Source of the DNA: Alphaproteobacteria bacterium
Lineage (GTDB): Bacteria; Pseudomonadota; Alphaproteobacteria; Rs-D84; JAERRO01
Direction: 5' to 3'
DNA length: 64,000 nt
Assembly: GCA_016735395.1 (NCBI GenBank)
Contig: JAERRO010000006.1
Coordinates: 2,488 to 66,487, forward strand
How positions within the stretch are numbered: position 1 is the first letter of the stretch; each line of letters opens with the position of its first letter. The translations under genes were made by a program, and so were the position numbers. The notes below the pieces were generated by a model. It made no database searches and was not told where the DNA came from. It was given only the letters and a program-made list of their open reading frames with translations. Positions 1-64,000 of the stretch are shown here, piece by piece.

Positions 1-688
1 TCTTTTTAAGATAAAGTTCTGTAGCGATTCGCAAGTAAAATTTATGGTCTAAATCATTATGATGTGTGATAAAAGGTTTAGCCGTTGTTCCACCAGGTAT
101 AGGATGAAAAACTGGGGTCTCGACTTCTAGAAAGTCAATTTTGCTAAGAAAACACCGTAATTCTGTTATTATTTTACTTCTAGTCTCAAAGACGGCTTTA
201 GACCTTTTAGAGATAATCGTGTCTAAATATCGTTGTCTATAGATGACTTCTTGATTTGATAATCCGTGAAATTTGTCTGGAAGTCCTCGGAGAGTTTTAG
301 TCAACATAGTTATAGATTTAGTTCTAATAGAAAGTTCTCCTGCGTCAGTTTTACATGGGTATCCAAAAATTCCTATAAAATCCCCACGATCAATTTTTTT
401 TAATACTAGTTTATTTTCCTCGTCCAATTCTTTCCGCAGAGTAAAAATTTGCAATTTATTATTTTGATCTTGTAGTTGAATAAACATCCCATCGTTTCGT
501 AAAGCGACTACTCTTCCTGCGACAGAAATGACTTGTTCTACTTTTTCTGACGGTTTCAATTTTTCGTCAAAAAGTTCTATCACCTGATTTATAGAGTGAG
601 AAGATTTAAAATCGTAGGCATACGGTTCTATATTGTTTTCTCTCAAACTTTTAACTTTATTCAGTCGTTGTTCAAATTCTGTAATCAT
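1..688 (-). CDS. lysS: Lysyl-tRNA synthetase (class II), N-terminal part; the C-terminus runs off the window start
   Basis: Minus-strand translation from the ATG at 688 reads MITEFEQRLNKVKSLRENNIEPYAYDF...LRCFLSKIDFLEVETPVFHPIPGGTTAKPF. This is an OB anticodon-binding domain followed by class II motif 1 (FLEVETP). It is missing from the ORF track because there is no stop inside the window. Confidence 0.7.
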   Translation of the reverse strand, partial: MITEFEQRLNKVKSLRENNIEPYAYDFKSSHSINQVIELFDEKLKPSEKVEQVISVAGRVVALRNDGMFIQLQDQNNKLQIFTLRKELDEENKLVLKKIDRGDFIGIFGYPCKTDAGELSIRTKSITMLTKTLRGLPDKFHGLSNQEVIYRQRYLDTIISKRSKAVFETRSKIITELRCFLSKIDFLEVETPVFHPIPGGTTAKPFITHHNDLDHKFYLRIATELYLKK

Positions 689-837
689 AGTGAGGCCTTA
701 TTATTTTGTATTATATAATATAACTATAAAAGCGGTAAAAATCAATATATTAGGTTTCAAAAGTTTTCTTTAAAAAAATTTTTTATAATAAAAATTACTA
801 TTGATTTTTGTTAAAGATAAGTTAAACTATATATATT

Positions 838-913
838 GTCTCCATCGTCTAGTGGACTAGGACAGCGGATTTTCATTCCGTCAACACGGGTTCGAACCCC
901 GTTGGAGGCACCA
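838..913 (+). tRNA. tRNA-Glu (anticodon TTC)
   Basis: Cloverleaf read by hand. The acceptor stem GTCTCCA pairs with TGGAGGC, the T-arm is GGGTTCGAACCCC, the anticodon loop is TTTTCAT, and the 3' CCA is encoded. Confidence 0.75.
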
Positions 914-933
914 AAATAAATTTTACAAATTAT

Positions 934-1707
934 TTAATTTGACTTATCTTCTAGAACTTTTTTAACGGCTTCGTATTCTTCTGGGGTATCTATATCGGCA
1001 GGAGCATTGTCAAATATTTTCAGTTTAGAGATAACTTTGACCCATATATTTAGCCCGATTTCTAGGGCACGAAGTTGTTCTAATTTTTCACGATTTTCTA
1101 ATACACCGACAGGGGCATCTACGAATTTTTCGAGTGCGGCAATTTTATATGCATAAATACCGATATGGTGAAATAAATCTAGAGTTTTTTCATCTCTATC
1201 GTGAGGGACTTTAGCTCTAGAAAAATACAATGCTTTGGCTTCGTCGACAGTCGCGGATAAAGGGGCAACTGCTTTAACGCATCCTGGATTATTGTGATCT
1301 TCAGCTTTCATTATCATCACTGGAGTAGTAATATCGGAGTCAGTTTTTTCGAGTAATTCTACGAGGTCGGTGATAATTTCCGGTCTTGTATTGATTGCAT
1401 CGCCTTGAAAATTGACGATAATATCATACTTATTTTGATCGGGATCTATAATCTTAAATGCCTCGTAAATCCTATCCGATCCCGACGGTAGATCATTACT
1501 AGTCAGCACGACATTACCATTAAAAGTTTTAACATTATCTACAATTTCTTGATTTCCGGTTGCAACACAAACATCGTAGGTCGTATATTTTTTAACATTC
1601 TCATAGATATGTTGAATCATAGATTTATTATTAATTTCGATTAAAGGTTTATTAGGAAACCTCGTCGACTCTAATCTAACTGGAATTAAAACTATTACTT
1701 TAGACAT
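934..1707 (-). CDS. kdsB: 3-deoxy-manno-octulosonate cytidylyltransferase (CMP-KDO synthetase)
   Basis: The N-terminus VIVLIPVRLESTRFPNKPL matches the KdsB signature, and the ~250-aa length fits. Confidence 0.8.
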   Translation of the reverse strand: MSKVIVLIPVRLESTRFPNKPLIEINNKSMIQHIYENVKKYTTYDVCVATGNQEIVDNVKTFNGNVVLTSNDLPSGSDRIYEAFKIIDPDQNKYDIIVNFQGDAINTRPEIITDLVELLEKTDSDITTPVMIMKAEDHNNPGCVKAVAPLSATVDEAKALYFSRAKVPHDRDEKTLDLFHHIGIYAYKIAALEKFVDAPVGVLENREKLEQLRALEIGLNIWVKVISKLKIFDNAPADIDTPEEYEAVKKVLEDKSN

Positions 1708-1710
1708 TAT

Positions 1711-2145
1711 TTATCCTTTATTTAAAGAGTTAGCGATTAACGATTTTCGTTCTTCGATCTGTATAGAATTCATCAGGGTCATATCTTTATTCCAACAAAC
1801 GTCCGGCCAAAGCGGATCATTTTTATGTCTACAGATTATATGAAAGTGTAGTTGCGGAGTTAAATTTCCGATGGCACCTACATTGAGCCGATCGGTTTCA
1901 AAAAGTTTTTCCATTATATTAGAACAAAAGTCGACTTCCCTATAAAGAGTACTTTGATCTTCTTCACTTAATTGATTTATTTGAGCTATGTCGTTAATTC
2001 TAGGAACTAAAAATATCCACGGAAAATCATTGGTAATTTCCATTATGACAGAACAAAGCGGAAGGTCTGTGATATGTATTAAAATTTTATTTTTAAGTTT
2101 ATCTGCGATAGTTTTAACAAATTTAAAATCAGATTGTTGAGGCAT
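1711..2145 (-). CDS. HIT-family nucleotide hydrolase-like protein. The ORF track extends it to 2205, but the likely start is at MPQQSDF.
   Basis: A histidine-triad-like motif sits in ...TPQLHFHIICRH.... The size is ~145 aa. Confidence 0.45.
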   Translation of the reverse strand: MPQQSDFKFVKTIADKLKNKILIHITDLPLCSVIMEITNDFPWIFLVPRINDIAQINQLSEEDQSTLYREVDFCSNIMEKLFETDRLNVGAIGNLTPQLHFHIICRHKNDPLWPDVCWNKDMTLMNSIQIEERKSLIANSLNKG

Positions 2146-2323
2146 ATAATCTCCATCGTAGTTATATTTATAATATAATATAGAGATTGTACTGTATAAA
2201 ATCAAGCTTATATATCAAAGTAGTTTTTATAACTTTGAATGTAGATAGTTTCTACTCCAATTATAACCAAGAAGTACGACCTTTATTTTTCGTTTTGTCG
2301 AGTATATAATTGCAAATTAAAGA

Positions 2324-3649
2324 TTATTTTCCCACACAAAAACTGGAGAACAATTTGTCGATCCACTCGTCATTTCCTGTTAATCCTGTAATAGAGGCTA
2401 TCAAGTTAAGGGCTTCATTTATTACCTCTACTTTGATATCTAGGTCGACAATTTTAACGGCCTTTTTTAATAATTTTTCGCATTTTTTTACTACATCTAT
2501 ATACTCTACTTGAGTCAAAATAGGAGGATAATCACCGACAAAGTTGTCAGTTATGAACTTTTCTAGATACTTTTTGAGTTCATCTAACCCCGTATTTTTG
2601 ACTACGGACACCTCAAAAACCTTCGTTCTATTTTTGTTATTTAACGGATAATCTTCTTCCCATTTTGACAGGACAAGGATCTCGTTTTCCATTAAATCAT
2701 CTGGTATTTTTCGATTATTCTTTAAAAATTCTTCTTGAGATACTACATTCAAAACGATGTCTGCAGATGCTATCGATTCGTTGGCTTTATGTATTCCTAT
2801 TTTTTCTACTACGGAATCGGTTTCTCTAATTCCCGCAGTATCAAAAACTGAAACTTTAAAACCTGCTATTTCTATGACTGCTTCTATAATATCTCTAGTT
2901 GTCCCCGACTCGTCTGATACTATTGCCCGATTTTCGTTTATTAAAGAATTAAACAAAGTCGATTTGCCTTGATTTACTTTTCCAGTGATTACTATATTTA
3001 TACCATTTTTTATTCTAGTAATCTTTTCCATTTGATCTTGTGTTATGGTTATATCTTCAGCAGTTTTATCGATCGTCGAATCTATATTTTCTATGGCAGA
3101 ATCAAAATTTTCATTATCGTCAAAATCTAGTAGAGCTATAATTTTCGTCTTTACCTCTAAAAGTTGTTCTCTCCAGACTAAAAATTTATCTAAAGTATTT
3201 TCTGTTAAAGATCTAATGGCTAAATTATGTTGCCGTTCGGTGGTAGAATTTATCAAGTTCAAGGTTGCATCTACTTGACTGATATTTACTTTATTATTTA
3301 AAAATGCTCTTTGTATAAATTCTCCTTTCCTTGCCATTCTACAGTCGTATTTTAGAAACTCTTTAAAAAATAAGTTATAGATAATGTTATTCCCGTGGCA
3401 TTGAATTTCTATACAGTCTTCTCCTGTAAAAGATTTTGGAGCAGAAAAATAGAGTAAAACACCGTAATCTATCGTCTCATTTTCAGGGTTCGAAAAATTG
3501 GTAGTATAAACTGTTCTAGGTTTTATACTTTTTAGTTTAGAAATTTTTAGGGCAACATCGAGAGCACGGCTTCCAGACAATCTAATGATTCCGACTCCAG
3601 CAGATCCATTAGCGGATGCTAAAGCAAAAATTGTATCGTTGTTAGACAT
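2324..3649 (-). CDS. mnmE: tRNA modification GTPase MnmE/TrmE
   Basis: An N-terminal folate-binding-like domain is followed by the G-domain motifs GKVNQGKST and DTAG. The C-terminus ends in CVGK, the MnmE C(I/L/V)GK signature. Its start overlaps the rpoC stop by 1 nt. Confidence 0.85.
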   Translation of the reverse strand: MSNNDTIFALASANGSAGVGIIRLSGSRALDVALKISKLKSIKPRTVYTTNFSNPENETIDYGVLLYFSAPKSFTGEDCIEIQCHGNNIIYNLFFKEFLKYDCRMARKGEFIQRAFLNNKVNISQVDATLNLINSTTERQHNLAIRSLTENTLDKFLVWREQLLEVKTKIIALLDFDDNENFDSAIENIDSTIDKTAEDITITQDQMEKITRIKNGINIVITGKVNQGKSTLFNSLINENRAIVSDESGTTRDIIEAVIEIAGFKVSVFDTAGIRETDSVVEKIGIHKANESIASADIVLNVVSQEEFLKNNRKIPDDLMENEILVLSKWEEDYPLNNKNRTKVFEVSVVKNTGLDELKKYLEKFITDNFVGDYPPILTQVEYIDVVKKCEKLLKKAVKIVDLDIKVEVINEALNLIASITGLTGNDEWIDKLFSSFCVGK

Positions 3650-6600
3650 TATTTTGAGGCAGGAACTTCGTCATTATTTTCTACAGTTTTTTGCGGACTT
3701 TCTTCTTGACTAGTAGAAAACATCCCTTCTAGTTTTGGAGAAATATCTTTCATATCTTTCAACTCTTTTCTTAAAGTTCTAGTATAAAATCCGGTTCCAA
3801 GAGGAGGAAGTTGTCCCATCATAACATTTTCCAGGACACCTTCTAAATTATCGACATCTCCTTTTACAGCAGAATCTGATAAAACTTTGATTGTCCTTTG
3901 GAAGGAAGCCGCCGCTAAAAACGAAGTATGATTTAAAACTGCATCTTTTATTCCGAGAAGAATAGTTATAAATGTCGCGGGTCTACCGCCGGCGGTTTCT
4001 ATTTCTTCGTTTATTTTTTCTACTTGTCTACGGTCGAATCGTTCACCTGTCAGCATTTTGGTATCTCCAGGGTTTATAATTTTGACTTGTCGAACCATCT
4101 GTCGAATAATAATTTCGATATGTTTATCGTTTAAAGAAACTCCTTGAGATCTAAAAACTTCTTGTACCTGTTGAGTTAAATATTGAGTTAGAGCTTTAAT
4201 TCCCATGACTCTTAAATATTCTCCAAGATGAGGTTCACCGTTAATTATCAAATCACCTTTGTTAACGAAATCTCCAGATTGAACGAGAAAGTTGCTACCT
4301 TTTGGAAGCATATAGATGATATCGTCGCTTCCATCTGTAGGTTTAATAATCAGTTGTTGTCTAATTCTAGTAGATTCTCCGAATATTACTTCGCCTGATT
4401 TTTCTGCTATAACGGCAGGATATTTAGGATTATTCACATCAAAAAGTCTTTCTATCTGAGAAAGCCCTCCGATAATATCTCTAGTTTTCGTCATTTCAAT
4501 AGGCAATTTAAAGAGGACGGATCCGACTTTAACTGTATCTCCTTCTTCGACAACTAGTTCTGCATTGATTGGCAAAATGATTTCTACATCTTTACCGTCG
4601 TGTGTTATTGCTTCGCCTTTGTCATCGAGCAAAGTTATTCTAGGTCTCAAGTGTTTTCTGGTGTACCGTTTCCAGTCGCAGATAGAAAATCCTTGAACTC
4701 CTGTAGTCTCGTCTGTGTTAGACATCACAGAAACATTTTCTATGAGATCCTTAAATTTGACGATTCCGTTATATTGAGAAAATATGACATTAGAGTGTGC
4801 ATCCCATTCTACAATTCTATCGCCCTTTTGAACATTAGCTCCATCTTGTACCGTCAAGATAGATCCATAAGGTATCCTTTGTCGAAGTGCCTCTTGATTA
4901 TTAGAATTTAGCAAAACCATTTCCGCATTTCTAGATAGCACGATAATTTTATCGTCGTCATTTTTAATAGATTTTGCATTTAGAAATTGTACTTTGGCAT
5001 CAATAGGTGTATCGATACTATTTTTTTCCGCAGAATATTGAGCTACTCCTCCTATGTGGAAAGTTCTCATAGTCAATTGTGTTCCAGGTTCACCTATAGA
5101 TTGAGCCGCTATAATACCGACGGCTTCACCGACATTCACCAGAGTTTTTCTAGCGAGATCTATCCCGTAACATTTTGAACAGATACCTCTTTCACATTTA
5201 CAACATACGGCCGATCTAACTTTGACAGATTCTACTCCTTTACTAAAGACGATATCTGCTGTCTCCGGCAAAATAATTTCACCCCGTTCTAGAATTATTT
5301 TATTAGTAGTCGGATCTATAATATCTACGGCTAGAACTCTGTTTATGATTCTATCTTTTAAAGAGACAACTTGATTCATACCTTCATATATGGCTCTCAT
5401 TTCTAGAAAATCTTCGGTACCGCAATCTTGTTCAGTGATGATGACATCTTGAGCTGCACTCACGAGTCGTCTAGTAAGATATCCACTTCTAGCGGTTTTA
5501 GTCGCAGTATCTGCCATACCTTTTCTAGCTCCATGAGTAGACATAAAGTATTCCATAGGAGAAAGTCCCTCTTTAAGATTCGATGTAATTGGGGTTGCAA
5601 TAATTTCTCCGGACGGTTTAGACATAAGTCCTCGCATCCCTGCAAGTTGATTAAATTGTGTAGCGGAACCTCTAGCTCCTGAGTCTGACATCATAAATAT
5701 AGAGTTTATATTTTTAGAATTTTGATCTACAAATATATTTTTGAGGTCTTCTTGAATTTTCGCATTACAGTTGGACCAGGCCTCTATCATTTTATGTGAT
5801 CTTTCACTAGAAGAGACTAATCCCTGTTGATATTGGCTTTCGAATTTTTGTGTTTGTATTTTGGTATCTTCGATAAATTTTTCTTTATTTACAGATCCCT
5901 CAATATCTAGATGAGTCATAGAAGTTCCTGAAATACAGGCATATTCAAATCCTAGGTCTTTTAATTTATCACAATATTCTACTGTGGCTTCTAAACCGGC
6001 AGTGTCATAAACTGAAGATATAGATTTCTCTACGACTTTTTTATTTACGATTTTATCGATCCAAGCGATACTTTCTTTAGATTTTACTGGCATACAGTCC
6101 CAAATAAGCAGTCTACCTAGAGACATATTTACGGTAATTTTTGAGTATTTTTGATTTTTATCGATTACATCTAGTTTTATAAAGACTTTGGTATGGATAG
6201 AAATTTTATCTTGTTGATAAGCATTTTTCAGGTCGTCTAAAGAGTAAAAGGTTCTATCGGTTTTCTCTTCTTTAGGAGCTTCAAGAGAAATATAATAAAG
6301 TCCTAGCAACATATCTTGAGTTGGCACACACATCGGATTTCCCGTTGCGGTAGATAATATATTTTGAGAAGCGTGAATTAAAGTTCTACATTCTTCTTGA
6401 GCTTCGATAGAAAGCGGAACATGTATGGCCATTTGATCACCATCAAAATCTGCATTAAAACCTGAACAAACTAGAGGGTGTAAGCATATAGCTTTACCTT
6501 CTACTAGCACGATATCGAAAGCTAAAATAGAAAATTTGTGTAAAGTAGGTGCACGGTTAAGCATTACTGGATGTTGTTTAATAACTTCGGCTAATTTATC

Positions 6601-7854
6601 AAAAACCACAGACTCACGGGCTTCTATCATCCGTTGAGCATTTCTAACTGTTGTAGCTCCGTTATTTTCTCCATCGGCAAGAAGTTTTGCGATAACGAAC
6701 GGCTTAAATAATTCCAGAGCCATAAGTTTAGGGACTCCAACTTGATGAAGTTTTAAGAATGGACCAGGAACGATGACAGATCTACCTGAATAGTCTACCC
6801 GTTTTCCTAGCATGTAAGATCTCCATCTACCAGATTTTTGGCTAATAGTATCTGTTAAAGATTTCATAGGCACGGTGCCTGCAGGATTATTTTTTGATCC
6901 AGAGATAAGTTCATCGACGGCTTCTTGAAGCATTCTTTTTTCGTTATTAACGATGATACCTGGTGCTCCCATCTGTAGAAGTCTTTTAAGTCTAGTATTT
7001 CTGTTGATTATTCTTCTGTATAGATCGTTTAGATCTGACGATGCCATTCTTCCCATTTCCAGTTGCATAAGAGGACGAAGTTCCGGAGCTAATACTGGTA
7101 AAACGGTTAACACCATCCAAGCAGGTTTTACTCCCGAGTCAATAAAAGATTCGATTATACGGAGTTTTTTAATAATTTTTTGCCTAGTAATAATAGACTT
7201 TGATTTAGTTAGGAGTTCTCCTAGAGATATCTTTTCGGATTCTAGATCAATATTTTTTAGTATTTTTAATATGGCTTCTGCCCCCATACCGACATCAAAG
7301 GCATCGCTACCGTGTTCTTCGATGGCATCGTCTACTTCTTGTTGAGTCAAAAAAGAGAAAGATTCTAGAGGAGTTAGTCCTGATTCTATAACGATATATA
7401 AATCGTAGTAAAGAACTGCTTCAAGTTTTTTTGGAGCTACTCCCATAAGAGTCGCAATTTTAGCATTAGAAGATTTCATAAACCAAGGGTGTACGACGGG
7501 TGTCGCCAGTTCTATGTGTCCCATTCTTTCTCTTCGCACACTAGATTGAGTAATTTCCACACCACATTTTTCACAAATAATGCCCTTATTTTTAGGCTTT
7601 TTATATTTTCCACAGAGACATTCAAAATCACTAATAGGACCAAAAATCTTTGCACAAAACAGTCCACCTCTTTCGGGTTTAAAAGTTCTATAATTTATGG
7701 TTTTAGATTCTACAACTTCACCATAGCTTTGAGCTAGAATTTGTTCTGGAGAGGCAAGTCGTAAGACGACGGAATTCATAGCTCCGGCAGACGAGTCGAC
7801 GATCTCTGAAATTATTGTAGAGGAGTTAAAAAAGTTAGGTGTGTGTATAGACAT
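3649..7854 (-). CDS. rpoC: DNA-directed RNA polymerase subunit beta'
   Basis: 1401 aa. It carries the NADFDGD catalytic motif and a zinc-finger Cys cluster near the N-terminus, and lies immediately downstream of rpoB. Confidence 0.95.
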   Translation of the reverse strand: MSIHTPNFFNSSTIISEIVDSSAGAMNSVVLRLASPEQILAQSYGEVVESKTINYRTFKPERGGLFCAKIFGPISDFECLCGKYKKPKNKGIICEKCGVEITQSSVRRERMGHIELATPVVHPWFMKSSNAKIATLMGVAPKKLEAVLYYDLYIVIESGLTPLESFSFLTQQEVDDAIEEHGSDAFDVGMGAEAILKILKNIDLESEKISLGELLTKSKSIITRQKIIKKLRIIESFIDSGVKPAWMVLTVLPVLAPELRPLMQLEMGRMASSDLNDLYRRIINRNTRLKRLLQMGAPGIIVNNEKRMLQEAVDELISGSKNNPAGTVPMKSLTDTISQKSGRWRSYMLGKRVDYSGRSVIVPGPFLKLHQVGVPKLMALELFKPFVIAKLLADGENNGATTVRNAQRMIEARESVVFDKLAEVIKQHPVMLNRAPTLHKFSILAFDIVLVEGKAICLHPLVCSGFNADFDGDQMAIHVPLSIEAQEECRTLIHASQNILSTATGNPMCVPTQDMLLGLYYISLEAPKEEKTDRTFYSLDDLKNAYQQDKISIHTKVFIKLDVIDKNQKYSKITVNMSLGRLLIWDCMPVKSKESIAWIDKIVNKKVVEKSISSVYDTAGLEATVEYCDKLKDLGFEYACISGTSMTHLDIEGSVNKEKFIEDTKIQTQKFESQYQQGLVSSSERSHKMIEAWSNCNAKIQEDLKNIFVDQNSKNINSIFMMSDSGARGSATQFNQLAGMRGLMSKPSGEIIATPITSNLKEGLSPMEYFMSTHGARKGMADTATKTARSGYLTRRLVSAAQDVIITEQDCGTEDFLEMRAIYEGMNQVVSLKDRIINRVLAVDIIDPTTNKIILERGEIILPETADIVFSKGVESVKVRSAVCCKCERGICSKCYGIDLARKTLVNVGEAVGIIAAQSIGEPGTQLTMRTFHIGGVAQYSAEKNSIDTPIDAKVQFLNAKSIKNDDDKIIVLSRNAEMVLLNSNNQEALRQRIPYGSILTVQDGANVQKGDRIVEWDAHSNVIFSQYNGIVKFKDLIENVSVMSNTDETTGVQGFSICDWKRYTRKHLRPRITLLDDKGEAITHDGKDVEIILPINAELVVEEGDTVKVGSVLFKLPIEMTKTRDIIGGLSQIERLFDVNNPKYPAVIAEKSGEVIFGESTRIRQQLIIKPTDGSDDIIYMLPKGSNFLVQSGDFVNKGDLIINGEPHLGEYLRVMGIKALTQYLTQQVQEVFRSQGVSLNDKHIEIIIRQMVRQVKIINPGDTKMLTGERFDRRQVEKINEEIETAGGRPATFITILLGIKDAVLNHTSFLAAASFQRTIKVLSDSAVKGDVDNLEGVLENVMMGQLPPLGTGFYTRTLRKELKDMKDISPKLEGMFSTSQEESPQKTVENNDEVPASK

Positions 7855-7862
7855 AAGGTCTC

Positions 7863-10800
7863 CTATTCTGATTTTTTAAATTCGATGTTAAGTGCGAGAG
7901 CTTCTAATTCTCTAGCGATTACATTTATAATTTCCGGGCGATGAGTTTCTATATCGTGTCTTTGATTGACAATAGAATCATATGCTTTCAGTCTTCCAGT
8001 TACATCGTCAGATTTTACGGTAAGCATTTCTCGCAAAGTGTATGCCGCTCCATGAGATGCCAAAGCCCAAACTTCCATTTCACCGAACCGTTGACCACCT
8101 TCTCTAACTCTACCTCTAAGCGGTTGTTGAGTAATAATAGAGTATGGACCTACAGATCTAGCGTGGATTTTTTTATCTACAAGATGGTTAAGTTTTAGCA
8201 TATATTTATATCCGACAGTTACAGGCCTATCAAATTTTTTACCAGTAATTCCATCGTATAGATCTACTTGTCCAGATCCCTCTAGTCCTGCGAATTCTAA
8301 CAGTTCTTTAACATCTTCAAAAGATGCACCGTTAAAAATAGGAGTTTTAATATAGAGTCCATCGCGAACATTATGGGCTAGTGCTATTACTTCTTTATCT
8401 GAAAAATTATCTATATCGGAGTGAGAGAAAGAAAACTTCATGATCCCTTTGACTAGGTCCCTTAACTTTTTCACATTTTCCTTTTTAGCGACAACTTTAT
8501 CAGCTAATTCGGCTAATTTTTGTCCTAAAGCTTGTGCTGCTCTACCGATATGAGTTTCCAGAAGTTGTCCAACATTCATTCTCGAAGGAATACCAAGAGG
8601 ATTTAGAACGATGTCTACAGAAGTCCCATCTTTCATATGAGGCATATCTTCTACAGGCAAAATTTTAGAAACGATACCTTTATTTCCGTGTCTTCCTGCC
8701 ATTTTATCACCAGGTTGAATTTTAGATTTATAGGCTATATAAATTCTAACTTCTTTTAATACTCCAGGAGGTAGGTCGGCATATTCTGTAGCTTGTAAAA
8801 AAGCCAGTTCATATTTTGCGACTAATTTTTCTAATTTTTGTTTATTTTTATTTAGTAGTGCTTTCCATTTCTCTTGAGATTTATCGTCTTTCAAAGATAT
8901 AGATTTAACAGCGGGCAGAGATAATTCGTCAATTATATTTTGAGTTATTTTATCCCCTTCCAACTTCTTCGCAGATTTGTTAGATGCGGAGGCTATCGTA
9001 TTACCGATCAAAATACCTTTTGCAGATTCTATAAAAGCTTCGTTATAAATTTTTTCTTCAGCTTTTAATGCATCTGTTAATTCTTTAGTATCTTGAGTTT
9101 CTATCATTAGAGTTCTTTGATCTTTTTCCAGACCTTGTCTAGTCAAAACAGAAACACCGATTACGGTTCCTTCGCTATCTGAACATCTAAAAGATGTATC
9201 TTTATAGTTAAAAGTTTTCTCTCCAAAAATGGTATTTAAGAGTTTTTCTTCTACAGAAACCGTAGCCTCTCCCTTGGGAGTAATTTTACCGACGACGATA
9301 TCACCTTTTTTAATAGTTGTCCCGACATTTACGATACCTGCTTCATCTAAATGCCTTAAAGCATATTCTCCCATATGCGGAACTTCTCTAGTAATAATTT
9401 CTTCACCAAGTTTAGTATCGTGAAGGACGACTACTTCTTCTTTTACATGTACAGAAGTATATACATCCTCTTTGATAAGTCTTTCGGACAGTAATATTCC
9501 ATCTTCAAAATTATATCCTCTCCAGGGCATAAAGGCCACTAGAACATTTTGTCCTAGAGCGAGTTTTCCGTTTTCGGTACAAGCTCCGTCTGCTAGAACA
9601 TCGCCTTTTTTCACAGATTCACCTACACTAACGAGTGGTCTCTGATGAATTATGGTATCTCCATTTGATCTATTAAAATTATTTAACTTATAAAAATCTG
9701 CTAGAACTTCGCCTTTGATTTTAGATCTAATCACGATGGCTTTGGCATCTACAGATTCTACGATACCGTCTGTCCGAGCGATAACGACACTTCTAGAATC
9801 TACAGCAATTTTCTTCTCCATACCTGTTCCGACTAGCGGAGCTTTAGGTTTAATTAGAGGGAGAGCTTGTCGTTGCATATTAGAAGCCATCAGTGCTCTC
9901 GATGCATCATTATTTTCTAGAAAAGGAACTAGATTTGCTTCGACAGAGGCAATTTGTCCTGAAGAGACATCTATATATTCGACTTGTTCTCTTTTTACCA
10001 GTTCTATTTCTTCTTTGTGTCTAACATAGCACCATTCATTTTCTATTTTTCCATTTTTATCTAAAACGGTAGTTGCAGGAGCGACTAGTCTACCGTCTTC
10101 TGCTATAGCGGTAAGATAGACGACTTCGTCAGTTCTCTTTCCATCGACTACTTTATAATAAGGAGATTCTAAAAATCCATAATGATTTATTCTAGAATGA
10201 GATGCGAGGGCTAAAATAAGTCCGATATTTGGTCCCTCTGGAGTAGTAATAGGGCAAATTCTACCGTAATGAGTATAGTGTACATCTCTTGCATCGATAG
10301 AAACATGTTCTCTAGACATACCGCCGGGGCCCATGGCAGAAAGCCTTCTACTTTCAGCGACTTCAGATAGAGGGTTTACTTGTTCCATAAATTTAGAGAG
10401 TGAAGACATTCCGAAGAATTCATTTAAAGCAGAAGAAATAGTTCTTCCGTTAATTAGACTCATAGGAGTCATATTTATAATGTCAGAGTTATTCATTCTT
10501 TCATTGATATTACTTCTCAATCTACGAAGTGCAGATTTATATTGATTTCCGACAAGTTCACCTACAGTTATAACTCTTCTGTTAGCCAAATGATCAATTT
10601 CGTCTGGGCCTAAAGAGAGATCTCTTGCTATCATTAAACTTTTAATAGTATTCAATATATCTTGCACACAGAGAGGTCTATTTTCTATATTTTCCGGATC
10701 TTTATTTTCGTTAAATCGTTCATTCATCTTGAATCTACCGATAGCAGAAAGATCATATCCGTTAGTATCGAAGAAGGATGCCTTCAACCGTCTATCCGCC

Positions 10801-11975
10801 GCATTTAGAGTCGGTCTTTCTCCAGCTCTCAAAGTACTATATACCTCGGCTAAACATCCGGCTCTATCTTTATCGCCGTCATATTGAATAGTTAGACACA
10901 TATGATTTCTTACACTATAGTGATCGATAGCTAAGATTTCTATTTTTTCTAGTCCTTTAGTAATAGATAAATTATCCAGAGTAATATCATACCCTGCTCT
11001 AATAATTCCTACACCCTCTCCAGTATTATTTGCGACGAACTTTCCTATAATAGAAGACTCTTCTATATAAGCCATATTATTTTTAAATTTCTGTTGTAAT
11101 TTAGAAAGGGAGATCGTTTCATTTTTATTTATGACAACTTCAGATTTGACATTAACTATTTCAAAAGGAGATTTTTTTAGACCTTTAATATTGTCTATAT
11201 CGAATGAGAAGAGTTTTTTATCTCTAGTCAGAGAAATTTTATCATAGAAGGTATTTAGTAGATCTTCATTTGAAAATGTATTTATATTGACATCTCCATC
11301 GATCCATTTCTTTTCGTCTTCTATAGTCGGCAGACATCGCAAGAAAGTTGAAAGCGGAATTTTTCTTTTTTTACTAATAGAAATATACAGATGATCTTTG
11401 GTATCGAAAATTATGTCTATCCAGTGTCCTATCTGCGGAATTATTCTAGCAGAATAGAGCATCTGTTTATCCGAAGAAGAACTAGGTTTATTTATGATAC
11501 TCACACCTTGAGATCTTTGAATTTGAGCGATAATAACTTTTTCATTACCGTTAATTACGAAGGTTCCATTTTCTGTCATAAGAGGAATAGCGTGGACGAA
11601 AAAAGATTGCTGTTTGATACCTCTAATAGTCCTCTCGTCGTTATCGCTATTATCGAATGTGACAAGTTTTAGATTAAGTTTAACAAAAGATTCGTATGTT
11701 GCGTGTTTAGCACGACATTGTTCTGGCGAGTATATAGGATCGACAAGTTCGTATGAAACAAATTCTAGAGTTGCATTAGGCTTATCTACATTAGGAGATT
11801 TGATAGGAAAATAAGAATTAAATGCTGCTTGCAGTCCTTGATTTTTTCTATTTTCAGGATCTATATCTGCCTGTAAAAACTTTCGATAAGAGTCCTCTTG
11901 AACTCCGATAAGATCGTCATTATTTGGCAGATCTTCTCTCTTCGCAAAATTGATTTCGATGGTATCGTGTATCAT
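7863..11975 (-). CDS. rpoB: DNA-directed RNA polymerase subunit beta
   Basis: 1370 aa with conserved RpoB blocks (GEMEVWAL, PGGLRFGEM-like regions). It is followed by rpoC after an 8-nt spacer. Confidence 0.95.
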   Translation of the reverse strand: MIHDTIEINFAKREDLPNNDDLIGVQEDSYRKFLQADIDPENRKNQGLQAAFNSYFPIKSPNVDKPNATLEFVSYELVDPIYSPEQCRAKHATYESFVKLNLKLVTFDNSDNDERTIRGIKQQSFFVHAIPLMTENGTFVINGNEKVIIAQIQRSQGVSIINKPSSSSDKQMLYSARIIPQIGHWIDIIFDTKDHLYISISKKRKIPLSTFLRCLPTIEDEKKWIDGDVNINTFSNEDLLNTFYDKISLTRDKKLFSFDIDNIKGLKKSPFEIVNVKSEVVINKNETISLSKLQQKFKNNMAYIEESSIIGKFVANNTGEGVGIIRAGYDITLDNLSITKGLEKIEILAIDHYSVRNHMCLTIQYDGDKDRAGCLAEVYSTLRAGERPTLNAADRRLKASFFDTNGYDLSAIGRFKMNERFNENKDPENIENRPLCVQDILNTIKSLMIARDLSLGPDEIDHLANRRVITVGELVGNQYKSALRRLRSNINERMNNSDIINMTPMSLINGRTISSALNEFFGMSSLSKFMEQVNPLSEVAESRRLSAMGPGGMSREHVSIDARDVHYTHYGRICPITTPEGPNIGLILALASHSRINHYGFLESPYYKVVDGKRTDEVVYLTAIAEDGRLVAPATTVLDKNGKIENEWCYVRHKEEIELVKREQVEYIDVSSGQIASVEANLVPFLENNDASRALMASNMQRQALPLIKPKAPLVGTGMEKKIAVDSRSVVIARTDGIVESVDAKAIVIRSKIKGEVLADFYKLNNFNRSNGDTIIHQRPLVSVGESVKKGDVLADGACTENGKLALGQNVLVAFMPWRGYNFEDGILLSERLIKEDVYTSVHVKEEVVVLHDTKLGEEIITREVPHMGEYALRHLDEAGIVNVGTTIKKGDIVVGKITPKGEATVSVEEKLLNTIFGEKTFNYKDTSFRCSDSEGTVIGVSVLTRQGLEKDQRTLMIETQDTKELTDALKAEEKIYNEAFIESAKGILIGNTIASASNKSAKKLEGDKITQNIIDELSLPAVKSISLKDDKSQEKWKALLNKNKQKLEKLVAKYELAFLQATEYADLPPGVLKEVRIYIAYKSKIQPGDKMAGRHGNKGIVSKILPVEDMPHMKDGTSVDIVLNPLGIPSRMNVGQLLETHIGRAAQALGQKLAELADKVVAKKENVKKLRDLVKGIMKFSFSHSDIDNFSDKEVIALAHNVRDGLYIKTPIFNGASFEDVKELLEFAGLEGSGQVDLYDGITGKKFDRPVTVGYKYMLKLNHLVDKKIHARSVGPYSIITQQPLRGRVREGGQRFGEMEVWALASHGAAYTLREMLTVKSDDVTGRLKAYDSIVNQRHDIETHRPEIINVIARELEALALNIEFKKSE

Positions 11976-12000
11976 AAACAGGTCCTATAGTTTAGATTAA

Positions 12001-12037
12001 GAAGTATAGTTATACCCAGAAAGTTACTATACTTCTA
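12001..12037 (-). promoter_or_regulatory. Stable hairpin in the rplL-rpoB intergenic spacer, a candidate attenuator
   Basis: An 11-bp perfect inverted repeat agaagtatagt/actatacttct flanks a 15-nt loop. There is no U-tract on the transcribed (minus) strand. The position matches the known rplL-rpoB attenuator of other bacteria. Confidence 0.35.
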
Positions 12038-12046
12038 ATTAGAATA

Positions 12047-12409
12047 TTATTTAACTTCTACTTTTCCACCAGCGGCTTCTAGAGCAGACTTAATTTCTTG
12101 AGCATCGTCTTTTTTGATACCTTCTTTAACTACTTTAGGAGCAGATTCTACAAAAGCTTTAGCATCACCGAGACCTAGTCCTAGTATATTTCTAATTTCT
12201 TTGATTACATTGATTTTACTCTCACCAAAATCTAGAAGAGTGACAGTTACTTCGTCTGAAGCACCATCATCTGCATCACCTGAAGCAGGTGCGGAAGCTA
12301 CTGAAGCAGAAACTCCCCAGTGTTCTTCAAGTTTAGAAGAAAGTTCTGCCGCTTCTACGACAGTAAGAGTAGAAAGTTCGTCTATTATTTTTTGTAATTT
12401 GTCAGACAT
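12047..12409 (-). CDS. rplL: 50S ribosomal protein L7/L12
   Basis: 120 aa with an Ala/Glu-rich hinge and a conserved C-terminal domain ([28 protein letters not shown]). Confidence 0.95.
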
Positions 12410-12435
12410 ATTAGTTCCTTTTATTTTATGTTATG

Positions 12436-12915
12436 TTATTGTTTAGAATGGACAGCTAAAACTCGAGCTAGTTTAGAAGCAGGAGCATTGATTATTCCTA
12501 CGATATTAGCACGAGATTCGTCTAGAGTTTTAAGTTTAGAGAAAGCGACTATATCGTCATACGACAAATTGTCATCAACGGTAGCACCTCCTGTAATTTG
12601 AAACTCAGGGTTTGCTTTAGCAAATTCCACGATAATTCTAGAGACAGTGATGGCATCATCTTCAGCTTTCAATATAGTAGCAGTAGTTCCTGAAAACAGG
12701 TGTTCTACTCCTCCAAATTTTGTATCTTTTAGGGCAAGTTTCATAAGTTTATTTCTAGTGACTTTAAAAGAAGCGTTAACCTTACGAAGATTTGCTCTCA
12801 AAGTGTCGATAGTTTTGACAGGCATTTTCTGACAGGAAACTACAAAAACATTTTGAGAATCAAGAAGATTCTGATGCATACTCTCAATCCACGATTTTTT
12901 TTGAATTCGTTTCAT
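12436..12915 (-). CDS. rplJ: 50S ribosomal protein L10. The ORF track extends it to 12957, but the likely true start is at MKRIQKK.
   Basis: Homology pattern to L10 (VVSCQKMPVKTIDTLRANLRK...), placed upstream of rplL. Confidence 0.85.
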   Translation of the reverse strand: MKRIQKKSWIESMHQNLLDSQNVFVVSCQKMPVKTIDTLRANLRKVNASFKVTRNKLMKLALKDTKFGGVEHLFSGTTATILKAEDDAITVSRIIVEFAKANPEFQITGGATVDDNLSYDDIVAFSKLKTLDESRANIVGIINAPASKLARVLAVHSKQ

Positions 12916-13056
12916 AGTATACCTCCGATTTGTGTTTAAGAGAACTAGGAGAGACATTATGTCTTACCTAGCGGTTAATCCTGTTCGTCTATGGAGAGAA
13001 TTAAGAAAACAAGAAGTTTTCATCCCCAGTCTAGGACAGGTCGATTTTTCCCCTCT
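12916..13056 (-). promoter_or_regulatory. rplJ mRNA leader, the expected L10(L12)4 autoregulatory region
   Basis: This is a ~140-nt untranslated spacer between rplA and rplJ. The regulatory role is inferred from established knowledge of the rplJL leader, not from visible structure. Confidence 0.3.
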
Positions 13057-13749
13057 TTATATAAGAGAAGTCAAATCTATTTTAAATCCAGGTCCCATAC
13101 TTGAGGACAGGGAAACTGTTTTTAAATAAAGACCTTTACTATTTTCGGGTTTAGCCTCTTTTAGAGTCTTTATCAATTCTTTAATATTGTTGATAACGGC
13201 TGAGTTATCCATATCTATTTTAGCCACACTCATATGAATTACTCCACTAGAGTCGGCTCTAAATTCCACTTGCCCTTTTTTAATATTTTTGATTGCGGTA
13301 CCTACATTTTCTACTACGGTTCCAAGTTTAGGGTTAGGCATCATCCCTTTAGGGCCAAGAATTTTAGCCAGTCTCGCTAGTTTAGGCATATTATTCGGTG
13401 TAGTTATAAGTTTATCAAAATTGATATTTCCGTCGGTGATATCTTTAATAAGATCGTCAAATCCTATGACATCTGCGGAAGAAGCTTTAGCTTGTTTAAT
13501 ATCGTCTGCATCGTCTGTAAAGACGGCAACTCTAACTATTTTACCTGTTATCTCCGGCAGAATTACTATTCCTCTAACGGCTTGATCACTTTTGGTAGTA
13601 TCTATACCGAGAGAAACGGCAACATCGATACTTTCTTTAAACTTTACAGTAGAAGACTTCTTCAAGTTATCTATAGCCTCGTTAATGTGGTAAGATTTAT
13701 TCTTATCTAAATCTTTATTTATATTCTTCATTCTTTTAGAAATTTTCAT
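13057..13749 (-). CDS. rplA: 50S ribosomal protein L1. The start is trimmed to MKISKRMK, so the ATG overlaps the rplK stop as TAATG.
   Basis: MKISKRMKNINKDL...AVRGIVILPEITGK matches the L1 N-terminus. Confidence 0.9.
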   Translation of the reverse strand: MKISKRMKNINKDLDKNKSYHINEAIDNLKKSSTVKFKESIDVAVSLGIDTTKSDQAVRGIVILPEITGKIVRVAVFTDDADDIKQAKASSADVIGFDDLIKDITDGNINFDKLITTPNNMPKLARLAKILGPKGMMPNPKLGTVVENVGTAIKNIKKGQVEFRADSSGVIHMSVAKIDMDNSAVINNIKELIKTLKEAKPENSKGLYLKTVSLSSSMGPGFKIDLTSLI

Positions 13750-14186
13750 TATAGTTCCCCTTTTACATCGATACCCATAGAAACACATTGTCCTGCGACG
13801 ATTTTCATAGCACTTTCAATGTTAAAACTGTTAAGGTCTGGCATTTTTTCTTCTGCAATTTTTCTAATCTGTGTCATATTGATTTTAGCTACCTTTACAG
13901 TTCCAGGATTAGCCGATGCTTTTTCTAGACCGAGTTCTTTTTTAATCAGGTATGATACTGGCGGAAGTTTCATTTCAAAGGAGAAAGATCTATCTTTGTA
14001 TACACTTATGATGGTAGGAATAGGAGTATTCTTCTCAAATTTTGAAGATTTATCATTAAATTGTTTAACAAATTCACTAATATTGATACCTGCTTGTCCT
14101 AGAGCTGGACCGACAGGAGGAGCCGGTGTTGCCGCCCCAGCAGGTACGACTAGTTTAACCATTCCGGTAACTTCTTTAACAGCCAT
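13749..14186 (-). CDS. rplK: 50S ribosomal protein L11
   Basis: 145 aa. PPVGPALGQAGINISEFVKQFN is the L11 signature. Confidence 0.95.
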   Translation of the reverse strand: MAVKEVTGMVKLVVPAGAATPAPPVGPALGQAGINISEFVKQFNDKSSKFEKNTPIPTIISVYKDRSFSFEMKLPPVSYLIKKELGLEKASANPGTVKVAKINMTQIRKIAEEKMPDLNSFNIESAMKIVAGQCVSMGIDVKGEL

Positions 14187-14250
14187 TCTTCATCCTTTAA
14201 TTAGATCTACCTTGAATATTAGATAGACTGCAGTAAAACTGCGATTATAT

Positions 14251-14784
14251 TTAGACAGATCTTTCGATTTGCCCATAGTTTAGATCTACTTGAGTATCTC
14301 TACCGAAGATAGAAATAGAAAGTTTGATCCGTTTTTTATCATCTTCTACGGCGATGATCTGCCCTTGAAAAGACATAAAAGGACCTTCAATGACCTTTAC
14401 GACTTCTCCAATTTCATATATTATATCTGTTGCGAAAGGATTTTCTCCGTTATCGTCGCCATTATTGATATTTAAAAGCTTATCTACATCTTTAGAAGCC
14501 ATAGGCACAGGCACATTTTTTTGGTTTAAAAATCCGAGAGCTTTAGGAGTTCTTCTTACTGTTTGAAAATTCTCGTCGGACATAACCATCTCAACGATTA
14601 TATACCCAGGAAAAGTCTTCTTCTGAACTAGTTCTTTTTTACCGCCTTTAATTTCAGTCTTCTCATATGTCGGCACAAGAATATTCCCGAACCCACCGTT
14701 AGCAGAAGCATCTACTTTTTCTTGCAAAGCCTCTTTAACTTGATTTTCGCAACCTGATTGCACATGAACGACATAGTATTTCAT
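14251..14784 (-). CDS. nusG: Transcription termination/antitermination factor NusG
   Basis: 177 aa with an NGN domain (YVVHVQSGCENQVKEAL) and a KOW motif. It sits between secE and rplK. Confidence 0.9.
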   Translation of the reverse strand: MKYYVVHVQSGCENQVKEALQEKVDASANGGFGNILVPTYEKTEIKGGKKELVQKKTFPGYIIVEMVMSDENFQTVRRTPKALGFLNQKNVPVPMASKDVDKLLNINNGDDNGENPFATDIIYEIGEVVKVIEGPFMSFQGQIIAVEDDKKRIKLSISIFGRDTQVDLNYGQIERSV

Positions 14785-14788
14785 ACAA

Positions 14789-14971
14789 TTACCCTAGAAA
14801 CATTTTCATTAACCAACTAAACACTAGATCTACTAAGTAGACAAAGATAGTCATAATAGTTGTAACGATAAGAATTAAATAAACACCACTTTTGACATTT
14901 TTCTTTTCTGCCCAAGTAACTTTCTTAGCCTCATCTATTACTGATTTAAAAAAAGTAAGAGCTTTCAACAA
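14789..14971 (-). CDS. secE: Preprotein translocase subunit SecE, probably starting at a TTG
   Basis: The upstream part of the ORF-track ORF (to 15100) is a read-through translation of the tRNA-Trp gene. The conserved SecE block FFKSVIDEAKKVTWAEKKNV plus a single TM helix begins just after the tRNA. In-frame TTG codons lie at 14971 and 14968. Confidence 0.7.
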   Translation of the reverse strand: MLKALTFFKSVIDEAKKVTWAEKKNVKSGVYLILIVTTIMTIFVYLVDLVFSWLMKMFLG

Positions 14972-14991
14972 AGAAGTACCTCCGAGGATAA

Positions 14992-15067
14992 TGGCAGGGG
15001 AAACAGGGTTCGAACCTGCGACCTGCGGTTTTGGAGACCGACGCTCTACCAACTGAGCTATTCCCCT
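14992..15067 (-). tRNA. tRNA-Trp (anticodon CCA)
   Basis: The reverse complement reads AGGGGAATAGCTCAGTTGGTAGAGCGTCGGTCTCCAAAACCGCAGGTCGCAGGTTCGAACCCTGTTTCCCCTGCCA. The anticodon loop is CTCCAAA and the CCA is encoded. This is the canonical position upstream of secE-nusG. Confidence 0.85.
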
Positions 15068-15234
15068 AAACGATGTTAACTTCTTTAAGTATGCCAACAT
15101 TATTTTAGAAAAGCAACCCCTCTTGCAACTTTTTTTTACAATGACAAAGTATAATCAGAACTTTAAGAATTTTTTTCTATTAGAGACGGCTCTATTTTGT
15201 GGTTCAAATTTTCGTTTCTCGTTATCGTCATATA

Positions 15235-15264
15235 AAAAAGTCCAGTTATAATGGCTGGACTTTT
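15235..15264 (-). terminator. Rho-independent terminator downstream of the rubrerythrin gene
   Basis: A 10-bp stem aaaagtccag/ctggactttt flanks a 9-nt loop. On the minus strand it is followed by TTTTTTATAT. Confidence 0.6.
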
Positions 15265-15286
15265 CATACTAAAAAACAATAAAATA

Positions 15287-15868
15287 TTACCAGTTAGTTG
15301 GCATTACTTCAAAATGTTCTTGTTTATGTTCACAAGCAGGACATACTAGAGGAGCTTCATCACCGGAGTGTTGGTATCCACAGTTGAGGCATTTCCAAGT
15401 TGTCTTTTCTCCGCCATCTTTTTTGAATACAGTTCCATCTTGAATATTTTTTCGAAAAGCTTTGAATCTCTCTTCATGATATTGTTCTGCGATAGCGATA
15501 GAGTCAAAAATTTTAGCTATATTTTCGAATCCTTCATCACGAGCGACTTTTGCAAAATCCGGGTACATAGTAGAATGTTCGTAGTTTTCTCCATCGGCAG
15601 ACCCTGCTAGATTTTCTTCAGTAGTTCCTATTGCGGGGATACTTACTCCTACTTCCATTTTAACATCACAACCGTGAGCTAGTTTAAATAACCGTTTAGC
15701 ATGTTGTTGTTCGTGTTTTGCCGTCTCTTTGAAGGCTTCAGAGATCTGTATAAACCCTTCTTTTTCGGCTACAGGAGCGAAGTACAAATATCTGTTTGAT
15801 GCCTGAGATTCACCTAGAAAAGCCTGACAGATATTTTCTAGAGTTTTTGTTCCGTTAAGTTTGTTCAT
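15287..15868 (-). CDS. rbr: Rubrerythrin
   Basis: 193 aa. It has an N-terminal ferritin-like di-iron domain (E..H motifs) and a C-terminal rubredoxin-like CLNCGY...CPAC four-Cys domain. Confidence 0.75.
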   Translation of the reverse strand: MNKLNGTKTLENICQAFLGESQASNRYLYFAPVAEKEGFIQISEAFKETAKHEQQHAKRLFKLAHGCDVKMEVGVSIPAIGTTEENLAGSADGENYEHSTMYPDFAKVARDEGFENIAKIFDSIAIAEQYHEERFKAFRKNIQDGTVFKKDGGEKTTWKCLNCGYQHSGDEAPLVCPACEHKQEHFEVMPTNW

Positions 15869-16152
15869 ATATTATCCTTTTTTTATAACTATGATTAGTA
15901 TATAATAAAGTTTATTATAAATCAATTTTTAGAGCAAAAAAAAAGTTCCCGTCTAGGCTATAGTATCATTTCAAAAAGCTTTACAATTCAACAAAAAGAA
16001 TAGACCTTTTATCTTGTATTAAAAGTTCTTAAAATATATTGTATGTTAAATAATGGTTATGACCTGGTTAAAAAAATACCTATCTACCTATGTTATAAGT
16101 GAGTAGTAAGTATATAGATAAAAGCCGACTTCATAGCTAGAAAACATTAGAG

Positions 16153-16653
16153 GTGCTATTTATGACTTTTAACATTTTCAATCATGAAGTAGTGATACAA
16201 GAAGTTCCGAACGAGATAAGCCTATCATTTTCAGTAGTAGGTTGTACATTAAATTGTCCAGGTTGCAGTTGGGAGGGTATTAGAAAGAATGAGCCATACG
16301 AAGAATTAACAGACAAAAAATATATAGACCTTTTAGAAAAATACAGAGGGTTGTGTAGTTGTGTTCTATTTTATGGTGGCGAGTGGCACGAGGAGAAATT
16401 AAAAGAATTTTTAATTTTAGCGAAAGATTATGACTTTAAAACTTGTCTTTATACAGGACTAGACGAGATATCTCTGTCTTTGATGAAGCACCTAGACTAC
16501 TTAAAAACAGGTCCATATATTGAGGCGATGGGAGGACTAGACTCTGCGACGACGAATCAGAAGTTTTACGATCTAACCTTAAAAAAGTCGCTTAATCACT
16601 ATTTTTTAAAAAAATCGATAGCAAAGGAAGACAAAGTTATATTTGACAGTTAA
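16153..16653 (+). CDS. nrdG: Anaerobic ribonucleotide reductase activating protein (radical SAM)
   Basis: 166 aa. A CTLNCPGC cluster (Cx3Cx2C) lies near the N-terminus, with a YGGEW motif. It is immediately upstream of nrdD. Confidence 0.65.
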   Translation: MLFMTFNIFNHEVVIQEVPNEISLSFSVVGCTLNCPGCSWEGIRKNEPYEELTDKKYIDLLEKYRGLCSCVLFYGGEWHEEKLKEFLILAKDYDFKTCLYTGLDEISLSLMKHLDYLKTGPYIEAMGGLDSATTNQKFYDLTLKKSLNHYFLKKSIAKEDKVIFDS

Positions 16654-16678
16654 AAAAACAAAAACAAAAGGGTAAAAT

Positions 16679-18622
16679 ATGAAGAACAACAAAAAAGTTA
16701 CTATGATAAGATTGAGGGAAGATCAGTTAGAGAAAAAAGTAAATTTTATAAATAATTATATTGAGATTGATGAAAATGCTGCCGATGCTTCTGTCTTGGA
16801 TGCGAATGCCAACATCGTTTCAAAGAACTTGTCGACTTTAACTACAGAACTACATAAAGACATAAATATCCAGATAAACAGGTCCCTAATAAGTAGAACT
16901 TTGCAAGAAAAATTTGGCGATACCTATTCCAAAGAGTATATCCGTCAACTTGAGAATCACGAGATCTATACACACGATGAATCTTCGTTATCGCCGTATT
17001 GTGTGAGTATATCTATGTACCCGTTCCTATTAGGCGGTATGACAGCTCTAGGAGGGGAAGCGAAGGCTCCAAAGCATCTAGCATCTTTCACAGGATCCTT
17101 TGTTAATTTGATCTTTGCGGTCTCATCGCAGTTTGCAGGTGCGGTAGCATCTGTAGAATTTTTGATGTGTTTTGACTATTTTGCTAGAAAAGATTACGGG
17201 GACGATTATCTTAAAACTGACAAGAAAGTTATAGAAAATCAACTTCAGCATGTAGTCTATGCCCTAAACCAACCCGCCGCCGCTAGAGGCTATCAGTCGG
17301 TATTTTGGAATATATCTATATTTGATAAGTTCTACTTTAACTCTATATTTCAAGACTTTATATTTCCAGGAGATCAAAGCAGACCTAATTGGGGTTCACT
17401 ATCTAAATTGCAAGATTTCTTTATGAAATGGTTTAACGAAGAGCGGAGTAAATGTCTATTGACTTTTCCTGTTGTTACCGCCGCTATTTTGACAGAGGAT
17501 GACAAGCCTAAAGACAGTAAATTCGCAGATATGTGTTGTAAAGAAATGAGCGAAGGAAACTCGTTCTTCGTATATATGTCGGATACGGCGGACTCTTTAG
17601 CCTCTTGTTGCAGGCTTCGTAGTGAGATTGTAGATAATACATTTTCGTATTCTCTAGGAGCTGGAGGAGTATCTACAGGTAGTATAAATGTCATTACTGC
17701 AAATATAAACCGTCTTGTACAAAACTCTATATTGAGTCAGTTTAAAGAGCAGAACCCTAAATCTGAAAATCCGTTAACTTTAAAGGTCGCAGATAATTTT
17801 GAGTTATGGAAGAGCGAGGTACTAGACAAAACTGTAATCGACCATGACAAAATACAGGAAGATCTAAAAATACAGATAGAAAAGATACACAAATATCAGG
17901 TTGCGAGCCGTCATCTTTTTGAAAAGTATGAAAAGGGCGGTATGTTAACAGTCTATAATGCTGGCTATATATCATTTGAGAAACAGTTCTTGACTATAGG
18001 AGTGAACGGTTTTGTAGAGTCTGCAGAGGCTTTGGGCATTAGTCCGACGAACAATAAAGAGTATAAGAAATATTTAAACGGAATGTTGAAAGTTATATAT
18101 AATTCTAATAAGGAGGCAAAAAGTCTATACGGCTACCTCTTTAACACAGAATTCGTCCCTGCCGAGAATTTGGGTGTAAAAAATGCATCGTGGGATAAAA
18201 GAGACGGTTATTATAGTCCTAGAGATTGTTATAATTCTTATATGTATGTTGTAGAAAACGAATATACTGATCTGGTAGATAAGTTTGTTTTACACGGCAA
18301 AGAGATAGTAAAATACCTAGATGGTGGGAGTGCTTTACATCTAAATCTTGGAGAATACCCTACTCAAGAGTCGTATCGAAAACTTTTTAATATATCTGCA
18401 AAGACTGGGTGTAATTATTTTACTACGAATGTAAAGATTACTATCTGCGAACAGTGTAATAATATAGACAAGCGGACTCTAGACAGTTGTCCTAAATGCA
18501 GTTCTACTAACCTATCGTGGGCTACGAGGGTTATAGGATATTTAAAGAAGGTTTCATCATTCAGTTCTAAAAGGCAGTGTGAAGAGAGCGATCGCGATTA
18601 TGCTGGGTGCAACAACCTATAG
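16679..18622 (+). CDS. nrdD: Anaerobic (class III) ribonucleoside-triphosphate reductase
   Basis: 647 aa. The C-terminal Zn-ribbon CEQC...CPKC is followed by the glycyl-radical motif TRVIGYL. A palindrome ctatagat-ttt-atctatag overlaps the stop codon. Confidence 0.7.
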   Translation: MKNNKKVTMIRLREDQLEKKVNFINNYIEIDENAADASVLDANANIVSKNLSTLTTELHKDINIQINRSLISRTLQEKFGDTYSKEYIRQLENHEIYTHDESSLSPYCVSISMYPFLLGGMTALGGEAKAPKHLASFTGSFVNLIFAVSSQFAGAVASVEFLMCFDYFARKDYGDDYLKTDKKVIENQLQHVVYALNQPAAARGYQSVFWNISIFDKFYFNSIFQDFIFPGDQSRPNWGSLSKLQDFFMKWFNEERSKCLLTFPVVTAAILTEDDKPKDSKFADMCCKEMSEGNSFFVYMSDTADSLASCCRLRSEIVDNTFSYSLGAGGVSTGSINVITANINRLVQNSILSQFKEQNPKSENPLTLKVADNFELWKSEVLDKTVIDHDKIQEDLKIQIEKIHKYQVASRHLFEKYEKGGMLTVYNAGYISFEKQFLTIGVNGFVESAEALGISPTNNKEYKKYLNGMLKVIYNSNKEAKSLYGYLFNTEFVPAENLGVKNASWDKRDGYYSPRDCYNSYMYVVENEYTDLVDKFVLHGKEIVKYLDGGSALHLNLGEYPTQESYRKLFNISAKTGCNYFTTNVKITICEQCNNIDKRTLDSCPKCSSTNLSWATRVIGYLKKVSSFSSKRQCEESDRDYAGCNNL

Positions 18623-18699
18623 ATTTTATCTATAGGTTAGAAGACAACTTATTATAGAATTTTTTTGCAGGGTCGAAATAAATAAAGTATACTAATATT

Positions 18700-19566
18700 A
18701 TGACGAAGAAGCAGTTGAACAGTATATCTAGTTATACTCGAAAATTTTTAGAACAGATAAGAGCTATACCGTTCTTGGGCAAAAAAGAAGAACACCGTCT
18801 TGCAACACATTTTAGAGATTTTCAGGACAAAGAATCTGCGGAGAAACTAGTCCTATCTCACCTACATCTAGTGGTCTCTTTATCTTACAGTTTTCAAAAT
18901 TATAATGTCCATTTTGAAGATCTATTATCGCAAGGTACTATAGGTCTATTACAGGCTGTTCAAAGTTTTGATCCGGATCACGGCACTCGTCTATCGACTC
19001 ATGCACAGTATTGGATAAAGGCCGCTTTATACGACTTCGTTCAGAATAATAACAGCATAATAAAATCTGGCAGATCTTCAGATATGAGGAAGTTATTTTT
19101 CAAGTTATCTAGTGCTAAAGAAAAGCTAGGAATATCTCATAAAAAGTCGTTAAACACCGAAGACATCGAAAGATTATCTAGTAATCTAGGTGTATCTGCG
19201 AAGGCGATAAGACAGTCTGAAGGCGATCGTCAGGCTATAATTTCTTTAAATTCGCCTCAGTCAAAAGAAAACCACGAGGAAAAAATAGGGTTGGTTGCTA
19301 GTCCGATTGAAGATCCCGGTATCAAAACAGAGAGGACAGATTTAAGAAAAAAAATGTTAAAAGCGACGACAGACTTTTTAGAGACGATAGACGATAGGGA
19401 CAAAGATATCTTTACATCACGATATTTATCTGTACCACCTAAAACTCTAGAAAATATAGCAAACAGGTTAAAGGTGTCTAAACAAAGTGTCCATCAAAGG
19501 GCAGAAAAAACCGTCAAATTATTAAGAACTTTTATAAGAAAAAGATATCCAGATGAAAAAATATAG
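18700..19566 (+). CDS. rpoH: RNA polymerase sigma-32 (heat-shock sigma factor)
   Basis: 288 aa. Region 2 reads LVVSLSYSFQNY...LLSQGTIGLLQAVQSFDP. The RpoH box-like KLFFKLSSAKEKL is present, and region 4 has a helix-turn-helix. Confidence 0.8.
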   Translation: MTKKQLNSISSYTRKFLEQIRAIPFLGKKEEHRLATHFRDFQDKESAEKLVLSHLHLVVSLSYSFQNYNVHFEDLLSQGTIGLLQAVQSFDPDHGTRLSTHAQYWIKAALYDFVQNNNSIIKSGRSSDMRKLFFKLSSAKEKLGISHKKSLNTEDIERLSSNLGVSAKAIRQSEGDRQAIISLNSPQSKENHEEKIGLVASPIEDPGIKTERTDLRKKMLKATTDFLETIDDRDKDIFTSRYLSVPPKTLENIANRLKVSKQSVHQRAEKTVKLLRTFIRKRYPDEKI

Positions 19567-19885
19567 GTGTAGTTGTAGAACTCTAGATTCGGCGGTAGAC
19601 ATATTTTGGGGTAAAAAAATGACGGGAAAAACAAGCACAGATCTACAATTTCAGTTAGGCACAATTACAGAAAAATGGGAGGCATTGATCGGAAACCCAT
19701 TATGCTATGACCTCCGTCCTAGCAGACTTTATAAGGCAAAAAATGATATGATTACTCTAACGATTTTTGTATTCAATCCGTCGCTAAAAATGTCGTTAAA
19801 ATACCGTAAAACAGAACTATTATCAAAAATAAATACCGTATCTCAAACGACTACAATAGAAGACCTCAAATTTATATTTAAGTAA
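19553..19885 (+). CDS. DUF721/DciA-like small protein; the true start may be the internal ATG at about 19619
   Basis: ~100 aa. The pattern ...W..L.G..L......LY....D.ITLTIFV.NPSLKMSLKYRKTELLSKIN resembles DUF721. This is weak. Confidence 0.35.
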   Translation: MKKYRCSCRTLDSAVDIFWGKKMTGKTSTDLQFQLGTITEKWEALIGNPLCYDLRPSRLYKAKNDMITLTIFVFNPSLKMSLKYRKTELLSKINTVSQTTTIEDLKFIFK

Positions 19886-19973
19886 TTATATCTATACGAC
19901 GAAGATAAAAAAACACAATTATTTACTCCGACAATTTTTATAAAATGAAAATAATGTTATTACTTTAACAATA

Positions 19974-20846
19974 TCAAAACATATAATGTTTTGCCTCGAA
20001 AGTTTTTTGAGCATTAATCTGGTTCAGAAAATTATCGACTTCCTCTGCCGCTTCGTTAATTAAAGTCAAAGAGCTAGTCGTCCTCAAAATGTACGGAGAT
20101 GCTTTAGTACTTCCTGTAAGCCAATAGTTGTCTCCACTGTTTGGCGGTCCATATTTTTGTTCTGCACTTTGCCAAAAATTAAATATTTTAAGTTTTCTTT
20201 GATACTCAAATTTTTCACCGAGTCCGTCAGTGTCTCCCGCATCATTAGTATAGACAATTTTCCAAACTTTAGAGTTCGCTAAAGGACTAGTAAAATGCAA
20301 CTCGATAGTCTCGGCAGTCTCATTCCTCTTTAGAAAAAGAACTTTTTGATAGAGCCAGTTATTCTGTTGTGCGACTCTGTGTATACATTTAGAAATTTCC
20401 GACGGGACGGTCAAAGATTGTCTACATACATAGTCTAAATTATATCTGTAAAATCTATGCATTTCTTGTTCTGACTTTTTTGAGATATCTATCCCGAATC
20501 TGATATTTTTATTTTTCAAAAAAGATTGCACGAGTTCTTTCGACATACCTAGAACGAATCCCGAGACATCTAGCATACCTTCATCTAAAAACTCTTTTTC
20601 TTGATTGAGTTCTTGAGATAACATTGTAGAAGTAATTTTGGAAATCTCATTTTGAGTTATGTCTGCGATATGGTTTGTTGAGTTCTCTGTATTTTTCCTA
20701 TCGATATTTTTGTCGATATTAAATTTAGGGAGACCTTTCGAATTAGCCTGTATAGTTAAAAAAGGGCAAATCAAAAGAACAAACAATATATAGATAATTT
20801 TATTAAACATACATAAACTATATAATAAAAGAGAAGACAATAACAA
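19974..20846 (-). CDS. Hypothetical secreted protein
   Basis: 290-aa ORF whose N-terminal hydrophobic signal peptide is ...ILFVLLICPFLTIQANS. No recognisable domain. Confidence 0.5.
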   Translation of the reverse strand: MLLSSLLLYSLCMFNKIIYILFVLLICPFLTIQANSKGLPKFNIDKNIDRKNTENSTNHIADITQNEISKITSTMLSQELNQEKEFLDEGMLDVSGFVLGMSKELVQSFLKNKNIRFGIDISKKSEQEMHRFYRYNLDYVCRQSLTVPSEISKCIHRVAQQNNWLYQKVLFLKRNETAETIELHFTSPLANSKVWKIVYTNDAGDTDGLGEKFEYQRKLKIFNFWQSAEQKYGPPNSGDNYWLTGSTKASPYILRTTSSLTLINEAAEEVDNFLNQINAQKTFEAKHYMF

Positions 20847-20855
20847 GTAAAAGTT

Positions 20856-21371
20856 CTATAGTATTTTTCTGCTATCTAGAATAAATTTATATGCTTCTAC
20901 TATTCCTGCGAAGAACTTTTTATCTATATCTTTATTTTTGTCTGGATGATATTTTTTGACTAATTTTAAATATTCTTTTTTTATATTTTCTAGTTCACAA
21001 TCTTGTTCTATCTTAAAAATATTGTGAGCTATTTCTAGAGTTTCTGTATAAATAGATCTGACTGTCTTAACCTTTTTATTTTTAAAAAAGAGAAATTGTT
21101 CTATATTTTCTTCTACAGATCTATTAGATTTTGCCGACGATTTCAGTGGCAACCCTACCTTGAGTTCAAAGTCTATCGCCTCTATTTCTTTATCCGACAA
21201 ACCTTTATAATAGTTCCAAGATTTATTATATTCTTTTACATGTTTCAAGCAAAAGTACCAGTGATCCTTCAGCCCTCTATTTTTTGGCGCCTTAAATTCT
21301 CCTGCATTAGAACATTTCATTGCATCGCATCTTCTACGAAAATCCGGTCTTTTTGTCATTTTTTTGATCAT
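20856..21371 (-). CDS. J-domain (DnaJ-like) protein with an N-terminal Cys/His cluster
   Basis: A C-terminal J-domain has the HPD motif (KKYHPDKNKD). The N-terminus reads CDAMKCSNAG...HWYFCLKHVKEYN, suggesting a zinc-binding module. Confidence 0.55.
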   Translation of the reverse strand: MIKKMTKRPDFRRRCDAMKCSNAGEFKAPKNRGLKDHWYFCLKHVKEYNKSWNYYKGLSDKEIEAIDFELKVGLPLKSSAKSNRSVEENIEQFLFFKNKKVKTVRSIYTETLEIAHNIFKIEQDCELENIKKEYLKLVKKYHPDKNKDIDKKFFAGIVEAYKFILDSRKIL

Positions 21372-22246
21372 TTTGAACTACTATTGTTATTTTTTATCAT
21401 AGGATGTTTTAAAAGTTGTTTATGTAATTCAGAATTTTCTAGATGAGTATAAATTTGTGTAGTCGAGATATTTTGGTGTCCTAGAAAAGCCTGAATTGTT
21501 TCCAGTTGCACACCGCCTGCGAGCAAATGAGTAGCGATAGAATGTCGTAAAATGTGAGGTGAAACTTTAGAGCTAGTCCACCCTAAATCAGGGGCAATCC
21601 TTTTTACCATTTTAAAAAAACCACCTCTAGTTAAATGTCCACTTGAAGAATTACTAGGAAATAAAAACGGTGATTTTGCCCATTTTTTATCTTTAGATAA
21701 ATCTTCGATCCACCTATCGACAATTTCTTTTACAGTTTTTGTAATAGGGATAATCCGTTCTTTGTTCCCCTTTCCTAATACAAAAATAGAATCTTTACCT
21801 ACATTATTTTTTTTCAACGAGACTAATTCGGAGACTCTCAATCCTGTATAATAGATCAACTTCATCATCGTTATAGCTCTTATATTATCGTCTAATTTAG
21901 TTAACTTTTTGATATCATTTTCTGAAATTACTTTAGGAAGTCTGTTATAACTTTTGGTCTTACAAGAGTCTAGATCAGGAATTTTCTTTATCAATTGTTC
22001 GGAGAATAAAAACTGCAGATATTGTTTTAGGGCAGAAATTTTTCTTTGTTGAGATGTCATATTAAATTTTTGCAAGAAAGATTGATACTCAAGAAATTCG
22101 TCTACAGAGACTTCTTCTATTTTTTTATTAACAAATTGAGCTAACTGAAACAGATCACTTCTATATGCATTGATAGTATTTTTAGACACTCCTCTTTCTG
22201 CGAGCATCATATCAAAAAAAGTTTCGTAGATAAATTTATTAGTCAT
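21368..22246 (-). CDS. xerD: Site-specific tyrosine recombinase XerD
   Basis: 292 aa. The N-terminal SAM-like domain (ERGVSKNTINAYRSDL) and the catalytic tail HILRHSIATHLL...TQIYTHL are both typical of XerC/D. Confidence 0.8.
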   Translation of the reverse strand: MTNKFIYETFFDMMLAERGVSKNTINAYRSDLFQLAQFVNKKIEEVSVDEFLEYQSFLQKFNMTSQQRKISALKQYLQFLFSEQLIKKIPDLDSCKTKSYNRLPKVISENDIKKLTKLDDNIRAITMMKLIYYTGLRVSELVSLKKNNVGKDSIFVLGKGNKERIIPITKTVKEIVDRWIEDLSKDKKWAKSPFLFPSNSSSGHLTRGGFFKMVKRIAPDLGWTSSKVSPHILRHSIATHLLAGGVQLETIQAFLGHQNISTTQIYTHLENSELHKQLLKHPMIKNNNSSSK

Positions 22247-22394
22247 ATCTTTGTAATTGAATTTCCGTGATTACTATGTCCTGTTTCGGAGTTATAACGA
22301 AAAGCAGAACCGAAGCTAGAAAACCTATTAGCATTATTAACAATACTTTTTTGATGTTTCTTTTTAGATAATATTTTTTCGCCAAAATTTTCAT
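22239..22394 (-). CDS. Possible 51-aa single-TM small protein whose stop overlaps the xerD start codon region
   Basis: Hand translation gives MKILAKKYYLKRNIKKVLLIMLIGFLASVLLFVITPKQDIVITEIQLQRYD. Its stop overlaps the xerD ATG (tATGACTAA). It is below the ORF-track size cutoff and has no strong SD. Confidence 0.2.
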   Translation of the reverse strand: MKILAKKYYLKRNIKKVLLIMLIGFLASVLLFVITPKQDIVITEIQLQRYD

Positions 22395-22412
22395 ACAGTT
22401 TTATTTATGGAG

Positions 22413-22793
22413 TTATACTCCATCTAGCATTCTTAAATATCCGCTAGCTCCAGAGGCACCTTCTTGAGGCACAAAAATTTCTACAACATAAGACGATAAA
22501 AACAGTAATAGGAATCCGATCATTATCCAAAATATCTGTTCCATACTTATCGGAGCTTTTCCATCTTCGGCTTTTCCTGTTAAATTATTTTTGATAAGAT
22601 TGTATCCTATTTTAAAGAACAGTAATCCCGCTGCTATAAATATCAAAATTCTAATGGTCGTCAAAACCCCTGCAATTCTACCAGTAATTTCACCTAGAGC
22701 TTGCCCACTTGATGCTGGAAGGTCTATTGCGAAGACGAGTAAAACGAGAAAAATTCCTAGATGTATCATTACTGGTTTAAATTTATTAGTCAT
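22413..22793 (-). CDS. VirB2/TrbC-like (type IV secretion pilin-like) membrane protein
   Basis: 126 aa. A signal peptide is followed by a short hydrophilic stretch, a TM segment, a charged loop (KNNLTGKAEDGKAP), a second TM segment and a short tail. This architecture is typical of T4SS pilin subunits. The call is by architecture only. Confidence 0.3.
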   Translation of the reverse strand: MTNKFKPVMIHLGIFLVLLVFAIDLPASSGQALGEITGRIAGVLTTIRILIFIAAGLLFFKIGYNLIKNNLTGKAEDGKAPISMEQIFWIMIGFLLLFLSSYVVEIFVPQEGASGASGYLRMLDGV

Positions 22794-22804
22794 ACAAAAT
22801 CCTT

Positions 22805-22942
22805 TTAGTTTATTTCAGGCGGTAAAATTAGTGTTTTACCATTATCTAATTGATGTTTATAAGGGCACTTACTACAAGCGACTATTGACAGCAACATTAC
22901 AGTTAAAACAACAGTTTTTATGCTTATAGACATTATGTTCAT
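22805..22942 (-). CDS. 45-aa mini-lipoprotein (VirB7-like in size), 6 nt upstream of the pilin-like gene
   Basis: Hand translation gives MNIMSISIKTVVLTVMLLSIVAC|SKCPYKHQLDNGKTLILPPEIN, with lipobox IVAC. An AAAGGT SD sits 7 nt upstream. It is below the ORF-track cutoff. Confidence 0.4.
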   Translation of the reverse strand: MNIMSISIKTVVLTVMLLSIVACSKCPYKHQLDNGKTLILPPEIN

Positions 22943-23003
22943 AGAATTACCTTTATTGCATTATACATTAAAAAGGCATATAGTTCAAATAAAAAGATAG
23001 AAA

Positions 23004-23399
23004 ATGTTAGGGATAAAATTTTACCGTTGGATTAGCGGGAAACCATTTACTTCGTACGAGTTCGGTATAATATCAGAACATTTAGCTGGGATATATCTAT
23101 TTTTCAAGGGTTATACTATAGTCTCCCGCAGATATTCTGGAAAGCGGGGTTACCCTACGGGCGAAGTAGATCTAATTGCATACCACAAGAAGACTTTAAT
23201 ATTTGTAGAGATTAAAAAACGTAAGACTTTAAATTTAGCATCAGAAAGTATCAGTCCCCGTCAACGATACCGTATAAGAAAAAGTTATCATCTATTTACC
23301 AGTCGTCACCCCCGTTTTAAAAATTACGGTATTAGATTCGACACTATATTATTCGGCAAAGACTTATTAAAACCTAGGCACATAAAAAATGCATTTTAG
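23004..23399 (+). CDS. yraN: UPF0102/YraN-family endonuclease-like protein
   Basis: 131 aa. GEVDLIAYHKKTLIFVEIKKRK matches the YraN core (GEIDLIA...VFVEVK.R). Confidence 0.6.
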   Translation: MLGIKFYRWISGKPFTSYEFGIISEHLAGIYLFFKGYTIVSRRYSGKRGYPTGEVDLIAYHKKTLIFVEIKKRKTLNLASESISPRQRYRIRKSYHLFTSRHPRFKNYGIRFDTILFGKDLLKPRHIKNAF

Positions 23400-23430
23400 T
23401 TATTTACTTTAATATTGATATTCATTATAA

Positions 23431-23700
23431 TTGTCTATGACAAATATGACGGAACTTTACAAAACTGTTTCTAATCTAGAATTAGTGATAGCATCTTTAT
23501 CTAAAGAGGTTGAGGTATACAAAAACGAGATGCACAGCAATTTTAATACTGTATTATTGAACACTACAAAAAATTTAGAAGATAAAATAGGGGAGCTTCA
23601 GGAAAAAATCCGTCTCTTCAAACAAAAGTCCAGTAATTTATTAGCGGAGTGGGAAGAAGAAATTATGAAGTTAGAAAAATCTAAAGACGATATAAAATGA
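23431..23700 (+). CDS. ZapB/ZauP-like coiled-coil partner of ZapA
   Basis: 89 aa, entirely heptad-like coiled coil. It lies immediately upstream of zapA with a 4-nt overlap, as zauP-zapA does in alphaproteobacteria. Confidence 0.45.
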   Translation: MSMTNMTELYKTVSNLELVIASLSKEVEVYKNEMHSNFNTVLLNTTKNLEDKIGELQEKIRLFKQKSSNLLAEWEEEIMKLEKSKDDIK

Positions 23701-24053
23701 GTGCTTTCATATTCAAACTATTAGACAAAAGTTATCAGATATCGATAAAATCTGACTATAGTGATAGGATGTTATTATTGTCGAAAGAGTTAAACAAAAA
23801 GGCTCGACAATTACAAAAAAACCAAGGCATACTAGAAGAGAGGCAAGTTTTAATTTATCTATCTTTTATGTTGATCGACGAATTAGATCTATATGTTCAA
23901 GGAGATAAAAGTCCTGAAGAAAAGCGAGGAGAGATCCGCGAGTTGAGACAGAGGACTTTAGAAATGACCGAACAGATAGAAGATATTAAAGCGGGGTTAA
24001 AAGTGGACAATTTTAATTTATTAGATTCTTCTACAGAAGGCTCTAATAAATAA
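23697..24053 (+). CDS. zapA: Cell division protein ZapA
   Basis: 118 aa. The KSYQISIKSDY...LNKKARQL...ERQVLIYLSFMLIDEL pattern matches ZapA. Confidence 0.6.
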   Translation: MSAFIFKLLDKSYQISIKSDYSDRMLLLSKELNKKARQLQKNQGILEERQVLIYLSFMLIDELDLYVQGDKSPEEKRGEIRELRQRTLEMTEQIEDIKAGLKVDNFNLLDSSTEGSNK

Positions 24054-24092
24054 TTTTTACGGCATTTTCGATAGTTTTTTATCTTAACAAAT

Positions 24093-26237
24093 TTATTCTA
24101 CTAAAGTTCTTCTACCCATTTGATCTGGAGAAGTTATGATGCCCTCTTCTTCCATCTTGTCTATCATAGAGGCCGCTCGTCCGTATCCTATTCGAAGTTT
24201 TCGTTGTAGAAAAGATGTCGAGGCTCTTTTAGATTCTTTGATTAGGGAGACTGCCTGTTGATAAATATCTCCGTCATTATTATTATGACTAGTTGCATTA
24301 CCCACTGGATTTGCATCTTCAAAAACGTCTAGATTATATTCAGGCGGGGCCTGTTTTTTCCAAAATTTTGCGACCCTTTGTGCCTCTATCTCACTTACAA
24401 AAGCTCCGTGAGTTCTGATGAAGGCTCGTCCCGCAGGCATATATAACATATCACCTTGGTCTAACAAACTTTCTGCTCCCATAGAATCCAAAATCGTTCG
24501 AGAGTCTACTCTAGAAGAAACTTGAAAGCTAACTCTAGTAGGAAAATTTGCTTTTATAACTCCCGTAATTACATTTACACTAGGTCTTTGGGTTGCTAAA
24601 ACCAGATGTATTCCCGCCGCCCTTCCCATTTGAGCTAACCGTTGCAAACTAGGTTCGACATCTTTTGCACTAGTCACCATTAAGTCTGCGAGTTCATCTA
24701 TAACTATTACGATAAATGGGATCTTGACTAACGGCAATATTTTTTCTTTCTTTGTGATATCTCCGTTATCTTCGGCAATTTCTACGGTATATTTTAGTAC
24801 TTTTTGACTTGCTTTAGCAGACAAAATTTTATTATTAAAACTAGAGAGATCTTTTACACCGAAATTTTTCATTAGTCTATATCTTTTTTCCATTTCTCTA
24901 ACGGCCCATTTTAGAGAGTTTATAACTTTTTGATGTTTAGTTACGACGGGGACCAAAAGATGCGGGATATCTTCCCAGTCGGAGAATTCTATAATTTTGG
25001 GATCGACAAGAATAAATTTGCAGTCGTTAGGTGTGCATTTATATAATAGAGAAATAATTAGATCTCTAAGAAAAACAGATTTTCCTGAACCTGTTCTCCC
25101 GGCTAAAAGCAGATGGGGCATCTTCAGCAAATTCACGACGGATGCTCTTCCTGTGATGTCGCAACCTAGAACTACAGGAAGGGTAAATTCTGTAGTTTTA
25201 AACTCTTTACTTTCTACCATCTGTCTAAAAGAAACGATACTCCTTTGCAAATTCGGCAGTTCTACTCCAATAGTATTTCTACCTGAAATGACGGACATCC
25301 TAATAGATTGACATTTCATAGATCTTGCTATGTCCGCGGATAAAGCGACGACTTTAGAAGTTTTAGTTCCAGGGCTAGGTTCAAATTCGTAAACCGTAAT
25401 AACGGGGCCTGCTTTAATAGAATGTATTGTCCCGTCTATATTAAATTCTCTAAAAAATCGCAACAGTTGTTTTGCATTATTTTGAAATTGAATTTGAGAT
25501 TGTTTTTGTGGAAGTTTTGGAATAGATAGAAGTTCACTACTAGGCAAAGTAAAAGTAGGCGACTTTATTTTATCTTTTACTACAGATATTTTATTTTTGG
25601 GGACAGATTTAATTGTAGATTTTTTCTTCATTTTTACCATTTTCTCTTTTTTATTTAGAGACGGAGATTTATCGTTCTTCCTTGTGTATTGCCAGATTGA
25701 TTTATAAATCGCCAGAAGTATTTTATGCGGATAAATTCTAAACATTATCATTATAGAAATTGGGGCTACTATATATAGGAATGGCAAAATAATTACGGGT
25801 ACAATTTGTCCTAGTATCCACCCGAGGGCACCTGCGAAATCCGAATTGATGCTTTGTAATATAACAGATATAGAGAAGAAAGTTAAAATCGTCCATAAGA
25901 TATCTTTCTGATTTTTGACTTCGAAGTCTATCCAAGATAAATTAGTTATTAAAAGTTTATATGATCTTTTTATCATAAATATGGTAAATAATATAGATAA
26001 AGTGCTTCCAATTAAATACTTAAAAAATATTATAAAGTTGTCTACAAAGATCGCACCTTTATGAATTTCATTTGAATATATTAAAAATCCTAGAGCATCT
26101 TTCTCGAACAGAATATTATAGAGAACTATGATCCAAAAGACGAGTAAAGAAAAACGGAGAATATATCTTCTAGTTTTAGACAGGAACGAATTATTAGAAC
26201 TATCTAAAAAATTATCTTTAACCCCTGCAAATTTCAT
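24093..26237 (-). CDS. ftsK: DNA translocase FtsK
   Basis: 714 aa. An N-terminal polytopic membrane domain is followed by Walker A GRTGSGKS and a C-terminal gamma winged-helix (LQRKLRIGYGRAASMIDKMEEEGII). Confidence 0.85.
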   Translation of the reverse strand: MKFAGVKDNFLDSSNNSFLSKTRRYILRFSLLVFWIIVLYNILFEKDALGFLIYSNEIHKGAIFVDNFIIFFKYLIGSTLSILFTIFMIKRSYKLLITNLSWIDFEVKNQKDILWTILTFFSISVILQSINSDFAGALGWILGQIVPVIILPFLYIVAPISIMIMFRIYPHKILLAIYKSIWQYTRKNDKSPSLNKKEKMVKMKKKSTIKSVPKNKISVVKDKIKSPTFTLPSSELLSIPKLPQKQSQIQFQNNAKQLLRFFREFNIDGTIHSIKAGPVITVYEFEPSPGTKTSKVVALSADIARSMKCQSIRMSVISGRNTIGVELPNLQRSIVSFRQMVESKEFKTTEFTLPVVLGCDITGRASVVNLLKMPHLLLAGRTGSGKSVFLRDLIISLLYKCTPNDCKFILVDPKIIEFSDWEDIPHLLVPVVTKHQKVINSLKWAVREMEKRYRLMKNFGVKDLSSFNNKILSAKASQKVLKYTVEIAEDNGDITKKEKILPLVKIPFIVIVIDELADLMVTSAKDVEPSLQRLAQMGRAAGIHLVLATQRPSVNVITGVIKANFPTRVSFQVSSRVDSRTILDSMGAESLLDQGDMLYMPAGRAFIRTHGAFVSEIEAQRVAKFWKKQAPPEYNLDVFEDANPVGNATSHNNNDGDIYQQAVSLIKESKRASTSFLQRKLRIGYGRAASMIDKMEEEGIITSPDQMGRRTLVE

Positions 26238-26239
26238 AA

Positions 26240-26455
26240 TTATTTTTTTGTTCGCGATTTTGCCCCAGTATTTTTTTTAGTACCACCCTTCTTTTTGACA
26301 GGACTTTTCCCGGCGGTTTTAATATTATTGACTTCTTTCTTAAAAGTTTTCATCCCTTTTGCGAGGTTAGCCATCATATTAGGAATAGTTTTATGCCCAA
26401 AAAGAAGGAATATAAATATTAGAATTAGTGCAATTTCCCATAAGCTAGGTATCAT
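26240..26455 (-). CDS. tatA: Twin-arginine translocase subunit TatA/E
   Basis: 71 aa. An N-terminal TM helix (IALILIFIFLLFGHK) is followed by an amphipathic helix and a Lys-rich tail. Confidence 0.55.
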   Translation of the reverse strand: MIPSLWEIALILIFIFLLFGHKTIPNMMANLAKGMKTFKKEVNNIKTAGKSPVKKKGGTKKNTGAKSRTKK

Positions 26456-26472
26456 AAAAATTTCCTTTAAGT

Positions 26473-27306
26473 TTAGTATTTTATACTGAAGCAGTCTAGT
26501 TTTAATTGACTTTTAATTTTTCCACAGAGTGCATCTGCTTCTTTAACATTTACAAGATCTACTATTCTCACTCTATAATATCTTTCGCCGTTCGAGTTTC
26601 CTGGGACGATTATAATATTAGCTTTACTAAAAAAGTCTGGATATTTTTGTTTAAGTTGTGCTATTTTTACTTTAGCTGATCTCTCATTATTATATGAAAC
26701 CATCTGCACATGAAATCCCCTAGGAATTTTATTTACAGGCATTACTTTTGTTGCTTGAATTTTTCGTTGCACTGGTTTTTTCACCACAGGTTTTTCTACT
26801 GCTACTTTTTTCACCGCGAATTTTTTAACTTCTGGTGCTTTTTCGATAGATCTTTCGACTACAGGTTTCGTTACATTTTTATTTATTTTTACAGCTTTTA
26901 TCTTGACCTCTCTATCTTCGATTTTATTATTACTAATTTTTTTTATTGTTTCATTTTCTACTACTTTTTTATTATTACTTTCGTTAAGAGCTTTTAAAAC
27001 TGGTTCTAGATTATTTTCTTCGTCAACTCTAATTATATTATCATTGTCATTTCCTACGACAGGAATAATTTTAGAAAAATCTTGAGCTTTTTCTATAGGG
27101 ATAATTATAGGTTGTTGTTTATCGTTATTTTTAAAGATTATAAAACTTACAAGGCTAACTATTATCGCGGTAGTTGCAACAGAAGCTACTAAAATTAAAA
27201 CGGGAAAATTCTTTTTATAGTTATCTGCATTTTCTAGCGATTCTAAAAAAGAGTCTTCGTTCACATTGTTATCGTCTTCGTTGTTAAAAGGGTCTTTGAT
27301 ATTCAT
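26473..27306 (-). CDS. SPOR-domain cell-division protein (DedD/FtsN-like)
   Basis: 277 aa. It has an N-terminal TM segment, a Lys/Val/Pro-rich repetitive linker, and a C-terminal SPOR-like domain (FHVQMVSYNNERSAKVKIAQL...YYRVRIVDL). Confidence 0.5.
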   Translation of the reverse strand: MNIKDPFNNEDDNNVNEDSFLESLENADNYKKNFPVLILVASVATTAIIVSLVSFIIFKNNDKQQPIIIPIEKAQDFSKIIPVVGNDNDNIIRVDEENNLEPVLKALNESNNKKVVENETIKKISNNKIEDREVKIKAVKINKNVTKPVVERSIEKAPEVKKFAVKKVAVEKPVVKKPVQRKIQATKVMPVNKIPRGFHVQMVSYNNERSAKVKIAQLKQKYPDFFSKANIIIVPGNSNGERYYRVRIVDLVNVKEADALCGKIKSQLKLDCFSIKY

Positions 27307-27371
27307 AAAATCTCCTGTATTGTATATAACATTATATCACAAAAAACGAAAAAAAACAAACGAGAAAAATA

Positions 27372-28466
27372 TCAAATTTCTTGTAGTCGTAGAACTATCC
27401 AAAGTAAAATAATGCCTGTAAAAAACCAGGGTAAAACTACTGCCTGAAATGTCGTCAATAGTCCTATAGTACCGAGGCTTACAAAAAATTGAGTTATAAA
27501 GAAAATCGATAATCCAGATACTGTAGCGATTAAAAATCTTTTGATAAAGGACGAATTCCGTTCCCATTTAGATAAAGTCGCTATCATAGCTATAGCTATC
27601 ATTATGCAAAGCGAAACTGGAAACATTAACAGGCCGACAAATTTTGCTGAATATTGTCTAGTTGAAAATCCCTGTTCGTTCAGTCTTTTTATAGTTTTAG
27701 GCAACTCAAAAAATGGTATAAGATGTGGCGACATAAATTCTTCTTGTACTTTTCTAGGAGTGAGCGATGTCGTTAAAATTTTATCTTTGAATTTTACCAG
27801 TACTTGATCTATGTTAGATTTATAGCCGTCCTCAAGAGTTATTTTAAAATCTTGGAGAGTTGCTAATTTTGCGACTATGACGGTAAAATTTACGGTATCT
27901 CTTCGCGAATTGATTTTAGGGTAAATAAATATTTTGAGATTAAGCATTTCTACTTTATCGTCTTGAAAGTCTATAGCTTTAGAATAGATTATCATTTGAT
28001 AGTCGTCGTGTTTTTCATAGAACCAGAAGAGCCGTTGCTGATCATTTCTAACGAAGTCTATTTTATGTTCTAGAAAAAGTTTCTGCTGTTTTTTGGCTGT
28101 ATTGACTAGCATCAAGTCGCCTAAAGTCGCCCATATTATACCGAAAGATAGTGCGAAGACAAACCAAGATTTTCCTATATTCCAAAAGGAGACACCTATA
28201 CCACGAATTATAGTCATCTCGTTATGTTTTTGCAGATTTCTTATAACGGCTATTGTTGCGAATAAAAACATAATCGGCAATAACATAGGCATCAGTAATA
28301 TGACTTGAAACAGAGCTAATTGAAAAATGTCGAACACAGGAATTTTATCTCCTATGTGAGTGAGTTGTTCAAGAAAGGTGACGATTAAAATTATAGTGAT
28401 TAAACTTGCGACGACCAGAACTAGAGTTTTTAGAAAGATTTTCAACAGATTTTTATTGAGTACCAT
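27372..28466 (-). CDS. LPS export permease, LptF/LptG (YjgP/YjgQ) family
   Basis: 364 aa with 6 predicted TM segments and a periplasmic beta-jellyroll region. The N-terminal pattern matches LptF/G. Confidence 0.6.
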   Translation of the reverse strand: MVLNKNLLKIFLKTLVLVVASLITIILIVTFLEQLTHIGDKIPVFDIFQLALFQVILLMPMLLPIMFLFATIAVIRNLQKHNEMTIIRGIGVSFWNIGKSWFVFALSFGIIWATLGDLMLVNTAKKQQKLFLEHKIDFVRNDQQRLFWFYEKHDDYQMIIYSKAIDFQDDKVEMLNLKIFIYPKINSRRDTVNFTVIVAKLATLQDFKITLEDGYKSNIDQVLVKFKDKILTTSLTPRKVQEEFMSPHLIPFFELPKTIKRLNEQGFSTRQYSAKFVGLLMFPVSLCIMIAIAMIATLSKWERNSSFIKRFLIATVSGLSIFFITQFFVSLGTIGLLTTFQAVVLPWFFTGIILLWIVLRLQEI

Positions 28467-28520
28467 ATTATTAAACTTTGCTTCTCGAAGAGGAGACTAT
28501 TAGAAAAATAGCGGACGGCT

Positions 28521-28994
28521 TTATACCATACCCTTAAATTCTATCTTGATTATAGTAAATTCTTCTTGTCCACTCGGCATAGGAACCTCTACGATATCCC
28601 CCTCTTTTTTTCCAAGAATGGCGGCACCTATAGGCGAGTTAATAGAGATTCTATTATATTCTGCATCGGCTTCGACATCGCTTAAAACGATAAAGGTCAA
28701 CTCTTTTTTATCACTTTTTAGAGAAACCGTAGCCCCAAAAACGATGGAGTCTCCTTTCAATTTATCTATATTTACGACTTCTGAGTCTGCAATACTAGAA
28801 TTTATCTCTGCGATTCGTCCCTCTATGATGCCTTGTCTTTCTTTTGCAGAGTGATATTCTGCATTTTCAGACAAGTCTCCAAGTTCTCTTGCCGTCGATA
28901 TTGCTTCGATAATCTTAGGACGGTCGACTAGGTTAAGTTGTTTAAGTTCTTTTTCTAATTTTTCAAAACCGTGATTAGTAATAGGTGTTGCCAT
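28521..28994 (-). CDS. greA: Transcription elongation factor GreA
   Basis: 157 aa with an N-terminal coiled-coil and a C-terminal FKBP-like domain. Confidence 0.8.
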   Translation of the reverse strand: MATPITNHGFEKLEKELKQLNLVDRPKIIEAISTARELGDLSENAEYHSAKERQGIIEGRIAEINSSIADSEVVNIDKLKGDSIVFGATVSLKSDKKELTFIVLSDVEADAEYNRISINSPIGAAILGKKEGDIVEVPMPSGQEEFTIIKIEFKGMV

Positions 28995-29149
28995 AAAAAG
29001 CTCCTTTTTTTATAGACAATTTTACACTACTAAAGCACCACTGTCAATAAGATTTCTACTGTGTCTTAAGCCCGCTAATTGTCAAGAAAAGTCTCTATAC
29101 TGTATATGTTCTAATGACAAATTAGACAAAAAAAACAAAATCGACACTC

Positions 29150-29665
29150 CTAGAGTATCCCTCGAGATAGTTCTATTTGAAGCTGATTATTCGATTCATT
29201 CTGCGATAAATTTAAGCAAATATCGTCGGTATAAATCCCATTTATAGGCCACTCAACGAGACAGTGTCCAGATTTTATGGCCTCGAAGAAACCTATATTA
29301 TATAGTTCCTCTAGATTATCCTGATCTAAAGTTCTTCCTTTAATTCTAAACAGATCGCAGTGATGAATTTGCCTGTTTATTTGAGGGATATCATAGGAAT
29401 TCATTATAGAAAAAGACGGACTAGGAACATTTATCTTCGGCAAAAAATATTGGATAATCGCTGTAATTAAAGTAGATTTTCCCGACCCCATTTCCCCGCA
29501 AAAAGACAATTGTGTAGGTGCTTGATCTTGAGCAAACATTACTTCCGCGATTTTTGCTCCGAACTCATTTGTATCTTCTACGGACTTTAAAATCACTGTT
29601 GAATTTTTGACATTAAATCTTGAGTCTATAAATAGCGAGTTTAGTTTTCTAAATTTATCAGTCAT
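29150..29665 (-). CDS. tsaE: tRNA t6A biosynthesis ATPase TsaE (YjeE)
   Basis: FCGEMGSGKSTLITAI is the P-loop. SPSFSIMNSY...HCDLFRI matches the TsaE SPTF...H.DLYRL motifs. Confidence 0.65.
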   Translation of the reverse strand: MTDKFRKLNSLFIDSRFNVKNSTVILKSVEDTNEFGAKIAEVMFAQDQAPTQLSFCGEMGSGKSTLITAIIQYFLPKINVPSPSFSIMNSYDIPQINRQIHHCDLFRIKGRTLDQDNLEELYNIGFFEAIKSGHCLVEWPINGIYTDDICLNLSQNESNNQLQIELSRGIL

Positions 29666-30311
29666 CGAAGTCTATACTATCGTCAACGATGTTAGAACTT
29701 TCCGTCGATATTTTGTGTCGCGAGAGAACGAATATCTTGGGCGATATTTTTCCATCTATTTTGGTCGGAGAAACAGAAATGGTCGTCGTCTGTCTAGGTT
29801 CTTTTACGATCCATTTTACGAGTTGTCTATTATTTTTATCGAAGAAAAGTTTAACAGAACCTAAAGATTGAGCTTGAGCTAGAGCTATAGATGCGGTTAA
29901 AAATCTATTATCTTCTCCAGTTTCTAGAACCATCAATTTAGGATTTCCTATAATGTAAAAAGGAACTTGCAGTAGTACTTTTGCCGGTGTCATCGCGAGA
30001 GGAATCGTAGTAATTTGATCTGTTTTATCTTGATACATAACTAGTTGAGATTTTGAGGCTATAATTTCAAGTCCAGAGTTATAGTTAAACCTCATTTGTG
30101 CGGGTGTTTTAAAATAAAACTCTCCTGTATCTTTAAAAGTTTGACCGTTAACTTTAATTATAGTTTGAGTAAATTGTCCTTCTAAAGTTGTCATTTCGTT
30201 AAAATATTTTTCGACCTTTTTAACTATACCATTATCTATATTGGCTTGACTAGGACTACAAAATAAAATCAGATACCCACAAAAGAGCAGACATAATATT
30301 GAGTTTTTCAT
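29658..30311 (-). CDS. Outer-membrane lipoprotein carrier LolA-like protein
   Basis: 217 aa with a signal peptide. The region FNEMTTLEGQFTQT resembles the LolA N-terminus. Confidence 0.4.
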   Translation of the reverse strand: MKNSILCLLFCGYLILFCSPSQANIDNGIVKKVEKYFNEMTTLEGQFTQTIIKVNGQTFKDTGEFYFKTPAQMRFNYNSGLEIIASKSQLVMYQDKTDQITTIPLAMTPAKVLLQVPFYIIGNPKLMVLETGEDNRFLTASIALAQAQSLGSVKLFFDKNNRQLVKWIVKEPRQTTTISVSPTKIDGKISPKIFVLSRHKISTESSNIVDDSIDFDD

Positions 30312-30351
30312 AATAAAATTATAGCCTAGTAATAACTAAAAATCAATACTA

Positions 30352-31506
30352 TTAGAACTTAATAGTATTCGGCAGGAGTAAAAATTTCGCCCCTTGAGAG
30401 TGTTGTTTTCCGGCAGAATCGAGAACAGAATCTCCTACACCCCAAAATATGTCGCCTCTAATTAAACCTTTAATTGCTTTTCCGGTATCTTGCATAACCA
30501 TCAGTTTATTGAACCGATTATTTGAGTAGTCTGTTGTCGAGACAAATACAGGGATACCCATAGGATAAAATTGCAGATCTACGGCTAACGATCTTTTAGG
30601 AGTTAGAGGAACACCTTGAGCTCCGATAGTTCCGGAGTTATTATAATTTTCTTTAAAGTAAATATACCGTTTATTTTTGACACTATATTCTTTAAACACA
30701 GCAGGGTTATCTTTCAAAAATTTAATAACTGAAGGAGTAGAATATTTATTAGAAGGAATTTTATTATCATTTTTCAGCATACTTCCTATACCTACAAACT
30801 CTTGTCCATTATTACCTCCGTACCCGATATTGACTCTTTTACCGTCGGTCATTTTGAGTACTCCGGATCCTTGAATCTGCAGGAAGAAAACGTCTACTGG
30901 GTGTGCATAATATAGAATCCGTCCAGGAGTTGTCTCTTCTATTTCTTTTCTAGTCAAATTGATTTGATCGACTCGAGTCGGCTTTTCCATTATGGGAGCA
31001 GAAAACTCGTCTGTTTTTTTGTAAGAGGCATATAGACCCATAGAGAGATATCCTGTAAAAAGTCCAAGTTTAGATTTATCATTTTGAACTATTTGATATG
31101 GGACAAAATTATTTTCGAACCATTTTCTAGCCTCATTATTAGACATAAAATCTACACTAGGAACATTGCGACAAATTTTTCTAAAGTACGGATCTATATT
31201 TTTACCTGCGATAGGTCTCATTACATTAGAACTTTTTACGATAGATTTACAACTGTTATTAAAGGATCTTAAAGCATCTCTTTGCGAGTCGTTAACCCAC
31301 CCGTTTAGATTATCCCAAGAGACAATTTTAAGATTATTTTTTTTCAGTTCAGTTGCTAGAGGTTCTTTTTTATGTTCCTTATAGTTGACTGTACGAGGAA
31401 ATTTATATCTATAGTGATCTTTAGCAACGGAAGACAGCGGGTTATAAACGCACCCGGTAAAAGCGAGACAGAGGATCGATATAAAATAATTATGTAAATT
31501 CTTCAC
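30352..31506 (-). CDS. mltA: Membrane-bound lytic murein transglycosylase A-like protein
   Basis: 384 aa. It has an N-terminal lipoprotein signal (LAFTGC) and the C-terminal 3D-domain motif QDTGKAIKG...DIFWGVG. Confidence 0.5.
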   Translation of the reverse strand: MKNLHNYFISILCLAFTGCVYNPLSSVAKDHYRYKFPRTVNYKEHKKEPLATELKKNNLKIVSWDNLNGWVNDSQRDALRSFNNSCKSIVKSSNVMRPIAGKNIDPYFRKICRNVPSVDFMSNNEARKWFENNFVPYQIVQNDKSKLGLFTGYLSMGLYASYKKTDEFSAPIMEKPTRVDQINLTRKEIEETTPGRILYYAHPVDVFFLQIQGSGVLKMTDGKRVNIGYGGNNGQEFVGIGSMLKNDNKIPSNKYSTPSVIKFLKDNPAVFKEYSVKNKRYIYFKENYNNSGTIGAQGVPLTPKRSLAVDLQFYPMGIPVFVSTTDYSNNRFNKLMVMQDTGKAIKGLIRGDIFWGVGDSVLDSAGKQHSQGAKFLLLPNTIKF

Positions 31507-31515
31507 AACGACCTT

Positions 31516-32121
31516 TTATGATGTCTTTATCAATTTCAATTTTATCACTTTCGTAATTTTGGTTAGAGAATATTGAATAGTCCAGGTATCTATAAATTCT
31601 ATATCTTTATCTGTTGGTTTATCATTTTTGATGGGACTTTGAAGAGAGTAAAAGATCAATTGAAAAGTACTATTTTCACGATCGACGGAATTTATTTTAA
31701 TTTTAGAGAGACTCTTGAGTTTTGTTTTAGGCGGATTATTTGACAGGGTTAAAAAAACTGTAGGGCTTACTATCCGTCTAATCCTCAAGAGGTTTTGACT
31801 CTGGAAATTAGAAACTATATTGTAGAAGAAATTTGCAAAACATTTTCCAAAGGTTTCTGATTCAAATTTTTTGGGGTAAACAGTTTTCGCAAAATCTATA
31901 ATTAGATCGAAGTCTATAGCAAATTCAACGGTATTATTATTTTTATCTAAAAAAGTGATAGCATCACCCACAGACTTTTTAATACCAATTTCTTTACCAT
32001 CGTCTTGTGATTTATTGAAATTTTTGACTGGATCGATATCCTGTTTCATTTTAAAGAAACTAAAGGCTAGCGATATAATGACGAGAGTCATAATTATAGA
32101 GGTAATAAAACTAAAATCCAT
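31516..32121 (-). CDS. Hypothetical membrane-anchored protein, possibly with a Tim44-like domain
   Basis: 201 aa. An N-terminal TM helix is followed by a soluble domain. No firm motif. Confidence 0.4.
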   Translation of the reverse strand: MDFSFITSIIMTLVIISLAFSFFKMKQDIDPVKNFNKSQDDGKEIGIKKSVGDAITFLDKNNNTVEFAIDFDLIIDFAKTVYPKKFESETFGKCFANFFYNIVSNFQSQNLLRIRRIVSPTVFLTLSNNPPKTKLKSLSKIKINSVDRENSTFQLIFYSLQSPIKNDKPTDKDIEFIDTWTIQYSLTKITKVIKLKLIKTS

Positions 32122-32180
32122 AGTCTTATTATATTCTATTTAGCAAAAATTATCAAGTCATCTAAATATGAAAAAAGAAG

Positions 32181-32208
32181 TTGCTAGATTAAAAATATTT
32201 ATTATAAT
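32181..32208 (+). promoter_or_regulatory. Sigma-70-like promoter for the small lipoprotein gene
   Basis: TTGCTA is separated by 16 nt from TATAAT. A GGGAGG SD sits 25 nt downstream. Confidence 0.45.
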
Positions 32209-32232
32209 ATTGTAAATATACGGGAGGTAAAA

Positions 32233-32361
32233 ATGTCGAGTAAAATAGTAAATTGTGCTATATTATTGTCTATCATATTTGTATTAAACGGTTGCGGTAA
32301 TAAAGGGAATATTCAAACTCCTCCACAACCTTCATATAGTTATCCGTCTAATCTATTTTAG
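32233..32361 (+). CDS. 42-aa small lipoprotein whose 3' end overlaps the convergent ileS 3' end
   Basis: Hand translation gives MSSKIVNCAILLSIIFVLNGC|GNKGNIQTPPQPSYSYPSNLF, with lipobox LNGC. A strong SD GGGAGGTAAAAATG and a consensus-like promoter lie upstream. It is below the ORF-track cutoff. Confidence 0.5.
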   Translation: MSSKIVNCAILLSIIFVLNGCGNKGNIQTPPQPSYSYPSNLF

Positions 32362-35300
32362 AAATTTTCAAAGATAGATTTTGTATATCTGACTTAACGG
32401 CTTCTAATTTATGATCTACGACATTCAGAGAATTTGTTAAAGTCTGTTCTTTGATGAAGCTTTTCCATTCGTCTATAGCTTTGAGTACTTTATCTGCGGA
32501 GATTGAAATTTCCAGATTTATTTTATCGGAGACGGCGAACTTTTTATATTTTCTAAAATCTTGAACGGTTCTAATAATGTCTCTAGCGATACCTTCTCTC
32601 TCAAGCTCATCTGTTAAATTGGTATCAAGAGAAACCACAAAATCATTTTGTCTAGAAACTTTATCGACACTATTTTCATCGTTAGTCATAAGTTTTATCT
32701 CAAATTCGTCCGCTACGAGTTCTTCTCCGGCGATGAAAGCTATATTGTCTTTTATAATGTAGTCGTTAATTTTCACAGCCACAGAAATTTCTTTAAGCTT
32801 CGCCCCTAGCCTTTTTCCTACTACGGGTGTCTTTATATAGAGTACCTTTTTTGCGACGAGATCTATATCGGGTTGTATTATAATATTTTTTACATTGATT
32901 TCTTTAAGAATTATATCTTTATATTCTTCGGCGAACCCGTTGTTAAAGACATTCAGAATACTTTTTGAAGCTGAAAAAATTGTGATATTATTTAGAGGAG
33001 TTCTATTTTTAATTTTAACAATTTCCCTAATATTTTTAGCGATAGAACAGATTTCTTTAACGACATTCATATTGTAGATAATTTCATTATCTTGTCTACT
33101 TAAATTTATAACTTCGGGGTAATTTTGCAGGTGTACACTTTTTTCTAGAGGATTAATTTTCTGCCAAACGGTCTCTGCAAAAAAAGGCATTATCGGAGCT
33201 GACAATTTAGCGAGACTATGGATAACGGTATAAAGGGTATTAAAAGCTTCTTGAGTTTCTAGATTATCAGATCTTCCCCAAAATAAATTTCTATTCAAAC
33301 GGATAAACCAGTTATTGAGGTCGTCTAAAAATGCAGAGAACTTTTGCGAGGCAGAAAAAAAGTCGAACTTCTCTAGAGCCTTTGACATGTCGTTAGTTAG
33401 AAGTTGTAAAGAGGTTAAAATATATTTTGAAAATAAATTTGTTGTATTTTCTCTATCGTTTAATACTGGAGAAATTTTTTCTATATCGGCATAGAGTCCA
33501 AAAAAATATAGAGCATTCCAAAGCGGGATAAAAAATATTTTATTTGTATTTTGGATAGAAGCTTGTAAAAATTTAAAATTTTCTGCCTTATAAAACGGAG
33601 AGTTATATAGGGTCATTCTAACTGGGTCTGATCCTATCTGATCCAATATTTTGCTTAAATCACCGTAATTTGCAGAAGATTTTGAAAGTTTTTTACCTGA
33701 TTCATCTAGAACGACTCCGGTAGTGATGACATTTTTGAATGGAACATCGTCAAACAGAACACAACTTATGACGATCATATTATAGAACCATCCTCTAGTC
33801 TGTGCTATATATTCTGCTACAAAATCTGACGGAAAATTATCTTCGAAGAGTTGTTTATTTTCGAACGGATAATGATGTTGAGCGAACGGCATACTAGAAG
33901 ACTCGAACCAGCAGTCGAAGACATCTGGTATTCTTCTCATATTAGATTTTCCAGAAGGGTCGTCGGGATTTTTTCTAGTAAGAGAATCTGCAAAAGGTTT
34001 ATGAAAATCTATAATTTTGTCTGTTAAATCAAAGTCCTTTTCTATATCCGCAAAAGATCCATAGACATCTATCCGTGGATATTTAGAGTCATCGGATTTC
34101 CAAACTGGAATCGGGGCTCCCCAAAATCTATTACGAGAAATAGCCCAGTCTTTTGCCCCTGCAAGCCAATTTTTCATTATTCCATCTTTTATAAAATCCG
34201 GGGTCCAGTTAATTTTATCGTTTAATTCTACTAGTCTGTCGTTCATATCAGACACTTTTAGAAACCAAGAATTTATAGCTTTGTATATGAGAGGTTCTTT
34301 AGTTCTCCAGCAGTGTGGGTACATGTGAGAGATAGTTTCTTTTTTAATTAGGGCTCCATTATTTTTAATATTTTCTATAATTTTATCGTTAGCTTTAAAA
34401 ACATTCAGACCTTCAAAATCTTTAACTATAGGCAAAAATTCTCCGATTGAAGAAACAGGATCCTCCACAGGAAAATCGCGATCTACAGACTTAACTAATT
34501 CTAGATCTTCTTCGCCGAAAGCGGGAGCAATGTGAACTATTCCTGACCCTTCATCGTCTAAAACATAGTCTGCAGTGAGAACAGTAAATACGGGTTTCTT
34601 ATGATCCTTATAATAGTCAAATAAGGGTATATACTCTAGATTTTTGATTTGTTTACCGTTAACAGAAGATACAATTTGAGATCTATCTATCTTATATTTC
34701 TTCATAGATTTTTCGGCGATTATATTTATAAAAGATTTATCTTTATATAGAATATAAGTAATGTCGGGGTTAACTGCCAGAGCTAAATTTGCTGGCAAAG
34801 TCCAAGGAGTAGTTGTCCAGGCAATTAGTCTAACGGTTAAATTTTCTACTTCATCTTCAGACAATTTGTCTTCGAGAATTGTCTCTAGCATCTTGCTTTT
34901 TTTAAGTTCGAAAGCGACTGATATAGCAGTGTCTTGTCGTTCCCTAGTGTTATCATCCTGCCTAGTTTCAGAACTAGAAATTACGACTTCGGCTGACCAA
35001 GAATAAGGCTGAATTTTAACACCTTCGTAAATTAGTCCTTTATCGTAAATTTTTTTGAATGCCCATAATACAGATTCTGTATAAGAATTATCCATAGTTT
35101 TATAACCACGGTTAAAGTCTACCCATCTCCCAGACTTTTCTATAACGGCTTCAAAGTTTGGAGAAAATTTCATAACATCTTGTTTACAGTGATCGATAAA
35201 AGGTTGCACTCCAAATTCTTCTATCTGCTTTTTTCCGTTTAATTCGAGAGCTTTTTCAGTAGCGAGTTCACCGGGCAATCCATGGCAATCCCACCCCCAA

Positions 35301-35542
35301 ACTCTATCTACAAAAAACCCTTTCATAGTAAAAAATCTAGCGACAGAATCTTTAGGATAACTGGCACTTAAATGTCCCATATGCGGTTTTCCATTTGCGA
35401 ATGGGGGGCCGTCATAGAAAACGAAAGGCGGATTATTTTTAGATTGTTCTAGTGATTTTTGAAATGTGCCATCTAATTCCCAAAATTTTAGGACGGTAGC
35501 TTCAGATTTATTTACATCAAATTTTTGTGGTATATTAAACAT
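32348..35542 (-). CDS. ileS: Isoleucyl-tRNA synthetase, eukaryote-like type 2
   Basis: 1064 aa with HIGH motif PHMGHL and KMSKS variant KLSKS. The C-terminal extension lacks the Zn-finger typical of type 1 IleRS. Confidence 0.9.
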   Translation of the reverse strand: MFNIPQKFDVNKSEATVLKFWELDGTFQKSLEQSKNNPPFVFYDGPPFANGKPHMGHLSASYPKDSVARFFTMKGFFVDRVWGWDCHGLPGELATEKALELNGKKQIEEFGVQPFIDHCKQDVMKFSPNFEAVIEKSGRWVDFNRGYKTMDNSYTESVLWAFKKIYDKGLIYEGVKIQPYSWSAEVVISSSETRQDDNTRERQDTAISVAFELKKSKMLETILEDKLSEDEVENLTVRLIAWTTTPWTLPANLALAVNPDITYILYKDKSFINIIAEKSMKKYKIDRSQIVSSVNGKQIKNLEYIPLFDYYKDHKKPVFTVLTADYVLDDEGSGIVHIAPAFGEEDLELVKSVDRDFPVEDPVSSIGEFLPIVKDFEGLNVFKANDKIIENIKNNGALIKKETISHMYPHCWRTKEPLIYKAINSWFLKVSDMNDRLVELNDKINWTPDFIKDGIMKNWLAGAKDWAISRNRFWGAPIPVWKSDDSKYPRIDVYGSFADIEKDFDLTDKIIDFHKPFADSLTRKNPDDPSGKSNMRRIPDVFDCWFESSSMPFAQHHYPFENKQLFEDNFPSDFVAEYIAQTRGWFYNMIVISCVLFDDVPFKNVITTGVVLDESGKKLSKSSANYGDLSKILDQIGSDPVRMTLYNSPFYKAENFKFLQASIQNTNKIFFIPLWNALYFFGLYADIEKISPVLNDRENTTNLFSKYILTSLQLLTNDMSKALEKFDFFSASQKFSAFLDDLNNWFIRLNRNLFWGRSDNLETQEAFNTLYTVIHSLAKLSAPIMPFFAETVWQKINPLEKSVHLQNYPEVINLSRQDNEIIYNMNVVKEICSIAKNIREIVKIKNRTPLNNITIFSASKSILNVFNNGFAEEYKDIILKEINVKNIIIQPDIDLVAKKVLYIKTPVVGKRLGAKLKEISVAVKINDYIIKDNIAFIAGEELVADEFEIKLMTNDENSVDKVSRQNDFVVSLDTNLTDELEREGIARDIIRTVQDFRKYKKFAVSDKINLEISISADKVLKAIDEWKSFIKEQTLTNSLNVVDHKLEAVKSDIQNLSLKISKID

Positions 35543-35572
35543 ATTATTCTTCTTATAAATAGCGGTAATAAT

Positions 35573-36535
35573 CTAGAAAGTATATCTGTATCCGAGGAAG
35601 GTAGACCAAAGCATATTTGTGGGAATGGATAATAGTATTCTATCACTAGTACTACTTGAAGCTCCGTAGTCTATACTACCTATATAGACACCTTTAATTC
35701 CTGCCTCAATTTTAGATCTTTCTGTCGAGTGATATGTAAACCCCGTCGTTAGAGCTGCCGCCATACTCCGTTGTACAATACCTTCTGACATATATGACTC
35801 ACAAATTGAAAGTCCAGGAGCTCCAGACCACTTTGTACAGAAGGCATCGAGACCTACGATACTAGTCGTTTCTCCATTTCTATCGTTGAGTTCCATTCTA
35901 CTTTCATTTATAGCATACCCTACACCGGCTCCTATAAATGGAACTATAGATCCGTTTTGAATATAAGAAGATTTTTGAAAATCGTAGTAGATCATAGCTA
36001 ACATAACATCACTAGTCAGTTTAGCATTATATGCTGTAGAAACGGAAAGTCCTACGATCAGGTTGGAATCTTCAGGAGGGGTCTGTTGTCCGCTAAGTAG
36101 TTCATCACTAGAAAATCGCATATTAGAAAAATGATCCCAAGCTAGTTCTGCTCTCCAGTTCGACTCTTTTAGTCTAGTTCCAAATGCTATAGAAAAGAAA
36201 CTTCCTAACCGTTGTTCTGGTTTAATGGCATCAAGTTTACCATAATCGAATGTCAAAAGTGTATTAGTAGCAGTTCCACCGGGGTATAAATAAGAGTATG
36301 TATCGTCGATAGAGTTATAATCATAGGTACTTTGAGTCATTCCGACTTTATTATCTATACTTTCGATTATCATCCCGGACAGACCACCTCTAATAGCTAT
36401 ATAGGTAGACTCATGTCCTGACTTTTCCTCTTCGGCCCAATTCCATGAGGCTTGCAACGGTAGAGTCAGAAGACAAGACATAGATAAAATTAAAAATCTT
36501 TTTAACATAAAAAAGTCCTTTACATATATTGACAA
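35573..36535 (-). CDS. Outer-membrane beta-barrel protein
   Basis: A signal peptide is followed by alternating amphipathic beta-strand patterns. It ends with the terminal aromatic ...YRYTF. Confidence 0.4.
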   Translation of the reverse strand: MSIYVKDFFMLKRFLILSMSCLLTLPLQASWNWAEEEKSGHESTYIAIRGGLSGMIIESIDNKVGMTQSTYDYNSIDDTYSYLYPGGTATNTLLTFDYGKLDAIKPEQRLGSFFSIAFGTRLKESNWRAELAWDHFSNMRFSSDELLSGQQTPPEDSNLIVGLSVSTAYNAKLTSDVMLAMIYYDFQKSSYIQNGSIVPFIGAGVGYAINESRMELNDRNGETTSIVGLDAFCTKWSGAPGLSICESYMSEGIVQRSMAAALTTGFTYHSTERSKIEAGIKGVYIGSIDYGASSSTSDRILLSIPTNMLWSTFLGYRYTF

Positions 36536-36610
36536 AGAATGTTAAATTTATCTTACAACAAAGTACAGGTAAAAGACAAGTACTTTCTATAAAGAAAATG
36601 GAGGTATTAA

Positions 36611-38797
36611 ATTACAGCTAATAAGTTAAACAAAAGTCAGTCAAAATCTGTTTTACTAGGAGACGGTCCCTCTCTAATTTTGGCAGGGGCTGGCACGGGA
36701 AAAACGACGGTACTAATAAACAGGCTTCGTCATCTAATAGAAGACCGAGACATTGCCGGCTATCGTCTTGTTGCGATGACATTTACGAATAAAGCATCTT
36801 TAGAGATGAAAGACAGACTGTTTAATATGGTAGGAGAAGAAAAAGGCAAAACTGTTCAACTAGGAACATTTCACGGGTTATGTTGGAGGTGGATAATAGG
36901 ATATAGAATTAAAAAGAACCTATCAAAATGCATATTGATAGACGACAACGAGCAGTTGAAGTTGGTCAAGGAGATAGTCCGCCCTGACAACAAGGACAAA
37001 TTGATAGATTACAAAGAAGTTTTAGAAAGCATACAGAGGTTTAAAGACAACCTTTACGATATACAAAATTTACCTACTGACTTTAAAGATCCATCTTTCG
37101 GCAATTTTAAAACTATCTATCTATCGTATCAGTCTAAATTGAAAGAGTTAAACGGGCTAGACTTTGGCGACATCTTATTATATATGTTAAAAATTTTAGA
37201 GGAGGATAAAGAATACGGAAGCTATATGCGGAACCGATTTCACAGTATACTAGTGGACGAGTTTCAAGACACAAATAGATCGCAGTATAAATTGATAAGG
37301 TGTTTAACGAAACCGCCGTATAATTTGTTTTGTGTTGGCGATGACGATCAGTTGATATATCAGTGGCGGGGGGCTAACATAGATAATATCAGAGGTCTCC
37401 CTAAAGAGTTCAAAGAATTAACGACTATAAAGTTGGAAGAAAATTACAGATCTACTCCTAATATATTGGGGACGGCGAACCGAGTAATATGTAATAACAA
37501 AAACAGATTTGAGAAAAAATTATATGCAAGCGGTTATAAAGGTAAAATCTGCTCCAAGGTTATGGAGAACAGATCATCGGATCTAAATTACGAGTCTTCT
37601 ATAGGTGATGTAATACATCGACAGTTAGACAATGACTATGACGAAGCTCACCATATAGTCCAAGATATAGTGAATGCGATAAAAAATGGTTATAGCTACT
37701 CCCAAATAGCGATATTGATAAGGTCGTCTACGATCGGATCAAAAATAGAAGAAAAGCTACATTTATTTTCTATACCTTTCAGGGTCGTAGGAGGCAAGAA
37801 ATTTTTTGAATATAAGGATATCCAAGACTTAATATCTTACATAAAAATATCTCACAGTCCGACTCACAATTTGGCATTATCTCGTAGTCTACAAACACCC
37901 AAAAGAGGTTGCGGTACTGCATATCTAGAAAAATTAAAGCAAATATCTTATGAAGACGGGACTACATTGTTAGAGTCTATACCTAAAGCTGGAAAAAGAC
38001 CGAAGGCGGTAGAATATTATGAGATGATAAAATCGTTTAACGAAATCTCTTCTTCCGTCGGTTTATGTGGGAGTGCGGGAGAAAGTTCTGAAACTCTAAC
38101 TCTACCTATATTTATCAGAAATTTATATGAAGCCAGCGGATTAAAAAACATAATAGATAACTCTACGGAGAACAGGGAAAGTCGTCAAGGCAGAATAGAA
38201 AGTTTTATAGACTTATCTAACCGTTTTAACAATCTAGACACATTTTTAGATTATCTTACATTAGTGAGCGGTATCGATTCTGCAGATGATGTAGACGGAA
38301 GAGTATCGTTAATGACGATACATTCGTCGAAAGGTCTAGAATTCGACATAGTATTTTTAGCGGGGCTTGAAGAGGGGATATTACCTACATTTAATTCTAT
38401 AAACGACGGCGGAGATAAGTTAGAGGAAGAGCGGAGGATAACTTATGTCGGGATAACGAGAGCGAAAAAAAAGTTAGTTCTTTCTTGTTGTCGAGAGAGA
38501 TTTGTACACGGCAAAGTCGTCCGAAATGCTCCTAGCAGATTTTATATAGAGAGTTTACCGCCTATTGTGTCATTAACTGATACCAATATAAAAAAGCCAA
38601 AAAAACAGAAAAAACACCGTAATTTTAATAAATTGGAGAAATCTTTAACTACGGAGAATAGTCTACAGGGCAAAATTATAAAACATAAATCTTTTGGGAC
38701 AGGAGTAGTAATAAAAGAGGACGAAAGCGATCTATTGACGGTAGCATTTAAAAATGGTGTAGTTAAGAAAATAGAGAAAAACGAAATACAAAATTAG
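36611..38797 (+). CDS. uvrD: ATP-dependent DNA helicase UvrD/PcrA family. The ORF track starts at TTG 36680, but the conserved N-terminus lies upstream.
   Basis: Motifs GAGTGKT (Ia), DEFQDTN (II) and the Q-motif region are present, with a C-terminal Tudor-like tail (KHKSFGTGVVIKEDE). Upstream of 36680 the frame stays open to 36611 (ITANKLNKSQSKSVLLGDGPSLILAGAGTGKT) with no ATG/GTG/TTG. Confidence 0.8.
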   Translation: MTANKLNKSQSKSVLLGDGPSLILAGAGTGKTTVLINRLRHLIEDRDIAGYRLVAMTFTNKASLEMKDRLFNMVGEEKGKTVQLGTFHGLCWRWIIGYRIKKNLSKCILIDDNEQLKLVKEIVRPDNKDKLIDYKEVLESIQRFKDNLYDIQNLPTDFKDPSFGNFKTIYLSYQSKLKELNGLDFGDILLYMLKILEEDKEYGSYMRNRFHSILVDEFQDTNRSQYKLIRCLTKPPYNLFCVGDDDQLIYQWRGANIDNIRGLPKEFKELTTIKLEENYRSTPNILGTANRVICNNKNRFEKKLYASGYKGKICSKVMENRSSDLNYESSIGDVIHRQLDNDYDEAHHIVQDIVNAIKNGYSYSQIAILIRSSTIGSKIEEKLHLFSIPFRVVGGKKFFEYKDIQDLISYIKISHSPTHNLALSRSLQTPKRGCGTAYLEKLKQISYEDGTTLLESIPKAGKRPKAVEYYEMIKSFNEISSSVGLCGSAGESSETLTLPIFIRNLYEASGLKNIIDNSTENRESRQGRIESFIDLSNRFNNLDTFLDYLTLVSGIDSADDVDGRVSLMTIHSSKGLEFDIVFLAGLEEGILPTFNSINDGGDKLEEERRITYVGITRAKKKLVLSCCRERFVHGKVVRNAPSRFYIESLPPIVSLTDTNIKKPKKQKKHRNFNKLEKSLTTENSLQGKIIKHKSFGTGVVIKEDESDLLTVAFKNGVVKKIEKNEIQN

Positions 38798-38828
38798 TGA
38801 GATTGAGTAATAAATTAGATCTCTAAAT

Positions 38829-38902
38829 TGGTTGCCCCGCCTAGATTCGAACTAAGATTAATGGAACCAAAATCCACGGTTCTACCATTGAACTACGGGG
38901 CA
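38829..38902 (-). tRNA. tRNA-Gln (anticodon TTG)
   Basis: The reverse complement reads TGCCCCGTAGTTCAATGGTAGAACCGTGGATTTTGGTTCCATTAATCTTAGTTCGAATCTAGGCGGGGCAACCA. The acceptor stem pairs, the T-loop is TTCGAAT, and the anticodon loop is TTTTGGT. Confidence 0.75.
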
Positions 38903-39045
38903 AAGTTAGTTAAAAGAAGATTCAACTTTTTTTATTATATCTAATTGACAGAAAAAGTCTATAGTAAATTAAAACTTTTTGTAAAAATCGGTTGCACTTT
39001 AGAATGTAATTATATAGTCTTTACTCAACTAGGAGTTTATTTAAA

Positions 39046-40092
39046 ATGAGAGAATTTAATTTACAAACTGAAGGTCTTGCTATGAAAGAGAGGCATCGTT
39101 ATCAGCTATATATATTATGTCCTAAAGAAATTAAATTTTCAAATTCAGTTTATCTATCGCCGTATATATCGTATTTTCCAGATTACATTCACGGAGACAA
39201 GATAGTTCAGATTGAAGGTGAGGCTAGTCAGTTAATAGCGGTTATCCGTATGGTAGAACTTAAAACGGGAAATATTATAGAGTATGTATCGAATTTATAT
39301 TTTAAAGACGAAGACATTTTTCAAGGGCCTTGGGTATCTGTATCCGTGGTAAAAACAGAGACTCACTTTCAGATATTGCCAAAAATAGTACCTGTATCAC
39401 GAGGTCGACTAAATATCAGTTTAGACTACCCTGAAGAAAAATGTAAATTGTATGGAGGTCAAAGAATTGATGAAGACGAATACGAGTTAGACATTTATAA
39501 GTTGGACAAGATATTTATAAAGACAAAAAATTCTTATATGACTTTCCCCGAAGATTTATCTATATCTTTGAATGTATCACAGAACGGCTATACTTCTATT
39601 TTTCCATTTGCGATAGGGGTGTTAAGTCAGTTATCTTTTTTTATGCATATATGTTATACAAAGTTGGAAGTCGACTTTATGTTATCAGAACGGGTTAGTA
39701 ATATTGACGAGGTTAAAGGGATATCGGTGTATCTACCTGACGGGCTTATGATTAGCGGATTACCTATTGACAGGGACAGGAGAGTTATAATAAGTTCTAA
39801 ACGACTATTGAAGCCTATATTTTTCAACAATTACAAACCTTTCGGCAAAAATTCGTTTACTATTAAATATGATATAGAGTATATAAACGGTGTTGAGAAA
39901 AAGGGCAAAGGAGAAAATACAGTATCCACAAACAATCAATTTCATCTAGATCTGAAGTTTCCTAGTCCTATAGAAAACTCCGGAGATCTACAGTTGTGCG
40001 AAGATTGTGGTATAGTTAAAAACAAATCTTATATGAGCGGTTTAGACAGTGTTTTACACATAGAAAAACTATTTACGACTATTCAAATTTAG
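39046..40092 (+). CDS. Hypothetical cytoplasmic protein (orphan)
   Basis: 348-aa ORF with no signal peptide, no TM segment and no recognisable motif. It sits between tRNA-Gln and convergent lolD. Confidence 0.5.
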   Translation: MREFNLQTEGLAMKERHRYQLYILCPKEIKFSNSVYLSPYISYFPDYIHGDKIVQIEGEASQLIAVIRMVELKTGNIIEYVSNLYFKDEDIFQGPWVSVSVVKTETHFQILPKIVPVSRGRLNISLDYPEEKCKLYGGQRIDEDEYELDIYKLDKIFIKTKNSYMTFPEDLSISLNVSQNGYTSIFPFAIGVLSQLSFFMHICYTKLEVDFMLSERVSNIDEVKGISVYLPDGLMISGLPIDRDRRVIISSKRLLKPIFFNNYKPFGKNSFTIKYDIEYINGVEKKGKGENTVSTNNQFHLDLKFPSPIENSGDLQLCEDCGIVKNKSYMSGLDSVLHIEKLFTTIQI

Positions 40093-40099
40093 AGAAAAA

Positions 40100-40765
40100 T
40101 TATTCTACAATAACAATTCTATCTGCTTGATCGGATAGCATAACATCGTGGGTGGCTATAATAAGGGTAGCCCCGAATTGTTTAGAAATTTTTTTCAGTA
40201 GTTTAAAAATTATGACGGCATTATCTTTATCGAGATTTCCGGTAGGTTCATCTGCCAAAACTATGGCGGGCTTATGCACTAGAGCCCTACAAATAGCTAC
40301 TCTCTGTTGTTCTCCTCCGGATATTTGATTCGGATATTTATTTATCATTTTAGAAAGTCCTACAGTCCGTAGTATCTTATCTGCCTCTTTTATAGCTTTA
40401 GTCTTATTGACACCTATAATTTGTAGAGGCATCATAACATTTTCTAGAACCGTTAGATCCTGCAGTAAATAGTGCGATTGAAATACGAAGCCGAAGTATT
40501 TTTTTCTTATGAGAGTCTGAGCTTTGATAGAAAGATTAGAAATACACTTACCTTTAAAGAAGACACTTCCCGAAGTCGGTTTATCTAGCATTCCTAGAAG
40601 GTGCAGTAAAGTCGATTTACCAGAGCCGGATCTACCGACAAGAGCTATAAATTCTTTACGAAACACATTGAGTTTAAAATTTTGAAAAACTTGAGTATAG
40701 TTATTTTTGTCATCGTAGGAAAAAGAGAGATTATCTACAGAAATTATCACATTATTATTTGTCAT
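40100..40765 (-). CDS. lolD: Lipoprotein-releasing system ATP-binding protein
   Basis: Walker A GRSGSGKST, the ABC signature LSGGEQQR and Walker B LADEPT are present. It is immediately downstream of lolC/E. Confidence 0.7.
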   Translation of the reverse strand: MTNNNVIISVDNLSFSYDDKNNYTQVFQNFKLNVFRKEFIALVGRSGSGKSTLLHLLGMLDKPTSGSVFFKGKCISNLSIKAQTLIRKKYFGFVFQSHYLLQDLTVLENVMMPLQIIGVNKTKAIKEADKILRTVGLSKMINKYPNQISGGEQQRVAICRALVHKPAIVLADEPTGNLDKDNAVIIFKLLKKISKQFGATLIIATHDVMLSDQADRIVIVE

Positions 40766-42006
40766 ATATTGTCTCTAATGGCCTGAATTGGCTTAATTTT
40801 GGTTGCTCTATGAGTTGGGTATAATGTTGCTAGGAAAGATAGAGTTAAAGAGATGGAGACGATTAAAATTATGGTATCGAGTTGAACTACAGCGGGAAGT
40901 TCAGCGAGATTATAAATCTGCGGATCGAAAAGATTTATATTAGTTATCTTCTGAACAAATTGCCTAATAGGTTCTACGAAGACGGAAATCGTGATACCTA
41001 TAATGGTTCCAAAAATAGTTCCAAAAACGGCTATAATCATACCCATAAAAAGAAATATTCTTCTAATAGAATTTAGTCCCATACCTAGAGTCATCAGCAC
41101 CGCGATATCTTTAGCTTTGTCTTTAACGAGCATAGTTAAAGAAGCTACTATATTGAATACAGCTACGATGACTATCATAAGCAGAATTACAAACATCACT
41201 TGAGTTTCTATAGCTAGAGCATTCATAAGAGAAGCATTTATCTGTTGCCAGTCATATACTGCAAATTTATTAGAAATAATTTTATAGAGCAAAGGTTTAG
41301 CTTTAGAAATATCGTTAGGATCGAACAGAAAAATATCGAGTTGTGTAACGGAGTCTTCTATATTAAAAAATTGCATAGCATTCTTCAAACTCATAAAAAC
41401 TAGAGAGGAATCAAATTCGAACATACCAAGTGAGAAGACCGAAGAGATATCAAAATTCTTAATAACGGGCATCTGTCCGAAGGCGGTCTGTTCTCCATTA
41501 GGAGACAAAATAGTCATTTTAGTATTATGATCTTGATTCATTCTATTAAAAAGTTGAGATCCTATAGCGATACCTTCGTCGAAATTTTTAAAATTTGTTG
41601 TCCATTTAGAACTTTGCATAATGTCATTAAAATTATCTTGACTCACTCCTCTAATGATGATTCCGGCATTATTGTTGTCTGCAACGACGAGACCTTGTCC
41701 TTGAATAATAGGTACTACAGTTTTAATATATTGTTTTAGATCTGTATCTGTTTCTAAAGTTTTTACGAGAGGTTCGAAGTCGGCGATGTTAGCTCCAGGA
41801 ACAGATATAGTTATATGTCCATTTATACCGAGTATTCTATTTATCAGTGTATTGTGAAAACCTGTCATGACGGAGGTTACGACAATAAGAGTTGCTACTC
41901 CTATAGTTATACCTAGAAAAGACATAACGGTAATAAGAGAGACAAATTGATCTTTTGCTCTCGACCGCAAAAATTTCATAGCAATTTTAATTTCAAGTTT
42001 TATCAT
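40762..42006 (-). CDS. lolC: Lipoprotein-releasing system permease LolC/E
   Basis: 414 aa with MacB/FtsX-like topology: TM1, a large periplasmic domain, then 3 TM segments. It overlaps lolD by 4 nt. Confidence 0.7.
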   Translation of the reverse strand: MIKLEIKIAMKFLRSRAKDQFVSLITVMSFLGITIGVATLIVVTSVMTGFHNTLINRILGINGHITISVPGANIADFEPLVKTLETDTDLKQYIKTVVPIIQGQGLVVADNNNAGIIIRGVSQDNFNDIMQSSKWTTNFKNFDEGIAIGSQLFNRMNQDHNTKMTILSPNGEQTAFGQMPVIKNFDISSVFSLGMFEFDSSLVFMSLKNAMQFFNIEDSVTQLDIFLFDPNDISKAKPLLYKIISNKFAVYDWQQINASLMNALAIETQVMFVILLMIVIVAVFNIVASLTMLVKDKAKDIAVLMTLGMGLNSIRRIFLFMGMIIAVFGTIFGTIIGITISVFVEPIRQFVQKITNINLFDPQIYNLAELPAVVQLDTIILIVSISLTLSFLATLYPTHRATKIKPIQAIRDNI

Positions 42007-42059
42007 ATTACTTGACTATATAATAGATTGAAATTTATACAAGCACATAGTTTTAAAAA

Positions 42060-42731
42060 TTAGTCTTCGGCGGTTATGGCTTCGATTTCTTGTAGCAGTC
42101 GACTTCTATCGATATTCAGATACCCCTCGATTTCTTCTACAGATTTACTTTGAATTTTAGGTTTAATAAGTTGTTGATATATTTTTTCTGACGATCCTCC
42201 TCCGGTCTCTTTTAGATCGTCATCGAGTGCGGTAGGTCTGAATGTCATTATTATGAAAGAACTCCACCTAGCAGAAGCCTGTAAAATCGGTCTAGAATGA
42301 CTTTCTACTACCCACTTTGGGAGTTGATTTGCCGGAAATATGTATAACATACCTATGTATATCCACCCAGCTATAAAAGAAGCTCTTACTACACCGAAAG
42401 CTAGTCCTAATATTTTATTCAGCAAAGTCAGATTGAGGAAGCCAGAAATTTTACAGAAAGATTTGAGTATAGTTCTAGAGACTAGGAACAGTGTTAAAGC
42501 CGATATAAAATAGCTTAATCCAAAGATGATTATAGACTCTTCGTGAAATATATCTAACTTATTAAATAGCGGAATAAGTAAAGGAGCTATAAATCTAGCA
42601 CCGACTATAGCGACGACCCAGTCTACTAGAGAGAAGAACTCTCTTAAAAAGCCTCTAAAAAAAGCGACTATTACAGAAGCACAAAAAAGACACAGGACAG
42701 CTAGATCTAAAAATGAGAGAAAATCTACGAT
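42060..42731 (-). CDS. cvpA: CvpA-family membrane protein. The ORF track begins at TTG 42425, but conserved N-terminal helices extend upstream to about 42731.
   Basis: The upstream in-frame region translates as IVDFLSFLDLAVLCLFCASVIVAFFRGFLREFFSLVDWVVAIVGARFIAPLL..., aligning with the CvpA N-terminus (...RGFVRE...). There is no ATG/GTG/TTG, so an ATC at 42731 is inferred as the start. Confidence 0.55.
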   Translation of the reverse strand: MVDFLSFLDLAVLCLFCASVIVAFFRGFLREFFSLVDWVVAIVGARFIAPLLIPLFNKLDIFHEESIIIFGLSYFISALTLFLVSRTILKSFCKISGFLNLTLLNKILGLAFGVVRASFIAGWIYIGMLYIFPANQLPKWVVESHSRPILQASARWSSFIIMTFRPTALDDDLKETGGGSSEKIYQQLIKPKIQSKSVEEIEGYLNIDRSRLLQEIEAITAED

Positions 42732-42890
42732 AGTTTACCCCTTCGTCAATTACATATGGATAGTCCTACACAAAAAAATAAAATAAATCAACTCAAACCT
42801 TACTTTCTATGACCATTGATAAATAGATATCGGTTAGTCATTGACAGACCAAAATCGATTGCTACTATAAAATGAGAGGACAGAAAAGGG

Positions 42891-44051
42891 TTGACAATGG
42901 CAATAAAACATCAAACAATTATAGACAATAAAGAGCAATTTATTAAAGATAATAATAATGCGGGATATAAGAATTTATCGATGAACCTTAATTCTATGGC
43001 ACTTGAGTCTTTTAACAGAGTAATTGATTCAGGTTTAGAATCTGCAGACACATATAACGGCATCGGATTTGTATATAGAAAAGAAGGCAATAACGAAGAT
43101 GCCCTTGACAACTTTAACAAAGCGATAGAACTAGATACAAAACTTTCGTATATATACAACAACCGTGGAGCTATATATATGAGAATAGGAGAGTATAAGT
43201 TAGCTCTTAAAGATTTTGATAAGGCTATAAATTTAACCCCTAAATCTCCTAGAGCCTATAATAATAAGGGTATAATGCATATATATAAAAAGAATTACAA
43301 ATTAGCCCTTAAACTTTTTAGCGAGGTTATAAAATTGAGTCGGAGTCTTATAGAAGCTAATGAAAATAGTTATAGAAGTAGGTTAGTAGAGATGGGGATC
43401 GATAAAGATGTGTTATCTTCTGGAGGTTTCGAGAGTGAGGAGCATAGGTTAGCCTTAATAACATCAAATGGGAGATTTTATCAGTTGAGGAGTAAACTTG
43501 TCGAAGCCCATTATAACCGAGGGCTTACACATATGAGAAACGGCAACTATAAATCAGCCTTTAAAGATTTTAACAAGGCCGTAAAATCTAGTCCATTTTT
43601 CAAAGAAGCCCTTTATAACCGTGGATTAGCGAGTATGAAGAATAACAAACCTAAACTAGCACTCAAAGATTTTAATGAAGGTATAATGATGAATTCTAGT
43701 TTCGAGCCGGCTCTTCACGGTCGTGGAATGATACATATGTTAATGGGCAGATACAGTTTAGCTTCTAAAGATTTTGAAAAGTTTATAGAGGTTAGTTCTA
43801 AAGATAATGAGTACCGCTATAATAATGGATTGTTTCATAGATCTCATGATGATAATGGCTTAACAGATCTATATTTCGATGACAATATAAAATATATTCG
43901 CGATTATTTGTCTGACAATAGAGTTAAAACTTTTAAAGGTAAAAAATTAAATAAAGACGAGATTATAATAGGATTGGAGAAGATGAGAAAAGAGTTAAAT
44001 CAAATTAAAAAGAAAACAGCAGGTTATCCAAAAGATTACCGAGAAATGTAG
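42891..44051 (+). CDS. Tetratricopeptide-repeat protein
   Basis: 386 aa with at least 8 canonical TPR units (A..F.KAI.L.P....AYNNRG). Confidence 0.7.
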   Translation: MTMAIKHQTIIDNKEQFIKDNNNAGYKNLSMNLNSMALESFNRVIDSGLESADTYNGIGFVYRKEGNNEDALDNFNKAIELDTKLSYIYNNRGAIYMRIGEYKLALKDFDKAINLTPKSPRAYNNKGIMHIYKKNYKLALKLFSEVIKLSRSLIEANENSYRSRLVEMGIDKDVLSSGGFESEEHRLALITSNGRFYQLRSKLVEAHYNRGLTHMRNGNYKSAFKDFNKAVKSSPFFKEALYNRGLASMKNNKPKLALKDFNEGIMMNSSFEPALHGRGMIHMLMGRYSLASKDFEKFIEVSSKDNEYRYNNGLFHRSHDDNGLTDLYFDDNIKYIRDYLSDNRVKTFKGKKLNKDEIIIGLEKMRKELNQIKKKTAGYPKDYREM

Positions 44052-44183
44052 TCCTCTCCAAAGTCGGCTATCGGATCTACATATAGATTAAAAAATATTG
44101 ACAAACTAAAGCACAAGTCAAACTCTTGACAACGAGTGATTAACTGTTATCATAAGGCATTAAACAAATGTTAGGAGAGTAAA

Positions 44184-44918
44184 ATGATAAAAAGTTCGGA
44201 GTTAAGTGAGAGTCTTGCGGTTTATAATAACCTTGGAGATATACACAAGATAAAAAACAATCATCTATTAGCTATTAAGGCTTATTCATTATCGATTCTA
44301 AAGAATCCGTCAAATAGCAAATCATATTATAATCGAGGGATGGTATATATGAAGAGAGGGGACTATAATTTAGCTATTAGCAACTTTACTACGGCTATAG
44401 ATCTAAACGATCAGTTTGTAGAAGCTTATAATAATCGCGGTTTACTGTATAAAAAGGACGGAGATTATATCTTGGCTATTAAAGATTTTACTAAAGCTAT
44501 TGAGGTAGATCATACATATAGCAAATCCTACTATAACCGTGGTAATTCTTATACAGAATTAGACAAAGAAGAATTGGCACTTAAAGATTTTACTAGAGCC
44601 ATAGAGATAGACCATACATATAGCAATGCTTATAACAGTCGCGGAAAAATTCTAATGAAGTCTAACCAATACGACTTAGCGATTGTCGAGTTTAACAGAG
44701 CGATAGAAATCGATCCCAAAAACGGTGAATTTTATAATAACCGCGGGGTATGTCATAGATCTGAAGACAATTACGGTTTAGCGAAAAACGATTTTGCTAA
44801 AGCCGTCGATTTAGATAATAACATTGAGTCCTATTCTAATATGATTTCGGTATCAAAGGATATAGAGTCCATCAAAAGAAAACCTATAACATATAGAGAC
44901 CTTTATTTAGAAAGGTAA
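44184..44918 (+). CDS. Tetratricopeptide-repeat protein
   Basis: 244 aa with 6 TPR units (YNNRG..Y...GDY..AI.DFTKAIE.D). It has its own TTGACA-16-TATCAT promoter-like element and an AGGAGAG SD. Confidence 0.7.
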
Positions 44919-44920
44919 AG

Positions 44921-45682
44921 TTATAATTTAGACTTAATCATATCGTGATATGGTTTCATAAAAGCGAGAGGCACTGAACTTTTAGAGTTTAAAAGTTGTT
45001 TAAAAGAGCCTTGCCACGAGATTTTTCCATTGTGTAAAATACAAATACGATCTGCGATAACGAGTGCTGAAGTTAGATCGTGAGATATAGTGATGGTTGT
45101 ACTTTCTCTATTATCTGTAGCCTTTTTGATAAGTTTATTGATAGTTTGAGCGGTTGCGGAGTCTAGTCCTGAAGTAGGTTCATCAAAAATCATAAGTTTA
45201 GGGTTGTCTGCAAATGCTCTAGCTAGCCCTACTCTCTTTCTCATACCTCCGGACAAAGTTGAAGTCATATTATTTTCTATATTAGGATCGAGGTGAACCT
45301 CTTTCAGAATTCGTCTAGCATTCTTCGAGACTATTTTAGGGGGCATATTATTGAGGTAGATATTTCTAAACATTATATTTTCTGCGACAGATATAGAGTC
45401 AAAAAGAGCGGACGATTGAAATGACATACTAGTATCTTTTAGAAATTCTAGCCATTGCTTTCTGTTAAATTTCTTTATATTTCGGTTGTTAATTAAGATA
45501 TCACCAGAATCTTGAGACAAGAGTTTCATCAACAGTTTTACACAAACAGACTTTCCTGAACCTGATTCTCCGAGGATAACTACGGACTCTCCTTTAAAGA
45601 CATCTAGATTAAAGTCCTTTAAAACGATATTATCGTTAAAGGCTAGATTAACATTTTTAAAAGATATAAGAGGTGTATTCAT
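44921..45682 (-). CDS. mlaF: Phospholipid ABC transporter ATP-binding protein MlaF-like
   Basis: Walker A GESGSGKS, signature LSGGMRKR and Walker B IFDEPTSGLD are present. It is downstream of mlaE. Confidence 0.6.
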   Translation of the reverse strand: MNTPLISFKNVNLAFNDNIVLKDFNLDVFKGESVVILGESGSGKSVCVKLLMKLLSQDSGDILINNRNIKKFNRKQWLEFLKDTSMSFQSSALFDSISVAENIMFRNIYLNNMPPKIVSKNARRILKEVHLDPNIENNMTSTLSGGMRKRVGLARAFADNPKLMIFDEPTSGLDSATAQTINKLIKKATDNRESTTITISHDLTSALVIADRICILHNGKISWQGSFKQLLNSKSSVPLAFMKPYHDMIKSKL

Positions 45683-45683
45683 A

Positions 45684-46472
45684 TTAGTAGAAGATATTAG
45701 TTATAAGATAATTTAGACATAGCACTAGAATACTAGCGGTTACGACGGCCTGTGTAGTTGCTAGTCCTACAGATCTAGCTCCAACTTTAGGTAGCATACC
45801 GAAGAAGGTACCTACTATTCCTATGATGACTCCAAAAACCAGTCCTTTAATGACAGACACCATTAGATCGAATTTCTCAAAATTGTAAACTATAGTTTCC
45901 AGGAAGATATTCGGATTATAATTAAGAACTTGCCAAGCTATTAGGAATCCTCCGAGCAAACCGACGACATCTGCAAGAACTACTAATAGTGGTGTTACGA
46001 TGATACTAGCAAGAAGTCTAGGTTTTACTATAAATACGAAAGGAGAAATAGGCATAACCTTGATAGCATCGACTTGTTCTGAAATTTGCATAGTCCCTAT
46101 TTCCGCCGCGAAAGATGAAGAGCATCGCCCTGAAAGCATTAGACCTGTAAAAACAGGACCCATCTCTCTGACGGTAGAAAGTAGTAAAATTATTGCTACT
46201 GAAGATTCACCTGCATAGTCTGCGAAACCTGACGATGTCTGATATGCCAGAACCATTCCACTAAAAAGAGCAGTAAGACCTACAACGGGGATAGAATAGA
46301 ACCCTACTTTCTTGATGTGTTGTATAACGAGACTCCAGTATATCTTAGAAAAAATCAGATAATAGAAACTTTTAAAGGTAAAAATGAAAAAGAGTCCACA
46401 CCTCTCAAAGAATGCCAGAGACATAGCACCTAGTTTTGTGATAAAATTGTGTTTTCTGTTATCGTAATACAT
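45684..46472 (-). CDS. mlaE: Phospholipid ABC transporter permease MlaE-like
   Basis: 262 aa with the conserved MlaE/YrbE 5-TM pattern. Confidence 0.65.
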   Translation of the reverse strand: MYYDNRKHNFITKLGAMSLAFFERCGLFFIFTFKSFYYLIFSKIYWSLVIQHIKKVGFYSIPVVGLTALFSGMVLAYQTSSGFADYAGESSVAIILLLSTVREMGPVFTGLMLSGRCSSSFAAEIGTMQISEQVDAIKVMPISPFVFIVKPRLLASIIVTPLLVVLADVVGLLGGFLIAWQVLNYNPNIFLETIVYNFEKFDLMVSVIKGLVFGVIIGIVGTFFGMLPKVGARSVGLATTQAVVTASILVLCLNYLITNIFY

Positions 46473-46577
46473 ATTAAGATATTAGTTTAGAGAGATATAA
46501 AAATCAACTAATACTATAGAAATTAGTTGAAAAAGACAGATATATGTATTATATAGATTAGATATAAAGGGCTGTTA

Positions 46578-48218
46578 ATGAGAGAGACTATTTTACAAAG
46601 AACATTATTTTTATTAACGGCGGTATTTTTATCTAGTTGTTCTGTATCCCATAATAGTTCTTTAGAATCTTATGCCGTTAAAGGTCTGTACAAAAATGCG
46701 GAATACCCGGATATCTCTGTAAAAAGGGATAGCAAATTCGAGGGTATCACCGTAGACCTATATCTACCGAAAAGAGACACAAAATATAAAGATTACAGGG
46801 ACATAATAAGTCTATATTCGTTATATAACCCTAGTAAAATGAGAGTAAATTTTTATAACATAGAAGAATTAGAGGACAAAATAGAAGGCATTTTATCATT
46901 GGAAGTTTTACCTAACGAGAATGTTTTACCTAACGAGGCAGTTTTATCTAACGAAAATGTTATAATGGTTGGAGGCGACATTATATCTACAAAAAAAGCG
47001 AAGAGATTACAAGAATTAGGATATATTTTAGTACACCTAGATGGTTGGGAGACTCCGTCTGAATATAGTTATAGCAGTCAAGTTAGCGAGGTATCGAGGG
47101 TATTTAGTTTAATGTCTAGTATAAAAGATGCAGATAAATTGATAGTTATAGGTCCTAAAAAAGAAATTTCCCGCGAGATATCGACTATTGTTGATGAAAC
47201 AGATAAACAGTTAGTCAGCTATTTTAGTTATGAGAGTGGTGATAGTGAAAGTATAAAAGAGGTAGTGAAACAAAGCACCTATTATGAAGACAGGGTAGAG
47301 AATAAAAACAAATTATTGATTGCCTTAAATATGATAGACGAAGAACTTTTACCGGTAGAGGTGAAAGAAGAAGATACAGAAGAAATGGTTATAGATACAG
47401 AGTTATCTAAAGAGTTGTCAGTTCTAGAAGATACAGATACCGAAGTACCAAATTTTACACAAGAAGATCTATCGGAGAGTAAAAAAATAATAGACACCTA
47501 CAATGCTCTAGGTCAAGTCCCGTATGACGGAGTTTTGTTATTCGGAGACGAAACGGATATATTGATGTTAATCTCATATCTAAAATATTATGACAGTGGT
47601 AGTTTAGAGAAACCGTTAAAAATTATGGTAGGATCTTCGATCGACACAAACAAAATAGATCCTTCTTTACAGGGCATCTATATTTCGAAGCAGGACACAT
47701 TCTTATCTAATAGAGTCGGCTCTTTTTTCGGTGTAGATAAAACAGAAAACAATGTCTCATTTTACCATCTATTAGAATGTCTAAATAGTTTAAAAGGCGG
47801 AGAATTATTTTGTAATGTCGGCGGTTATAGCACGATATTTTCGTCTCATTATAACCTAGAGGATCTAACTACTTACAGAATACTTAATCGTCGATTGTCT
47901 CGTATAGACTCAAGTGAAGTCTCTTCTAGATTAAAATTGAGTAAAAAGCATATAGACTATGACTTATCATATTCGGAATTACATTTGATAGATATATTAC
48001 ACAGCACTAGTCTATCTAACGATTGGAAAACAGAGTTAGAAAAATTATTATCTGATATAGAAGAAATCGATTTAGGTTATGTAGAAATAGAGAGCGAAGA
48101 GATAGAACTAGAAGGCGGGCTATTAGATATATTTCAAATTGAAGATGTCGACAGCAATATAGAACTAGAAAGATTGGATGTCGTAGAGATAGAGGAACCT
48201 CTAAAAAAAGAAGAATAA
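46578..48218 (+). CDS. Hypothetical lipoprotein with internal tandem repeats and an acidic C-terminal tail
   Basis: 546 aa with lipobox LSSC. Three 18-nt tandem repeats at 46905..46958 encode VLPNEN/VLPNEA/VLSNEN. The central region resembles a periplasmic-binding/LpoA-like fold. The C-terminal ~60 aa are rich in Glu/Asp/Ile/Leu. Confidence 0.5.
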   Translation: MRETILQRTLFLLTAVFLSSCSVSHNSSLESYAVKGLYKNAEYPDISVKRDSKFEGITVDLYLPKRDTKYKDYRDIISLYSLYNPSKMRVNFYNIEELEDKIEGILSLEVLPNENVLPNEAVLSNENVIMVGGDIISTKKAKRLQELGYILVHLDGWETPSEYSYSSQVSEVSRVFSLMSSIKDADKLIVIGPKKEISREISTIVDETDKQLVSYFSYESGDSESIKEVVKQSTYYEDRVENKNKLLIALNMIDEELLPVEVKEEDTEEMVIDTELSKELSVLEDTDTEVPNFTQEDLSESKKIIDTYNALGQVPYDGVLLFGDETDILMLISYLKYYDSGSLEKPLKIMVGSSIDTNKIDPSLQGIYISKQDTFLSNRVGSFFGVDKTENNVSFYHLLECLNSLKGGELFCNVGGYSTIFSSHYNLEDLTTYRILNRRLSRIDSSEVSSRLKLSKKHIDYDLSYSELHLIDILHSTSLSNDWKTELEKLLSDIEEIDLGYVEIESEEIELEGGLLDIFQIEDVDSNIELERLDVVEIEEPLKKEE

Positions 48219-48223
48219 GCGGT

Positions 48224-49330
48224 ATGTCCGAAGAAATATATATACATATACCTTATTGTCAAAGCAGATGTTCATATTGTGTTTTTCACAGTACTACATC
48301 TAATTCTATTCCAGATTCATTTATAACGGAGATGATACTTGATATAAAGGGGTATAGAGAGAAATTGTCGAACATTGATATCGATATCGGAGATATAAGC
48401 AGTATATTTATGGGTGGAGGTAGCCCTTCCCTTCTATCGTCGGATCAGTTAAAGAGAATTATAGATGCTATATCTAGTTATATATATCCCGTCGATAGTA
48501 TGTCTCAAGAAATAACGATAGAATTAAATCCTAGCGATATTACAGAACCTTTACTTATATATTATAAAACGATTGGGATAAACCGTATATCAATTGGCGG
48601 GCAGTCTTTACGAGACGAAGTCTTAAAATGGATGAACAGGAGGCACACATCTAGAGAACTATTATCTAGCATCTCTTTATGCAAGAAACATTTTGACAAT
48701 ATCAGTGTAGACTTTATCTACGGTTATGAGGGTCAAGGTATTGACGGTTGGAAGGAAGAGTTAAAAGAGATTTTATCGTTAGATATTCCTCACCTATCGT
48801 TATACGAATTAAGTATAGAGCAGAAAAGTTCTCCCTTTATCAGGTCTAAAAAGTTATCTACGGTCGGATCTGAAGATATATTTTCGGCGACGATAGAGAC
48901 GATGTCTAGTTCGACATATGACAGATATGAGGTTTCAAATTTTGCGAAGGGCGGACTTCATTGTCGTCATAACGAGGCTATATGGCGAGGAGGAGTGTAT
49001 CATAATTTTGGGGCGAGCAGTTGCGGAAGATTAAGAGACAGATCTGGCAGTTGGTTAGAAAGCAAAGTCGAGGAGAACAGTAATAATCGTATAATAAAAA
49101 AATTGAGTGATAAAGACAGACTACTAGAATTTTTAATAACTGGGTTTCGTCTATCTAGCGGAATAAACAGAGATTTACTAGGTGGTAAAAGTCTATCGAA
49201 CTTTTTTAGTATAGAATTTTTACAGAAACATAAGAGCTATTTTTTTGAAAATGTCAGTCATATAGGATTAACACCGTCGGGATTAGATATGCTAGACTAT
49301 ATCTTGAGAAATTTAGTTTTATCAGATTAA
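48224..49330 (+). CDS. hemW: Radical SAM heme chaperone HemW (HemN-like)
   Basis: A CQSRCSYCVF (Cx3Cx2C) cluster lies near the N-terminus. The GGGSPS motif and the ~370-aa length fit HemW. Confidence 0.7.
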   Translation: MSEEIYIHIPYCQSRCSYCVFHSTTSNSIPDSFITEMILDIKGYREKLSNIDIDIGDISSIFMGGGSPSLLSSDQLKRIIDAISSYIYPVDSMSQEITIELNPSDITEPLLIYYKTIGINRISIGGQSLRDEVLKWMNRRHTSRELLSSISLCKKHFDNISVDFIYGYEGQGIDGWKEELKEILSLDIPHLSLYELSIEQKSSPFIRSKKLSTVGSEDIFSATIETMSSSTYDRYEVSNFAKGGLHCRHNEAIWRGGVYHNFGASSCGRLRDRSGSWLESKVEENSNNRIIKKLSDKDRLLEFLITGFRLSSGINRDLLGGKSLSNFFSIEFLQKHKSYFFENVSHIGLTPSGLDMLDYILRNLVLSD

Positions 49331-49391
49331 GTTGCAAAGGTCTTAAAATGATTTACACTATACTATTAAAAACAGCTAATAGAGGGATTAA

Positions 49392-50585
49392 ATGAGTTTT
49401 CAGGGACTAGCAAGAAAGTATAGATCATTAACATTCAGCGATTTAATAGGGCAAGATTTATTAGTAAAAACTTTACAAAGTGCTTTAAAGACTAAAAGAT
49501 TAAGTCAAGCCTACCTATTTACAGGTGTCCACGGTACTGGAAAAACTTCTGTTGCTAGAATTTTATCAAAGGCTTTTAATTGCAAAGGAACTACAGAAGA
49601 TTTAAAATCGTCTCCTAGCGAACCGTGTATGGTGTGTAGTAATTGCAAATCGATAACAAAGGGATCTAATATAGATGTCATCGAGATAGATGCTGCCAGT
49701 CATACGGGAGTTGATATGATAAGAGATATAATACAATCTACCCAGTACAAACCTATATATTCTAGAAACAAGATCTATATAATAGATGAAGTCCATATGT
49801 TATCTAAAGGTGCATTTAATGCACTACTAAAAACGATAGAAGAGCCACCTCCGAATTTAGTCTTTATGTTTGCGACGACGGAAGTAAAATCTATACCTAC
49901 GACGATATTATCTAGATGTCAGAGGTACGATTTATCTATGGTCTCTGTCGAAGATCTAAAAAATCATTTAATAGATATCTCCAATCGCGAAGGTGTAAAA
50001 TTAGGCGAAGAAGAATCGTTATTTATAGCAAAATCATCGGGAGGATCTGTTAGAGATTCTATTTCTTTATTAGATCAGTCCATAGTCCAAATGGAAGGTG
50101 AAATTACGATAGACGGATTAAGAAGATTGTTTAAAGTGGTTGAAAGCGGTGTTGTCTTTAATTTATTGTCTAACATATTAGATCAAGATATTACATCGAT
50201 GATGACGATGACCGAAGAACTATATAAAAAAGGTGTAAACTTTAGAAAATTGATGTTCGACATACTAGAAGGACTATACTGGTTGAGCCGTAGCAAATTG
50301 ACAAATTCAGATTTATCTGGATCTCAGTATAGCGAAAGTGAGACGAAGAAGATAATTTTATTAAGCAAAAATTTGACTTTATTGGATCTAACAAGAATGT
50401 GGCAGTTTGGGGTATCTGGACTAGAAGATTTCAAAAGCGGGTTAAATAGCAAATTGATATTCGATATGTTGTCTATTCGTATGAGTTATGGTAGTGGGAA
50501 GTCAAAAAAACAATCTGTCGGGGTTGAAAAAGACGATATAAAAGAGTATATTAAAAGTAAGATACCAAATGTAAAGTTCAACTAA
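49392..50585 (+). CDS. dnaX: DNA polymerase III subunit gamma/tau, short form
   Basis: Walker A GVHGTGKTS, the Zn-module CMVCSNC, the DEAH-like IDEVHML motif and the SRC motif are present. It is only 397 aa and is followed directly by ybaB. Confidence 0.8.
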   Translation: MSFQGLARKYRSLTFSDLIGQDLLVKTLQSALKTKRLSQAYLFTGVHGTGKTSVARILSKAFNCKGTTEDLKSSPSEPCMVCSNCKSITKGSNIDVIEIDAASHTGVDMIRDIIQSTQYKPIYSRNKIYIIDEVHMLSKGAFNALLKTIEEPPPNLVFMFATTEVKSIPTTILSRCQRYDLSMVSVEDLKNHLIDISNREGVKLGEEESLFIAKSSGGSVRDSISLLDQSIVQMEGEITIDGLRRLFKVVESGVVFNLLSNILDQDITSMMTMTEELYKKGVNFRKLMFDILEGLYWLSRSKLTNSDLSGSQYSESETKKIILLSKNLTLLDLTRMWQFGVSGLEDFKSGLNSKLIFDMLSIRMSYGSGKSKKQSVGVEKDDIKEYIKSKIPNVKFN

Positions 50586-50596
50586 AAGGATTTATT

Positions 50597-50917
50597 ATGA
50601 ACGATAAAGAGAAGGCACTTGTGTCTCAAGATAAAGCAGAAACCCAGTTAGACGGTCTGAAGGATTTTCAGAGTACTTTAATGGACACTCAAAAAGAATT
50701 AGAAGAAACTATGATAAAAGGTATGTCTGAAGACGGATTAGTCATCATAGAAATGACAGGAAGTTATGACAGTCAAAAAGTTATCTTCTCTAGCGAAGCC
50801 TATAAAGAGATAAGCCAAGAAGATTTGAGTTCAAAAATTCTAGAAGCTTTGAAAGATGCAAAAACCAAGGCAGATTCTTTAATAGAAGGTATCTTTTCTA
50901 AACAAAAAGAATCTTAA
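50597..50917 (+). CDS. ybaB: Nucleoid-associated protein YbaB/EbfC
   Basis: 106 aa. It is the conserved dnaX-downstream gene and matches the YbaB pattern (…VIIEMTGSYD…). Confidence 0.7.
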   Translation: MNDKEKALVSQDKAETQLDGLKDFQSTLMDTQKELEETMIKGMSEDGLVIIEMTGSYDSQKVIFSSEAYKEISQEDLSSKILEALKDAKTKADSLIEGIFSKQKES

Positions 50918-50942
50918 AAAGATATAAATTTATAATAGTAAT

Positions 50943-50977
50943 ATCCCTAGCCTATATTATAGATTAGGGATTTTATT
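50943..50977 (+). terminator. Rho-independent terminator after ybaB
   Basis: A 7-bp stem atcccta/tagggat flanks a 15-nt loop and is followed by TTTTATT. Confidence 0.5.
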
Positions 50978-50991
50978 ATAAAAGGTATTAG

Positions 50992-52323
50992 ATGACGAGT
51001 GATATATTTTTTAAAAAAATGGAGACATTAAAATCTTCGTATCTACAAGAACTATACCGCAGAGGGTTTCTAAATCAGGTCTCAAATCTAGTAGAGATGG
51101 ACGATATTCTCTATAAAAAAGAGGCGGAGTATAAATCAGATAGAGACAATTACGAACCGACAGTTTTATATTGCGGTTTTGATCTTACGGCTGACAGTCT
51201 ACATATAGGTCATATGATACCTCTATTGATGTTAGAGATAGGAGTTAAATACGGTCATAGACCGATTATCTTGTTAGGCGGTGGCACTAGTAAAATAGGG
51301 GATCCTACAGGAAGAGATAAAGAGAGACCTTTAATCGACAAAAAAGAATTACAAGAGAATTATATCGGCATAAAAAAATCTATTGAGAAGATATTTCCAA
51401 CGGTAAAAACCGCAGATATTAGCAAAGACAAAATCGACAAGAAGTCTTTGACTCCTCTGTTAGCAAACAACGAAGATTGGTTATCTTCACTATTCTATAT
51501 AGACTTTTTGAGTACTATAGGAAGTGTAGTCTCTGTAAAAAGAATGTTAGGAATGGAGAGTGCCAAAAAGAGAATGTCTGGAGACGGGAGTTATAGTTTT
51601 CTAGAGTTCAACTATATGTTATTACAGGGTTACGACTTTTATTATCTATCCAAAACTATAGGATGCAGTATTCAGTGTAGCGGTCAGGATCAGTGGGGGA
51701 ATAGTGTCATAGGCATAGATATTATCAGCAAATTACTAAAGAAACCTAGTTTTGTTATGACGAGTCCGTTGTTAGAAACATCGAATGGAGTTAAAATGAG
51801 TAAATCGTCAGGTCTTTCTATATGGATGAACGACATCGAAGACGACGGTTGTAAGACTTCTAGTTCTTATGAGATATATCAGTTTTTTATAAATTGCGAA
51901 GACGAGGTTGTAGACGATTATATAAACCTTTTTATCGGGAAAGGTATTGACGGTGATAGAAATATAATAGAGAGGAAAACCTATCTAGCACTAGAATTAG
52001 TATCCTTATTAAGAGGAGAAAAAGAGTCCTGTAAAATGAAGGAATTTGCTAGAGATATATATAAAAACAAAATATTAGATCCTAAAGCAATAGAGATAAC
52101 TGTAGAATCTCCACAAAACTTGCATAGTATTTTGGTTAAAAACGACATTTTATCATCTCGAGGGGAAGTAAAAAGATTTATAAAAAACGGTGGCATAAAA
52201 CATTATAATATAATAGAGAACAATAAGTTGGGCGATGAAACCATCTTTACAAATGACGAAGAACTAGTCCAAAGTGGAATACAAATAAGTATAGGCAAAA
52301 AAACAAAGATAAAAATATTATGA
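50992..52323 (+). CDS. tyrS: Tyrosyl-tRNA synthetase
   Basis: HIGH motif [14 protein letters not shown] motif KMSKSSG and a C-terminal S4-like domain are present. Confidence 0.8.
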
Positions 52324-54122
52324 TTGATCAAAGCAAAATTAGAAATTTTTCGATAATAGCTCACATAGATCACGGTAAATCTACTTTATCGGACAGAATA
52401 ATTCAGCATTGCGGTGGATTGAGTGAAAGGGAGATGGAAGACAGAGTATTAGACAGTATGGATATAGAGAAAGAGAGAGGCATTACGATAAAGGCTCAAA
52501 CAGTTAGACTAAAGTATAAGGCTAAAGATGGAGAAACATATTTATTAAATCTTATAGACACACCGGGGCATGTAGATTTTTCGTATGAAGTTAGCAAATC
52601 GTTAGAAGCCTGTGAGGGTTCTATATTGTTAGTAGATGCATCACAGGGAGTTCAGGCTCAAACATTGGCAAACAGTTATTTGAGTATAGAAGCGGACAAC
52701 AAAATTATAGTCTCGTTAAACAAAATAGATCTACCTCAAAGCGATGTAGAGCGGGTAAAATTGGAGATAGAAGATGTAATAGGCATCTCTACCGAAGATG
52801 CTATAGAAGTATCTGGAAAAACAGGAATGGGGGTAGAAAAGTTATTAGAATCTGTGATTAAAGATTTACCACCACCCAAAGGAGATATAAGTTCTCCGTT
52901 AAAAGCTTTATTGGTAGATTCGTGGTATGATATCTTTAGAGGTGTAATAATTCTAGTCAGAGTCATAGACGGCAGTATAAAGAAAGGCGACGGTATTCTA
53001 TTTATGGAGACGAACAGAATTTACACTGCTGATTATGTCGGCTATTTCAGTCCGAAGATGGTTGATGGTGAAGAGTTAAAAACTGGAGAAATAGGTTATA
53101 TAATAACTGGTATGAAAACGGTCAGCGATTGTATGATAGGAGATACTATAACGGCTAGCAGAGGCGGAGTATCGATTCCATTAGCAGGCTTTAAACCGTC
53201 TATAGCAGTTGTATATTCTTCATTTTTTCCTGTAGACACGGATGACTATCAAACATTGAAAGGTGCGGTTGAGAAATTATCGTTAAACGATTCTAGTTTC
53301 AAGCATTCGGTAGAGACATCGACAGCTTTAGGGTTCGGAATAAGATGCGGGTTCTTGGGTCTATTACATATGAGCATTATTCTAGAGAGATTAACGAGAG
53401 AGTTTAATCTAGATCTAATAAATACTGTTCCTAGTGTTAACTATGAAATAGAGCGAACAAACGGAGAAATTGCAGAGATACAAAATCCGGCAGATCTACC
53501 TGATCCGAGTCATATCAAAAGCATAGCTGAACCGTGGGTAAGAATCACTGTGATGCTACCTCAACAGTATATAGGCAGTCTAATGGAACTATGTATAGGA
53601 AGACGAGGGATACATAAAGATATGAGATACACTGGAGAAAGAGCTATATTAGAATTTGAGATACCATTGAGCGAGATAATATTCGACTTTTACGACAAGC
53701 TAAAATCGTTATCACAGGGTTATGCTAGTCTAGATTATGAGATTATAGGTTATCGTAAAGACGATCTAATAAAAATAGGCATTCTAATCAACGGAGAAAT
53801 CGTAGAACCATTATCTTTTATGTCGCATAGAGGCATCTCAGAAAACAGAGGTCGTAAAATATGCGAAAGGTTAAAAGAGTTGATACCTAGACACCAGTTT
53901 CAAATAGCCATACAGGCGGCACATGGGGGCAAGATAATAGCTAGAAGTACTATAAGTGCTATGAGGAAAGATGTTACTGCAAAATGCTACGGCGGAGATA
54001 TAAGCAGAAAAAGAAAACTTTTAGAAAAACAGAAAAAAGGCAAGAAAAAGATGAAACAGTTCGGTAATGTATCGATACCTCAAAATGTCTTCATCAAGGC
54101 ATTACAAATTAGCGAAGACTAG
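52320..54122 (+). CDS. lepA: Elongation factor 4 (LepA)
   Basis: G-domain motifs [14 protein letters not shown] and NKID are present, and the unique LepA C-terminal domain is there. 600 aa. Confidence 0.9.
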
Positions 54123-54220
54123 TAGACATATATAAAACAGAATAATTTTTCTAATATTATAGAAAAATCGACAAAAATATACTATACTAGTAAAATTACA
54201 AACTTAAAAAGGAGTATGTT

Positions 54221-54802
54221 ATGGTATTTATGCCAATAGTATCGACGGGGAATAACAGGGAAGATCTTTTATCACGGCTATTGAAAGACAGAATTATATT
54301 ATTATCTGGAAATTTCACTCAAGATCTATCTACAAGTATATGTGCTCAACTTTTATATTTAGATGCAGAAGATTGCAATAAAGACATTCATATATATATA
54401 AACTCACCAGGAGGAAATATTACAGATTGTCTAGCTATAATAGATACAATGAATTGTTTACAAAGTGATGTGTCTACGATAGCAGTAGGTCTGAGTGCTA
54501 GTGCTGGGGCGATGACCTTATTGAGTGGAGCGGAGGGCAAAAGATTTTCTCTACCACATAGCGAGATAATGTTTCACGAACCGTTAGGTGGACTAGAAGG
54601 AACAGCTAGCGATGTTAAAAGACGGTACGAAAGATTTATGAATATGCGAGTAGTTCTAAAGCAAATGTGTATAGACATATTAAAGAAACCGGCAGAGGAA
54701 ATAGAAAAGAGATTATTTGAGAGGGATAACTTCTTCAATGCAGAACAGGCATTAGATTTTGGTATAATAAATAAAATTATAACCAAAGCAGATAAATTAT
54801 AA
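54221..54802 (+). CDS. clpP: ATP-dependent Clp protease proteolytic subunit
   Basis: The catalytic triad context is intact: GLSASAGA, MFHEPLGG and ERDNF. An SD AAAGGAGT lies upstream. Confidence 0.9.
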   Translation: MVFMPIVSTGNNREDLLSRLLKDRIILLSGNFTQDLSTSICAQLLYLDAEDCNKDIHIYINSPGGNITDCLAIIDTMNCLQSDVSTIAVGLSASAGAMTLLSGAEGKRFSLPHSEIMFHEPLGGLEGTASDVKRRYERFMNMRVVLKQMCIDILKKPAEEIEKRLFERDNFFNAEQALDFGIINKIITKADKL

Positions 54803-54830
54803 AAAAATAGATTTGAGATAGGAGTTAAAT

Positions 54831-56078
54831 ATGAGCGAAAATCCGACAGTTAAAAACAGTTGTTCATTTTGTATGAAAGAAGATTATCAGGTAGATAAAC
54901 TAATTAAAGGGCCATCAGACGATATATATATCTGTAATGAGTGTATAAAGCTATGTAACAGTGTCTTAGGCGGGACTAAAAGTGATAGTTCTACTGGATC
55001 TAGTATAGAGAAGGCTCCTATAGGTAAACCTAAAGTTAATATGAAGCCTATGGACATCTACAAACATCTAAACGACTTTATCATAGGTCAAGATGAGGCT
55101 AAAAAAACTTTATCGGTATCTGTGTATAACCATTATAAGAAGATAAACAACGAAATAGATGGCGACATTACATTAGACAAATCGAATATTTTATTAGTCG
55201 GGCCTACGGGAACGGGTAAAACTTTACTAGCAAAAACTCTAGCAAAAATATTGGATGTCCCGTTTACTATAGCAGATGCTACGACACTAACGGAGTCTGG
55301 TTATGTGGGGGCGGATGCAGAGAGTATTTTAAGCAGTCTATACCAAAGTGCTAATCAGGATATGGACTTGGCAGAAAAAGGCATAATTTATATAGACGAG
55401 ATAGACAAAATATCGAGAAAGAGCGAAAACCCTAGTTTAACTAGAGATGTATCTGGCGAAGGGGTTCAACAGGCACTACTAAAATTACTAGAAGGAACTA
55501 AAGTAAATATTACTCCACAAGGTGGCAGGCGACATCCGCAACAAGACGGCATCGAGTTTAACACAGAAAGAGTACTATTTATATGCGGTGGAAGTTTTGA
55601 AGGGATGACGAAAAAAAACGAAATAGGATTTAATTCTAAAAAGGTAGAAAAAGACAGTGAAATAAAGAAGATAGTACCTGAAGACCTTCGCAAATTCGGA
55701 CTAATACCAGAATTGATCGGAAGATTACCTGTGATAGTTCAGCTAAATCTATTGGACGAAAGCGATCTAATTAGAGTATTAACAGAGCCTAAAAATTCAT
55801 TATATAATCAGTATAAAACTTTATTCGAGCTAGACAATATGTCTTTGAAGCTAGAGCCAGATACATTGCCTGCTATAGCTAGAGAAACTTTAAAAAGGAA
55901 AACTGGAGCTAGAGGATTGAGATCAATAATGGAAGACATCTTGACGGAGGTAATGTTTGAAGCACCTAGCCGTTCGGACATTTTGGGGGTTACGATACCT
56001 GCAGAGGCAGTATCTGACAAAAGCAAAGTTAGATGGATAAAAAAAGTTATGAAAGAAAAAAAGACAATAAACGAATAA
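54831..56078 (+). CDS. clpX: ATP-dependent Clp protease ATP-binding subunit ClpX
   Basis: The N-terminal Zn-binding domain CSFC...CNEC, Walker A GPTGTGKT, Walker B YIDEID, and the sensor/arginine-finger regions are present. Confidence 0.9.
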
Positions 56079-56157
56079 CCAAATCAAAAAGCTTGACATA
56101 TTAAAAAAAGCGGGTACAAATTTAAACAGAGTTATTAAATTAAAAAAAAGGTTTTTT

Positions 56158-56679
56158 ATGTTAAATTTATCAAAATTCAAATTACTTTTGGTTTGTATTT
56201 TGCCGTTGGTATATGGGACTAAATCTCATTCTACTGATATCCCTAGCAATCCGATAGAATGGTCATGTGTTATTCCTGAAGACAAGGACACACCTTGTCA
56301 TAAAGTATTAGAAGGCACATATAACACTTATAATGATATGATTTATTATGAGATAAATATAAAAACTATAAGAGATGACAAACTTTATAGAGAGGTTGTT
56401 AAAAACTTTTTTGTTCGTCAAGGTTGGAATTCTGAAAGTTTTAAATGTATGGGCGGAACTATTGTAAAGAATGGAGAAGGCAAAGAGATATCTAACGATG
56501 TATTGTCTATATCTCACGATAACGGCAAAGCTTGTAAACAGTTAGAGATAAAAATGTTTACCAAGATGGACAGAGCTATTGACGGTGCGAAGAATGCAAG
56601 GAACAGAGACAGAAATGTTAAACAACCGTTCTATTTTATTCCCAAGCTAGAATCGTCTGAGAAGTATATGGAAAGATAA
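56158..56679 (+). CDS. Hypothetical secreted Cys-containing protein
   Basis: 173 aa with a signal peptide (LLLVCILPLVYG) and 6 Cys. A promoter-like TTGACA-N16-TACAAA lies upstream, and a strong terminator follows. Confidence 0.5.
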   Translation: MLNLSKFKLLLVCILPLVYGTKSHSTDIPSNPIEWSCVIPEDKDTPCHKVLEGTYNTYNDMIYYEINIKTIRDDKLYREVVKNFFVRQGWNSESFKCMGGTIVKNGEGKEISNDVLSISHDNGKACKQLEIKMFTKMDRAIDGAKNARNRDRNVKQPFYFIPKLESSEKYMER

Positions 56680-56708
56680 TATAGAAGAAGTCTATTATAT
56701 TAGAATAT

Positions 56709-56739
56709 AAAAAGACCTTGCGGAGCGAGGTCTTTTTAT
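56709..56739 (+). terminator. Rho-independent terminator, possibly bidirectional
   Basis: A 9-bp stem aaaagacct/aggtctttt flanks a 9-nt loop tgcggagcg and is followed by a T-tract. Confidence 0.65.
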
Positions 56740-56758
56740 TATGTAGGGGTACAAAAAA

Positions 56759-57781
56759 ATGGAAGGAATAATAGTAATAGATAAACCTGTAGGCATCTCT
56801 AGTCAGAAAGTAGGCGGTTGTATTAAGAGAGTATATAGAGAAGTTTTAGGTCAAAAAATTGCTGTTGGTCATATAGGAACATTAGATCCTTTTGCGAGCG
56901 GTTGTTTAGTGTTAGCGATAGGCGGTGCTAGTAAATTTATTCCTTTTATAGATGACGATAATAAAGTATATGATTGTGTTATAAAATTAGGCAGAACTAC
57001 TTCTACTTTAGATCCTACGGTAAAATCGGTAAAAGTCGGCAAGTCTTCTAGATTTCACATTAAAAGCGACCTTCTCTACCCTTCTCTCAAAATAGGAGAG
57101 CTATTACAGATACCCCCAAATTTTTCAGCTATTCATATCGACGGAGACAGAGCATATAAAAGAGCAAGGAGAGGCGAAGAATTTTCTATATCCCCTAGAA
57201 AAGTAGAATTGAGGGAAGTAAAAATATTATCTAGATTAAGATTTTATATAAATAGAGTCAGTTTGCGGATAAAAACTAGCAAAGGGTTCTATGTTAGATC
57301 ATTAGCCAGAGATTTTGCGAACGATTTAGGGACGGTCGGTTATCTTAAAAGTCTACGAAGATTAGAGAGCGGTAGATTTAACTTGAACCAGTCGAATAAG
57401 AAGCTAGATAAAATTATTGACTTTACAAAAAAACAGACTAAACTACGGAAACCCGAAAAGATTTTACAAGAGATTGTAAGATCTATTATCCCTATAGAAA
57501 ATATACTGGTCGACATACCGGTTATAGACATTGAGGCTAATAAAATAGGTTTATTACTGCAGGGCAAGAGATTGTTATGCGATAATGTTGAGATAAAGTT
57601 AAAAGAATTAACTCCACATAGTATCGATCGTAGTAGTATACCTGACTTAAAAAGGGACGGTAGTATATATCGAGTTCAAGTTGAATGTGGTATATTATTA
57701 TTAAACAAAACGGACAGCTATATACAGTTAATCCGTTATATAGAAATAAAAAAGGAAAAATTGTGTCGCAAAAAGAAATAG
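56759..57781 (+). CDS. truB: tRNA pseudouridine(55) synthase TruB
   Basis: GIIVIDKPVGISS...HIGTLDPFASGCLVLAIG contains the catalytic Asp motif (GTLDP). The C-terminus is a PUA-like domain. Confidence 0.85.
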   Translation: MEGIIVIDKPVGISSQKVGGCIKRVYREVLGQKIAVGHIGTLDPFASGCLVLAIGGASKFIPFIDDDNKVYDCVIKLGRTTSTLDPTVKSVKVGKSSRFHIKSDLLYPSLKIGELLQIPPNFSAIHIDGDRAYKRARRGEEFSISPRKVELREVKILSRLRFYINRVSLRIKTSKGFYVRSLARDFANDLGTVGYLKSLRRLESGRFNLNQSNKKLDKIIDFTKKQTKLRKPEKILQEIVRSIIPIENILVDIPVIDIEANKIGLLLQGKRLLCDNVEIKLKELTPHSIDRSSIPDLKRDGSIYRVQVECGILLLNKTDSYIQLIRYIEIKKEKLCRKKK

Positions 57782-57831
57782 ATAAAAACCTAGCACCGAA
57801 ATCTAGAAAACGGGTAGGAGATATAGATGTT

Positions 57832-58095
57832 ATGACTATGTCAAGAGTAGACATAGTAAAACAGTTTGGAATTAATTCTAATGATAACGGCGGTTCTAGT
57901 GAGTCTCAAATAGCTATTTTGACTAAAGAAATCAAAGAATTTAAGAAACATAGCGACCAGCACCCTAAAGATAATTCTTCAAATAGAGGATTATTGAGGA
58001 AAGTTGCATTGCGAAAAAAATTACTTACTTATCTAAAGAGGACGAATCTGGACTCTTATATGAGTATATTACAAAAATTAGGACTTCGTCAGTAA
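57832..58095 (+). CDS. rpsO: 30S ribosomal protein S15. The ORF-track ORF from 57685 is an upstream read-through overlapping truB.
   Basis: MTMSRVDIVKQFGINSNDNGGSSESQIAILTKEI...RGLLRKVALRKKLLTYLKR matches S15. Confidence 0.85.
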   Translation: MTMSRVDIVKQFGINSNDNGGSSESQIAILTKEIKEFKKHSDQHPKDNSSNRGLLRKVALRKKLLTYLKRTNLDSYMSILQKLGLRQ

Positions 58096-58238
58096 ATAGT
58101 CGTGTTCGAAAAGGACAGGTGTAAAATCTTGTTTATAGAGTGTTTTAAAAAATAATCAGAAACACAAAAAAACGGGGGCAAAAGTTCTCACAATCAAAGC
58201 TACAGAAAAACGAGTAGCAACAAAAAAAGGAAACCATT

Positions 58239-60752
58239 ATGGTAAAAACGAAACTAAACAACCCAATGATAGAGACAATAAAGATGGGTTCTAGTGAAAT
58301 TAAATTAGAGACAGGGCGAGTAGCGAAGTTATCGAAGGGTAGTGTATTAGCTACTTGGGGAGAAACAGTGGTATTAGCAACAGTAGTTTCTGCTAAAGAG
58401 GCAAAAGCAGGTCAAGACTTTTTCCCATTGAGTGTTCATTATCAAGAAAGATTTAGCTCAATAGGTCAATTCCCTAAAGGCTATATAAAAAGAGAAACTA
58501 AACCTACTGATGGAGAAGTATTAAAAAGCCGTTTAATAGACAGAGCATTGAGACCATTATTTCCGTCTACATATTTCAACGAAGTTCAAGTAATAATTAC
58601 TGTATATAGTTTTGATGGCGAACATGCTAGCGATATTCTAGCTGGTATTGCTGCTAGTGCTGCCGTTAGTATCTCTGGCATACCTTTTGCTGGACCTGTT
58701 GCTTTTAGTAGAGTTGCTCAACTTGAAGGTAAACTCGTATCGAATCCTTCACTATCAGATCTTAAAGAATCTGACCTAGATCTAGTAGTTGCTGGAACTA
58801 AAGACGGTGTCTTGATGGTAGAAAGTGAAGCGAAGAGTTTAACTGAAAAGCAAATGTTAGATGCTGTAAAAGAAGGTCATAAATCTTTATCACCTATCTT
58901 AAAAGCTATTACAGCTTTAAAGAAAGCAGTAGGTACTGTTGAAGAAAAAGCTCCTGAATTGAGTAAATCTTTTCTTGATCTAGAGAAAGCTAGTGAAAAG
59001 AAATACGGAAAATCAGTTATAGAAGCCTTTAAAATAGAAACTAAACCTGAAAGATCTGAAAAATTACAAGGTATCTTGAAATTGATGATGGAAGATAATG
59101 CTAGTAAAATTGAAAGTGAAGAGTGTAGTAAAAAAGATATAGACACTATATTCGATAAATTACAGTACAAACTATTACGAGCTAGCTTAATTAAAGGCGA
59201 TGCTAGAATAGATAAAAGAGATAGTAAAACTATCCGTCCTATAGAAATAGAAACAGGAGTTCTACCTAGTAGAGTTCACGGTTCTGCATTGTTTACCAGA
59301 GGCGAAACTCAATCGTTGATGTCTGTGGTTATAGGAACAGAACAAGATGCACAAAAAGCGGACAGTATATACGGTAACACACAAGAACGATTTATGTTGC
59401 AGTACAATTTTCCAGGATTTAGTGTAGGCGAAGTTAAAAGAGTTGGAGCTGTAGGTCGAAGAGAAATAGGTCATGCAAAGTTAGCTATGAGAGCTTTGAC
59501 TCCTGTTATGCCTAGTCTAGAAGAATTCGACTATACTATTAAAGTCATCTCTGACATTACTCAGTCTAACGGTTCATCTAGTATGGCGACTGTATGTGGC
59601 GGATGTGTAGCAATGATGCATGCTGGAATACCTTTAAAATCTCCTGTAGCTGGTATCGCGATGGGTCTAATTAAAGAAGGCGAAGACTATGTTATCTTGA
59701 GTGATATTTTAGGCGATGAAGATCACCTTGGAGATATGGACTTTAAAGTAGCAGGAACTAAAGAGGGAATTACCGCTTTACAAATGGACATAAAAATAAC
59801 TTCATTAACTTTTGAGATTATGGAGAAAGCCTTAGCACAAGCTCAAGAAGGTCGACTACATATATTGGAAAAAATGATAGAAGTTCAACCGTCTGTTGGT
59901 AAATTATCTGAATATGCCCCTAGAACTGAAACTATAAAAATCAACCCGTTAAAAATAAGAGATGTTATAGGAAAAGGCGGAGCGGTTATCCAAAAGATAA
60001 GTGCTGAAAGTCAAGCTACTATAAACATTGAAGATGACGGAACTATATCTATATCTGGAACAAATCCTGATTATATATCTAGTGCTAAAGAAATGATAAA
60101 AGCTATTACTGCTGAAGCAGAAGCTGGTAAAGTATACGAAGGTACTGTTGTCAGTATTAAAGATTTTGGTGCTTTCATCAGATTCTTTGAAGCTCAAGAA
60201 GGACTAGTCCATATATCTAATATCTTACCTAATGGCGAACATCTAGTAAATGTCGAAGATGCTTTAGAAGAAGGTCAAAAAGTTAAAGTTTACTTTAGCG
60301 GAGTAGATAATAAAGGCAGATCTAAATTGAGTATGAGCTATGTAGAGCAGTCAAGTGGAGAATTACTTCCAGGCTACGACAAAGTTGATGAAAGAAAAGA
60401 AAGAAGCGGAGGTCGCGACAACCGTGGCGGAAGCAGAGGCGGATACAACAGAGATAATCGTGGTGGAAGTCGTGATAATCGAGGTGGAAGCAGAGGCGGA
60501 TACAACAGAGACAATCGTGGTGGAAGTCGTGATAGTCGAGGTGGAAGCAGAGGCGGATACAATAGAGATGACCGAGGTGGAAGTCGTGGTAGAGACGACA
60601 GAAACGGAGGACGGAGAGACAATCGAAGTGATGACAGAAACGATCGTGGAAGTCAAAGCAGAGACAGTCGTCCTACTAGAAACTCAAAACTTTCTAGAAC
60701 ACAACCAGCTCAAGACGGATTTTTAAAGAAACTAAAAAAAGCTTTAAAATAA
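58239..60752 (+). CDS. pnp: Polyribonucleotide nucleotidyltransferase (PNPase) with a ~90-aa RGG/RGGY-repeat C-terminal extension
   Basis: Two RNase PH domains, a KH domain (IRDVIGKGGAVIQKI) and an S1 domain (VYEGTVVSIKDFGAFIRF) end at about residue 700. They are followed by DNRGGSRGGYNRDNRGGSRDN... repeats. Confidence 0.9.
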   Translation: MVKTKLNNPMIETIKMGSSEIKLETGRVAKLSKGSVLATWGETVVLATVVSAKEAKAGQDFFPLSVHYQERFSSIGQFPKGYIKRETKPTDGEVLKSRLIDRALRPLFPSTYFNEVQVIITVYSFDGEHASDILAGIAASAAVSISGIPFAGPVAFSRVAQLEGKLVSNPSLSDLKESDLDLVVAGTKDGVLMVESEAKSLTEKQMLDAVKEGHKSLSPILKAITALKKAVGTVEEKAPELSKSFLDLEKASEKKYGKSVIEAFKIETKPERSEKLQGILKLMMEDNASKIESEECSKKDIDTIFDKLQYKLLRASLIKGDARIDKRDSKTIRPIEIETGVLPSRVHGSALFTRGETQSLMSVVIGTEQDAQKADSIYGNTQERFMLQYNFPGFSVGEVKRVGAVGRREIGHAKLAMRALTPVMPSLEEFDYTIKVISDITQSNGSSSMATVCGGCVAMMHAGIPLKSPVAGIAMGLIKEGEDYVILSDILGDEDHLGDMDFKVAGTKEGITALQMDIKITSLTFEIMEKALAQAQEGRLHILEKMIEVQPSVGKLSEYAPRTETIKINPLKIRDVIGKGGAVIQKISAESQATINIEDDGTISISGTNPDYISSAKEMIKAITAEAEAGKVYEGTVVSIKDFGAFIRFFEAQEGLVHISNILPNGEHLVNVEDALEEGQKVKVYFSGVDNKGRSKLSMSYVEQSSGELLPGYDKVDERKERSGGRDNRGGSRGGYNRDNRGGSRDNRGGSRGGYNRDNRGGSRDSRGGSRGGYNRDDRGGSRGRDDRNGGRRDNRSDDRNDRGSQSRDSRPTRNSKLSRTQPAQDGFLKKLKKALK
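60423..60593 (+). repeat. Three tandem 57-bp in-frame repeats (units at 60423, 60480, 60537) inside the pnp 3' end
   Basis: The units cgtggcggaagcagaggcggatacaacagagataatcgtggtggaagtcgtgataat, cgaggtggaagcagaggcggatacaacagagacaatcgtggtggaagtcgtgatagt and cgaggtggaagcagaggcggatacaatagagatgaccgaggtggaagtcgtggtaga are about 90% identical. Each encodes RGGSRGGYNRD(N/D)RGGSR... Confidence 0.85.
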
Positions 60753-60764
60753 ATCCAAAATAAT

Positions 60765-60797
60765 AGAGGCGATTTTTTCGCCTCTATATTTTTTTAA
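60765..60797 (+). terminator. Rho-independent terminator after pnp
   Basis: The stem agaggcg(a)/(t)cgcctct has a T-rich loop and is followed by ATATTTTTTT. Confidence 0.65.
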
Positions 60798-60812
60798 AAG
60801 AAAAGGATATTT

Positions 60813-61370
60813 ATGTTTAACACATTTTTCAGCAGACTAGAGGAAGAGTTTAAAAAAACTTTGATACATTTTGAAACTACAATACAGACTTTAAGAACTG
60901 GTAGAGCTCATATATCTGTACTGGACAATATTCTAGTCAACTCTTACGACAATATGGTTCCCCTAGATCAAGTAGGGTCTTTATCTGCACCGGATGCTCA
61001 AACGATAGCTATATCAGTGTGGGATAAAAGTATGATAGCTCCTATAATGAATGCTATCCGAGAGTCAGATTTAGGGTTAAATCCTACTAACGATTCTACT
61101 TTGATACGAATTCCGATGCCTCGTCCTACGGAAGAGAGGAGATTAGAATTGACAAAAACTTTAGACAAATATGCTGAAGAAAGTCGAATATCATTAAGAC
61201 ACACTAGACAAAATTTCATAAACGAGTTAAAGAGATTAGAGAAGGACAAAGAGATATCCGAAGACGACAGGAAAGTTAGCGAGAAAGAGATACAGAGTCT
61301 CTTGGAAAAACATAGTTCTCTAATAGAAGAAAAGAGTAAAGAGAAGAAAACGGACATAATGCAGGTATAA
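60813..61370 (+). CDS. frr: Ribosome recycling factor
   Basis: 185 aa. The RRF pattern is present (...LRTGRAHISVLDNILV...IRIPMPRPTEERR...). Confidence 0.9.
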   Translation: MFNTFFSRLEEEFKKTLIHFETTIQTLRTGRAHISVLDNILVNSYDNMVPLDQVGSLSAPDAQTIAISVWDKSMIAPIMNAIRESDLGLNPTNDSTLIRIPMPRPTEERRLELTKTLDKYAEESRISLRHTRQNFINELKRLEKDKEISEDDRKVSEKEIQSLLEKHSSLIEEKSKEKKTDIMQV

Positions 61371-61372
61371 GT

Positions 61373-62158
61373 ATGCCTAATAAAGAGAGAACAAATCATA
61401 TAGGTTTTATCTGTGATGGAAACGGCAGATGGGCTAAAAGCAAGAATAAAATCCGCATAGAAGGACATCTAGCGGGAATGTCTTCTAGCATATGGAAGAC
61501 ATTGATAAATTGGGGAAAGTCTAACAAATATAGTCATATGTCTTTCTACATATTTTCCACAGAGAATTGGAATCGTCCAAAATTAGAAGTATCGTACTTG
61601 ATGCTACTCTTTCAAGAATTGTCTAGCGGTTCGAAGTGGAGAAAATTGATGAGAGATAACGATACTAAAGTTAATTTTATAGGAGAAGAAGTCGGCTTAA
61701 AAAGATCGTTATTAAAAAGTATGCGAGAGATAGAAGAAATCACAAAAAACAATAAAGGCATAAACTTAACATTTTGTATGAATTACGGTGGTAAAGCAGA
61801 TATATTACAGGCGGTTAATAAATGTATAGCCATCGGCAAAACGGAGATAAACGAGAAAGAGTTTGAGAAACATTTAAGGGGGGATCTTCCTATGATAGAT
61901 ATTTTGGTCCGTACTGGAGGTTCTAGTAGAACTAGCAACTTTTTACCGTGGCATATTACCTATGCAGATATGTATTTTCCTTCTTGGTATTGGCCGGAAT
62001 TAGACAGAGAAAAATTAGATCTATTGACTATCGACATAGATAAAAGAAAACGAAGATTCGGCGGTATAGGTGAAGAAGAATATTCGGGGTGTGAGGATAA
62101 AGCGAGCGAGATGGTGGAAGAGAAAACTAAAGAGTTAAAGGCTCAAGGTATATTATAA
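61373..62158 (+). CDS. uppS: Undecaprenyl pyrophosphate synthase (cis-prenyltransferase)
   Basis: HIGFICDGNGRWA matches the HxxxIxDGNxRxA motif, and FSTENWNRP is also present. It lies immediately after frr. Confidence 0.85.
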   Translation: MPNKERTNHIGFICDGNGRWAKSKNKIRIEGHLAGMSSSIWKTLINWGKSNKYSHMSFYIFSTENWNRPKLEVSYLMLLFQELSSGSKWRKLMRDNDTKVNFIGEEVGLKRSLLKSMREIEEITKNNKGINLTFCMNYGGKADILQAVNKCIAIGKTEINEKEFEKHLRGDLPMIDILVRTGGSSRTSNFLPWHITYADMYFPSWYWPELDREKLDLLTIDIDKRKRRFGGIGEEEYSGCEDKASEMVEEKTKELKAQGIL

Positions 62159-62220
62159 ATTAGTTGAAATAGGCAAAAAAATATTACATAATATAGCAGA
62201 CTATTATAAAAGGAAATAAA

Positions 62221-62739
62221 ATGCCGATTGAAAGGACTACATTTAAACTCGAAGAGATTAAAAAATACATACAACATAGGGATCCATTTTTATTGATAGA
62301 CGAGGTATCTTGTGATCCAAAAGACATAGTTTCTGAAGATCTAAACGAAGCAGAACGATTAGCCTTTACAGATTCTAAAGCTGGCGATCTGATAATAAAA
62401 TCGAAAAAATTCATAGATCCCAAGATGGATATTTTCAGAGGACATTTTCCTGACTACCCTATTTTACCAGGGGTTTTGAGTCTAGAAGCGATGGCACAAA
62501 CGGCTTGTTTTTTCGTATTCTATACACTAGGACGACCGAACGGGTTAGCCTTTTTCACTCATATAGACGGTGCGAAGTTCAAGCATCCTGTTCACCCTGG
62601 GGACACATTAGAGATGGAAATAAAATACACATGTAGGAAAAGGCAATTTTGGATATTCGAGGGGAAGTCATTTGTAAACGGAAATTTATCTAGTCAAGCG
62701 AGTTTTAAAGCTTTTGTTTCTGAAAAAGAGGACAAATAG
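62221..62739 (+). CDS. fabZ: 3-hydroxyacyl-ACP dehydratase FabZ
   Basis: Hotdog-fold motifs are present: HRDPFLLID, FRGHFPDYPILPGVL and LEAMAQ. Confidence 0.85.
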   Translation: MPIERTTFKLEEIKKYIQHRDPFLLIDEVSCDPKDIVSEDLNEAERLAFTDSKAGDLIIKSKKFIDPKMDIFRGHFPDYPILPGVLSLEAMAQTACFFVFYTLGRPNGLAFFTHIDGAKFKHPVHPGDTLEMEIKYTCRKRQFWIFEGKSFVNGNLSSQASFKAFVSEKEDK

Positions 62740-62743
62740 AATA

Positions 62744-63553
62744 ATGAACGATATTCACCCGACTGCTCAAATAGATAAAACAGTTAATCTTGGAAACGGT
62801 ATTTCTATTGGAGCATTCAGTGTTATCAGAGGATATGTCGATATAGGTGATAATGTAGTTATATCTACCCATGTATTGGTGGAAGGGCAAAAAGATGGGC
62901 CTACTGAAATAGGCGATTACACTAAGATATTTTCGTATGCAACGATAGGGACGATGAGTCAAGATCTAAAATGGCAGGAGGAAAGACATAATACTGGGGT
63001 TAAAATAGGCAGTCATTGTAATATCCGCGAGTATGTCTCTATTCATAGTGGTACTCCGGCTAGTTCTGGTACAACTATAGGAGATAGGTGTAGTTTATTG
63101 GCATATTCTCATATAGGACACGATGCAGAGTTAGGGATAGGTGTAGTTCTATCAAATTCCGTTCAAATTGCAGGTCATTGCATACTAGAAGACGATTGTA
63201 TTGTGAGTGCATCTAGTGGAGTCGCTCAATTCATCAGAATAGGCAATTTATCGTTTATCGCGGGCTACAGCACTGTTGCAAGCGATGTTCCTCCTTACAG
63301 TATAGTTCAGGGTCAGTTAGCGACATTTAGGACTATAAACAGAGTCGGTCTAAACAGATCAGGTGTCGCCAGAGAGGAGGTTTTATCAATATCAAAGTCT
63401 TACGATAAAATTTATAATAGTGATAGTCCTCTATTGGATAATATAAAAAACTTGAGTAAAGGACAAACGAGCCCTTATATATTAAATATAATAGACTTTA
63501 TTAAAAAGAGATCTAAAAACGGAATTAGCAAACATAGCAAGATGAATGTATGA
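62744..63553 (+). CDS. lpxA: UDP-N-acetylglucosamine acyltransferase LpxA. The ORF track starts at 62714, but the likely start is the internal ATG.
   Basis: MNDIHPTAQIDKTVNLGNGISIGAFSVIRG shows hexapeptide repeats throughout. Its stop overlaps the next gene's start as ATGA. Confidence 0.8.
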   Translation: MNDIHPTAQIDKTVNLGNGISIGAFSVIRGYVDIGDNVVISTHVLVEGQKDGPTEIGDYTKIFSYATIGTMSQDLKWQEERHNTGVKIGSHCNIREYVSIHSGTPASSGTTIGDRCSLLAYSHIGHDAELGIGVVLSNSVQIAGHCILEDDCIVSASSGVAQFIRIGNLSFIAGYSTVASDVPPYSIVQGQLATFRTINRVGLNRSGVAREEVLSISKSYDKIYNSDSPLLDNIKNLSKGQTSPYILNIIDFIKKRSKNGISKHSKMNV

Positions 63554-64000
63554 GCTTCGACAGATTGTGTCTAGTTTTAGGGACTGTTGGACCTTTAGAG
63601 AAACGGGTGTTGAGGCTATTACAAAAAAAATTTAATCTCTGTGTTATAAGTTGTCAAAACGAGTTAAAATTAGAGGGGCAGATCTTAATTAAAAGTGTCC
63701 TAGATATAAAGAAAGAGCTAAACAAATTATCAAAAGAAGGTTATGAGGAAGTATTATTCATAGGCAAATTTGACCGCCCTAGCCTTCTAGAAATTTTTCG
63801 CCCTAGAATATCGACGATTCGCAGTATATTCTACTATATAACTAGATCTAATCGCGGGGACAACAATTTATTTGAAGCTATAGAATGTCTACTTATAAAA
63901 GAAGGGTGGAAACTCCGAAGTGTAGCGACATTATTACCAAATTTATTAGGAAAAAGGAAATTACTTACTAAAAGAAAAAGTCCTAGCTGGATAAATACAA
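63550..64000 (+). CDS. lpxI: LpxI-like (DUF1009) UDP-2,3-diacylglucosamine pyrophosphatase, 5' part; it runs off the window
   Basis: Hand translation gives MSFDRLCLVLGTVGPLEKRVL...EVLFIGKFDRPSL...LIKEGWKLRSVATLLPNLLGKRKLL, which aligns with the alphaproteobacterial LpxI N-terminal half. It follows lpxA as in alphaproteobacteria. Confidence 0.5.
   Translation, partial: MSFDRLCLVLGTVGPLEKRVLRLLQKKFNLCVISCQNELKLEGQILIKSVLDIKKELNKLSKEGYEEVLFIGKFDRPSLLEIFRPRISTIRSIFYYITRSNRGDNNLFEAIECLLIKEGWKLRSVATLLPNLLGKRKLLTKRKSPSWINT

Follow-up and report, generated by a model that had tools for sequence, protein, structure and literature searches.

A rubrerythrin gene beside an nrdG-nrdD gene pair at the tRNA-Trp-secE array of a divergent proteobacterial genome

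Introduction

Thioredoxin-type class III ribonucleotide reductases (RNRs; "NrdDh") are known from Thermotoga maritima (NrdD, 4COI/4U3E) and Neisseria bacilliformis, and the roles of the SCCR double-Cys motif, a Tyr-Cys pair on the bottom face and an active-site Glu that takes the place of formate as base have been described for this subclass (PMC4493059, PMC4390871), that of SCCR being debated (PMC4493059). Class III RNRs have also been reported from host-associated Alphaproteobacteria. The nrdDG operon of 'Candidatus Phycorickettsia' (Rickettsiales), published in 2018, was a lineage-specific candidate for horizontal gene transfer and was read as a sign of anoxic episodes (PMC6092422). Among the Hepatincolaceae gut symbionts (Alphaproteobacteria), the Labiotermes symbiont has an anaerobic RNR (PMC11724238).

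Here we compare these systems with a locus from a metagenome-assembled genome (MAG) labelled Alphaproteobacteria. It resembles that of Phycorickettsia, by the published description of the latter, in that a host-associated alphaproteobacterium from a supposedly aerobic group carries a class III RNR together with the activase. The two differ in gene order, written nrdDG there and nrdG-nrdD here, and no adjacent rubrerythrin was reported from Phycorickettsia (PMC6092422). Because nrdDG had already been found in this bona fide member of the Rickettsiales, a class III RNR in the present genome is less of a surprise. The Hepatincolaceae offer a possible parallel, being a reduced, host-associated alphaproteobacterial lineage of anoxic niches with a class III RNR in one member (PMC11724238), but no close relationship to them is detectable, RpoB and NusG of the present genome being without near relatives.

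Results and Discussion

Layout of the locus

The window (the whole 64-kb stretch of DNA that was analysed) carries rbr, nrdG and nrdD just beyond the tRNA-Trp-secE-nusG-rplKAJL-rpoBC array. All three open reading frames (ORFs) are real and intact in the window's ORF list and were found where an earlier note on this DNA had placed them. The gene identities given there were borne out by HMM search, with rbr and nrdD above their cutoffs and nrdG recognised by a score of 144 bits and its CX3CX2C motif. The features are as follows.

14992..15067, minus strand: tRNA-Trp (CCA), found by ARAGORN and Rfam RF00005 (69 bits)
15235..15264, minus strand: intrinsic terminator of rbr, a GUCCAG stem extended by A/U pairs, a 9-nt loop, then UUUUUU
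15287..15868, minus strand: rbr, classical rubrerythrin, 193 aa (NF045767, PF02915, PF21349)
15869..16161, no strand: divergent rbr/nrdG intergenic region, 293 bp, AT-rich
16162..16653, plus strand: nrdG, radical-SAM activase of NrdD, 163 aa (TIGR02826, CX3CX2C, neighbour of nrdD)
16679..18622, plus strand: nrdD, class III (glycyl-radical) ribonucleoside-triphosphate reductase, 647 aa (TIGR02827, PF13597)
18614..18638, plus strand: 11-bp hairpin over the nrdD stop codon (-14.4 kcal/mol, z = -2.59)

The tRNA-Trp gene is the first of its array and turns its 5' (promoter) side towards rbr; a promoter scan placed a promoter-like site near it at 15128->15099 on the minus strand. Two distant relatives (L005 and L006) had context that could be used, and in both the position upstream of secE is taken by tuf, as the earlier note had expected. 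On the other side of the locus, rpoH and dciA-like genes lie between the nrdGD block and a tyrosine recombinase gene (21368..22246, 2.7 kb from the block).

NrdD is a class III enzyme of probable thioredoxin type

NrdD scored 868 bits with the TIGR02827 model, whose cutoff is 568, and 332 bits with PF13597; no ATP-cone (PF03477) was detected by HMM search. In a PDB sequence search the nearest solved structure was T. maritima NrdD (E ~1e-63). An AF2 model (pLDDT 69) matched 4COI/4COJ/4COL/4U3E with TM 0.62-0.69 and E 1e-21 to 1e-23; other NrdDs matched at E 1e-6 to 1e-9, and glycyl-radical enzymes of the pyruvate formate-lyase type at ~1e-3 or weaker. Pyruvate formate-lyase, the alternative named for this ORF in the earlier note, was therefore ruled out by the two HMM scores and the closer fold of NrdD. 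On these scores and the modelled fold the protein is a class III RNR of the TIGR02827 subfamily, with NTP reduction and O2 sensitivity as its predicted properties.

Four further features were located within nrdD by alignment.

16997..17002, plus strand: Y107-C108, aligned with T. maritima Y124-C125
17603..17614, plus strand: SCCR motif, S309-C310-C311-R312, aligned with T. maritima 328-SCCR-331
17729..17857, plus strand: lineage-specific insertion of ~43 aa, I351-Q393 (subfamily alignment)
18446..18541, plus strand: C-terminal Zn-ribbon (C590, C593, C604, C607), then RVIGY (subfamily alignment)

E491 (nt 18149..18151) aligned with T. maritima E495, a position counted from the alignment, which we take to be the equivalent of N. 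bacilliformis (Nb) E438. Together with SCCR and Y107-C108 it marks this NrdD, by sequence motif, as a member of the thioredoxin-type subclass of T. maritima and N. bacilliformis. The protein has the ten-stranded alpha/beta-barrel fold of T. maritima NrdD, and the two also agree in SCCR, in the Tyr-Cys and Glu residues, in having a Zn-ribbon and a glycyl-radical loop, and in being without an ATP-cone. It differs in that the structural alignment shows no more than 24-25% identity, and in carrying the insertion.

The glycyl-radical motif RVIGY (R617-Y621, nt 18527..18541) aligns with RIVGY of T. maritima. It had been singled out as a deviation from the common RVCGY, which it is not: both the motif and the Zn-ribbon cysteines are invariant in a 16-sequence alignment of the TIGR02827 subfamily, so RVIGY does not set this gene apart. 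The insertion is common only to the window's NrdD and a metagenomic protein (P0002, where it is 48 aa long), and a metagenome scan found no further carriers. It follows the barrel strand after the finger loop and is predicted to be helical, with pLDDT of 82-94 across it.

NrdG and rubrerythrin

The NrdG motif reads GCTLNCPGC. Its score against TIGR02826 lies just below the cutoff of 151.7 bits, a shortfall that we ascribe to divergence, and by sequence NrdG is very probably a member of that family. The best start is the ATG at 16162, with a GAGGTG Shine-Dalgarno sequence 7 nt upstream; a GTG at 16153 was considered and is less good. The gene call in the NCBI record is also 163 aa long. nrdD begins after a gap of 25 nt.

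Rbr scored 246 bits against the NF045767 equivalog HMM (cutoff 200). A diiron four-helix bundle is followed by a C-terminal rubredoxin-like CxxC...CxxC, and the protein aligns end to end with Desulfovibrio vulgaris rubrerythrin (1RYT/1B71, E = 1e-62), both being of two-domain architecture; the E/H ligand motifs are kept, as are the two CxxC pairs. The hosts differ, D. vulgaris being a sulfate reducer and the present carrier a proteobacterial MAG. The best database relatives of Rbr are only ~50-53% identical, and the nearest form a mixed set different from that of nrdGD.

The earlier note had the block delimited by terminators on both sides. At 15235..15264 this stood: the structure is a good intrinsic terminator (-14.9 kcal/mol, z = -3.86), none of 200 shuffles folded as well, and the consensus terminator scan missed it because its loop exceeds 8 nt. 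At the far end, 18614..18638 is a real hairpin, but it has no adjacent U-run and was not called by the terminator scan, so a terminator role is only plausible; it is a possible terminator or mRNA-stabilising stem.

Linkage, distribution and phylogeny

Linkage and distribution were counted in the top 80 of 530 GTDB loci and, for proteins, in the top 120 of 8000. nrdG abuts nrdD, in the same order, in 78/78 other GTDB species loci, and the window's NrdG is 41-53% identical to the gene directly upstream of nrdD in all of them. By contrast, no rbr lay within ±8 kb of nrdD in any of the 80 genomes carrying the cassette; rbr adjoins it only in the window. Among the best matches this type of cassette occurs in Bacteroidota, some Gammaproteobacteria (Idiomarinaceae, Salinivibrio) and Bdellovibrio, with identities to the window's proteins of 59-62% for NrdD and 41-53% for NrdG. 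The cassettes of Flavobacteriia, Idiomarinaceae and Bdellovibrio share the TIGR02827/TIGR02826 assignment, the gene order and the invariant RVIGY, whereas the window's NrdD stands on a separate deep branch and has the insertion. Apart from the MAG's own, no alphaproteobacterial NrdD was present among the top 120 of 8000 proteins or in the top 80 of 530 loci; alphaproteobacterial members of the subfamily may exist beyond these.

In a neighbour-joining tree of 31 NrdD sequences, the window's protein and P0002 formed their own deep branch (100% bootstrap), outside Bacteroidota (83%) and attached near Bdellovibrio (81%), an attachment that may reflect long-branch attraction. The window's NrdD was 63-66% identical to all groups, which were 68-72% identical to each other. 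The foreign origin suspected earlier is probable from the non-alphaproteobacterial best matches, but NrdD is not nested in any donor group.

The host is a very divergent, AT-rich proteobacterial orphan lineage. Its RpoB is at most 48% identical to anything and 46-48% identical to alpha- and gammaproteobacteria alike. A neighbour-joining tree of RpoB grouped it with one Rickettsiales MAG (96%); both branches are long, and long-branch attraction may account for the grouping. The best named NusG match was also a Rickettsiales MAG (38%), and no close relative of the genome was found in any collection searched. LpxI and RpoH are present, which fits Alphaproteobacteria/Proteobacteria, and the MAG has a Gram-negative envelope gene set. 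Genes for the tlc translocase, a T4SS, aerobic respiration and a class I RNR were absent from the ~75 kb of genome examined. By these sequence comparisons the description of the host as Rickettsiales-like, made in the earlier note, is unproven.

Origin of the locus

We read the locus as two independent transcription units side by side, a monocistronic rbr and a divergent nrdG-nrdD operon, each ordinary, separately derived and long resident in the genome (probability about 0.75 for this reading as a whole). The operon architecture is indicated by the short gap between nrdG and nrdD, the Shine-Dalgarno sequences and the terminator after rbr. On the same reading, rbr came separately from nrdGD, and its adjacency to tRNA-Trp-secE reflects rearrangement at the usual tuf position rather than insertion of an island. 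The nrdGD pair is probably of foreign origin, since no other Alphaproteobacteria occur among its best matches; the horizontal acquisition would lie far back, the pair having fully assumed the composition of the host.

The earlier note had instead named, as one of two possibilities, a single horizontally acquired anaerobic block, rbr-nrdG-nrdD, beside tRNA-Trp in an otherwise aerobic Rickettsiales-like genome. A tRNA gene does adjoin the block, the named NrdD homologs closest to it come from outside the Alphaproteobacteria, there is a tyrosine recombinase gene nearby, and GC3 of nrdD (0.352 vs 0.278 ± 0.038) falls at the high end of the values in the window. Against the 37 other window genes, however, all three genes fall within ~2 SD for GC (0.34-0.39 vs 0.346 ± 0.022), GC3 (z from -0.4 to +2.0) and codon usage (z from -0.1 to +1.2). 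No att-like direct repeats flank the block, and the interval from 15.1 to 18.7 kb is free of mobility genes. It is the 5' side of tRNA-Trp that adjoins the block, whereas islands integrate at the 3' end. The recombinase combines N-terminal SAM-like domains with an integrase catalytic domain, from which we infer a housekeeping enzyme of the XerC/D type, and rpoH and the dciA-like gene stand in between. With rbr linked in none of the 80 genomes to a cassette whose own two genes abut in 78 of 78, with its nearest relatives a different set, and with NrdD on a deep branch nested in no donor group, the single inserted module fails, and an island is very unlikely, being already largely refuted.

Vertical inheritance from an alphaproteobacterial ancestor, with the foreign look caused by sparse sampling and the extreme divergence of the lineage, would suit the fully native composition and the long, deep NrdD branch that lies in no other phylum's clade, and the isolation of the lineage leaves the ancestral state poorly constrained. 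We nevertheless consider it unlikely. The best 120 proteins and 80 GTDB loci gave Bacteroidota, Idiomarinaceae, Salinivibrio and Bdellovibrio and no other Alphaproteobacteria, and NrdD lies only ~5 points under the inter-phylum identity level while RpoB lies at least 16 points under the inter-class level. This suggests a shorter residence of NrdD on a fast-evolving branch, though the contrast could equally arise if NrdD is more tightly constrained. It would be harder still to credit a chimera made in assembly or binning, in which foreign DNA, from a flavobacterium or elsewhere, was joined to a ribosomal-protein contig, even for a MAG whose window spans three separate contigs of the NCBI record. 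The NCBI contig JAERRM010000032.1 holds rbr-nrdGD between rpoBC and rpoH-ftsK, and a Logan contig (L002, run SRR13427717, which may be the MAG's own read set) joins rbr-nrdG-nrdD-rpoH-dciA alike. Codon usage matches that of the neighbouring genes, and no flavobacterial sequence among the best matches is more than 59-62% identical to NrdD, which argues against contamination by DNA of a known organism.

Proposed function and significance

NrdG, a radical-SAM enzyme with a [4Fe-4S] cluster, would draw on SAM to generate the glycyl radical at G620 in NrdD, which would then reduce ribonucleoside triphosphates to dNTPs without O2. Y107-C108, C310-C311 in SCCR and E491 match the T. maritima / N. bacilliformis subclass, so a thioredoxin-like protein, not formate, is the most likely electron source. 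Such a reductant would suit a genome without pyruvate formate-lyase; there is no thioredoxin gene in the 64-kb window. From what is known of its family, Rbr would reduce H2O2 at its diiron site with electrons entering through the rubredoxin-like domain. By analogy, it may shield enzymes that are sensitive to O2 and peroxide, NrdD among them, when oxygen is briefly present; a functional link between rbr and nrdGD is suggested by their adjacency only.

The anoxic or microoxic niche put forward in the earlier note gains support from the genes for an oxygen-sensitive RNR and rubrerythrin, which indicate that the organism replicates at least sometimes under such conditions. The locus is therefore a usable physiological marker for replication of an uncharacterised, divergent bacterium in anoxic or microoxic surroundings. 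The gene content itself is ordinary: much is known of both families, the cassette is widespread, and Rickettsiales already have a published class III RNR. If the rest of the genome proved to be without class I/II RNRs and terminal oxidases, an anaerobic lineage would be added to the host-associated Alphaproteobacteria, with a bearing on how often these have adapted to anoxic hosts. A stronger version makes the MAG an obligately anaerobic symbiont from an unsampled and extremely divergent lineage of Alphaproteobacteria, possibly related to Rickettsiales, with NrdD as sole RNR and rubrerythrin replacing aerobic defences. This seems unlikely to us; if true, a group considered aerobic would have given rise independently to an anaerobic branch.

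The rbr/nrdG intergenic region

No NrdR or FNR box was found in the intergenic region. A promoter scan gave a promoter-like match for rbr at 15925->15897, and between its -35-like and -10-like hexamers lies a perfect 9-1-9 palindrome, TATAATAAA-G-TTTATTATA, at 15901..15919. Perfect palindromes with 9-bp arms occur only twice in the 64-kb window, and this one is a candidate operator.

Identity of the rubrerythrin and NrdG-NrdD genes

The genes of the block and the adjacent tRNA are as follows.

14992..15067, minus strand: tRNA-Trp(CCA), then secE, nusG, rplK, rplA, rplJ, rplL, rpoB and rpoC
15287..15868, minus strand: rbr, rubrerythrin, 193 aa
ORF from 16153 (GTG), plus strand: nrdG; likely start ATG 16162 after GAGGTG, giving 163 aa
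16679..18622, plus strand: nrdD, 647 aa

HMM searches assigned two of the three genes, rbr and nrdD, unambiguously. Rubrerythrin scored 246 bits against NF045767 (cutoff 200) and also matched PF02915 and PF21349, and NrdD scored 868 bits against its subfamily model TIGR02827 (cutoff 568) and 332 bits against PF13597. NrdG reached 144 bits against TIGR02826, slightly below the cutoff of 151.7, with its CX3CX2C motif present. The gene set claimed by the earlier note is present; the observation was confirmed and its interpretation is partly supported. No ATP-cone was detected in the window NrdD by HMM search, and Rfam returned no structured RNA inside the block.

The only solved structures matched by the NrdD sequence were T. 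maritima NrdD entries (E ~1e-63). An AlphaFold model of the protein (mean pLDDT 69) also aligned with the T. maritima structures (TM 0.62-0.69), followed by other NrdDs from Prevotella copri, phage T4 and S. thermophilus; PFL-like enzymes were matched at E ~1e-3 only. NrdD is a class III RNR by both sequence and modelled structure, as had been claimed, and the test for another glycyl-radical enzyme (PFL) was negative.

Across a subfamily alignment of 16 sequences, the Zn-ribbon cysteines (C590, C593, C604, C607), the glycyl-radical loop T616-R-V-I-G-Y621, C108, C310-C311 and E491 were all invariant. RVIGY, previously taken as a departure from the common motif, is thus what this subfamily normally has. 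Y107-C108, S309-C-C-R312 and E491 align with Y124-C125, 328-SCCR-331 and E495 of the T. maritima enzyme. The tyrosine is completely conserved in NrdDh, the thioredoxin-type class III RNR subclass, and the SCCR motif is highly conserved, both of its cysteines being required for activity (PMC4493059); the role of SCCR is debated in the literature. The T. maritima and N. bacilliformis type has been tied to thioredoxin as reductant and to a glutamate base, not formate (PMC4493059, PMC4390871). Because these residues align and have these reported roles, we infer that the window NrdD is probably a thioredoxin-type enzyme.

Over its full length the rbr product aligns with the rubrerythrin of D. vulgaris (1RYT, E = 1e-62), and it keeps both CxxC pairs as well as the ligand motifs of the diiron site. 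Its nearest relatives are only ~50-53% identical and form a mixed set, different from the NrdD neighbourhood: unnamed proteins from metagenomes, a cluster from Opitutae, Anaeramoeba flamelloides, and proteins fused to glutaredoxin, rubredoxin or a Tat signal. The protein of A. flamelloides, an anaerobic protist, was among the best matches (P0263, 53% identity). Clustering with anaerobic-protist proteins was considered and rejected as a strong lead, the N-terminal extensions of the other top matches being varied bacterial fusions. The Anaeramoeba match is a single data point amid many unnamed bacterial matches and does not carry enough weight for a link to a host.

nrdG-nrdD is a two-gene cassette that was probably acquired long ago

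With the NrdD alignment as query, a scan of GTDB genomes (one per species) gave 530 loci, of which the best 80, with 8-kb flanks, were searched by tblastn. In each of the 78 loci having upstream DNA, nrdD was directly preceded by an NrdG homolog (41-53% identity), and a rubrerythrin homolog was present within the 8-kb flanks in 0 of the 80. nrdG-nrdD is thus a fixed cassette of two genes that does not include rbr, and the reading of rbr-nrdG-nrdD as one module does not hold for any of these best 80 of 530 loci. Three features are specific to the window locus: rbr lies adjacent, the NrdD branch is deep and has an insertion of its own, and the host lineage is extremely divergent.

The insertion (I351-Q393, nt 17729..17857) is common to the window NrdD and P0002, a metagenomic NrdD (JGI 3300000504) of 70-72% identity, in which it has 48 residues (entry L003, 110..1903). 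All other sequences of the subfamily alignment are without it, and the AF2 model predicts it as short helices with high confidence (pLDDT 82-94). A metagenome scan with the insertion-bearing NrdD segment found no more members of this clade (best match 55%). The P0002 contig is 3 kb long with 35.6% GC; its nrdD extends past the contig end and is followed by pth and then a GGDEF-domain gene.

Among the best 120 NrdD matches, every named protein came from Flavobacteriia except that of the window's own MAG. The best 80 of 530 loci also brought Idiomarinaceae and Salinivibrio (Gammaproteobacteria), Bdellovibrio, Cytophagia and one Chlorobiota MAG at 59-62% identity, and included no Alphaproteobacteria. 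The hit list suggested a recent transfer from Flavobacteriia, which was ruled out by the tree and the identity matrix. By neighbour-joining with 100 bootstraps, the window NrdD and P0002 formed a pair with 100% support, which fell outside the monophyletic Bacteroidota NrdDs (83%). This pair was 63-66% identical to every group, those groups being 68-72% identical among themselves.

Nor did the locus show any sign of a recent insertion of the block. The GC content (0.34-0.39), GC3 (0.26-0.35) and codon-usage z scores (-0.1 to +1.2) of the block were within about 2 SD of the 37 other window genes, with the GC3 of NrdD at the upper edge of their range. No att-like repeats flank the block, and it is the 5' side of tRNA-Trp, not its 3' end, that faces it. 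The most economical reading is that nrdGD was acquired horizontally long ago and has since taken on the composition of its host. Vertical descent of nrdGD may also account for it, room for this being left by origin evidence that comes from the top of the hit lists (best 120 proteins; best 80 of 530 loci).

The rbr junction and putative regulatory sites

The position beyond tRNA-Trp-secE had been described as one often occupied by tuf, and so it is in both distant relatives with usable context, where tuf lies directly upstream of secE (L005 and L006). rbr occupies that place in the window (15068..15286 compared with 1012..2661 of L005 and 8485..9984 of L006), and tuf was found nowhere in its 64 kb. 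The presence of rbr where tuf sits elsewhere points to a rearrangement at this junction, not to insertion of an island.

Terminators had been proposed on both flanks. After rbr, the minus-strand hairpin at 15235..15264 (-14.9 kcal/mol, z = -3.9) is followed by a U6 run and is convincing as the intrinsic terminator of rbr. On the nrdD side the hairpin is present, an 11-bp palindrome over the stop codon (z = -2.6), but it has no adjacent U-run. Both hairpins were missed by a consensus terminator scan.

The divergent rbr-nrdG intergenic region (293 bp) contained neither an NrdR box nor an FNR box, and window-wide counts of these were at chance level. A perfect 9-1-9 palindrome, TATAATAAA-G-TTTATTATA (15901..15919), sits between the -35-like and the -10-like hexamer of rbr, and as a reasonable guess it is a candidate Fur/PerR-type operator. 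Only two perfect palindromes with 9-bp arms occur in the 64 kb, this one and the nrdD hairpin; by our own estimate from base composition, chance alone would give about two, which leaves nothing but their positions as suggestive.

The host lineage

The window matches parts of MAG GCA_016735385.1, which carries the label 'Alphaproteobacteria bacterium', with full identity, and likewise Logan contigs built from run SRR13427717; a literature search gave no paper that mentions them. It is spanned by three separate NCBI MAG contigs (JAERRM010000002.1, JAERRM010000032.1 and JAERRM010000001.1; L130, L001 and L131) and so derives from a longer assembly; 80,963 bp is given for the longest contig in the protein tables. 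Searching GTDB species genomes with NusG found no relatives, not even the MAG itself. Among 5.8 billion proteins, NusG (14251..14784) had no relative above 43% identity and RpoB (7863..11975) was 46-48% identical at most to anything, with alpha- and gammaproteobacterial matches tied though 63-78% identical to each other. RpoB joined a long-branched 'Rickettsiales' MAG with 96% support in a neighbour-joining tree, a grouping that long-branch or AT-bias attraction would produce just as readily as real relatedness. The host belongs to an orphan lineage of an extreme kind, and this isolation may outweigh the anaerobic genes in interest.

Genes in or just beyond the window (rpoH, dciA-like, kdsB, lpxA, lpxI-lpxB, lolCDE, lptFG, mlaEF) indicate a Gram-negative proteobacterium. 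LpxI in place of LpxH is typical of Alphaproteobacteria, and its presence supports the class-level label. The 661-aa lpxI-lpxB gene, running from 63550..64000 into L131 (6547..8532), matched Pfam LpxI_C, weakly LpxI_N, and LpxB, and looks like an LpxI-LpxB fusion.

Past both window ends, a search for nrdAB/nrdJ and oxidases met housekeeping and envelope genes only, and the ~75 kb reached contained no gene for a class I/II RNR or an oxidase, and neither a nucleotide translocase nor a secretion system. A reduced, Rickettsiales-like, otherwise aerobic host is not established, because the placement of RpoB is ambiguous and the DNA covers ~75 kb only.

For 'Ca. Phycorickettsia' (Rickettsiales), Yurchenko et al. 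(2018) reported an nrdDG operon as a candidate for lineage-specific HGT, and there too it was read as a sign of anoxic episodes (PMC6092422). Hepatincolaceae, Alphaproteobacteria that live with hosts and are adapted to anoxic guts, have one member with an anaerobic RNR (Castelli et al. 2025; PMC11724238). The central idea of the finding thus has precedents, and the locus adds a further rubrerythrin and a further cassette for a predicted thioredoxin-type class III RNR in a poorly sampled lineage. It would gain weight only if the complete MAG proved to be an obligately anaerobic Rickettsiales relative with this NrdD as its sole RNR.

Seven sizeable ORFs (126-546 aa) had no Pfam match (46578..48218, 39046..40092, 35573..36535, 31516..32121, 56158..56679, 19974..20846 and 22413..22793), and none of the six scanned against NCBIfam matched; their products are either confined to this lineage or evolving very fast. 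A gene for a D12-class adenine methyltransferase is located outside the window at its start, and one of the RhuM family outside it at its end. IleRS (ileS, 32348..35542) scored strongly, at ~600-640 bits, against the MupA/MupB models and also against the general ileS model.

Follow-up and report, generated by a model that had tools for sequence, protein, structure and literature searches.

The open reading frame (ORF) JJV93_00940, located between a tRNA-Gln gene and lolD in the 64-kb stretch of DNA analyzed here (referred to below as the window), is best read as a native, vertically inherited gene that has diverged rapidly in an isolated lineage and whose product would be intracellular. A probability of roughly 0.55 is assigned to this reading as a whole. 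With high probability the ORF is a genuine coding gene. The protein is an orphan, the gene has the composition of its surroundings, the hallmarks of a genomic island are absent from its flanks, and the conserved proteins of the same genome are themselves remote from their nearest sampled relatives. In the scheme proposed, the host would be an AT-rich, gene-dense and phylogenetically isolated alphaproteobacterium carrying anaerobe markers (NrdD/NrdG and rubrerythrin). The ORF would be transcribed alone, from a 143-nt region shared divergently with tRNA-Gln, and its translation would begin at the ATG at 39046, behind an AGGAG motif. The product is predicted to be an acidic 40-kDa protein devoid of Sec or lipoprotein signal, probably laid out as an N-terminal half, a hydrophobic segment at residues 185-203 (either buried or borderline-membrane) and a beta-rich C-terminal half. 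Its role may be that of an intracellular, lineage-specific accessory protein rather than that of a secreted effector.

Singleton hypothetical proteins are abundant in the MAGs of divergent lineages, and this ORF, taken alone, matters little and points to no particular mechanism. The useful outcome of the analysis is a negative one: adjacency to a tRNA gene and missing homologs do not make the ORF an island or an effector.

Gene structure and genomic setting

The interval 38903-40092 is composed of the 143-nt intergenic region followed by the ORF, 38903 being the first base past tRNA-Gln. The features of the locus are collected in Table 1. The placement of a 348-aa ORF between tRNA-Gln and a convergent lolD, as described in the earlier note, was borne out to the nucleotide, including the exact gap of 7 nt between the two stop codons. 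tRNA-Gln has its 5' end (38902) on the side of the ORF and its 3' end (38829) on the side of uvrD, the stop codon of which is 31 nt away. The product of the ORF is named 'MAG: hypothetical protein JJV93_00940 [Alphaproteobacteria bacterium]' at the NCBI. The sole database entry for this protein belongs to assembly GCA_016735385.1 (contig JAERRM010000032.1), and the protein is also found in sequencing run SRR13427717.

Table 1. Coordinates of the features of the ORF locus, numbered from the first base of the window.
Feature	Position	Strand	Remarks
Orphan ORF JJV93_00940	39046-40092	+	348 aa, ATG start, TAG stop, 40.2 kDa, pI 5.8, monocistronic
tRNA-Gln (anticodon UUG; ttg)	38829-38902	-	ARAGORN; Rfam RF00005, 62.4 bits
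Divergent intergenic region, 143 nt	38903-39045	+	Between tRNA-Gln and the ORF
Shine-Dalgarno AGGAG	39031-39035	+	10 nt before the ATG of the ORF
Exact TTGACA	38945-38950		Upstream of the ORF; no acceptable -10 hexamer at 16-18 nt
Weak promoter-like site	38910-38938		Within the 143-nt intergenic region
Hydrophobic segment, codons 185-203 (IFPFAIGVLSQLSFFMHIC)	39598-39654	+	Kyte-Doolittle 19-residue mean 1.71
C-terminal ~144 residues, probably all-beta	39658-40089	+	Two low-confidence AF2 runs
Stop-to-stop spacer of the ORF and convergent lolD, 7 nt	40093-40099		No terminator
lolD (ABC ATPase)	40100-40765	-	Convergent with the ORF; overlaps lolC/E
lolC/E	40762-42006	-	Overlaps lolD

The gene had also been credited with promoter-like TTGACA elements upstream. 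This description stands for one exact copy of the hexamer, but that copy is the only one, it is not accompanied by a suitable -10 hexamer, and its occurrence is at the frequency expected by chance. TTGACA was counted 36 times in the window versus 29.3 +/- 5.4 expected, and the promoter-like sites of the region (12 observed versus 7.6 +/- 3.2 expected) are likewise at chance rate. In the 5' leader no RNA structure was predicted (fold z-score of +1.5, less stable than the shuffled sequences) and no Rfam match was obtained. No terminator-like hairpin was found in the short spacer between the ORF and lolD (window 40090-40102), and a 3' overlap of the two transcripts is probable. Because it is convergent with the ORF, lolD is not a functional partner, and lolD and lolC/E are to be considered as its context. 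The neighborhood of a monocistronic gene, divergent from a tRNA gene and convergent with lolD, offers the ORF no guilt by association.

Orphan status and isolation of the lineage

The protein was described as an orphan from the outset, and no homolog of it was retrieved from any of the collections searched. When compared to 5.8 billion protein clusters, it matched only itself, at E<=0.001 as well as at E<=10, and 1.84 billion cluster representatives scanned exhaustively with HMMER returned the same single protein. At E<=10, zero families were obtained from Pfam and NCBIfam and nothing from the PADLOC profiles, while PHROGs gave only two chance-level matches limited to short stretches (E of 0.15 and 0.29). 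Clear homology to a housekeeping family was not found in the Pfam, NCBIfam and protein-database searches. Metagenome and viral contigs, scanned with back-translated patterns, gave no match to the ORF, and neither did tblastn searches of plasmids and phages at E<=1. Paralogs were sought by phmmer and blastp in six-frame translations of the window and of the loci of its relatives, and none was found; a search for internal repeats gave a best off-diagonal score of 40, equal to the null maximum. The best PDB sequence match, mitoribosomal bS18m (E of 0.097), was taken as chance and rejected as a relative of the ORF. The lack of any match even at E<=10 is unusual for a protein of 348 aa, as most diverged housekeeping proteins of the same window still match Pfam. 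Judged on these searches, the ORF appears to be a single-copy, taxonomically restricted ('ORFan') gene.

No Pfam match was obtained for 7 of the 55 window ORFs of at least 100 aa, the ORF under study included, and the orphan is therefore one of a class and not an exception. The six others are located at 19974-20846, 22413-22793, 31516-32121, 35573-36535, 46578-48218 and 56158-56679. The fourth of these, of 320 aa, displays a signal-peptide-like N-terminus and an aromatic C-terminus (...YRYTF) typical of outer-membrane beta-barrels.

The isolation of the lineage was gauged from the Lol proteins encoded next to the ORF. The best non-self match of LolCE in the whole database has an identity of 41% and a score of 358 bits, versus 869 bits for the self-comparison, and LolD is 38-41% identical to the LolD proteins of the same nearest relatives. 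When 185,579 species genomes were scanned with LolCE, no close relative was found, the only hit being a Nitratifractor locus of 24% identity. By this measure the source genome is extremely isolated phylogenetically, and the orphan status of the ORF tracks this isolation.

Homology-detection failure has been put forward as an explanation of taxonomically restricted genes (Weisman, Murray & Eddy 2020, PMC7660931), and a back-of-envelope calculation was performed in the same spirit, as a plausibility calculation and not as a test. Against the nearest sampled relative, LolCE still reaches 41% of its self-score. For the ORF protein the self-score is 780 bits, and in this rough estimate its matches would drop below a detection limit of ~28 bits if the score decayed ~3.8 times faster than that of LolCE. 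A ratio of this size would be well within the ordinary variation of rates between proteins, and detection failure or unsampled relatives would therefore be sufficient as an explanation. Orphanhood would thus be most simply explained by the isolation of the lineage together with fast divergence, or by relatives that have not been sampled. On this account the orphan status calls for no recent import.

The ORF resembles the ORFans of divergent or host-associated bacteria in having no detectable homolog, a native composition and a location amid conserved core genes, in a lineage the conserved proteins of which are only ~40% identical to those of their nearest relatives. It differs from ORFans explained by detection failure in that its divergence rate is measurable only with a sister genome, so that such a failure is plausible only. 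Should relatives of this lineage be sequenced, the ORF would become a test case for distinguishing detection failure from true novelty.

Predicted protein and competing explanations

The protein is rich in Ile, Lys and Ser and poor in Ala (1.1%), a composition that fits an AT-rich genome, and contains a single CxxC motif (C318, C321). Its N-terminus (MREFNLQTEGLAMKERHRYQLYILCP) displays neither a hydrophobic h-region nor a lipobox, in agreement with the absence of a signal peptide recorded in the earlier note. Residues 185-203 form the only strongly hydrophobic segment, of borderline hydropathy, and would correspond either to a borderline transmembrane helix or to a buried element of the core. 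The initial statement that the protein has no transmembrane segment is consequently sound for the remainder of the sequence, where no other strongly hydrophobic segment occurs, but too strong for these 19 residues. The cytoplasmic location claimed at the same time has the missing N-terminal hydrophobic region as its only basis. A role of the protein as a component of the Lol pathway or as one of its lipoprotein substrates was considered and rejected: the N-terminus is devoid of an h-region, the YIL-C sequence is no lipobox, and the gene is convergent with lolD.

AlphaFold2 (AF2), run without an alignment, gave pLDDT values of 29.2 for the full-length protein and of 37.1 for residues 205-348. 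Strands 226-229, 235-239 and 271-280 are common to both runs and the others agree within 1-5 residues, a hint that the C-terminal half may fold as an all-beta domain. A Foldseek comparison of the 205-348 model with the PDB produced a best match with an E of 0.48 and a TM of 0.20, which is meaningless.

A comparison of strains was also available. Compared with the NCBI contig over 21,047 positions (29046-50092), the window shows 36 differences (0.17%). Since the NCBI alleles are also present on a 3.4-kb contig of the same sequencing run, two strains co-occur. Of these single-nucleotide differences, 19 are synonymous, 16 non-synonymous and one intergenic. The corresponding pN/pS of ~0.3, a rough estimate of our own, indicates purifying selection across the 21 kb. 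The ORF (1047 nt) shows no difference where ~1.8 would be expected, a deficit that is not significant (P ~0.17). By comparison, non-synonymous and synonymous differences number three and one in the second TPR gene (244 aa) and four and one in the 201-aa ORF without Pfam match. The identity of the ORF in both strains is the opposite of what is predicted for a fast-evolving effector or for a decaying ORF, and weighs weakly against both. Elsewhere in the region, three adjacent SNPs (46920-46922) recode codon 115 of the 546-aa ORF without Pfam match.

The most tenable of the alternatives, although unlikely, is that the protein is a secreted, host-directed effector or a surface or host-interaction factor of an obligate symbiont, exported independently of Sec (by a T4SS or T1SS) and evolving fast under host pressure. 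In its favor, the protein is an orphan devoid of Sec signal, the genome looks like that of a symbiont (long branches, GC of ~33-35%, 90.6% coding), and a tandem pair of TPR proteins is encoded 2.8 kb away. However, no eukaryote-like or known effector domain is present, the ORF does not vary between the two strains as the TPR gene and the 201-aa ORF do, and the symbiotic lifestyle is itself only deduced. Neither of the effector signs envisaged in the earlier note was recovered. Eukaryotic-like motifs are not supported by any domain in Pfam at E<=10. The last 20 residues (YMSGLDSVLHIEKLFTTIQI) have a net charge of -1 and do not form the basic tail or E-block of a T4SS signal, this being a crude test as such signals are poorly defined in this group. 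Genes for secretion systems number 0 among the 55 ORFs of the window. The expression 'lineage-specific effector' can therefore be retained for its first half, no homolog having been detected in any collection searched, but its second half has found no positive evidence. The protein is comparable to the secreted effectors of intracellular Alphaproteobacteria, such as the T4SS substrates of the Rickettsiales, in being an orphan of medium size without Sec signal. It differs from them by the lack of a eukaryote-like domain, of a basic C-terminal tail and of elevated strain-level variation, and by the absence of secretion machinery in the window. The gene content of the 64-kb window nevertheless leaves room for a non-classical secretion route. 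The tandem TPR-repeat proteins themselves, of 386 and 244 aa (window 42891-44918), are better candidates for host interaction than the ORF.

It is likewise unlikely, and somewhat more so, that the protein is the first of a new family and has a new fold, kept by selection in an anaerobic and probably host-associated lineage, where it might act as a non-classically exported host-interaction factor or as a novel nucleic-acid enzyme.

The possibility that the ORF is spurious or non-functional, either as a decaying gene remnant or as a young de novo ORF without selected function, was confronted with the coding evidence. With a stop codon frequency of 0.075 per codon, a stop-to-stop run of 360 sense codons would arise by chance with P ~6e-13. 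The codon usage was then evaluated with a model of leave-one-out log-odds built on the other 54 long ORFs of the window. In frame, the ORF scores 0.170 bits per codon, and the highest score among the five alternative frames is -0.449. Given this length beyond chance, the frame-specific codon signal and the AGGAG motif 10 nt before the ATG, the ORF is with high probability a genuine protein-coding gene. The lack of homologs, the failure of AF2 to yield a confident fold and a codon score in the lower fifth of the window genes (7th lowest of 55, z of about -1) could be taken in favor of a non-functional ORF. However, a low pLDDT is to be expected of any single-sequence prediction, signs of pseudogenes are few in this compact genome (90.6% coding), and the sequence is intact and identical in two strains. 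A non-functional ORF is therefore improbable.

More doubtful still is a highly diverged nuclease of the PD-(D/E)xK fold, involved in repair or restriction-like, in the N-terminal half of the protein, with D46 and E71-x-K73 as catalytic residues. The proposal arises from residues 45-73, where SYFPD(46)YIHG ... VIRMVE(71)LK(73) resembles the signature of the superfamily, a PD followed 24 residues later by a hydrophobic-ExK motif, and from the proximity of a UvrD-type helicase gene. Members of this superfamily are known to diverge past sequence detection. The motif was nevertheless found post hoc and is compatible with chance, its strict pattern being present in 4% of the shuffles of the ORF sequence and a looser one in 15%. 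Furthermore, the ORF differs from the superfamily in having no profile match, as no HMM of any family matched at E<=10. No methyltransferase gene is found in the neighborhood, the ORF is not co-transcribed with uvrD, from which it is separated by a tRNA gene on the opposite strand, and the AF2 model is unusable for fold recognition (pLDDT of 29).

The question of a native or imported gene was addressed by composition, gene content and synteny. The GC content of the ORF (0.32-0.34) is equal to that of its flanks, and its GC1/GC2/GC3 values of 0.41/0.29/0.29 are typical of the window. Ranked by tetranucleotide distance to the mean of the window, it falls at the 16th percentile among segments of the same size, nearer to the average than most of the window. 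The surrounding genes are mostly core genes: rpoBC, rplKAJL, nusG, nrdDG, ftsK, lptF/G, greA, tsaE, lolA, mltA, ileS, uvrD, lolCD, cvpA, mlaEF, dnaX, tyrS, lepA, clpPX, truB, pnp, frr, uppS, fabZ and lpxA. The exceptions are the two TPR-repeat proteins and some ORFs lacking a Pfam match.

Integrases target the 3' end of tRNA genes, and integrated elements lie 3' of the tRNA. The ORF is on the opposite, 5' side of tRNA-Gln. No credible tRNA-derived direct (att-like) repeat flanks it, the sole repeat family overlapping tRNA-Gln being made of chance-level copies inside lolC (16/20 matching) and uvrD (15/20). No integrase or mobile-element gene was found within ~17 kb of the ORF, whose immediate neighbors are uvrD, lolD, lolCE and cvpA. 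The single tyrosine recombinase of the window, which is XerC/D-like, is encoded 17 kb from the ORF (21368-22246).

What comes after lolD in the three nearest relatives by LolCE (41% identity) is MurJ, a DUF805 protein or an unrelated 241-aa ORF. tRNA-Gln was present in none of the three loci fetched, and tRNA-Gly and tRNA-Tyr are found ~1.5 kb past lolD in one of them. As these nearest relatives are too distant, synteny does not settle the question of an insertion. The ORF shares with tRNA-linked genomic islands its direct adjacency to a tRNA gene, but it is on the wrong side of that gene, is a single gene of 1 kb, and comes without integrase, direct repeats or compositional shift. The acquisition at a tRNA hotspot suggested in the earlier note, in the form of cargo recently inserted at tRNA-Gln, is very improbable and close to refuted on the available tests: the tRNA adjacency and the missing homologs that speak for it are outweighed by the orientation of the tRNA, the absence of att-like repeats and of a nearby integrase, native codon, GC and tetranucleotide measures, and the lack of any match in plasmids, phages and viral contigs.

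Further observations on the genome

The window encodes several proteins that are anaerobe markers in an alphaproteobacterium, namely a rubrerythrin (15287-15868), an NrdG-like radical-SAM activase (16153-16653) and the NrdD anaerobic ribonucleotide reductase (16679-18622). These markers, together with the low GC content, the high coding density and very long branches, suggest that the lineage is anaerobic and possibly host-associated.

Finally, the probable start of the UvrD/PcrA-like helicase gene next to tRNA-Gln is a non-canonical ATT codon (36611). Were translation to begin at the first canonical start, the TTG at 36680 used in public gene calls, the Walker A motif (AGAGTGKT) would fall at residue 3. 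A Q-motif-like LNKSQSKSV sequence is encoded in frame upstream of this TTG, and the ATT codon directly follows a TAA stop, with a GGAGG motif 6 nt upstream.

What the first reader, a model, noticed from the sequence alone, without database searches (positions are those of the whole stretch)
60400..60752. PNPase carries an RGG/RGGY-repeat C-terminal tail encoded by three tandem 57-bp repeats
After the S1 domain, PNPase continues for ~90 aa of (RGGSRGGYNRDNRGGSRDN)x3 plus an Arg/Asp/Asn-rich stretch. The DNA shows three ~90%-identical 57-bp tandem units and is locally GC-rich in an AT-rich genome. RGG boxes are RNA-binding and phase-separation motifs in eukaryotic RNA-binding proteins and in the C-terminal tails of some RNase E and DEAD-box proteins. 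On PNPase, such a tail may act as an intrinsic RNA-binding or degradosome-scaffolding tail. Tandem repeats also make this a potential length-variable locus.
Basis: seen in the sequence. Interest (0 to 1): 0.6.

Follow-up and report, generated by a model that had tools for sequence, protein, structure and literature searches.

The report
PNPase with a disordered RGG tail
A normal-looking RNA-degrading enzyme (PNPase) from a very divergent, AT-rich alphaproteobacterium carries a real 138-residue floppy, positively charged arginine-glycine tail that ends in a short amphipathic helix. The tail is kept by selection and most likely serves as an extra RNA-grabbing arm, an unusual but not unique add-on.

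Summary
The pnp ORF (58239-60752, 837 aa) runs without interruption from the S1 domain, which ends at aa 699, into a 138-aa tail and stops 11 nt before a strong terminator hairpin. Three 57-bp tandem units (60408-60588, 89% matches) encode (RGGSRGGYNRDNRGGSRDx)x3. This gives 9 RGG motifs and 3 evenly spaced Tyr.

The tail is not slippage junk:
- The units differ mostly at synonymous sites (pN/pS 0.10).
- The tail uses only Arg (28%, no Lys) in a window whose long ORFs hold twice as much Lys as Arg.
- A second, independent assembly has the same three copies.
- AlphaFold gives coil for 717-826 (pLDDT about 33) and a terminal helix at 825-836 (QDGFLKKLKKAL, hydrophobic moment 0.71).

R/G/D-rich tails also occur on other alphaproteobacterial PNPases, notably Sphingomonadales. 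Those tails are near-neutral, lack RGG boxes and end in a different conserved tip. Most PNPases have no tail.

Best reading: a basic, disordered RNA-capture arm beside the KH/S1 entrance, working like the Rrp6 "lasso" of the exosome or the RhlE and RNase R tails. The helix may add membrane or partner anchoring. The only strain comparison possible does not support length variability. I rate it a new variant of a known kind, of moderate interest.

The parts
57826..58095 (+). rpsO (ribosomal protein S15), directly upstream of pnp as in the canonical truB-rpsO-pnp arrangement
   Evidence: Pfam Ribosomal_S15 E=7e-25. truB lies at 56759-57781, frr at 60813-61370 and uppS at 61373-62158.
58239..60752 (+). 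pnp, polynucleotide phosphorylase, 837 aa including the tail. NCBI's annotation of the same protein starts 9 codons later and gives 828 aa.
   Evidence: ORF. Full PNPase domain set. Identical to MBL0717836.1. Catalytic and phosphate-binding motifs fall in invariant alignment columns: S446-S448 and D489...D499 M500 D501 F502 K503. Best solved relatives are 4nbq and 4aid/4am3, E about 1e-205 to 1e-212, and those alignments end by query residue 711.
59925..60335 (+). KH (aa 563-621) and S1 (aa 627-699) RNA-binding domains. The tail starts where S1 ends.
   Evidence: Pfam KH_1 E=3.7e-12 and S1 E=5.2e-13. Confident AlphaFold strands run up to residue 698.
60336..60398 (+). Linker, aa 700-720 (SYVEQSSGELLPGYDKVDERK), net charge -2
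   Evidence: pLDDT falls from about 83 to about 54 across this segment.
60399..60590 (+). RGG array, aa 721-784. It holds 9 RGG motifs, 5 di-RGG, 2 tri-RGG and 3 Tyr spaced 19 residues apart, with net charge +9. It is encoded by the 57-bp x 3.2 tandem repeat at 60408-60588.
   Evidence: TRF. Regex tests. Unit comparison gives pS 0.30-0.59 and pN 0.02-0.07. pLDDT is about 33 and the model is coil.
60591..60683 (+). R/D/N/S-rich non-repetitive disordered stretch, aa 785-815, net charge +3
60684..60749 (+). Terminal segment, aa 816-837 (SKLSRTQPAQDGFLKKLKKALK), net charge +6. A predicted amphipathic helix spans aa 825-836 (nt 60711-60746).
   Evidence: AlphaFold helix 825-836; the last two 10-residue blocks (821-830 and 831-837) average pLDDT 49 and 66. 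Hydrophobic moment 0.71 for GFLKKLKKALK, the highest 11-mer in the tail and within the top 2.6% of shuffles of its own residues. The segment is identical in the second assembly.
60763..60797 (+). Intrinsic terminator: a 10-bp G+C-rich hairpin plus a T run, starting 11 nt after the pnp stop codon
   Evidence: Terminator scan. Folding gives -17.4 kcal/mol, z = -6.1 against shuffles.

Best explanation
This is a genuine, translated tail fused to the C-terminus of the S1 domain of an otherwise canonical, catalytically intact PNPase. It is intrinsically disordered, polycationic (net +16) and kept by selection.

PNPase is a trimer whose KH and S1 domains ring the RNA entrance. The enzyme would therefore carry three flexible arms of about 115 residues, together 27 RGG motifs and 9 Tyr, right at the mouth of the channel.

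The most likely mechanism is non-sequence-specific RNA capture. The arms would bind RNA through arginine-phosphate and arginine/tyrosine-base contacts. They would hold long or structured substrates near the KH/S1 ring and so raise affinity and the efficiency of 3'-5' phosphorolysis. The basic Rrp6 'lasso' does this for the PNPase-like exosome core, and basic disordered tails do it for RhlE helicases and RNase R.

The last 12 residues form a Lys-faced amphipathic helix. With three copies per trimer it could tether the enzyme to the anionic inner membrane or to a partner.

Shown here: the coding frame, the repeat, purifying selection, the Arg-only composition, predicted disorder and the predicted helix. 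Inferred: RNA binding (about 0.6), stimulation of decay, RNA-dependent clustering (about 0.2-0.3) and membrane anchoring (about 0.3).
For: 1. Coding and expressed as part of pnp. The frame is uninterrupted, a terminator follows immediately, and a second assembly has the same frame and length.

2. Selection on the peptide.
- Among the three units there are at least 10 synonymous and 3 non-synonymous changes (my count from the units printed). The binomial P is 7.7e-5 against the neutral site ratio.
- pN/pS is 0.10 in the pnp frame and 2.3-2.8 in three other frames.
- This holds in a genome so fast-evolving that its RpoB is only 46-47% identical, and its PNPase core 47-55% identical, to the nearest database proteins.

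3. Arginine specifically. The tail 721-815 is 28% Arg and 0% Lys. The window's long ORFs hold 8.7% Lys and 4.3% Arg. GC3 stays low. A Rickettsiaceae PNPase builds its basic tail from Lys instead. The cell is therefore paying for Arg-Gly against its AT bias.

4. Disorder. pLDDT is below 50 and the model is coil for 717-826, with a confident core (mean pLDDT 79.6).

5. RGG-box criteria are met.

6. Experimental precedents.
- The roughly 100-aa basic disordered Rrp6 lasso lies by the S1/KH ring. It binds RNA at nM affinity and stimulates decay of long RNAs 10- to 25-fold, even when fused to the C-terminus of the S1/KH cap protein Csl4 (PMC5314766).
- RhlE disordered regions promote RNA binding, unwinding and phase separation (PMC11260450).
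- The RNase R K-rich tail after its S1 domain raises RNA affinity (PMC3949413).

7. The terminal helix. Its hydrophobic moment is 0.71 and its polar face is all Lys. A positively charged amphipathic helix (MinD's) is sufficient to anchor RNase E to the membrane (PMC13657362). Short membrane-targeting sequences need multivalency, which a trimer supplies (PMC8155659).
Against: - There is no direct binding, activity or localisation data.
- Interspersed Asp lowers the net charge per residue of the array to +0.13.
- Most PNPases work without any tail, so the function is auxiliary.
- Low pLDDT is only a proxy for disorder.
- The helix is short (11-12 residues) and only moderately confident: the last two 10-residue blocks (821-830 and 831-837) average pLDDT 49 and 66.
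- The RNase E membrane-targeting sequence is described for Beta- and Gammaproteobacteria, while Caulobacter uses cytoplasmic BR-bodies. Membrane-tethered decay is therefore not established for this class.
- Only two near-identical genomes carry this tail, so there is no deep conservation to lean on.
- A tail-only homology search returned nothing.
Confidence: 0.6

Rival explanations
1. Scaffold or condensate organiser. The main job of the tail would be multivalent self- and hetero-association. RGG and Tyr act as stickers on a trimer, which nucleates RNA-protein bodies or recruits helicase, RNase E or Hfq. The tail would then substitute for the disordered scaffold of RNase E. This overlaps with the best explanation rather than excluding it.
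For: - Arg and evenly spaced Tyr in a Gly/Ser/Asn-rich disordered chain on an oligomer.
- Bacterial helicase disordered regions of similar make-up phase-separate with RNA and contact RNase E (PMC11260450; bioRxiv 10.64898/2026.03.23.713837).
- The tail combines an Arg-rich segment with an amphipathic helix. The RNase E C-terminal half also carries an Arg-rich RNA-binding domain (AR2; PMC9860253, listed) and an amphipathic membrane-targeting helix.
Against: - No partner-binding motif can be recognised.
- Charges are well mixed (kappa about 0.06), unlike the charge blocks I recall for the Caulobacter RNase E scaffold.
- There are only 3 aromatic residues per chain.
- Whether the genome has RNase E, RhlB or Hfq could not be checked. 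None is in the window among the genes examined, and no other ORF in the window has two or more RGG motifs.
Confidence: 0.2
2. Neutral low-complexity expansion. Replication slippage created a repeat at the 3' end of pnp, and it is merely tolerated in a small-population, host-associated bacterium.
For: - The array is a tandem DNA repeat.
- PNPase tails differ widely in length and sequence between lineages and are absent from most.
- The array is a hot spot of base change between the two strains.
Against: - pN/pS is 0.10, with substantial synonymous divergence between units.
- The tail is exclusively Arg and never Lys, against the genome's bias.
- GC-rich codons persist in a 34% GC genome.
- Copy number is identical in the second strain, with three synonymous changes and one conservative change (N747S).
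- The non-repetitive 53-aa remainder and the amphipathic end cannot come from slippage.
Confidence: 0.1
3. Contingency (phase- or length-variable) locus. Copy number of the in-frame 57-bp unit changes often and tunes PNPase properties.
For: - The unit is in frame (19 codons).
- 4 of the 9 differences between the strains fall in the 181-bp array (P = 1.4e-4). Two of them make units more alike, as gene conversion would.
Against: - The two available assemblies have the same 3.2 copies.
- Units are only 89% identical, with pS 0.30-0.59, which is poor substrate for slippage.
- Exact-match and peptide-pattern scans of JGI metagenomes found no further alleles.
Confidence: 0.05
4. Not part of PNPase. 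The repeats would be non-coding, an assembly artefact, or would belong to the antisense ORF 60374-60622 (82 aa, P/L/R/S-rich).
For: The antisense frame that shares wobble positions with pnp also gives pN/pS 0.10. Open frames exist on both strands across the array.
Against: - The sense frame continues 720 codons of PNPase and stops 11 nt before a strong terminator.
- Two independent assemblies agree.
- The antisense ORF starts with TTG and lies entirely inside the stop-poor GC-rich array. The same antisense 'PPRLSLL' ORF appears opposite an unrelated RGG-coding gene in L131, so it is a by-product of RGG codons.
- RNA folding of the array is no better than shuffles (z = +0.28).
Confidence: 0.02

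Closest known systems
R/G/D-rich C-terminal tails of other alphaproteobacterial PNPases (Sphingomonadales such as Sandarakinorhabdus and Allosphingosinicella, and metagenomic proteins P0053, P0151, P0184)
   Same: These are also low-complexity Arg/Gly/Asp-rich extensions of 40-130 aa directly after S1, built from short repeats. They often end with a short motif that contains an aromatic residue.
   Different: - Sphingomonad tails are near-neutral polyampholytes (net -4 to +4) made of DRGPRR(D/E)GG units. They have few RGG motifs and no Tyr, and they end in a conserved acidic tip, EFAPAFLTRDDD or LPNFLTGGDD.
- The window's tail is net +16, has 9 RGG and 3 Tyr with Asn/Ser spacers, and has a Lys-rich amphipathic end.
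- The tails cannot be aligned.
- By PNPase core distance, most of the window's nearest relatives have short tails (4-48 aa for the ten nearest). An independent origin is therefore likely.
- I found no paper on any of these tails.
Rrp6 C-terminal 'lasso' of the eukaryotic nuclear RNA exosome (PMC5314766)
   Same: It is a highly basic, disordered stretch of about 100 aa placed next to the S1/KH ring of a PNPase-like barrel. It binds RNA non-specifically and stimulates decay of long RNAs, and it still works when fused to the C-terminus of an S1/KH cap subunit.
   Different: It is Lys-rich rather than RGG. It sits on a separate subunit (an RNase D-family enzyme), and the exosome core is catalytically inert. 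This is a functional analogy only, with no homology.
Basic disordered extensions of bacterial RNA enzymes: RhlE1/RhlE2 C-terminal regions, the type II RhlB N-terminal region, and the RNase R K-rich domain after its S1 domain
   Same: These are disordered basic appendages on RNA-metabolism enzymes. They increase RNA binding and activity, and for the helicases they drive RNA-dependent phase separation and contact with RNase E.
   Different: The host enzymes and the sequences differ. None of these appendages has been reported on PNPase, and none is known to end in an amphipathic helix.
Eukaryotic RGG/RG boxes (FUS, hnRNP, nucleolin, fibrillarin, FMRP type)
   Same: The tail meets the di-RGG and tri-RGG spacing definitions (definitions quoted from memory of Thandapani et al. 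2013). It is also Gly-rich, disordered and interspersed with Tyr.
   Different: The host is bacterial, and arginine methylation is not expected. The spacers are Asp/Asn-rich, which reflects an AT-rich genome. The similarity is compositional and convergent.
C-terminal or internal amphipathic membrane-targeting sequences (MinD, FtsA, RNase E)
   Same: The window's end is a short amphipathic helix with a basic polar face at the end of a flexible chain on an oligomer. From memory, the E. coli MinD end ...KGFLKRLFGG resembles ...DGFLKKLKKALK.
   Different: Membrane binding has not been tested. No such sequence is known on PNPase. In E. coli, PNPase reaches the membrane only indirectly, through RNase E.

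Membership tests
Polynucleotide phosphorylase (PNPase) | Domain order RNase PH - alpha-helical PNPase domain - RNase PH - KH - S1 | tested here: met
   Pfam hits all lie above their gathering scores. The AlphaFold core is confident. phmmer against solved PNPases gives E = 1e-205 to 1e-212.
Polynucleotide phosphorylase (PNPase) | Conserved catalytic and phosphate-binding residues in the second RNase PH domain | tested here: met
   S446-S448 and D489...D495, G498, D499, M500, D501, F502, K503 are invariant columns in a 64-sequence alignment that includes the window protein. The assignment of these motifs to catalysis is from memory of E. coli PNPase.
Polynucleotide phosphorylase (PNPase) | Usual gene context rpsO-pnp | tested here: met
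   The order is truB, rpsO (S15), pnp, frr, uppS.
RGG/RG-box disordered RNA-binding region | Clustered RGG repeats: di-RGG or tri-RGG with 0-4 residue spacers | tested here: met
   9 RGG, 5 di-RGG and 2 tri-RGG matches. The definition is quoted from memory.
RGG/RG-box disordered RNA-binding region | Lies in an intrinsically disordered region | tested here: met
   pLDDT is below 50 and DSSP gives coil for 717-826. This is a proxy only.
RGG/RG-box disordered RNA-binding region | Binds RNA | not testable with these tools
   Needs EMSA or anisotropy with the tail peptide and with full-length against truncated enzyme.
Amphipathic membrane-targeting sequence (MinD / RNase E type) | Short helix with a hydrophobic face and a positively charged polar face free of acidic residues | tested here: met
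   The helix spans 825-836. The hydrophobic moment is 0.71. F, L, L, A and L fall within an 80-200 degree arc, and all polar positions are Lys. The charge criterion is from PMC13657362.
Amphipathic membrane-targeting sequence (MinD / RNase E type) | Actually binds the membrane, usually with avidity from oligomerisation | not testable with these tools
   The trimer is inferred from PNPase family knowledge; several solved PNPase entries deposit three chains. Needs liposome co-sedimentation and GFP-fusion imaging.
RNase E-type degradosome scaffold / BR-body-forming disordered region | Segregated blocks of opposite charge and recognisable partner-binding micro-domains | tested here: not met
   Kappa is about 0.06, so charges are finely mixed. 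No partner motif is recognisable. The charge-block criterion is from memory of the Caulobacter work, and partner binding itself cannot be tested here.
Variable-number tandem repeat / contingency locus | Copy number differs between closely related genomes, and units are near-identical | tested here: not met
   The copy number is the same in the 99.83%-identical second assembly. Units are 89% identical with pS 0.30-0.59. Only two genomes were available.
Sphingomonadales-type PNPase tail | DRGPRR(D/E)GG units, near-zero net charge, and a conserved terminal FAPAFL.. or LPxFLTGGDD tip | tested here: not met
   The window's tail is net +16 with different repeat units. Only an 'FL' dipeptide is shared at the end. 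The PNPase core does not group with that clade by distance.

The most novel reading that the evidence does not exclude
In this lineage PNPase may be a self-contained 'mini-degradosome'. The tail would carry, on the exonuclease itself, two features that the C-terminal half of RNase E also carries: an Arg-rich RNA-binding segment and an amphipathic membrane anchor. The trimer would then tether itself to the membrane and/or form RNA-dependent bodies without an RNase E scaffold. This could compensate for a reduced or missing scaffold in a fast-evolving, host-associated genome.
Probability: 0.12. Interest if true: 0.7.

Novelty: new variant of a known kind. Interest (0 to 1): 0.42.

Why it matters
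PNPase is one of the best-studied RNA-decay enzymes, and textbook PNPase ends at its S1 domain. A canonical RGG box, selectively maintained against a strong AT and Lys bias, suggests that bacteria can evolve this RNA-binding module much as eukaryotes did.

If the inference holds, it offers a natural, compact test case for two questions:
- How does a basic disordered arm beside the KH/S1 portal change substrate capture by an exosome-like barrel?
- Can an exonuclease set its own cellular location without RNase E?

It also draws attention to a wider pattern for which I found no literature. Whole clades of Alphaproteobacteria, including cultured Sphingomonadales that could be used for experiments, carry long R/G/D-rich PNPase tails with a conserved terminal tip.

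If the tail proves to be no more than an affinity booster, the finding is a modest addition to the catalogue of bacterial disordered regions.

Tried and rejected
- Tail-only protein search (131 aa) against 5.8 billion proteins. Nothing passed E <= 0.001, probably because of low-complexity correction, so homology of the tail cannot be traced this way.
- S1-plus-tail search of 1.84 billion cluster representatives. The top of the list was dominated by multi-S1 proteins. It did show that 'S1 followed by an RG-rich tail' recurs in PNPase fragments and in small or ribosomal-S1-like proteins. None resembles the window's tail closely. P0151 ends ...KKRRGFFG and P0184 ends ...ALFRGG.
- Exact-match scan of JGI metagenomes for the repeat core found 0 hits.
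- A peptide-pattern scan found only unrelated S1 domains, plus one unrelated AT-rich gene with RGG[YF]NRDN repeats.
- The species-representative genome collection does not contain this organism. The best PNPase there is 51% identical.
- I tried to place the lineage with RpoB. The best non-self hit is 46-47% identical, and the named hits span Micavibrio, Rickettsiales and Rhodospirillaceae. The lineage remains unplaced.
- A search of solved structures with the last 27 residues found no hit.
- I rejected foreign origin for the GC-rich patch, because GC3 and codon choice match the host gene.
- I rejected an RNA-structure role for the array (z = +0.28).
- I rejected the antisense ORF (see the rival explanations).
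- Four literature searches found no paper describing a PNPase RGG or RG-rich tail. The library holds open-access papers only.
- I could not determine whether the genome encodes RNase E, RhlB/RhlE, Hfq or other RGG-tailed proteins. Only the 64-kb window and one 9.7-kb locus of the sister assembly were readable.


Full report
OBSERVATION

The finding is real and lies where stated.
- A single ORF (58239-60752, + strand, 837 aa) contains the full PNPase domain set: RNase_PH x2, RNase_PH_C, PNPase, KH 563-621 and S1 627-699. No Pfam domain follows residue 699.
- Tandem Repeats Finder reports one array at 60408-60588 with period 57, 3.2 copies, 89% matches and no indels.
- It is the only strong tandem repeat in the 64-kb window. 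Its 26-nt core occurs three times against none in 100 shuffles.
- The array encodes RGGSRGGYNRDNRGGSRDN / RGGSRGGYNRDNRGGSRDS / RGGSRGGYNRDDRGGSRG.
- GC reaches 0.535 at 60400-60599 against 0.343 for the window. The excess lies in codon positions 1 and 2, while GC3 stays low (0.30 against 0.21 in the pnp core). The GC rise is therefore a consequence of Arg and Gly codons, not of foreign DNA.
- The gene sits in the usual truB-rpsO-pnp-frr-uppS context. It ends 11 nt before a strong intrinsic terminator at 60763-60787 followed by a T run (z = -6.1).

ANATOMY OF THE TAIL (aa 700-837, 138 aa, net charge +16; the core is -9)
- A 21-aa linker, aa 700-720.
- The RGG array, aa 721-784. It holds nine RGG motifs, which form five di-RGG and two tri-RGG matches, and three Tyr spaced exactly 19 residues apart.
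- A non-repetitive R/D/N/S-rich stretch, aa 785-815.
- A Lys-rich end, aa 816-837, ...QDGFLKKLKKALK.

AlphaFold2 with a 64-sequence alignment gives a confident core. It gives pLDDT below 50 and pure coil for 717-826, and a helix at 825-836 for which the last two 10-residue blocks (821-830 and 831-837) average pLDDT 49 and 66. The terminal 11-mer has a hydrophobic moment of 0.71, the highest in the tail and within the top 2.6% of shuffles of its own residues. F, L, L, A and L lie on one face and only Lys on the other.

IS THE TAIL TRANSLATED AND MAINTAINED?

Yes, on four independent lines.

1. A second MAG (GCA_016735385.1, locus L052) is 99.83% identical over 5400 nt. It has the same frame, the same three copies and one conservative substitution, N747S.

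2. The three units differ mainly at synonymous sites.
   - pS is 0.30-0.59 and pN is 0.02-0.07, so pN/pS is 0.10 overall.
   - I count at least 10 synonymous and 3 non-synonymous changes from the units printed. The binomial P is 7.7e-5.
   - Three of the other frames give pN/pS above 2. The antisense frame that shares wobble positions mirrors the sense value by construction.
   - The same antisense 'PPRLSLL' ORF appears opposite an unrelated RGG gene in L131, so it is a by-product.

3. The disordered part is 28% Arg and 0% Lys, although the window's long ORFs hold twice as much Lys as Arg. A Rickettsiaceae PNPase makes its 70-aa basic tail from Lys. The organism therefore maintains GC-rich Arg and Gly codons against its own bias.

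4. This conservation stands out in a very fast-evolving lineage. RpoB is only 46-47% identical, and the PNPase core 47-55% identical, to the nearest of 5.8 billion proteins.

The repeat is therefore old and constrained, not a recent slippage product. RNA folding of the array is no better than shuffled sequence (z = +0.28).

IS THE ARRAY LENGTH-VARIABLE?

The only comparison available says no, because the copy number is identical. The array is nevertheless a hot spot. Four of the nine differences between the assemblies fall in its 181 bp (P = 1.4e-4). Two of them make units more alike, as intra-array gene conversion would. Scans of JGI metagenomes found no further alleles.

HOW UNUSUAL IS A PNPase TAIL?
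- In a sample picked only by a conserved S1 word, 58 of 60 complete metagenomic PNPases have 20 aa or fewer after S1.
- Pelagibacterales PNPases mostly have 5-8 aa after S1.
- Solved PNPase structures align no further than query residue 720.
- R/G/D-rich tails are nevertheless common among alphaproteobacterial PNPases. 73 of the 120 best hits have more than 40 aa after S1, and a Sphingomonadales clade forms the bulk. That clade includes cultured Sandarakinorhabdus as well as Allosphingosinicella MAGs.
- Those tails are near-neutral (net -4 to +4) and made of DRGPRR(D/E)GG units with few RGG motifs and no Tyr. They end in a conserved acidic tip, EFAPAFLTRDDD or LPNFLTGGDD.
- The window's tail is the longest seen here and the only strongly cationic one. 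The nearest analogue in style is P0053 (net +8, six RGG, GGY repeats), which comes from an unrelated gene context.
- By core distance, most of the window's nearest PNPase relatives have short tails (4-48 aa for the ten nearest). This tail probably arose independently.
- A search with S1 plus the tail showed that 'S1 followed by an RG-rich tail' recurs in several protein families.

MECHANISM (INFERRED)

PNPase is a trimer whose KH and S1 domains crown the channel entrance. This is family knowledge; several solved PNPase entries deposit three chains. A basic disordered chain leaving S1 places three RNA-binding arms at that entrance.

The closest experimental precedent is the Rrp6 'lasso'. It is a basic disordered region of about 100 aa next to the S1/KH ring of the PNPase-like exosome core. 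It binds RNA with nM affinity and stimulates decay of long RNAs 10- to 25-fold. It does so even when fused to the C-terminus of the S1/KH cap protein Csl4 (PMC5314766).

Bacterial precedents are these:
- The RhlE C-terminal disordered regions give RNA binding, stimulation of unwinding, phase separation and RNase E contact (PMC11260450).
- The type II RhlB N-terminal disordered region behaves similarly (bioRxiv 10.64898/2026.03.23.713837).
- The RNase R K-rich domain after its S1 domain gives RNA affinity and ribosome recruitment (PMC3949413).

I therefore rate 'auxiliary RNA-capture arm' as the most likely function, at about 0.6.

The terminal helix fits the criteria for a membrane-targeting amphipathic helix. 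A positively charged amphipathic helix (MinD's) suffices to anchor RNase E, whereas the two helices tested that carry acidic residues on the polar face failed (PMC13657362). Short helices of this kind need multivalency (PMC8155659). I give membrane or partner anchoring about 0.3.

Scaffolding or condensate formation remains possible. However, the charges are finely mixed (kappa about 0.06), unlike the RNase E charge blocks, and no partner motif is visible.

COMPARISON AND NOVELTY

The enzyme is a bona fide PNPase. The tail meets the sequence definition of an RGG box and the physicochemical definition of a membrane-targeting helix. It does not meet the criteria for a Sphingomonad-type tail, for an RNase E-like charge-block scaffold, or for a contingency repeat (see the membership table).

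Four searches of the open-access library found no description of RGG or RG-rich tails on PNPase. I rate it a new variant of a known kind, namely a basic disordered appendage on an RNA enzyme.

LIMITS
- No function was measured.
- Disorder is inferred from pLDDT.
- Only two near-identical genomes carry the tail.
- The lineage could not be placed.
- The rest of the genome, including RNase E, helicases and Hfq, could not be inspected.

Noticed in passing
L052 1-1597 (GCA_016735385.1, JAERRM010000001.1): In the sister assembly, pnp is cut at about codon 121 and joined to 1.6 kb that matches nothing in the window and has no long ORFs. The other pnp fragment is on another contig and overlaps by about 41 codons (P0121/P0123). 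The last ~44 nt before the junction (GTGGCTCGTTGGTCTAGGGGCATGATTCTCGCTTTGGGTGCGAG) look, from memory, like the 5' half of a eukaryotic cytosolic tRNA-Pro, but ARAGORN and Rfam find nothing. This is probably a chimeric join with host DNA, which hints that the bacterium is host-associated.
   Followed up: partly
L131 316-1401 (JGI contig Ga0265301_10060851, GC 0.33): An unrelated 361-aa protein has an N-terminal zinc-ribbon-like CxxC...CxxC motif and (NRGGGYNRDNRGGGFNRD)x4. It lies upstream of two ORFs that look to me like rimM and trmD, which I did not test. It uses the same RGG[YF]NRDN peptide word as the window's tail. The match suggests that AT-rich bacteria converge on Asn/Asp/Tyr spacers between obligatory RGG motifs. 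It has no significant Pfam domain.
   Followed up: partly
Proteins P0002-P0067 (Sphingomonadales PNPases), residues after S1: The DRGPRRDGG linkers vary in length (86-132 aa) but end in a strongly conserved tip, ...PEFAPAFLTRDDD or ...LPNFLTGGDD. The layout of a disordered linker with an acidic-hydrophobic tip recalls the SSB C-terminal tip (from memory). It suggests a docking or auto-regulatory motif. I found no literature on it.
   Followed up: partly
window 46578-48218 (+): A 546-aa ORF with no Pfam family at E <= 0.01. It contains the window's only other tandem repeat (18 bp x 3.2 at 46905-46961).
   Followed up: no
window 16679-18622 (+); L053 1-1577: The window encodes an anaerobic ribonucleotide reductase (NrdD), which suggests an anaerobic or microaerobic lifestyle. 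The contig of the most similar-style tailed PNPase (P0053) also carries NrdD nearby.
   Followed up: no
window 7863-11975 (-) rpoB; 58239-60335 pnp core: The lineage is extremely divergent. RpoB is only 46-47% identical, and the PNPase core 47-55% identical, to the best non-self hits among 5.8 billion proteins. The organism is absent from the species-representative genome collection. It is a long-branch alphaproteobacterium that I could not place.
   Followed up: partly
L028 3001-5260 (Rickettsiaceae MAG CAYGSI010000012.1): This PNPase has a 70-aa Lys/Glu-rich tail (K 29%, R 3%). It is the AT-rich-genome way of making a basic tail, and it contrasts with the Arg-only tail of the window.
   Followed up: no
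window 60478, 60548-60549, 60563 compared with L052: The differences between the strains inside the array look like exchanges between repeat units and between the two RGGSR half-units (AGCAGA to AGTCGA). Intra-array gene conversion therefore seems active while the peptide is preserved.
   Followed up: partly
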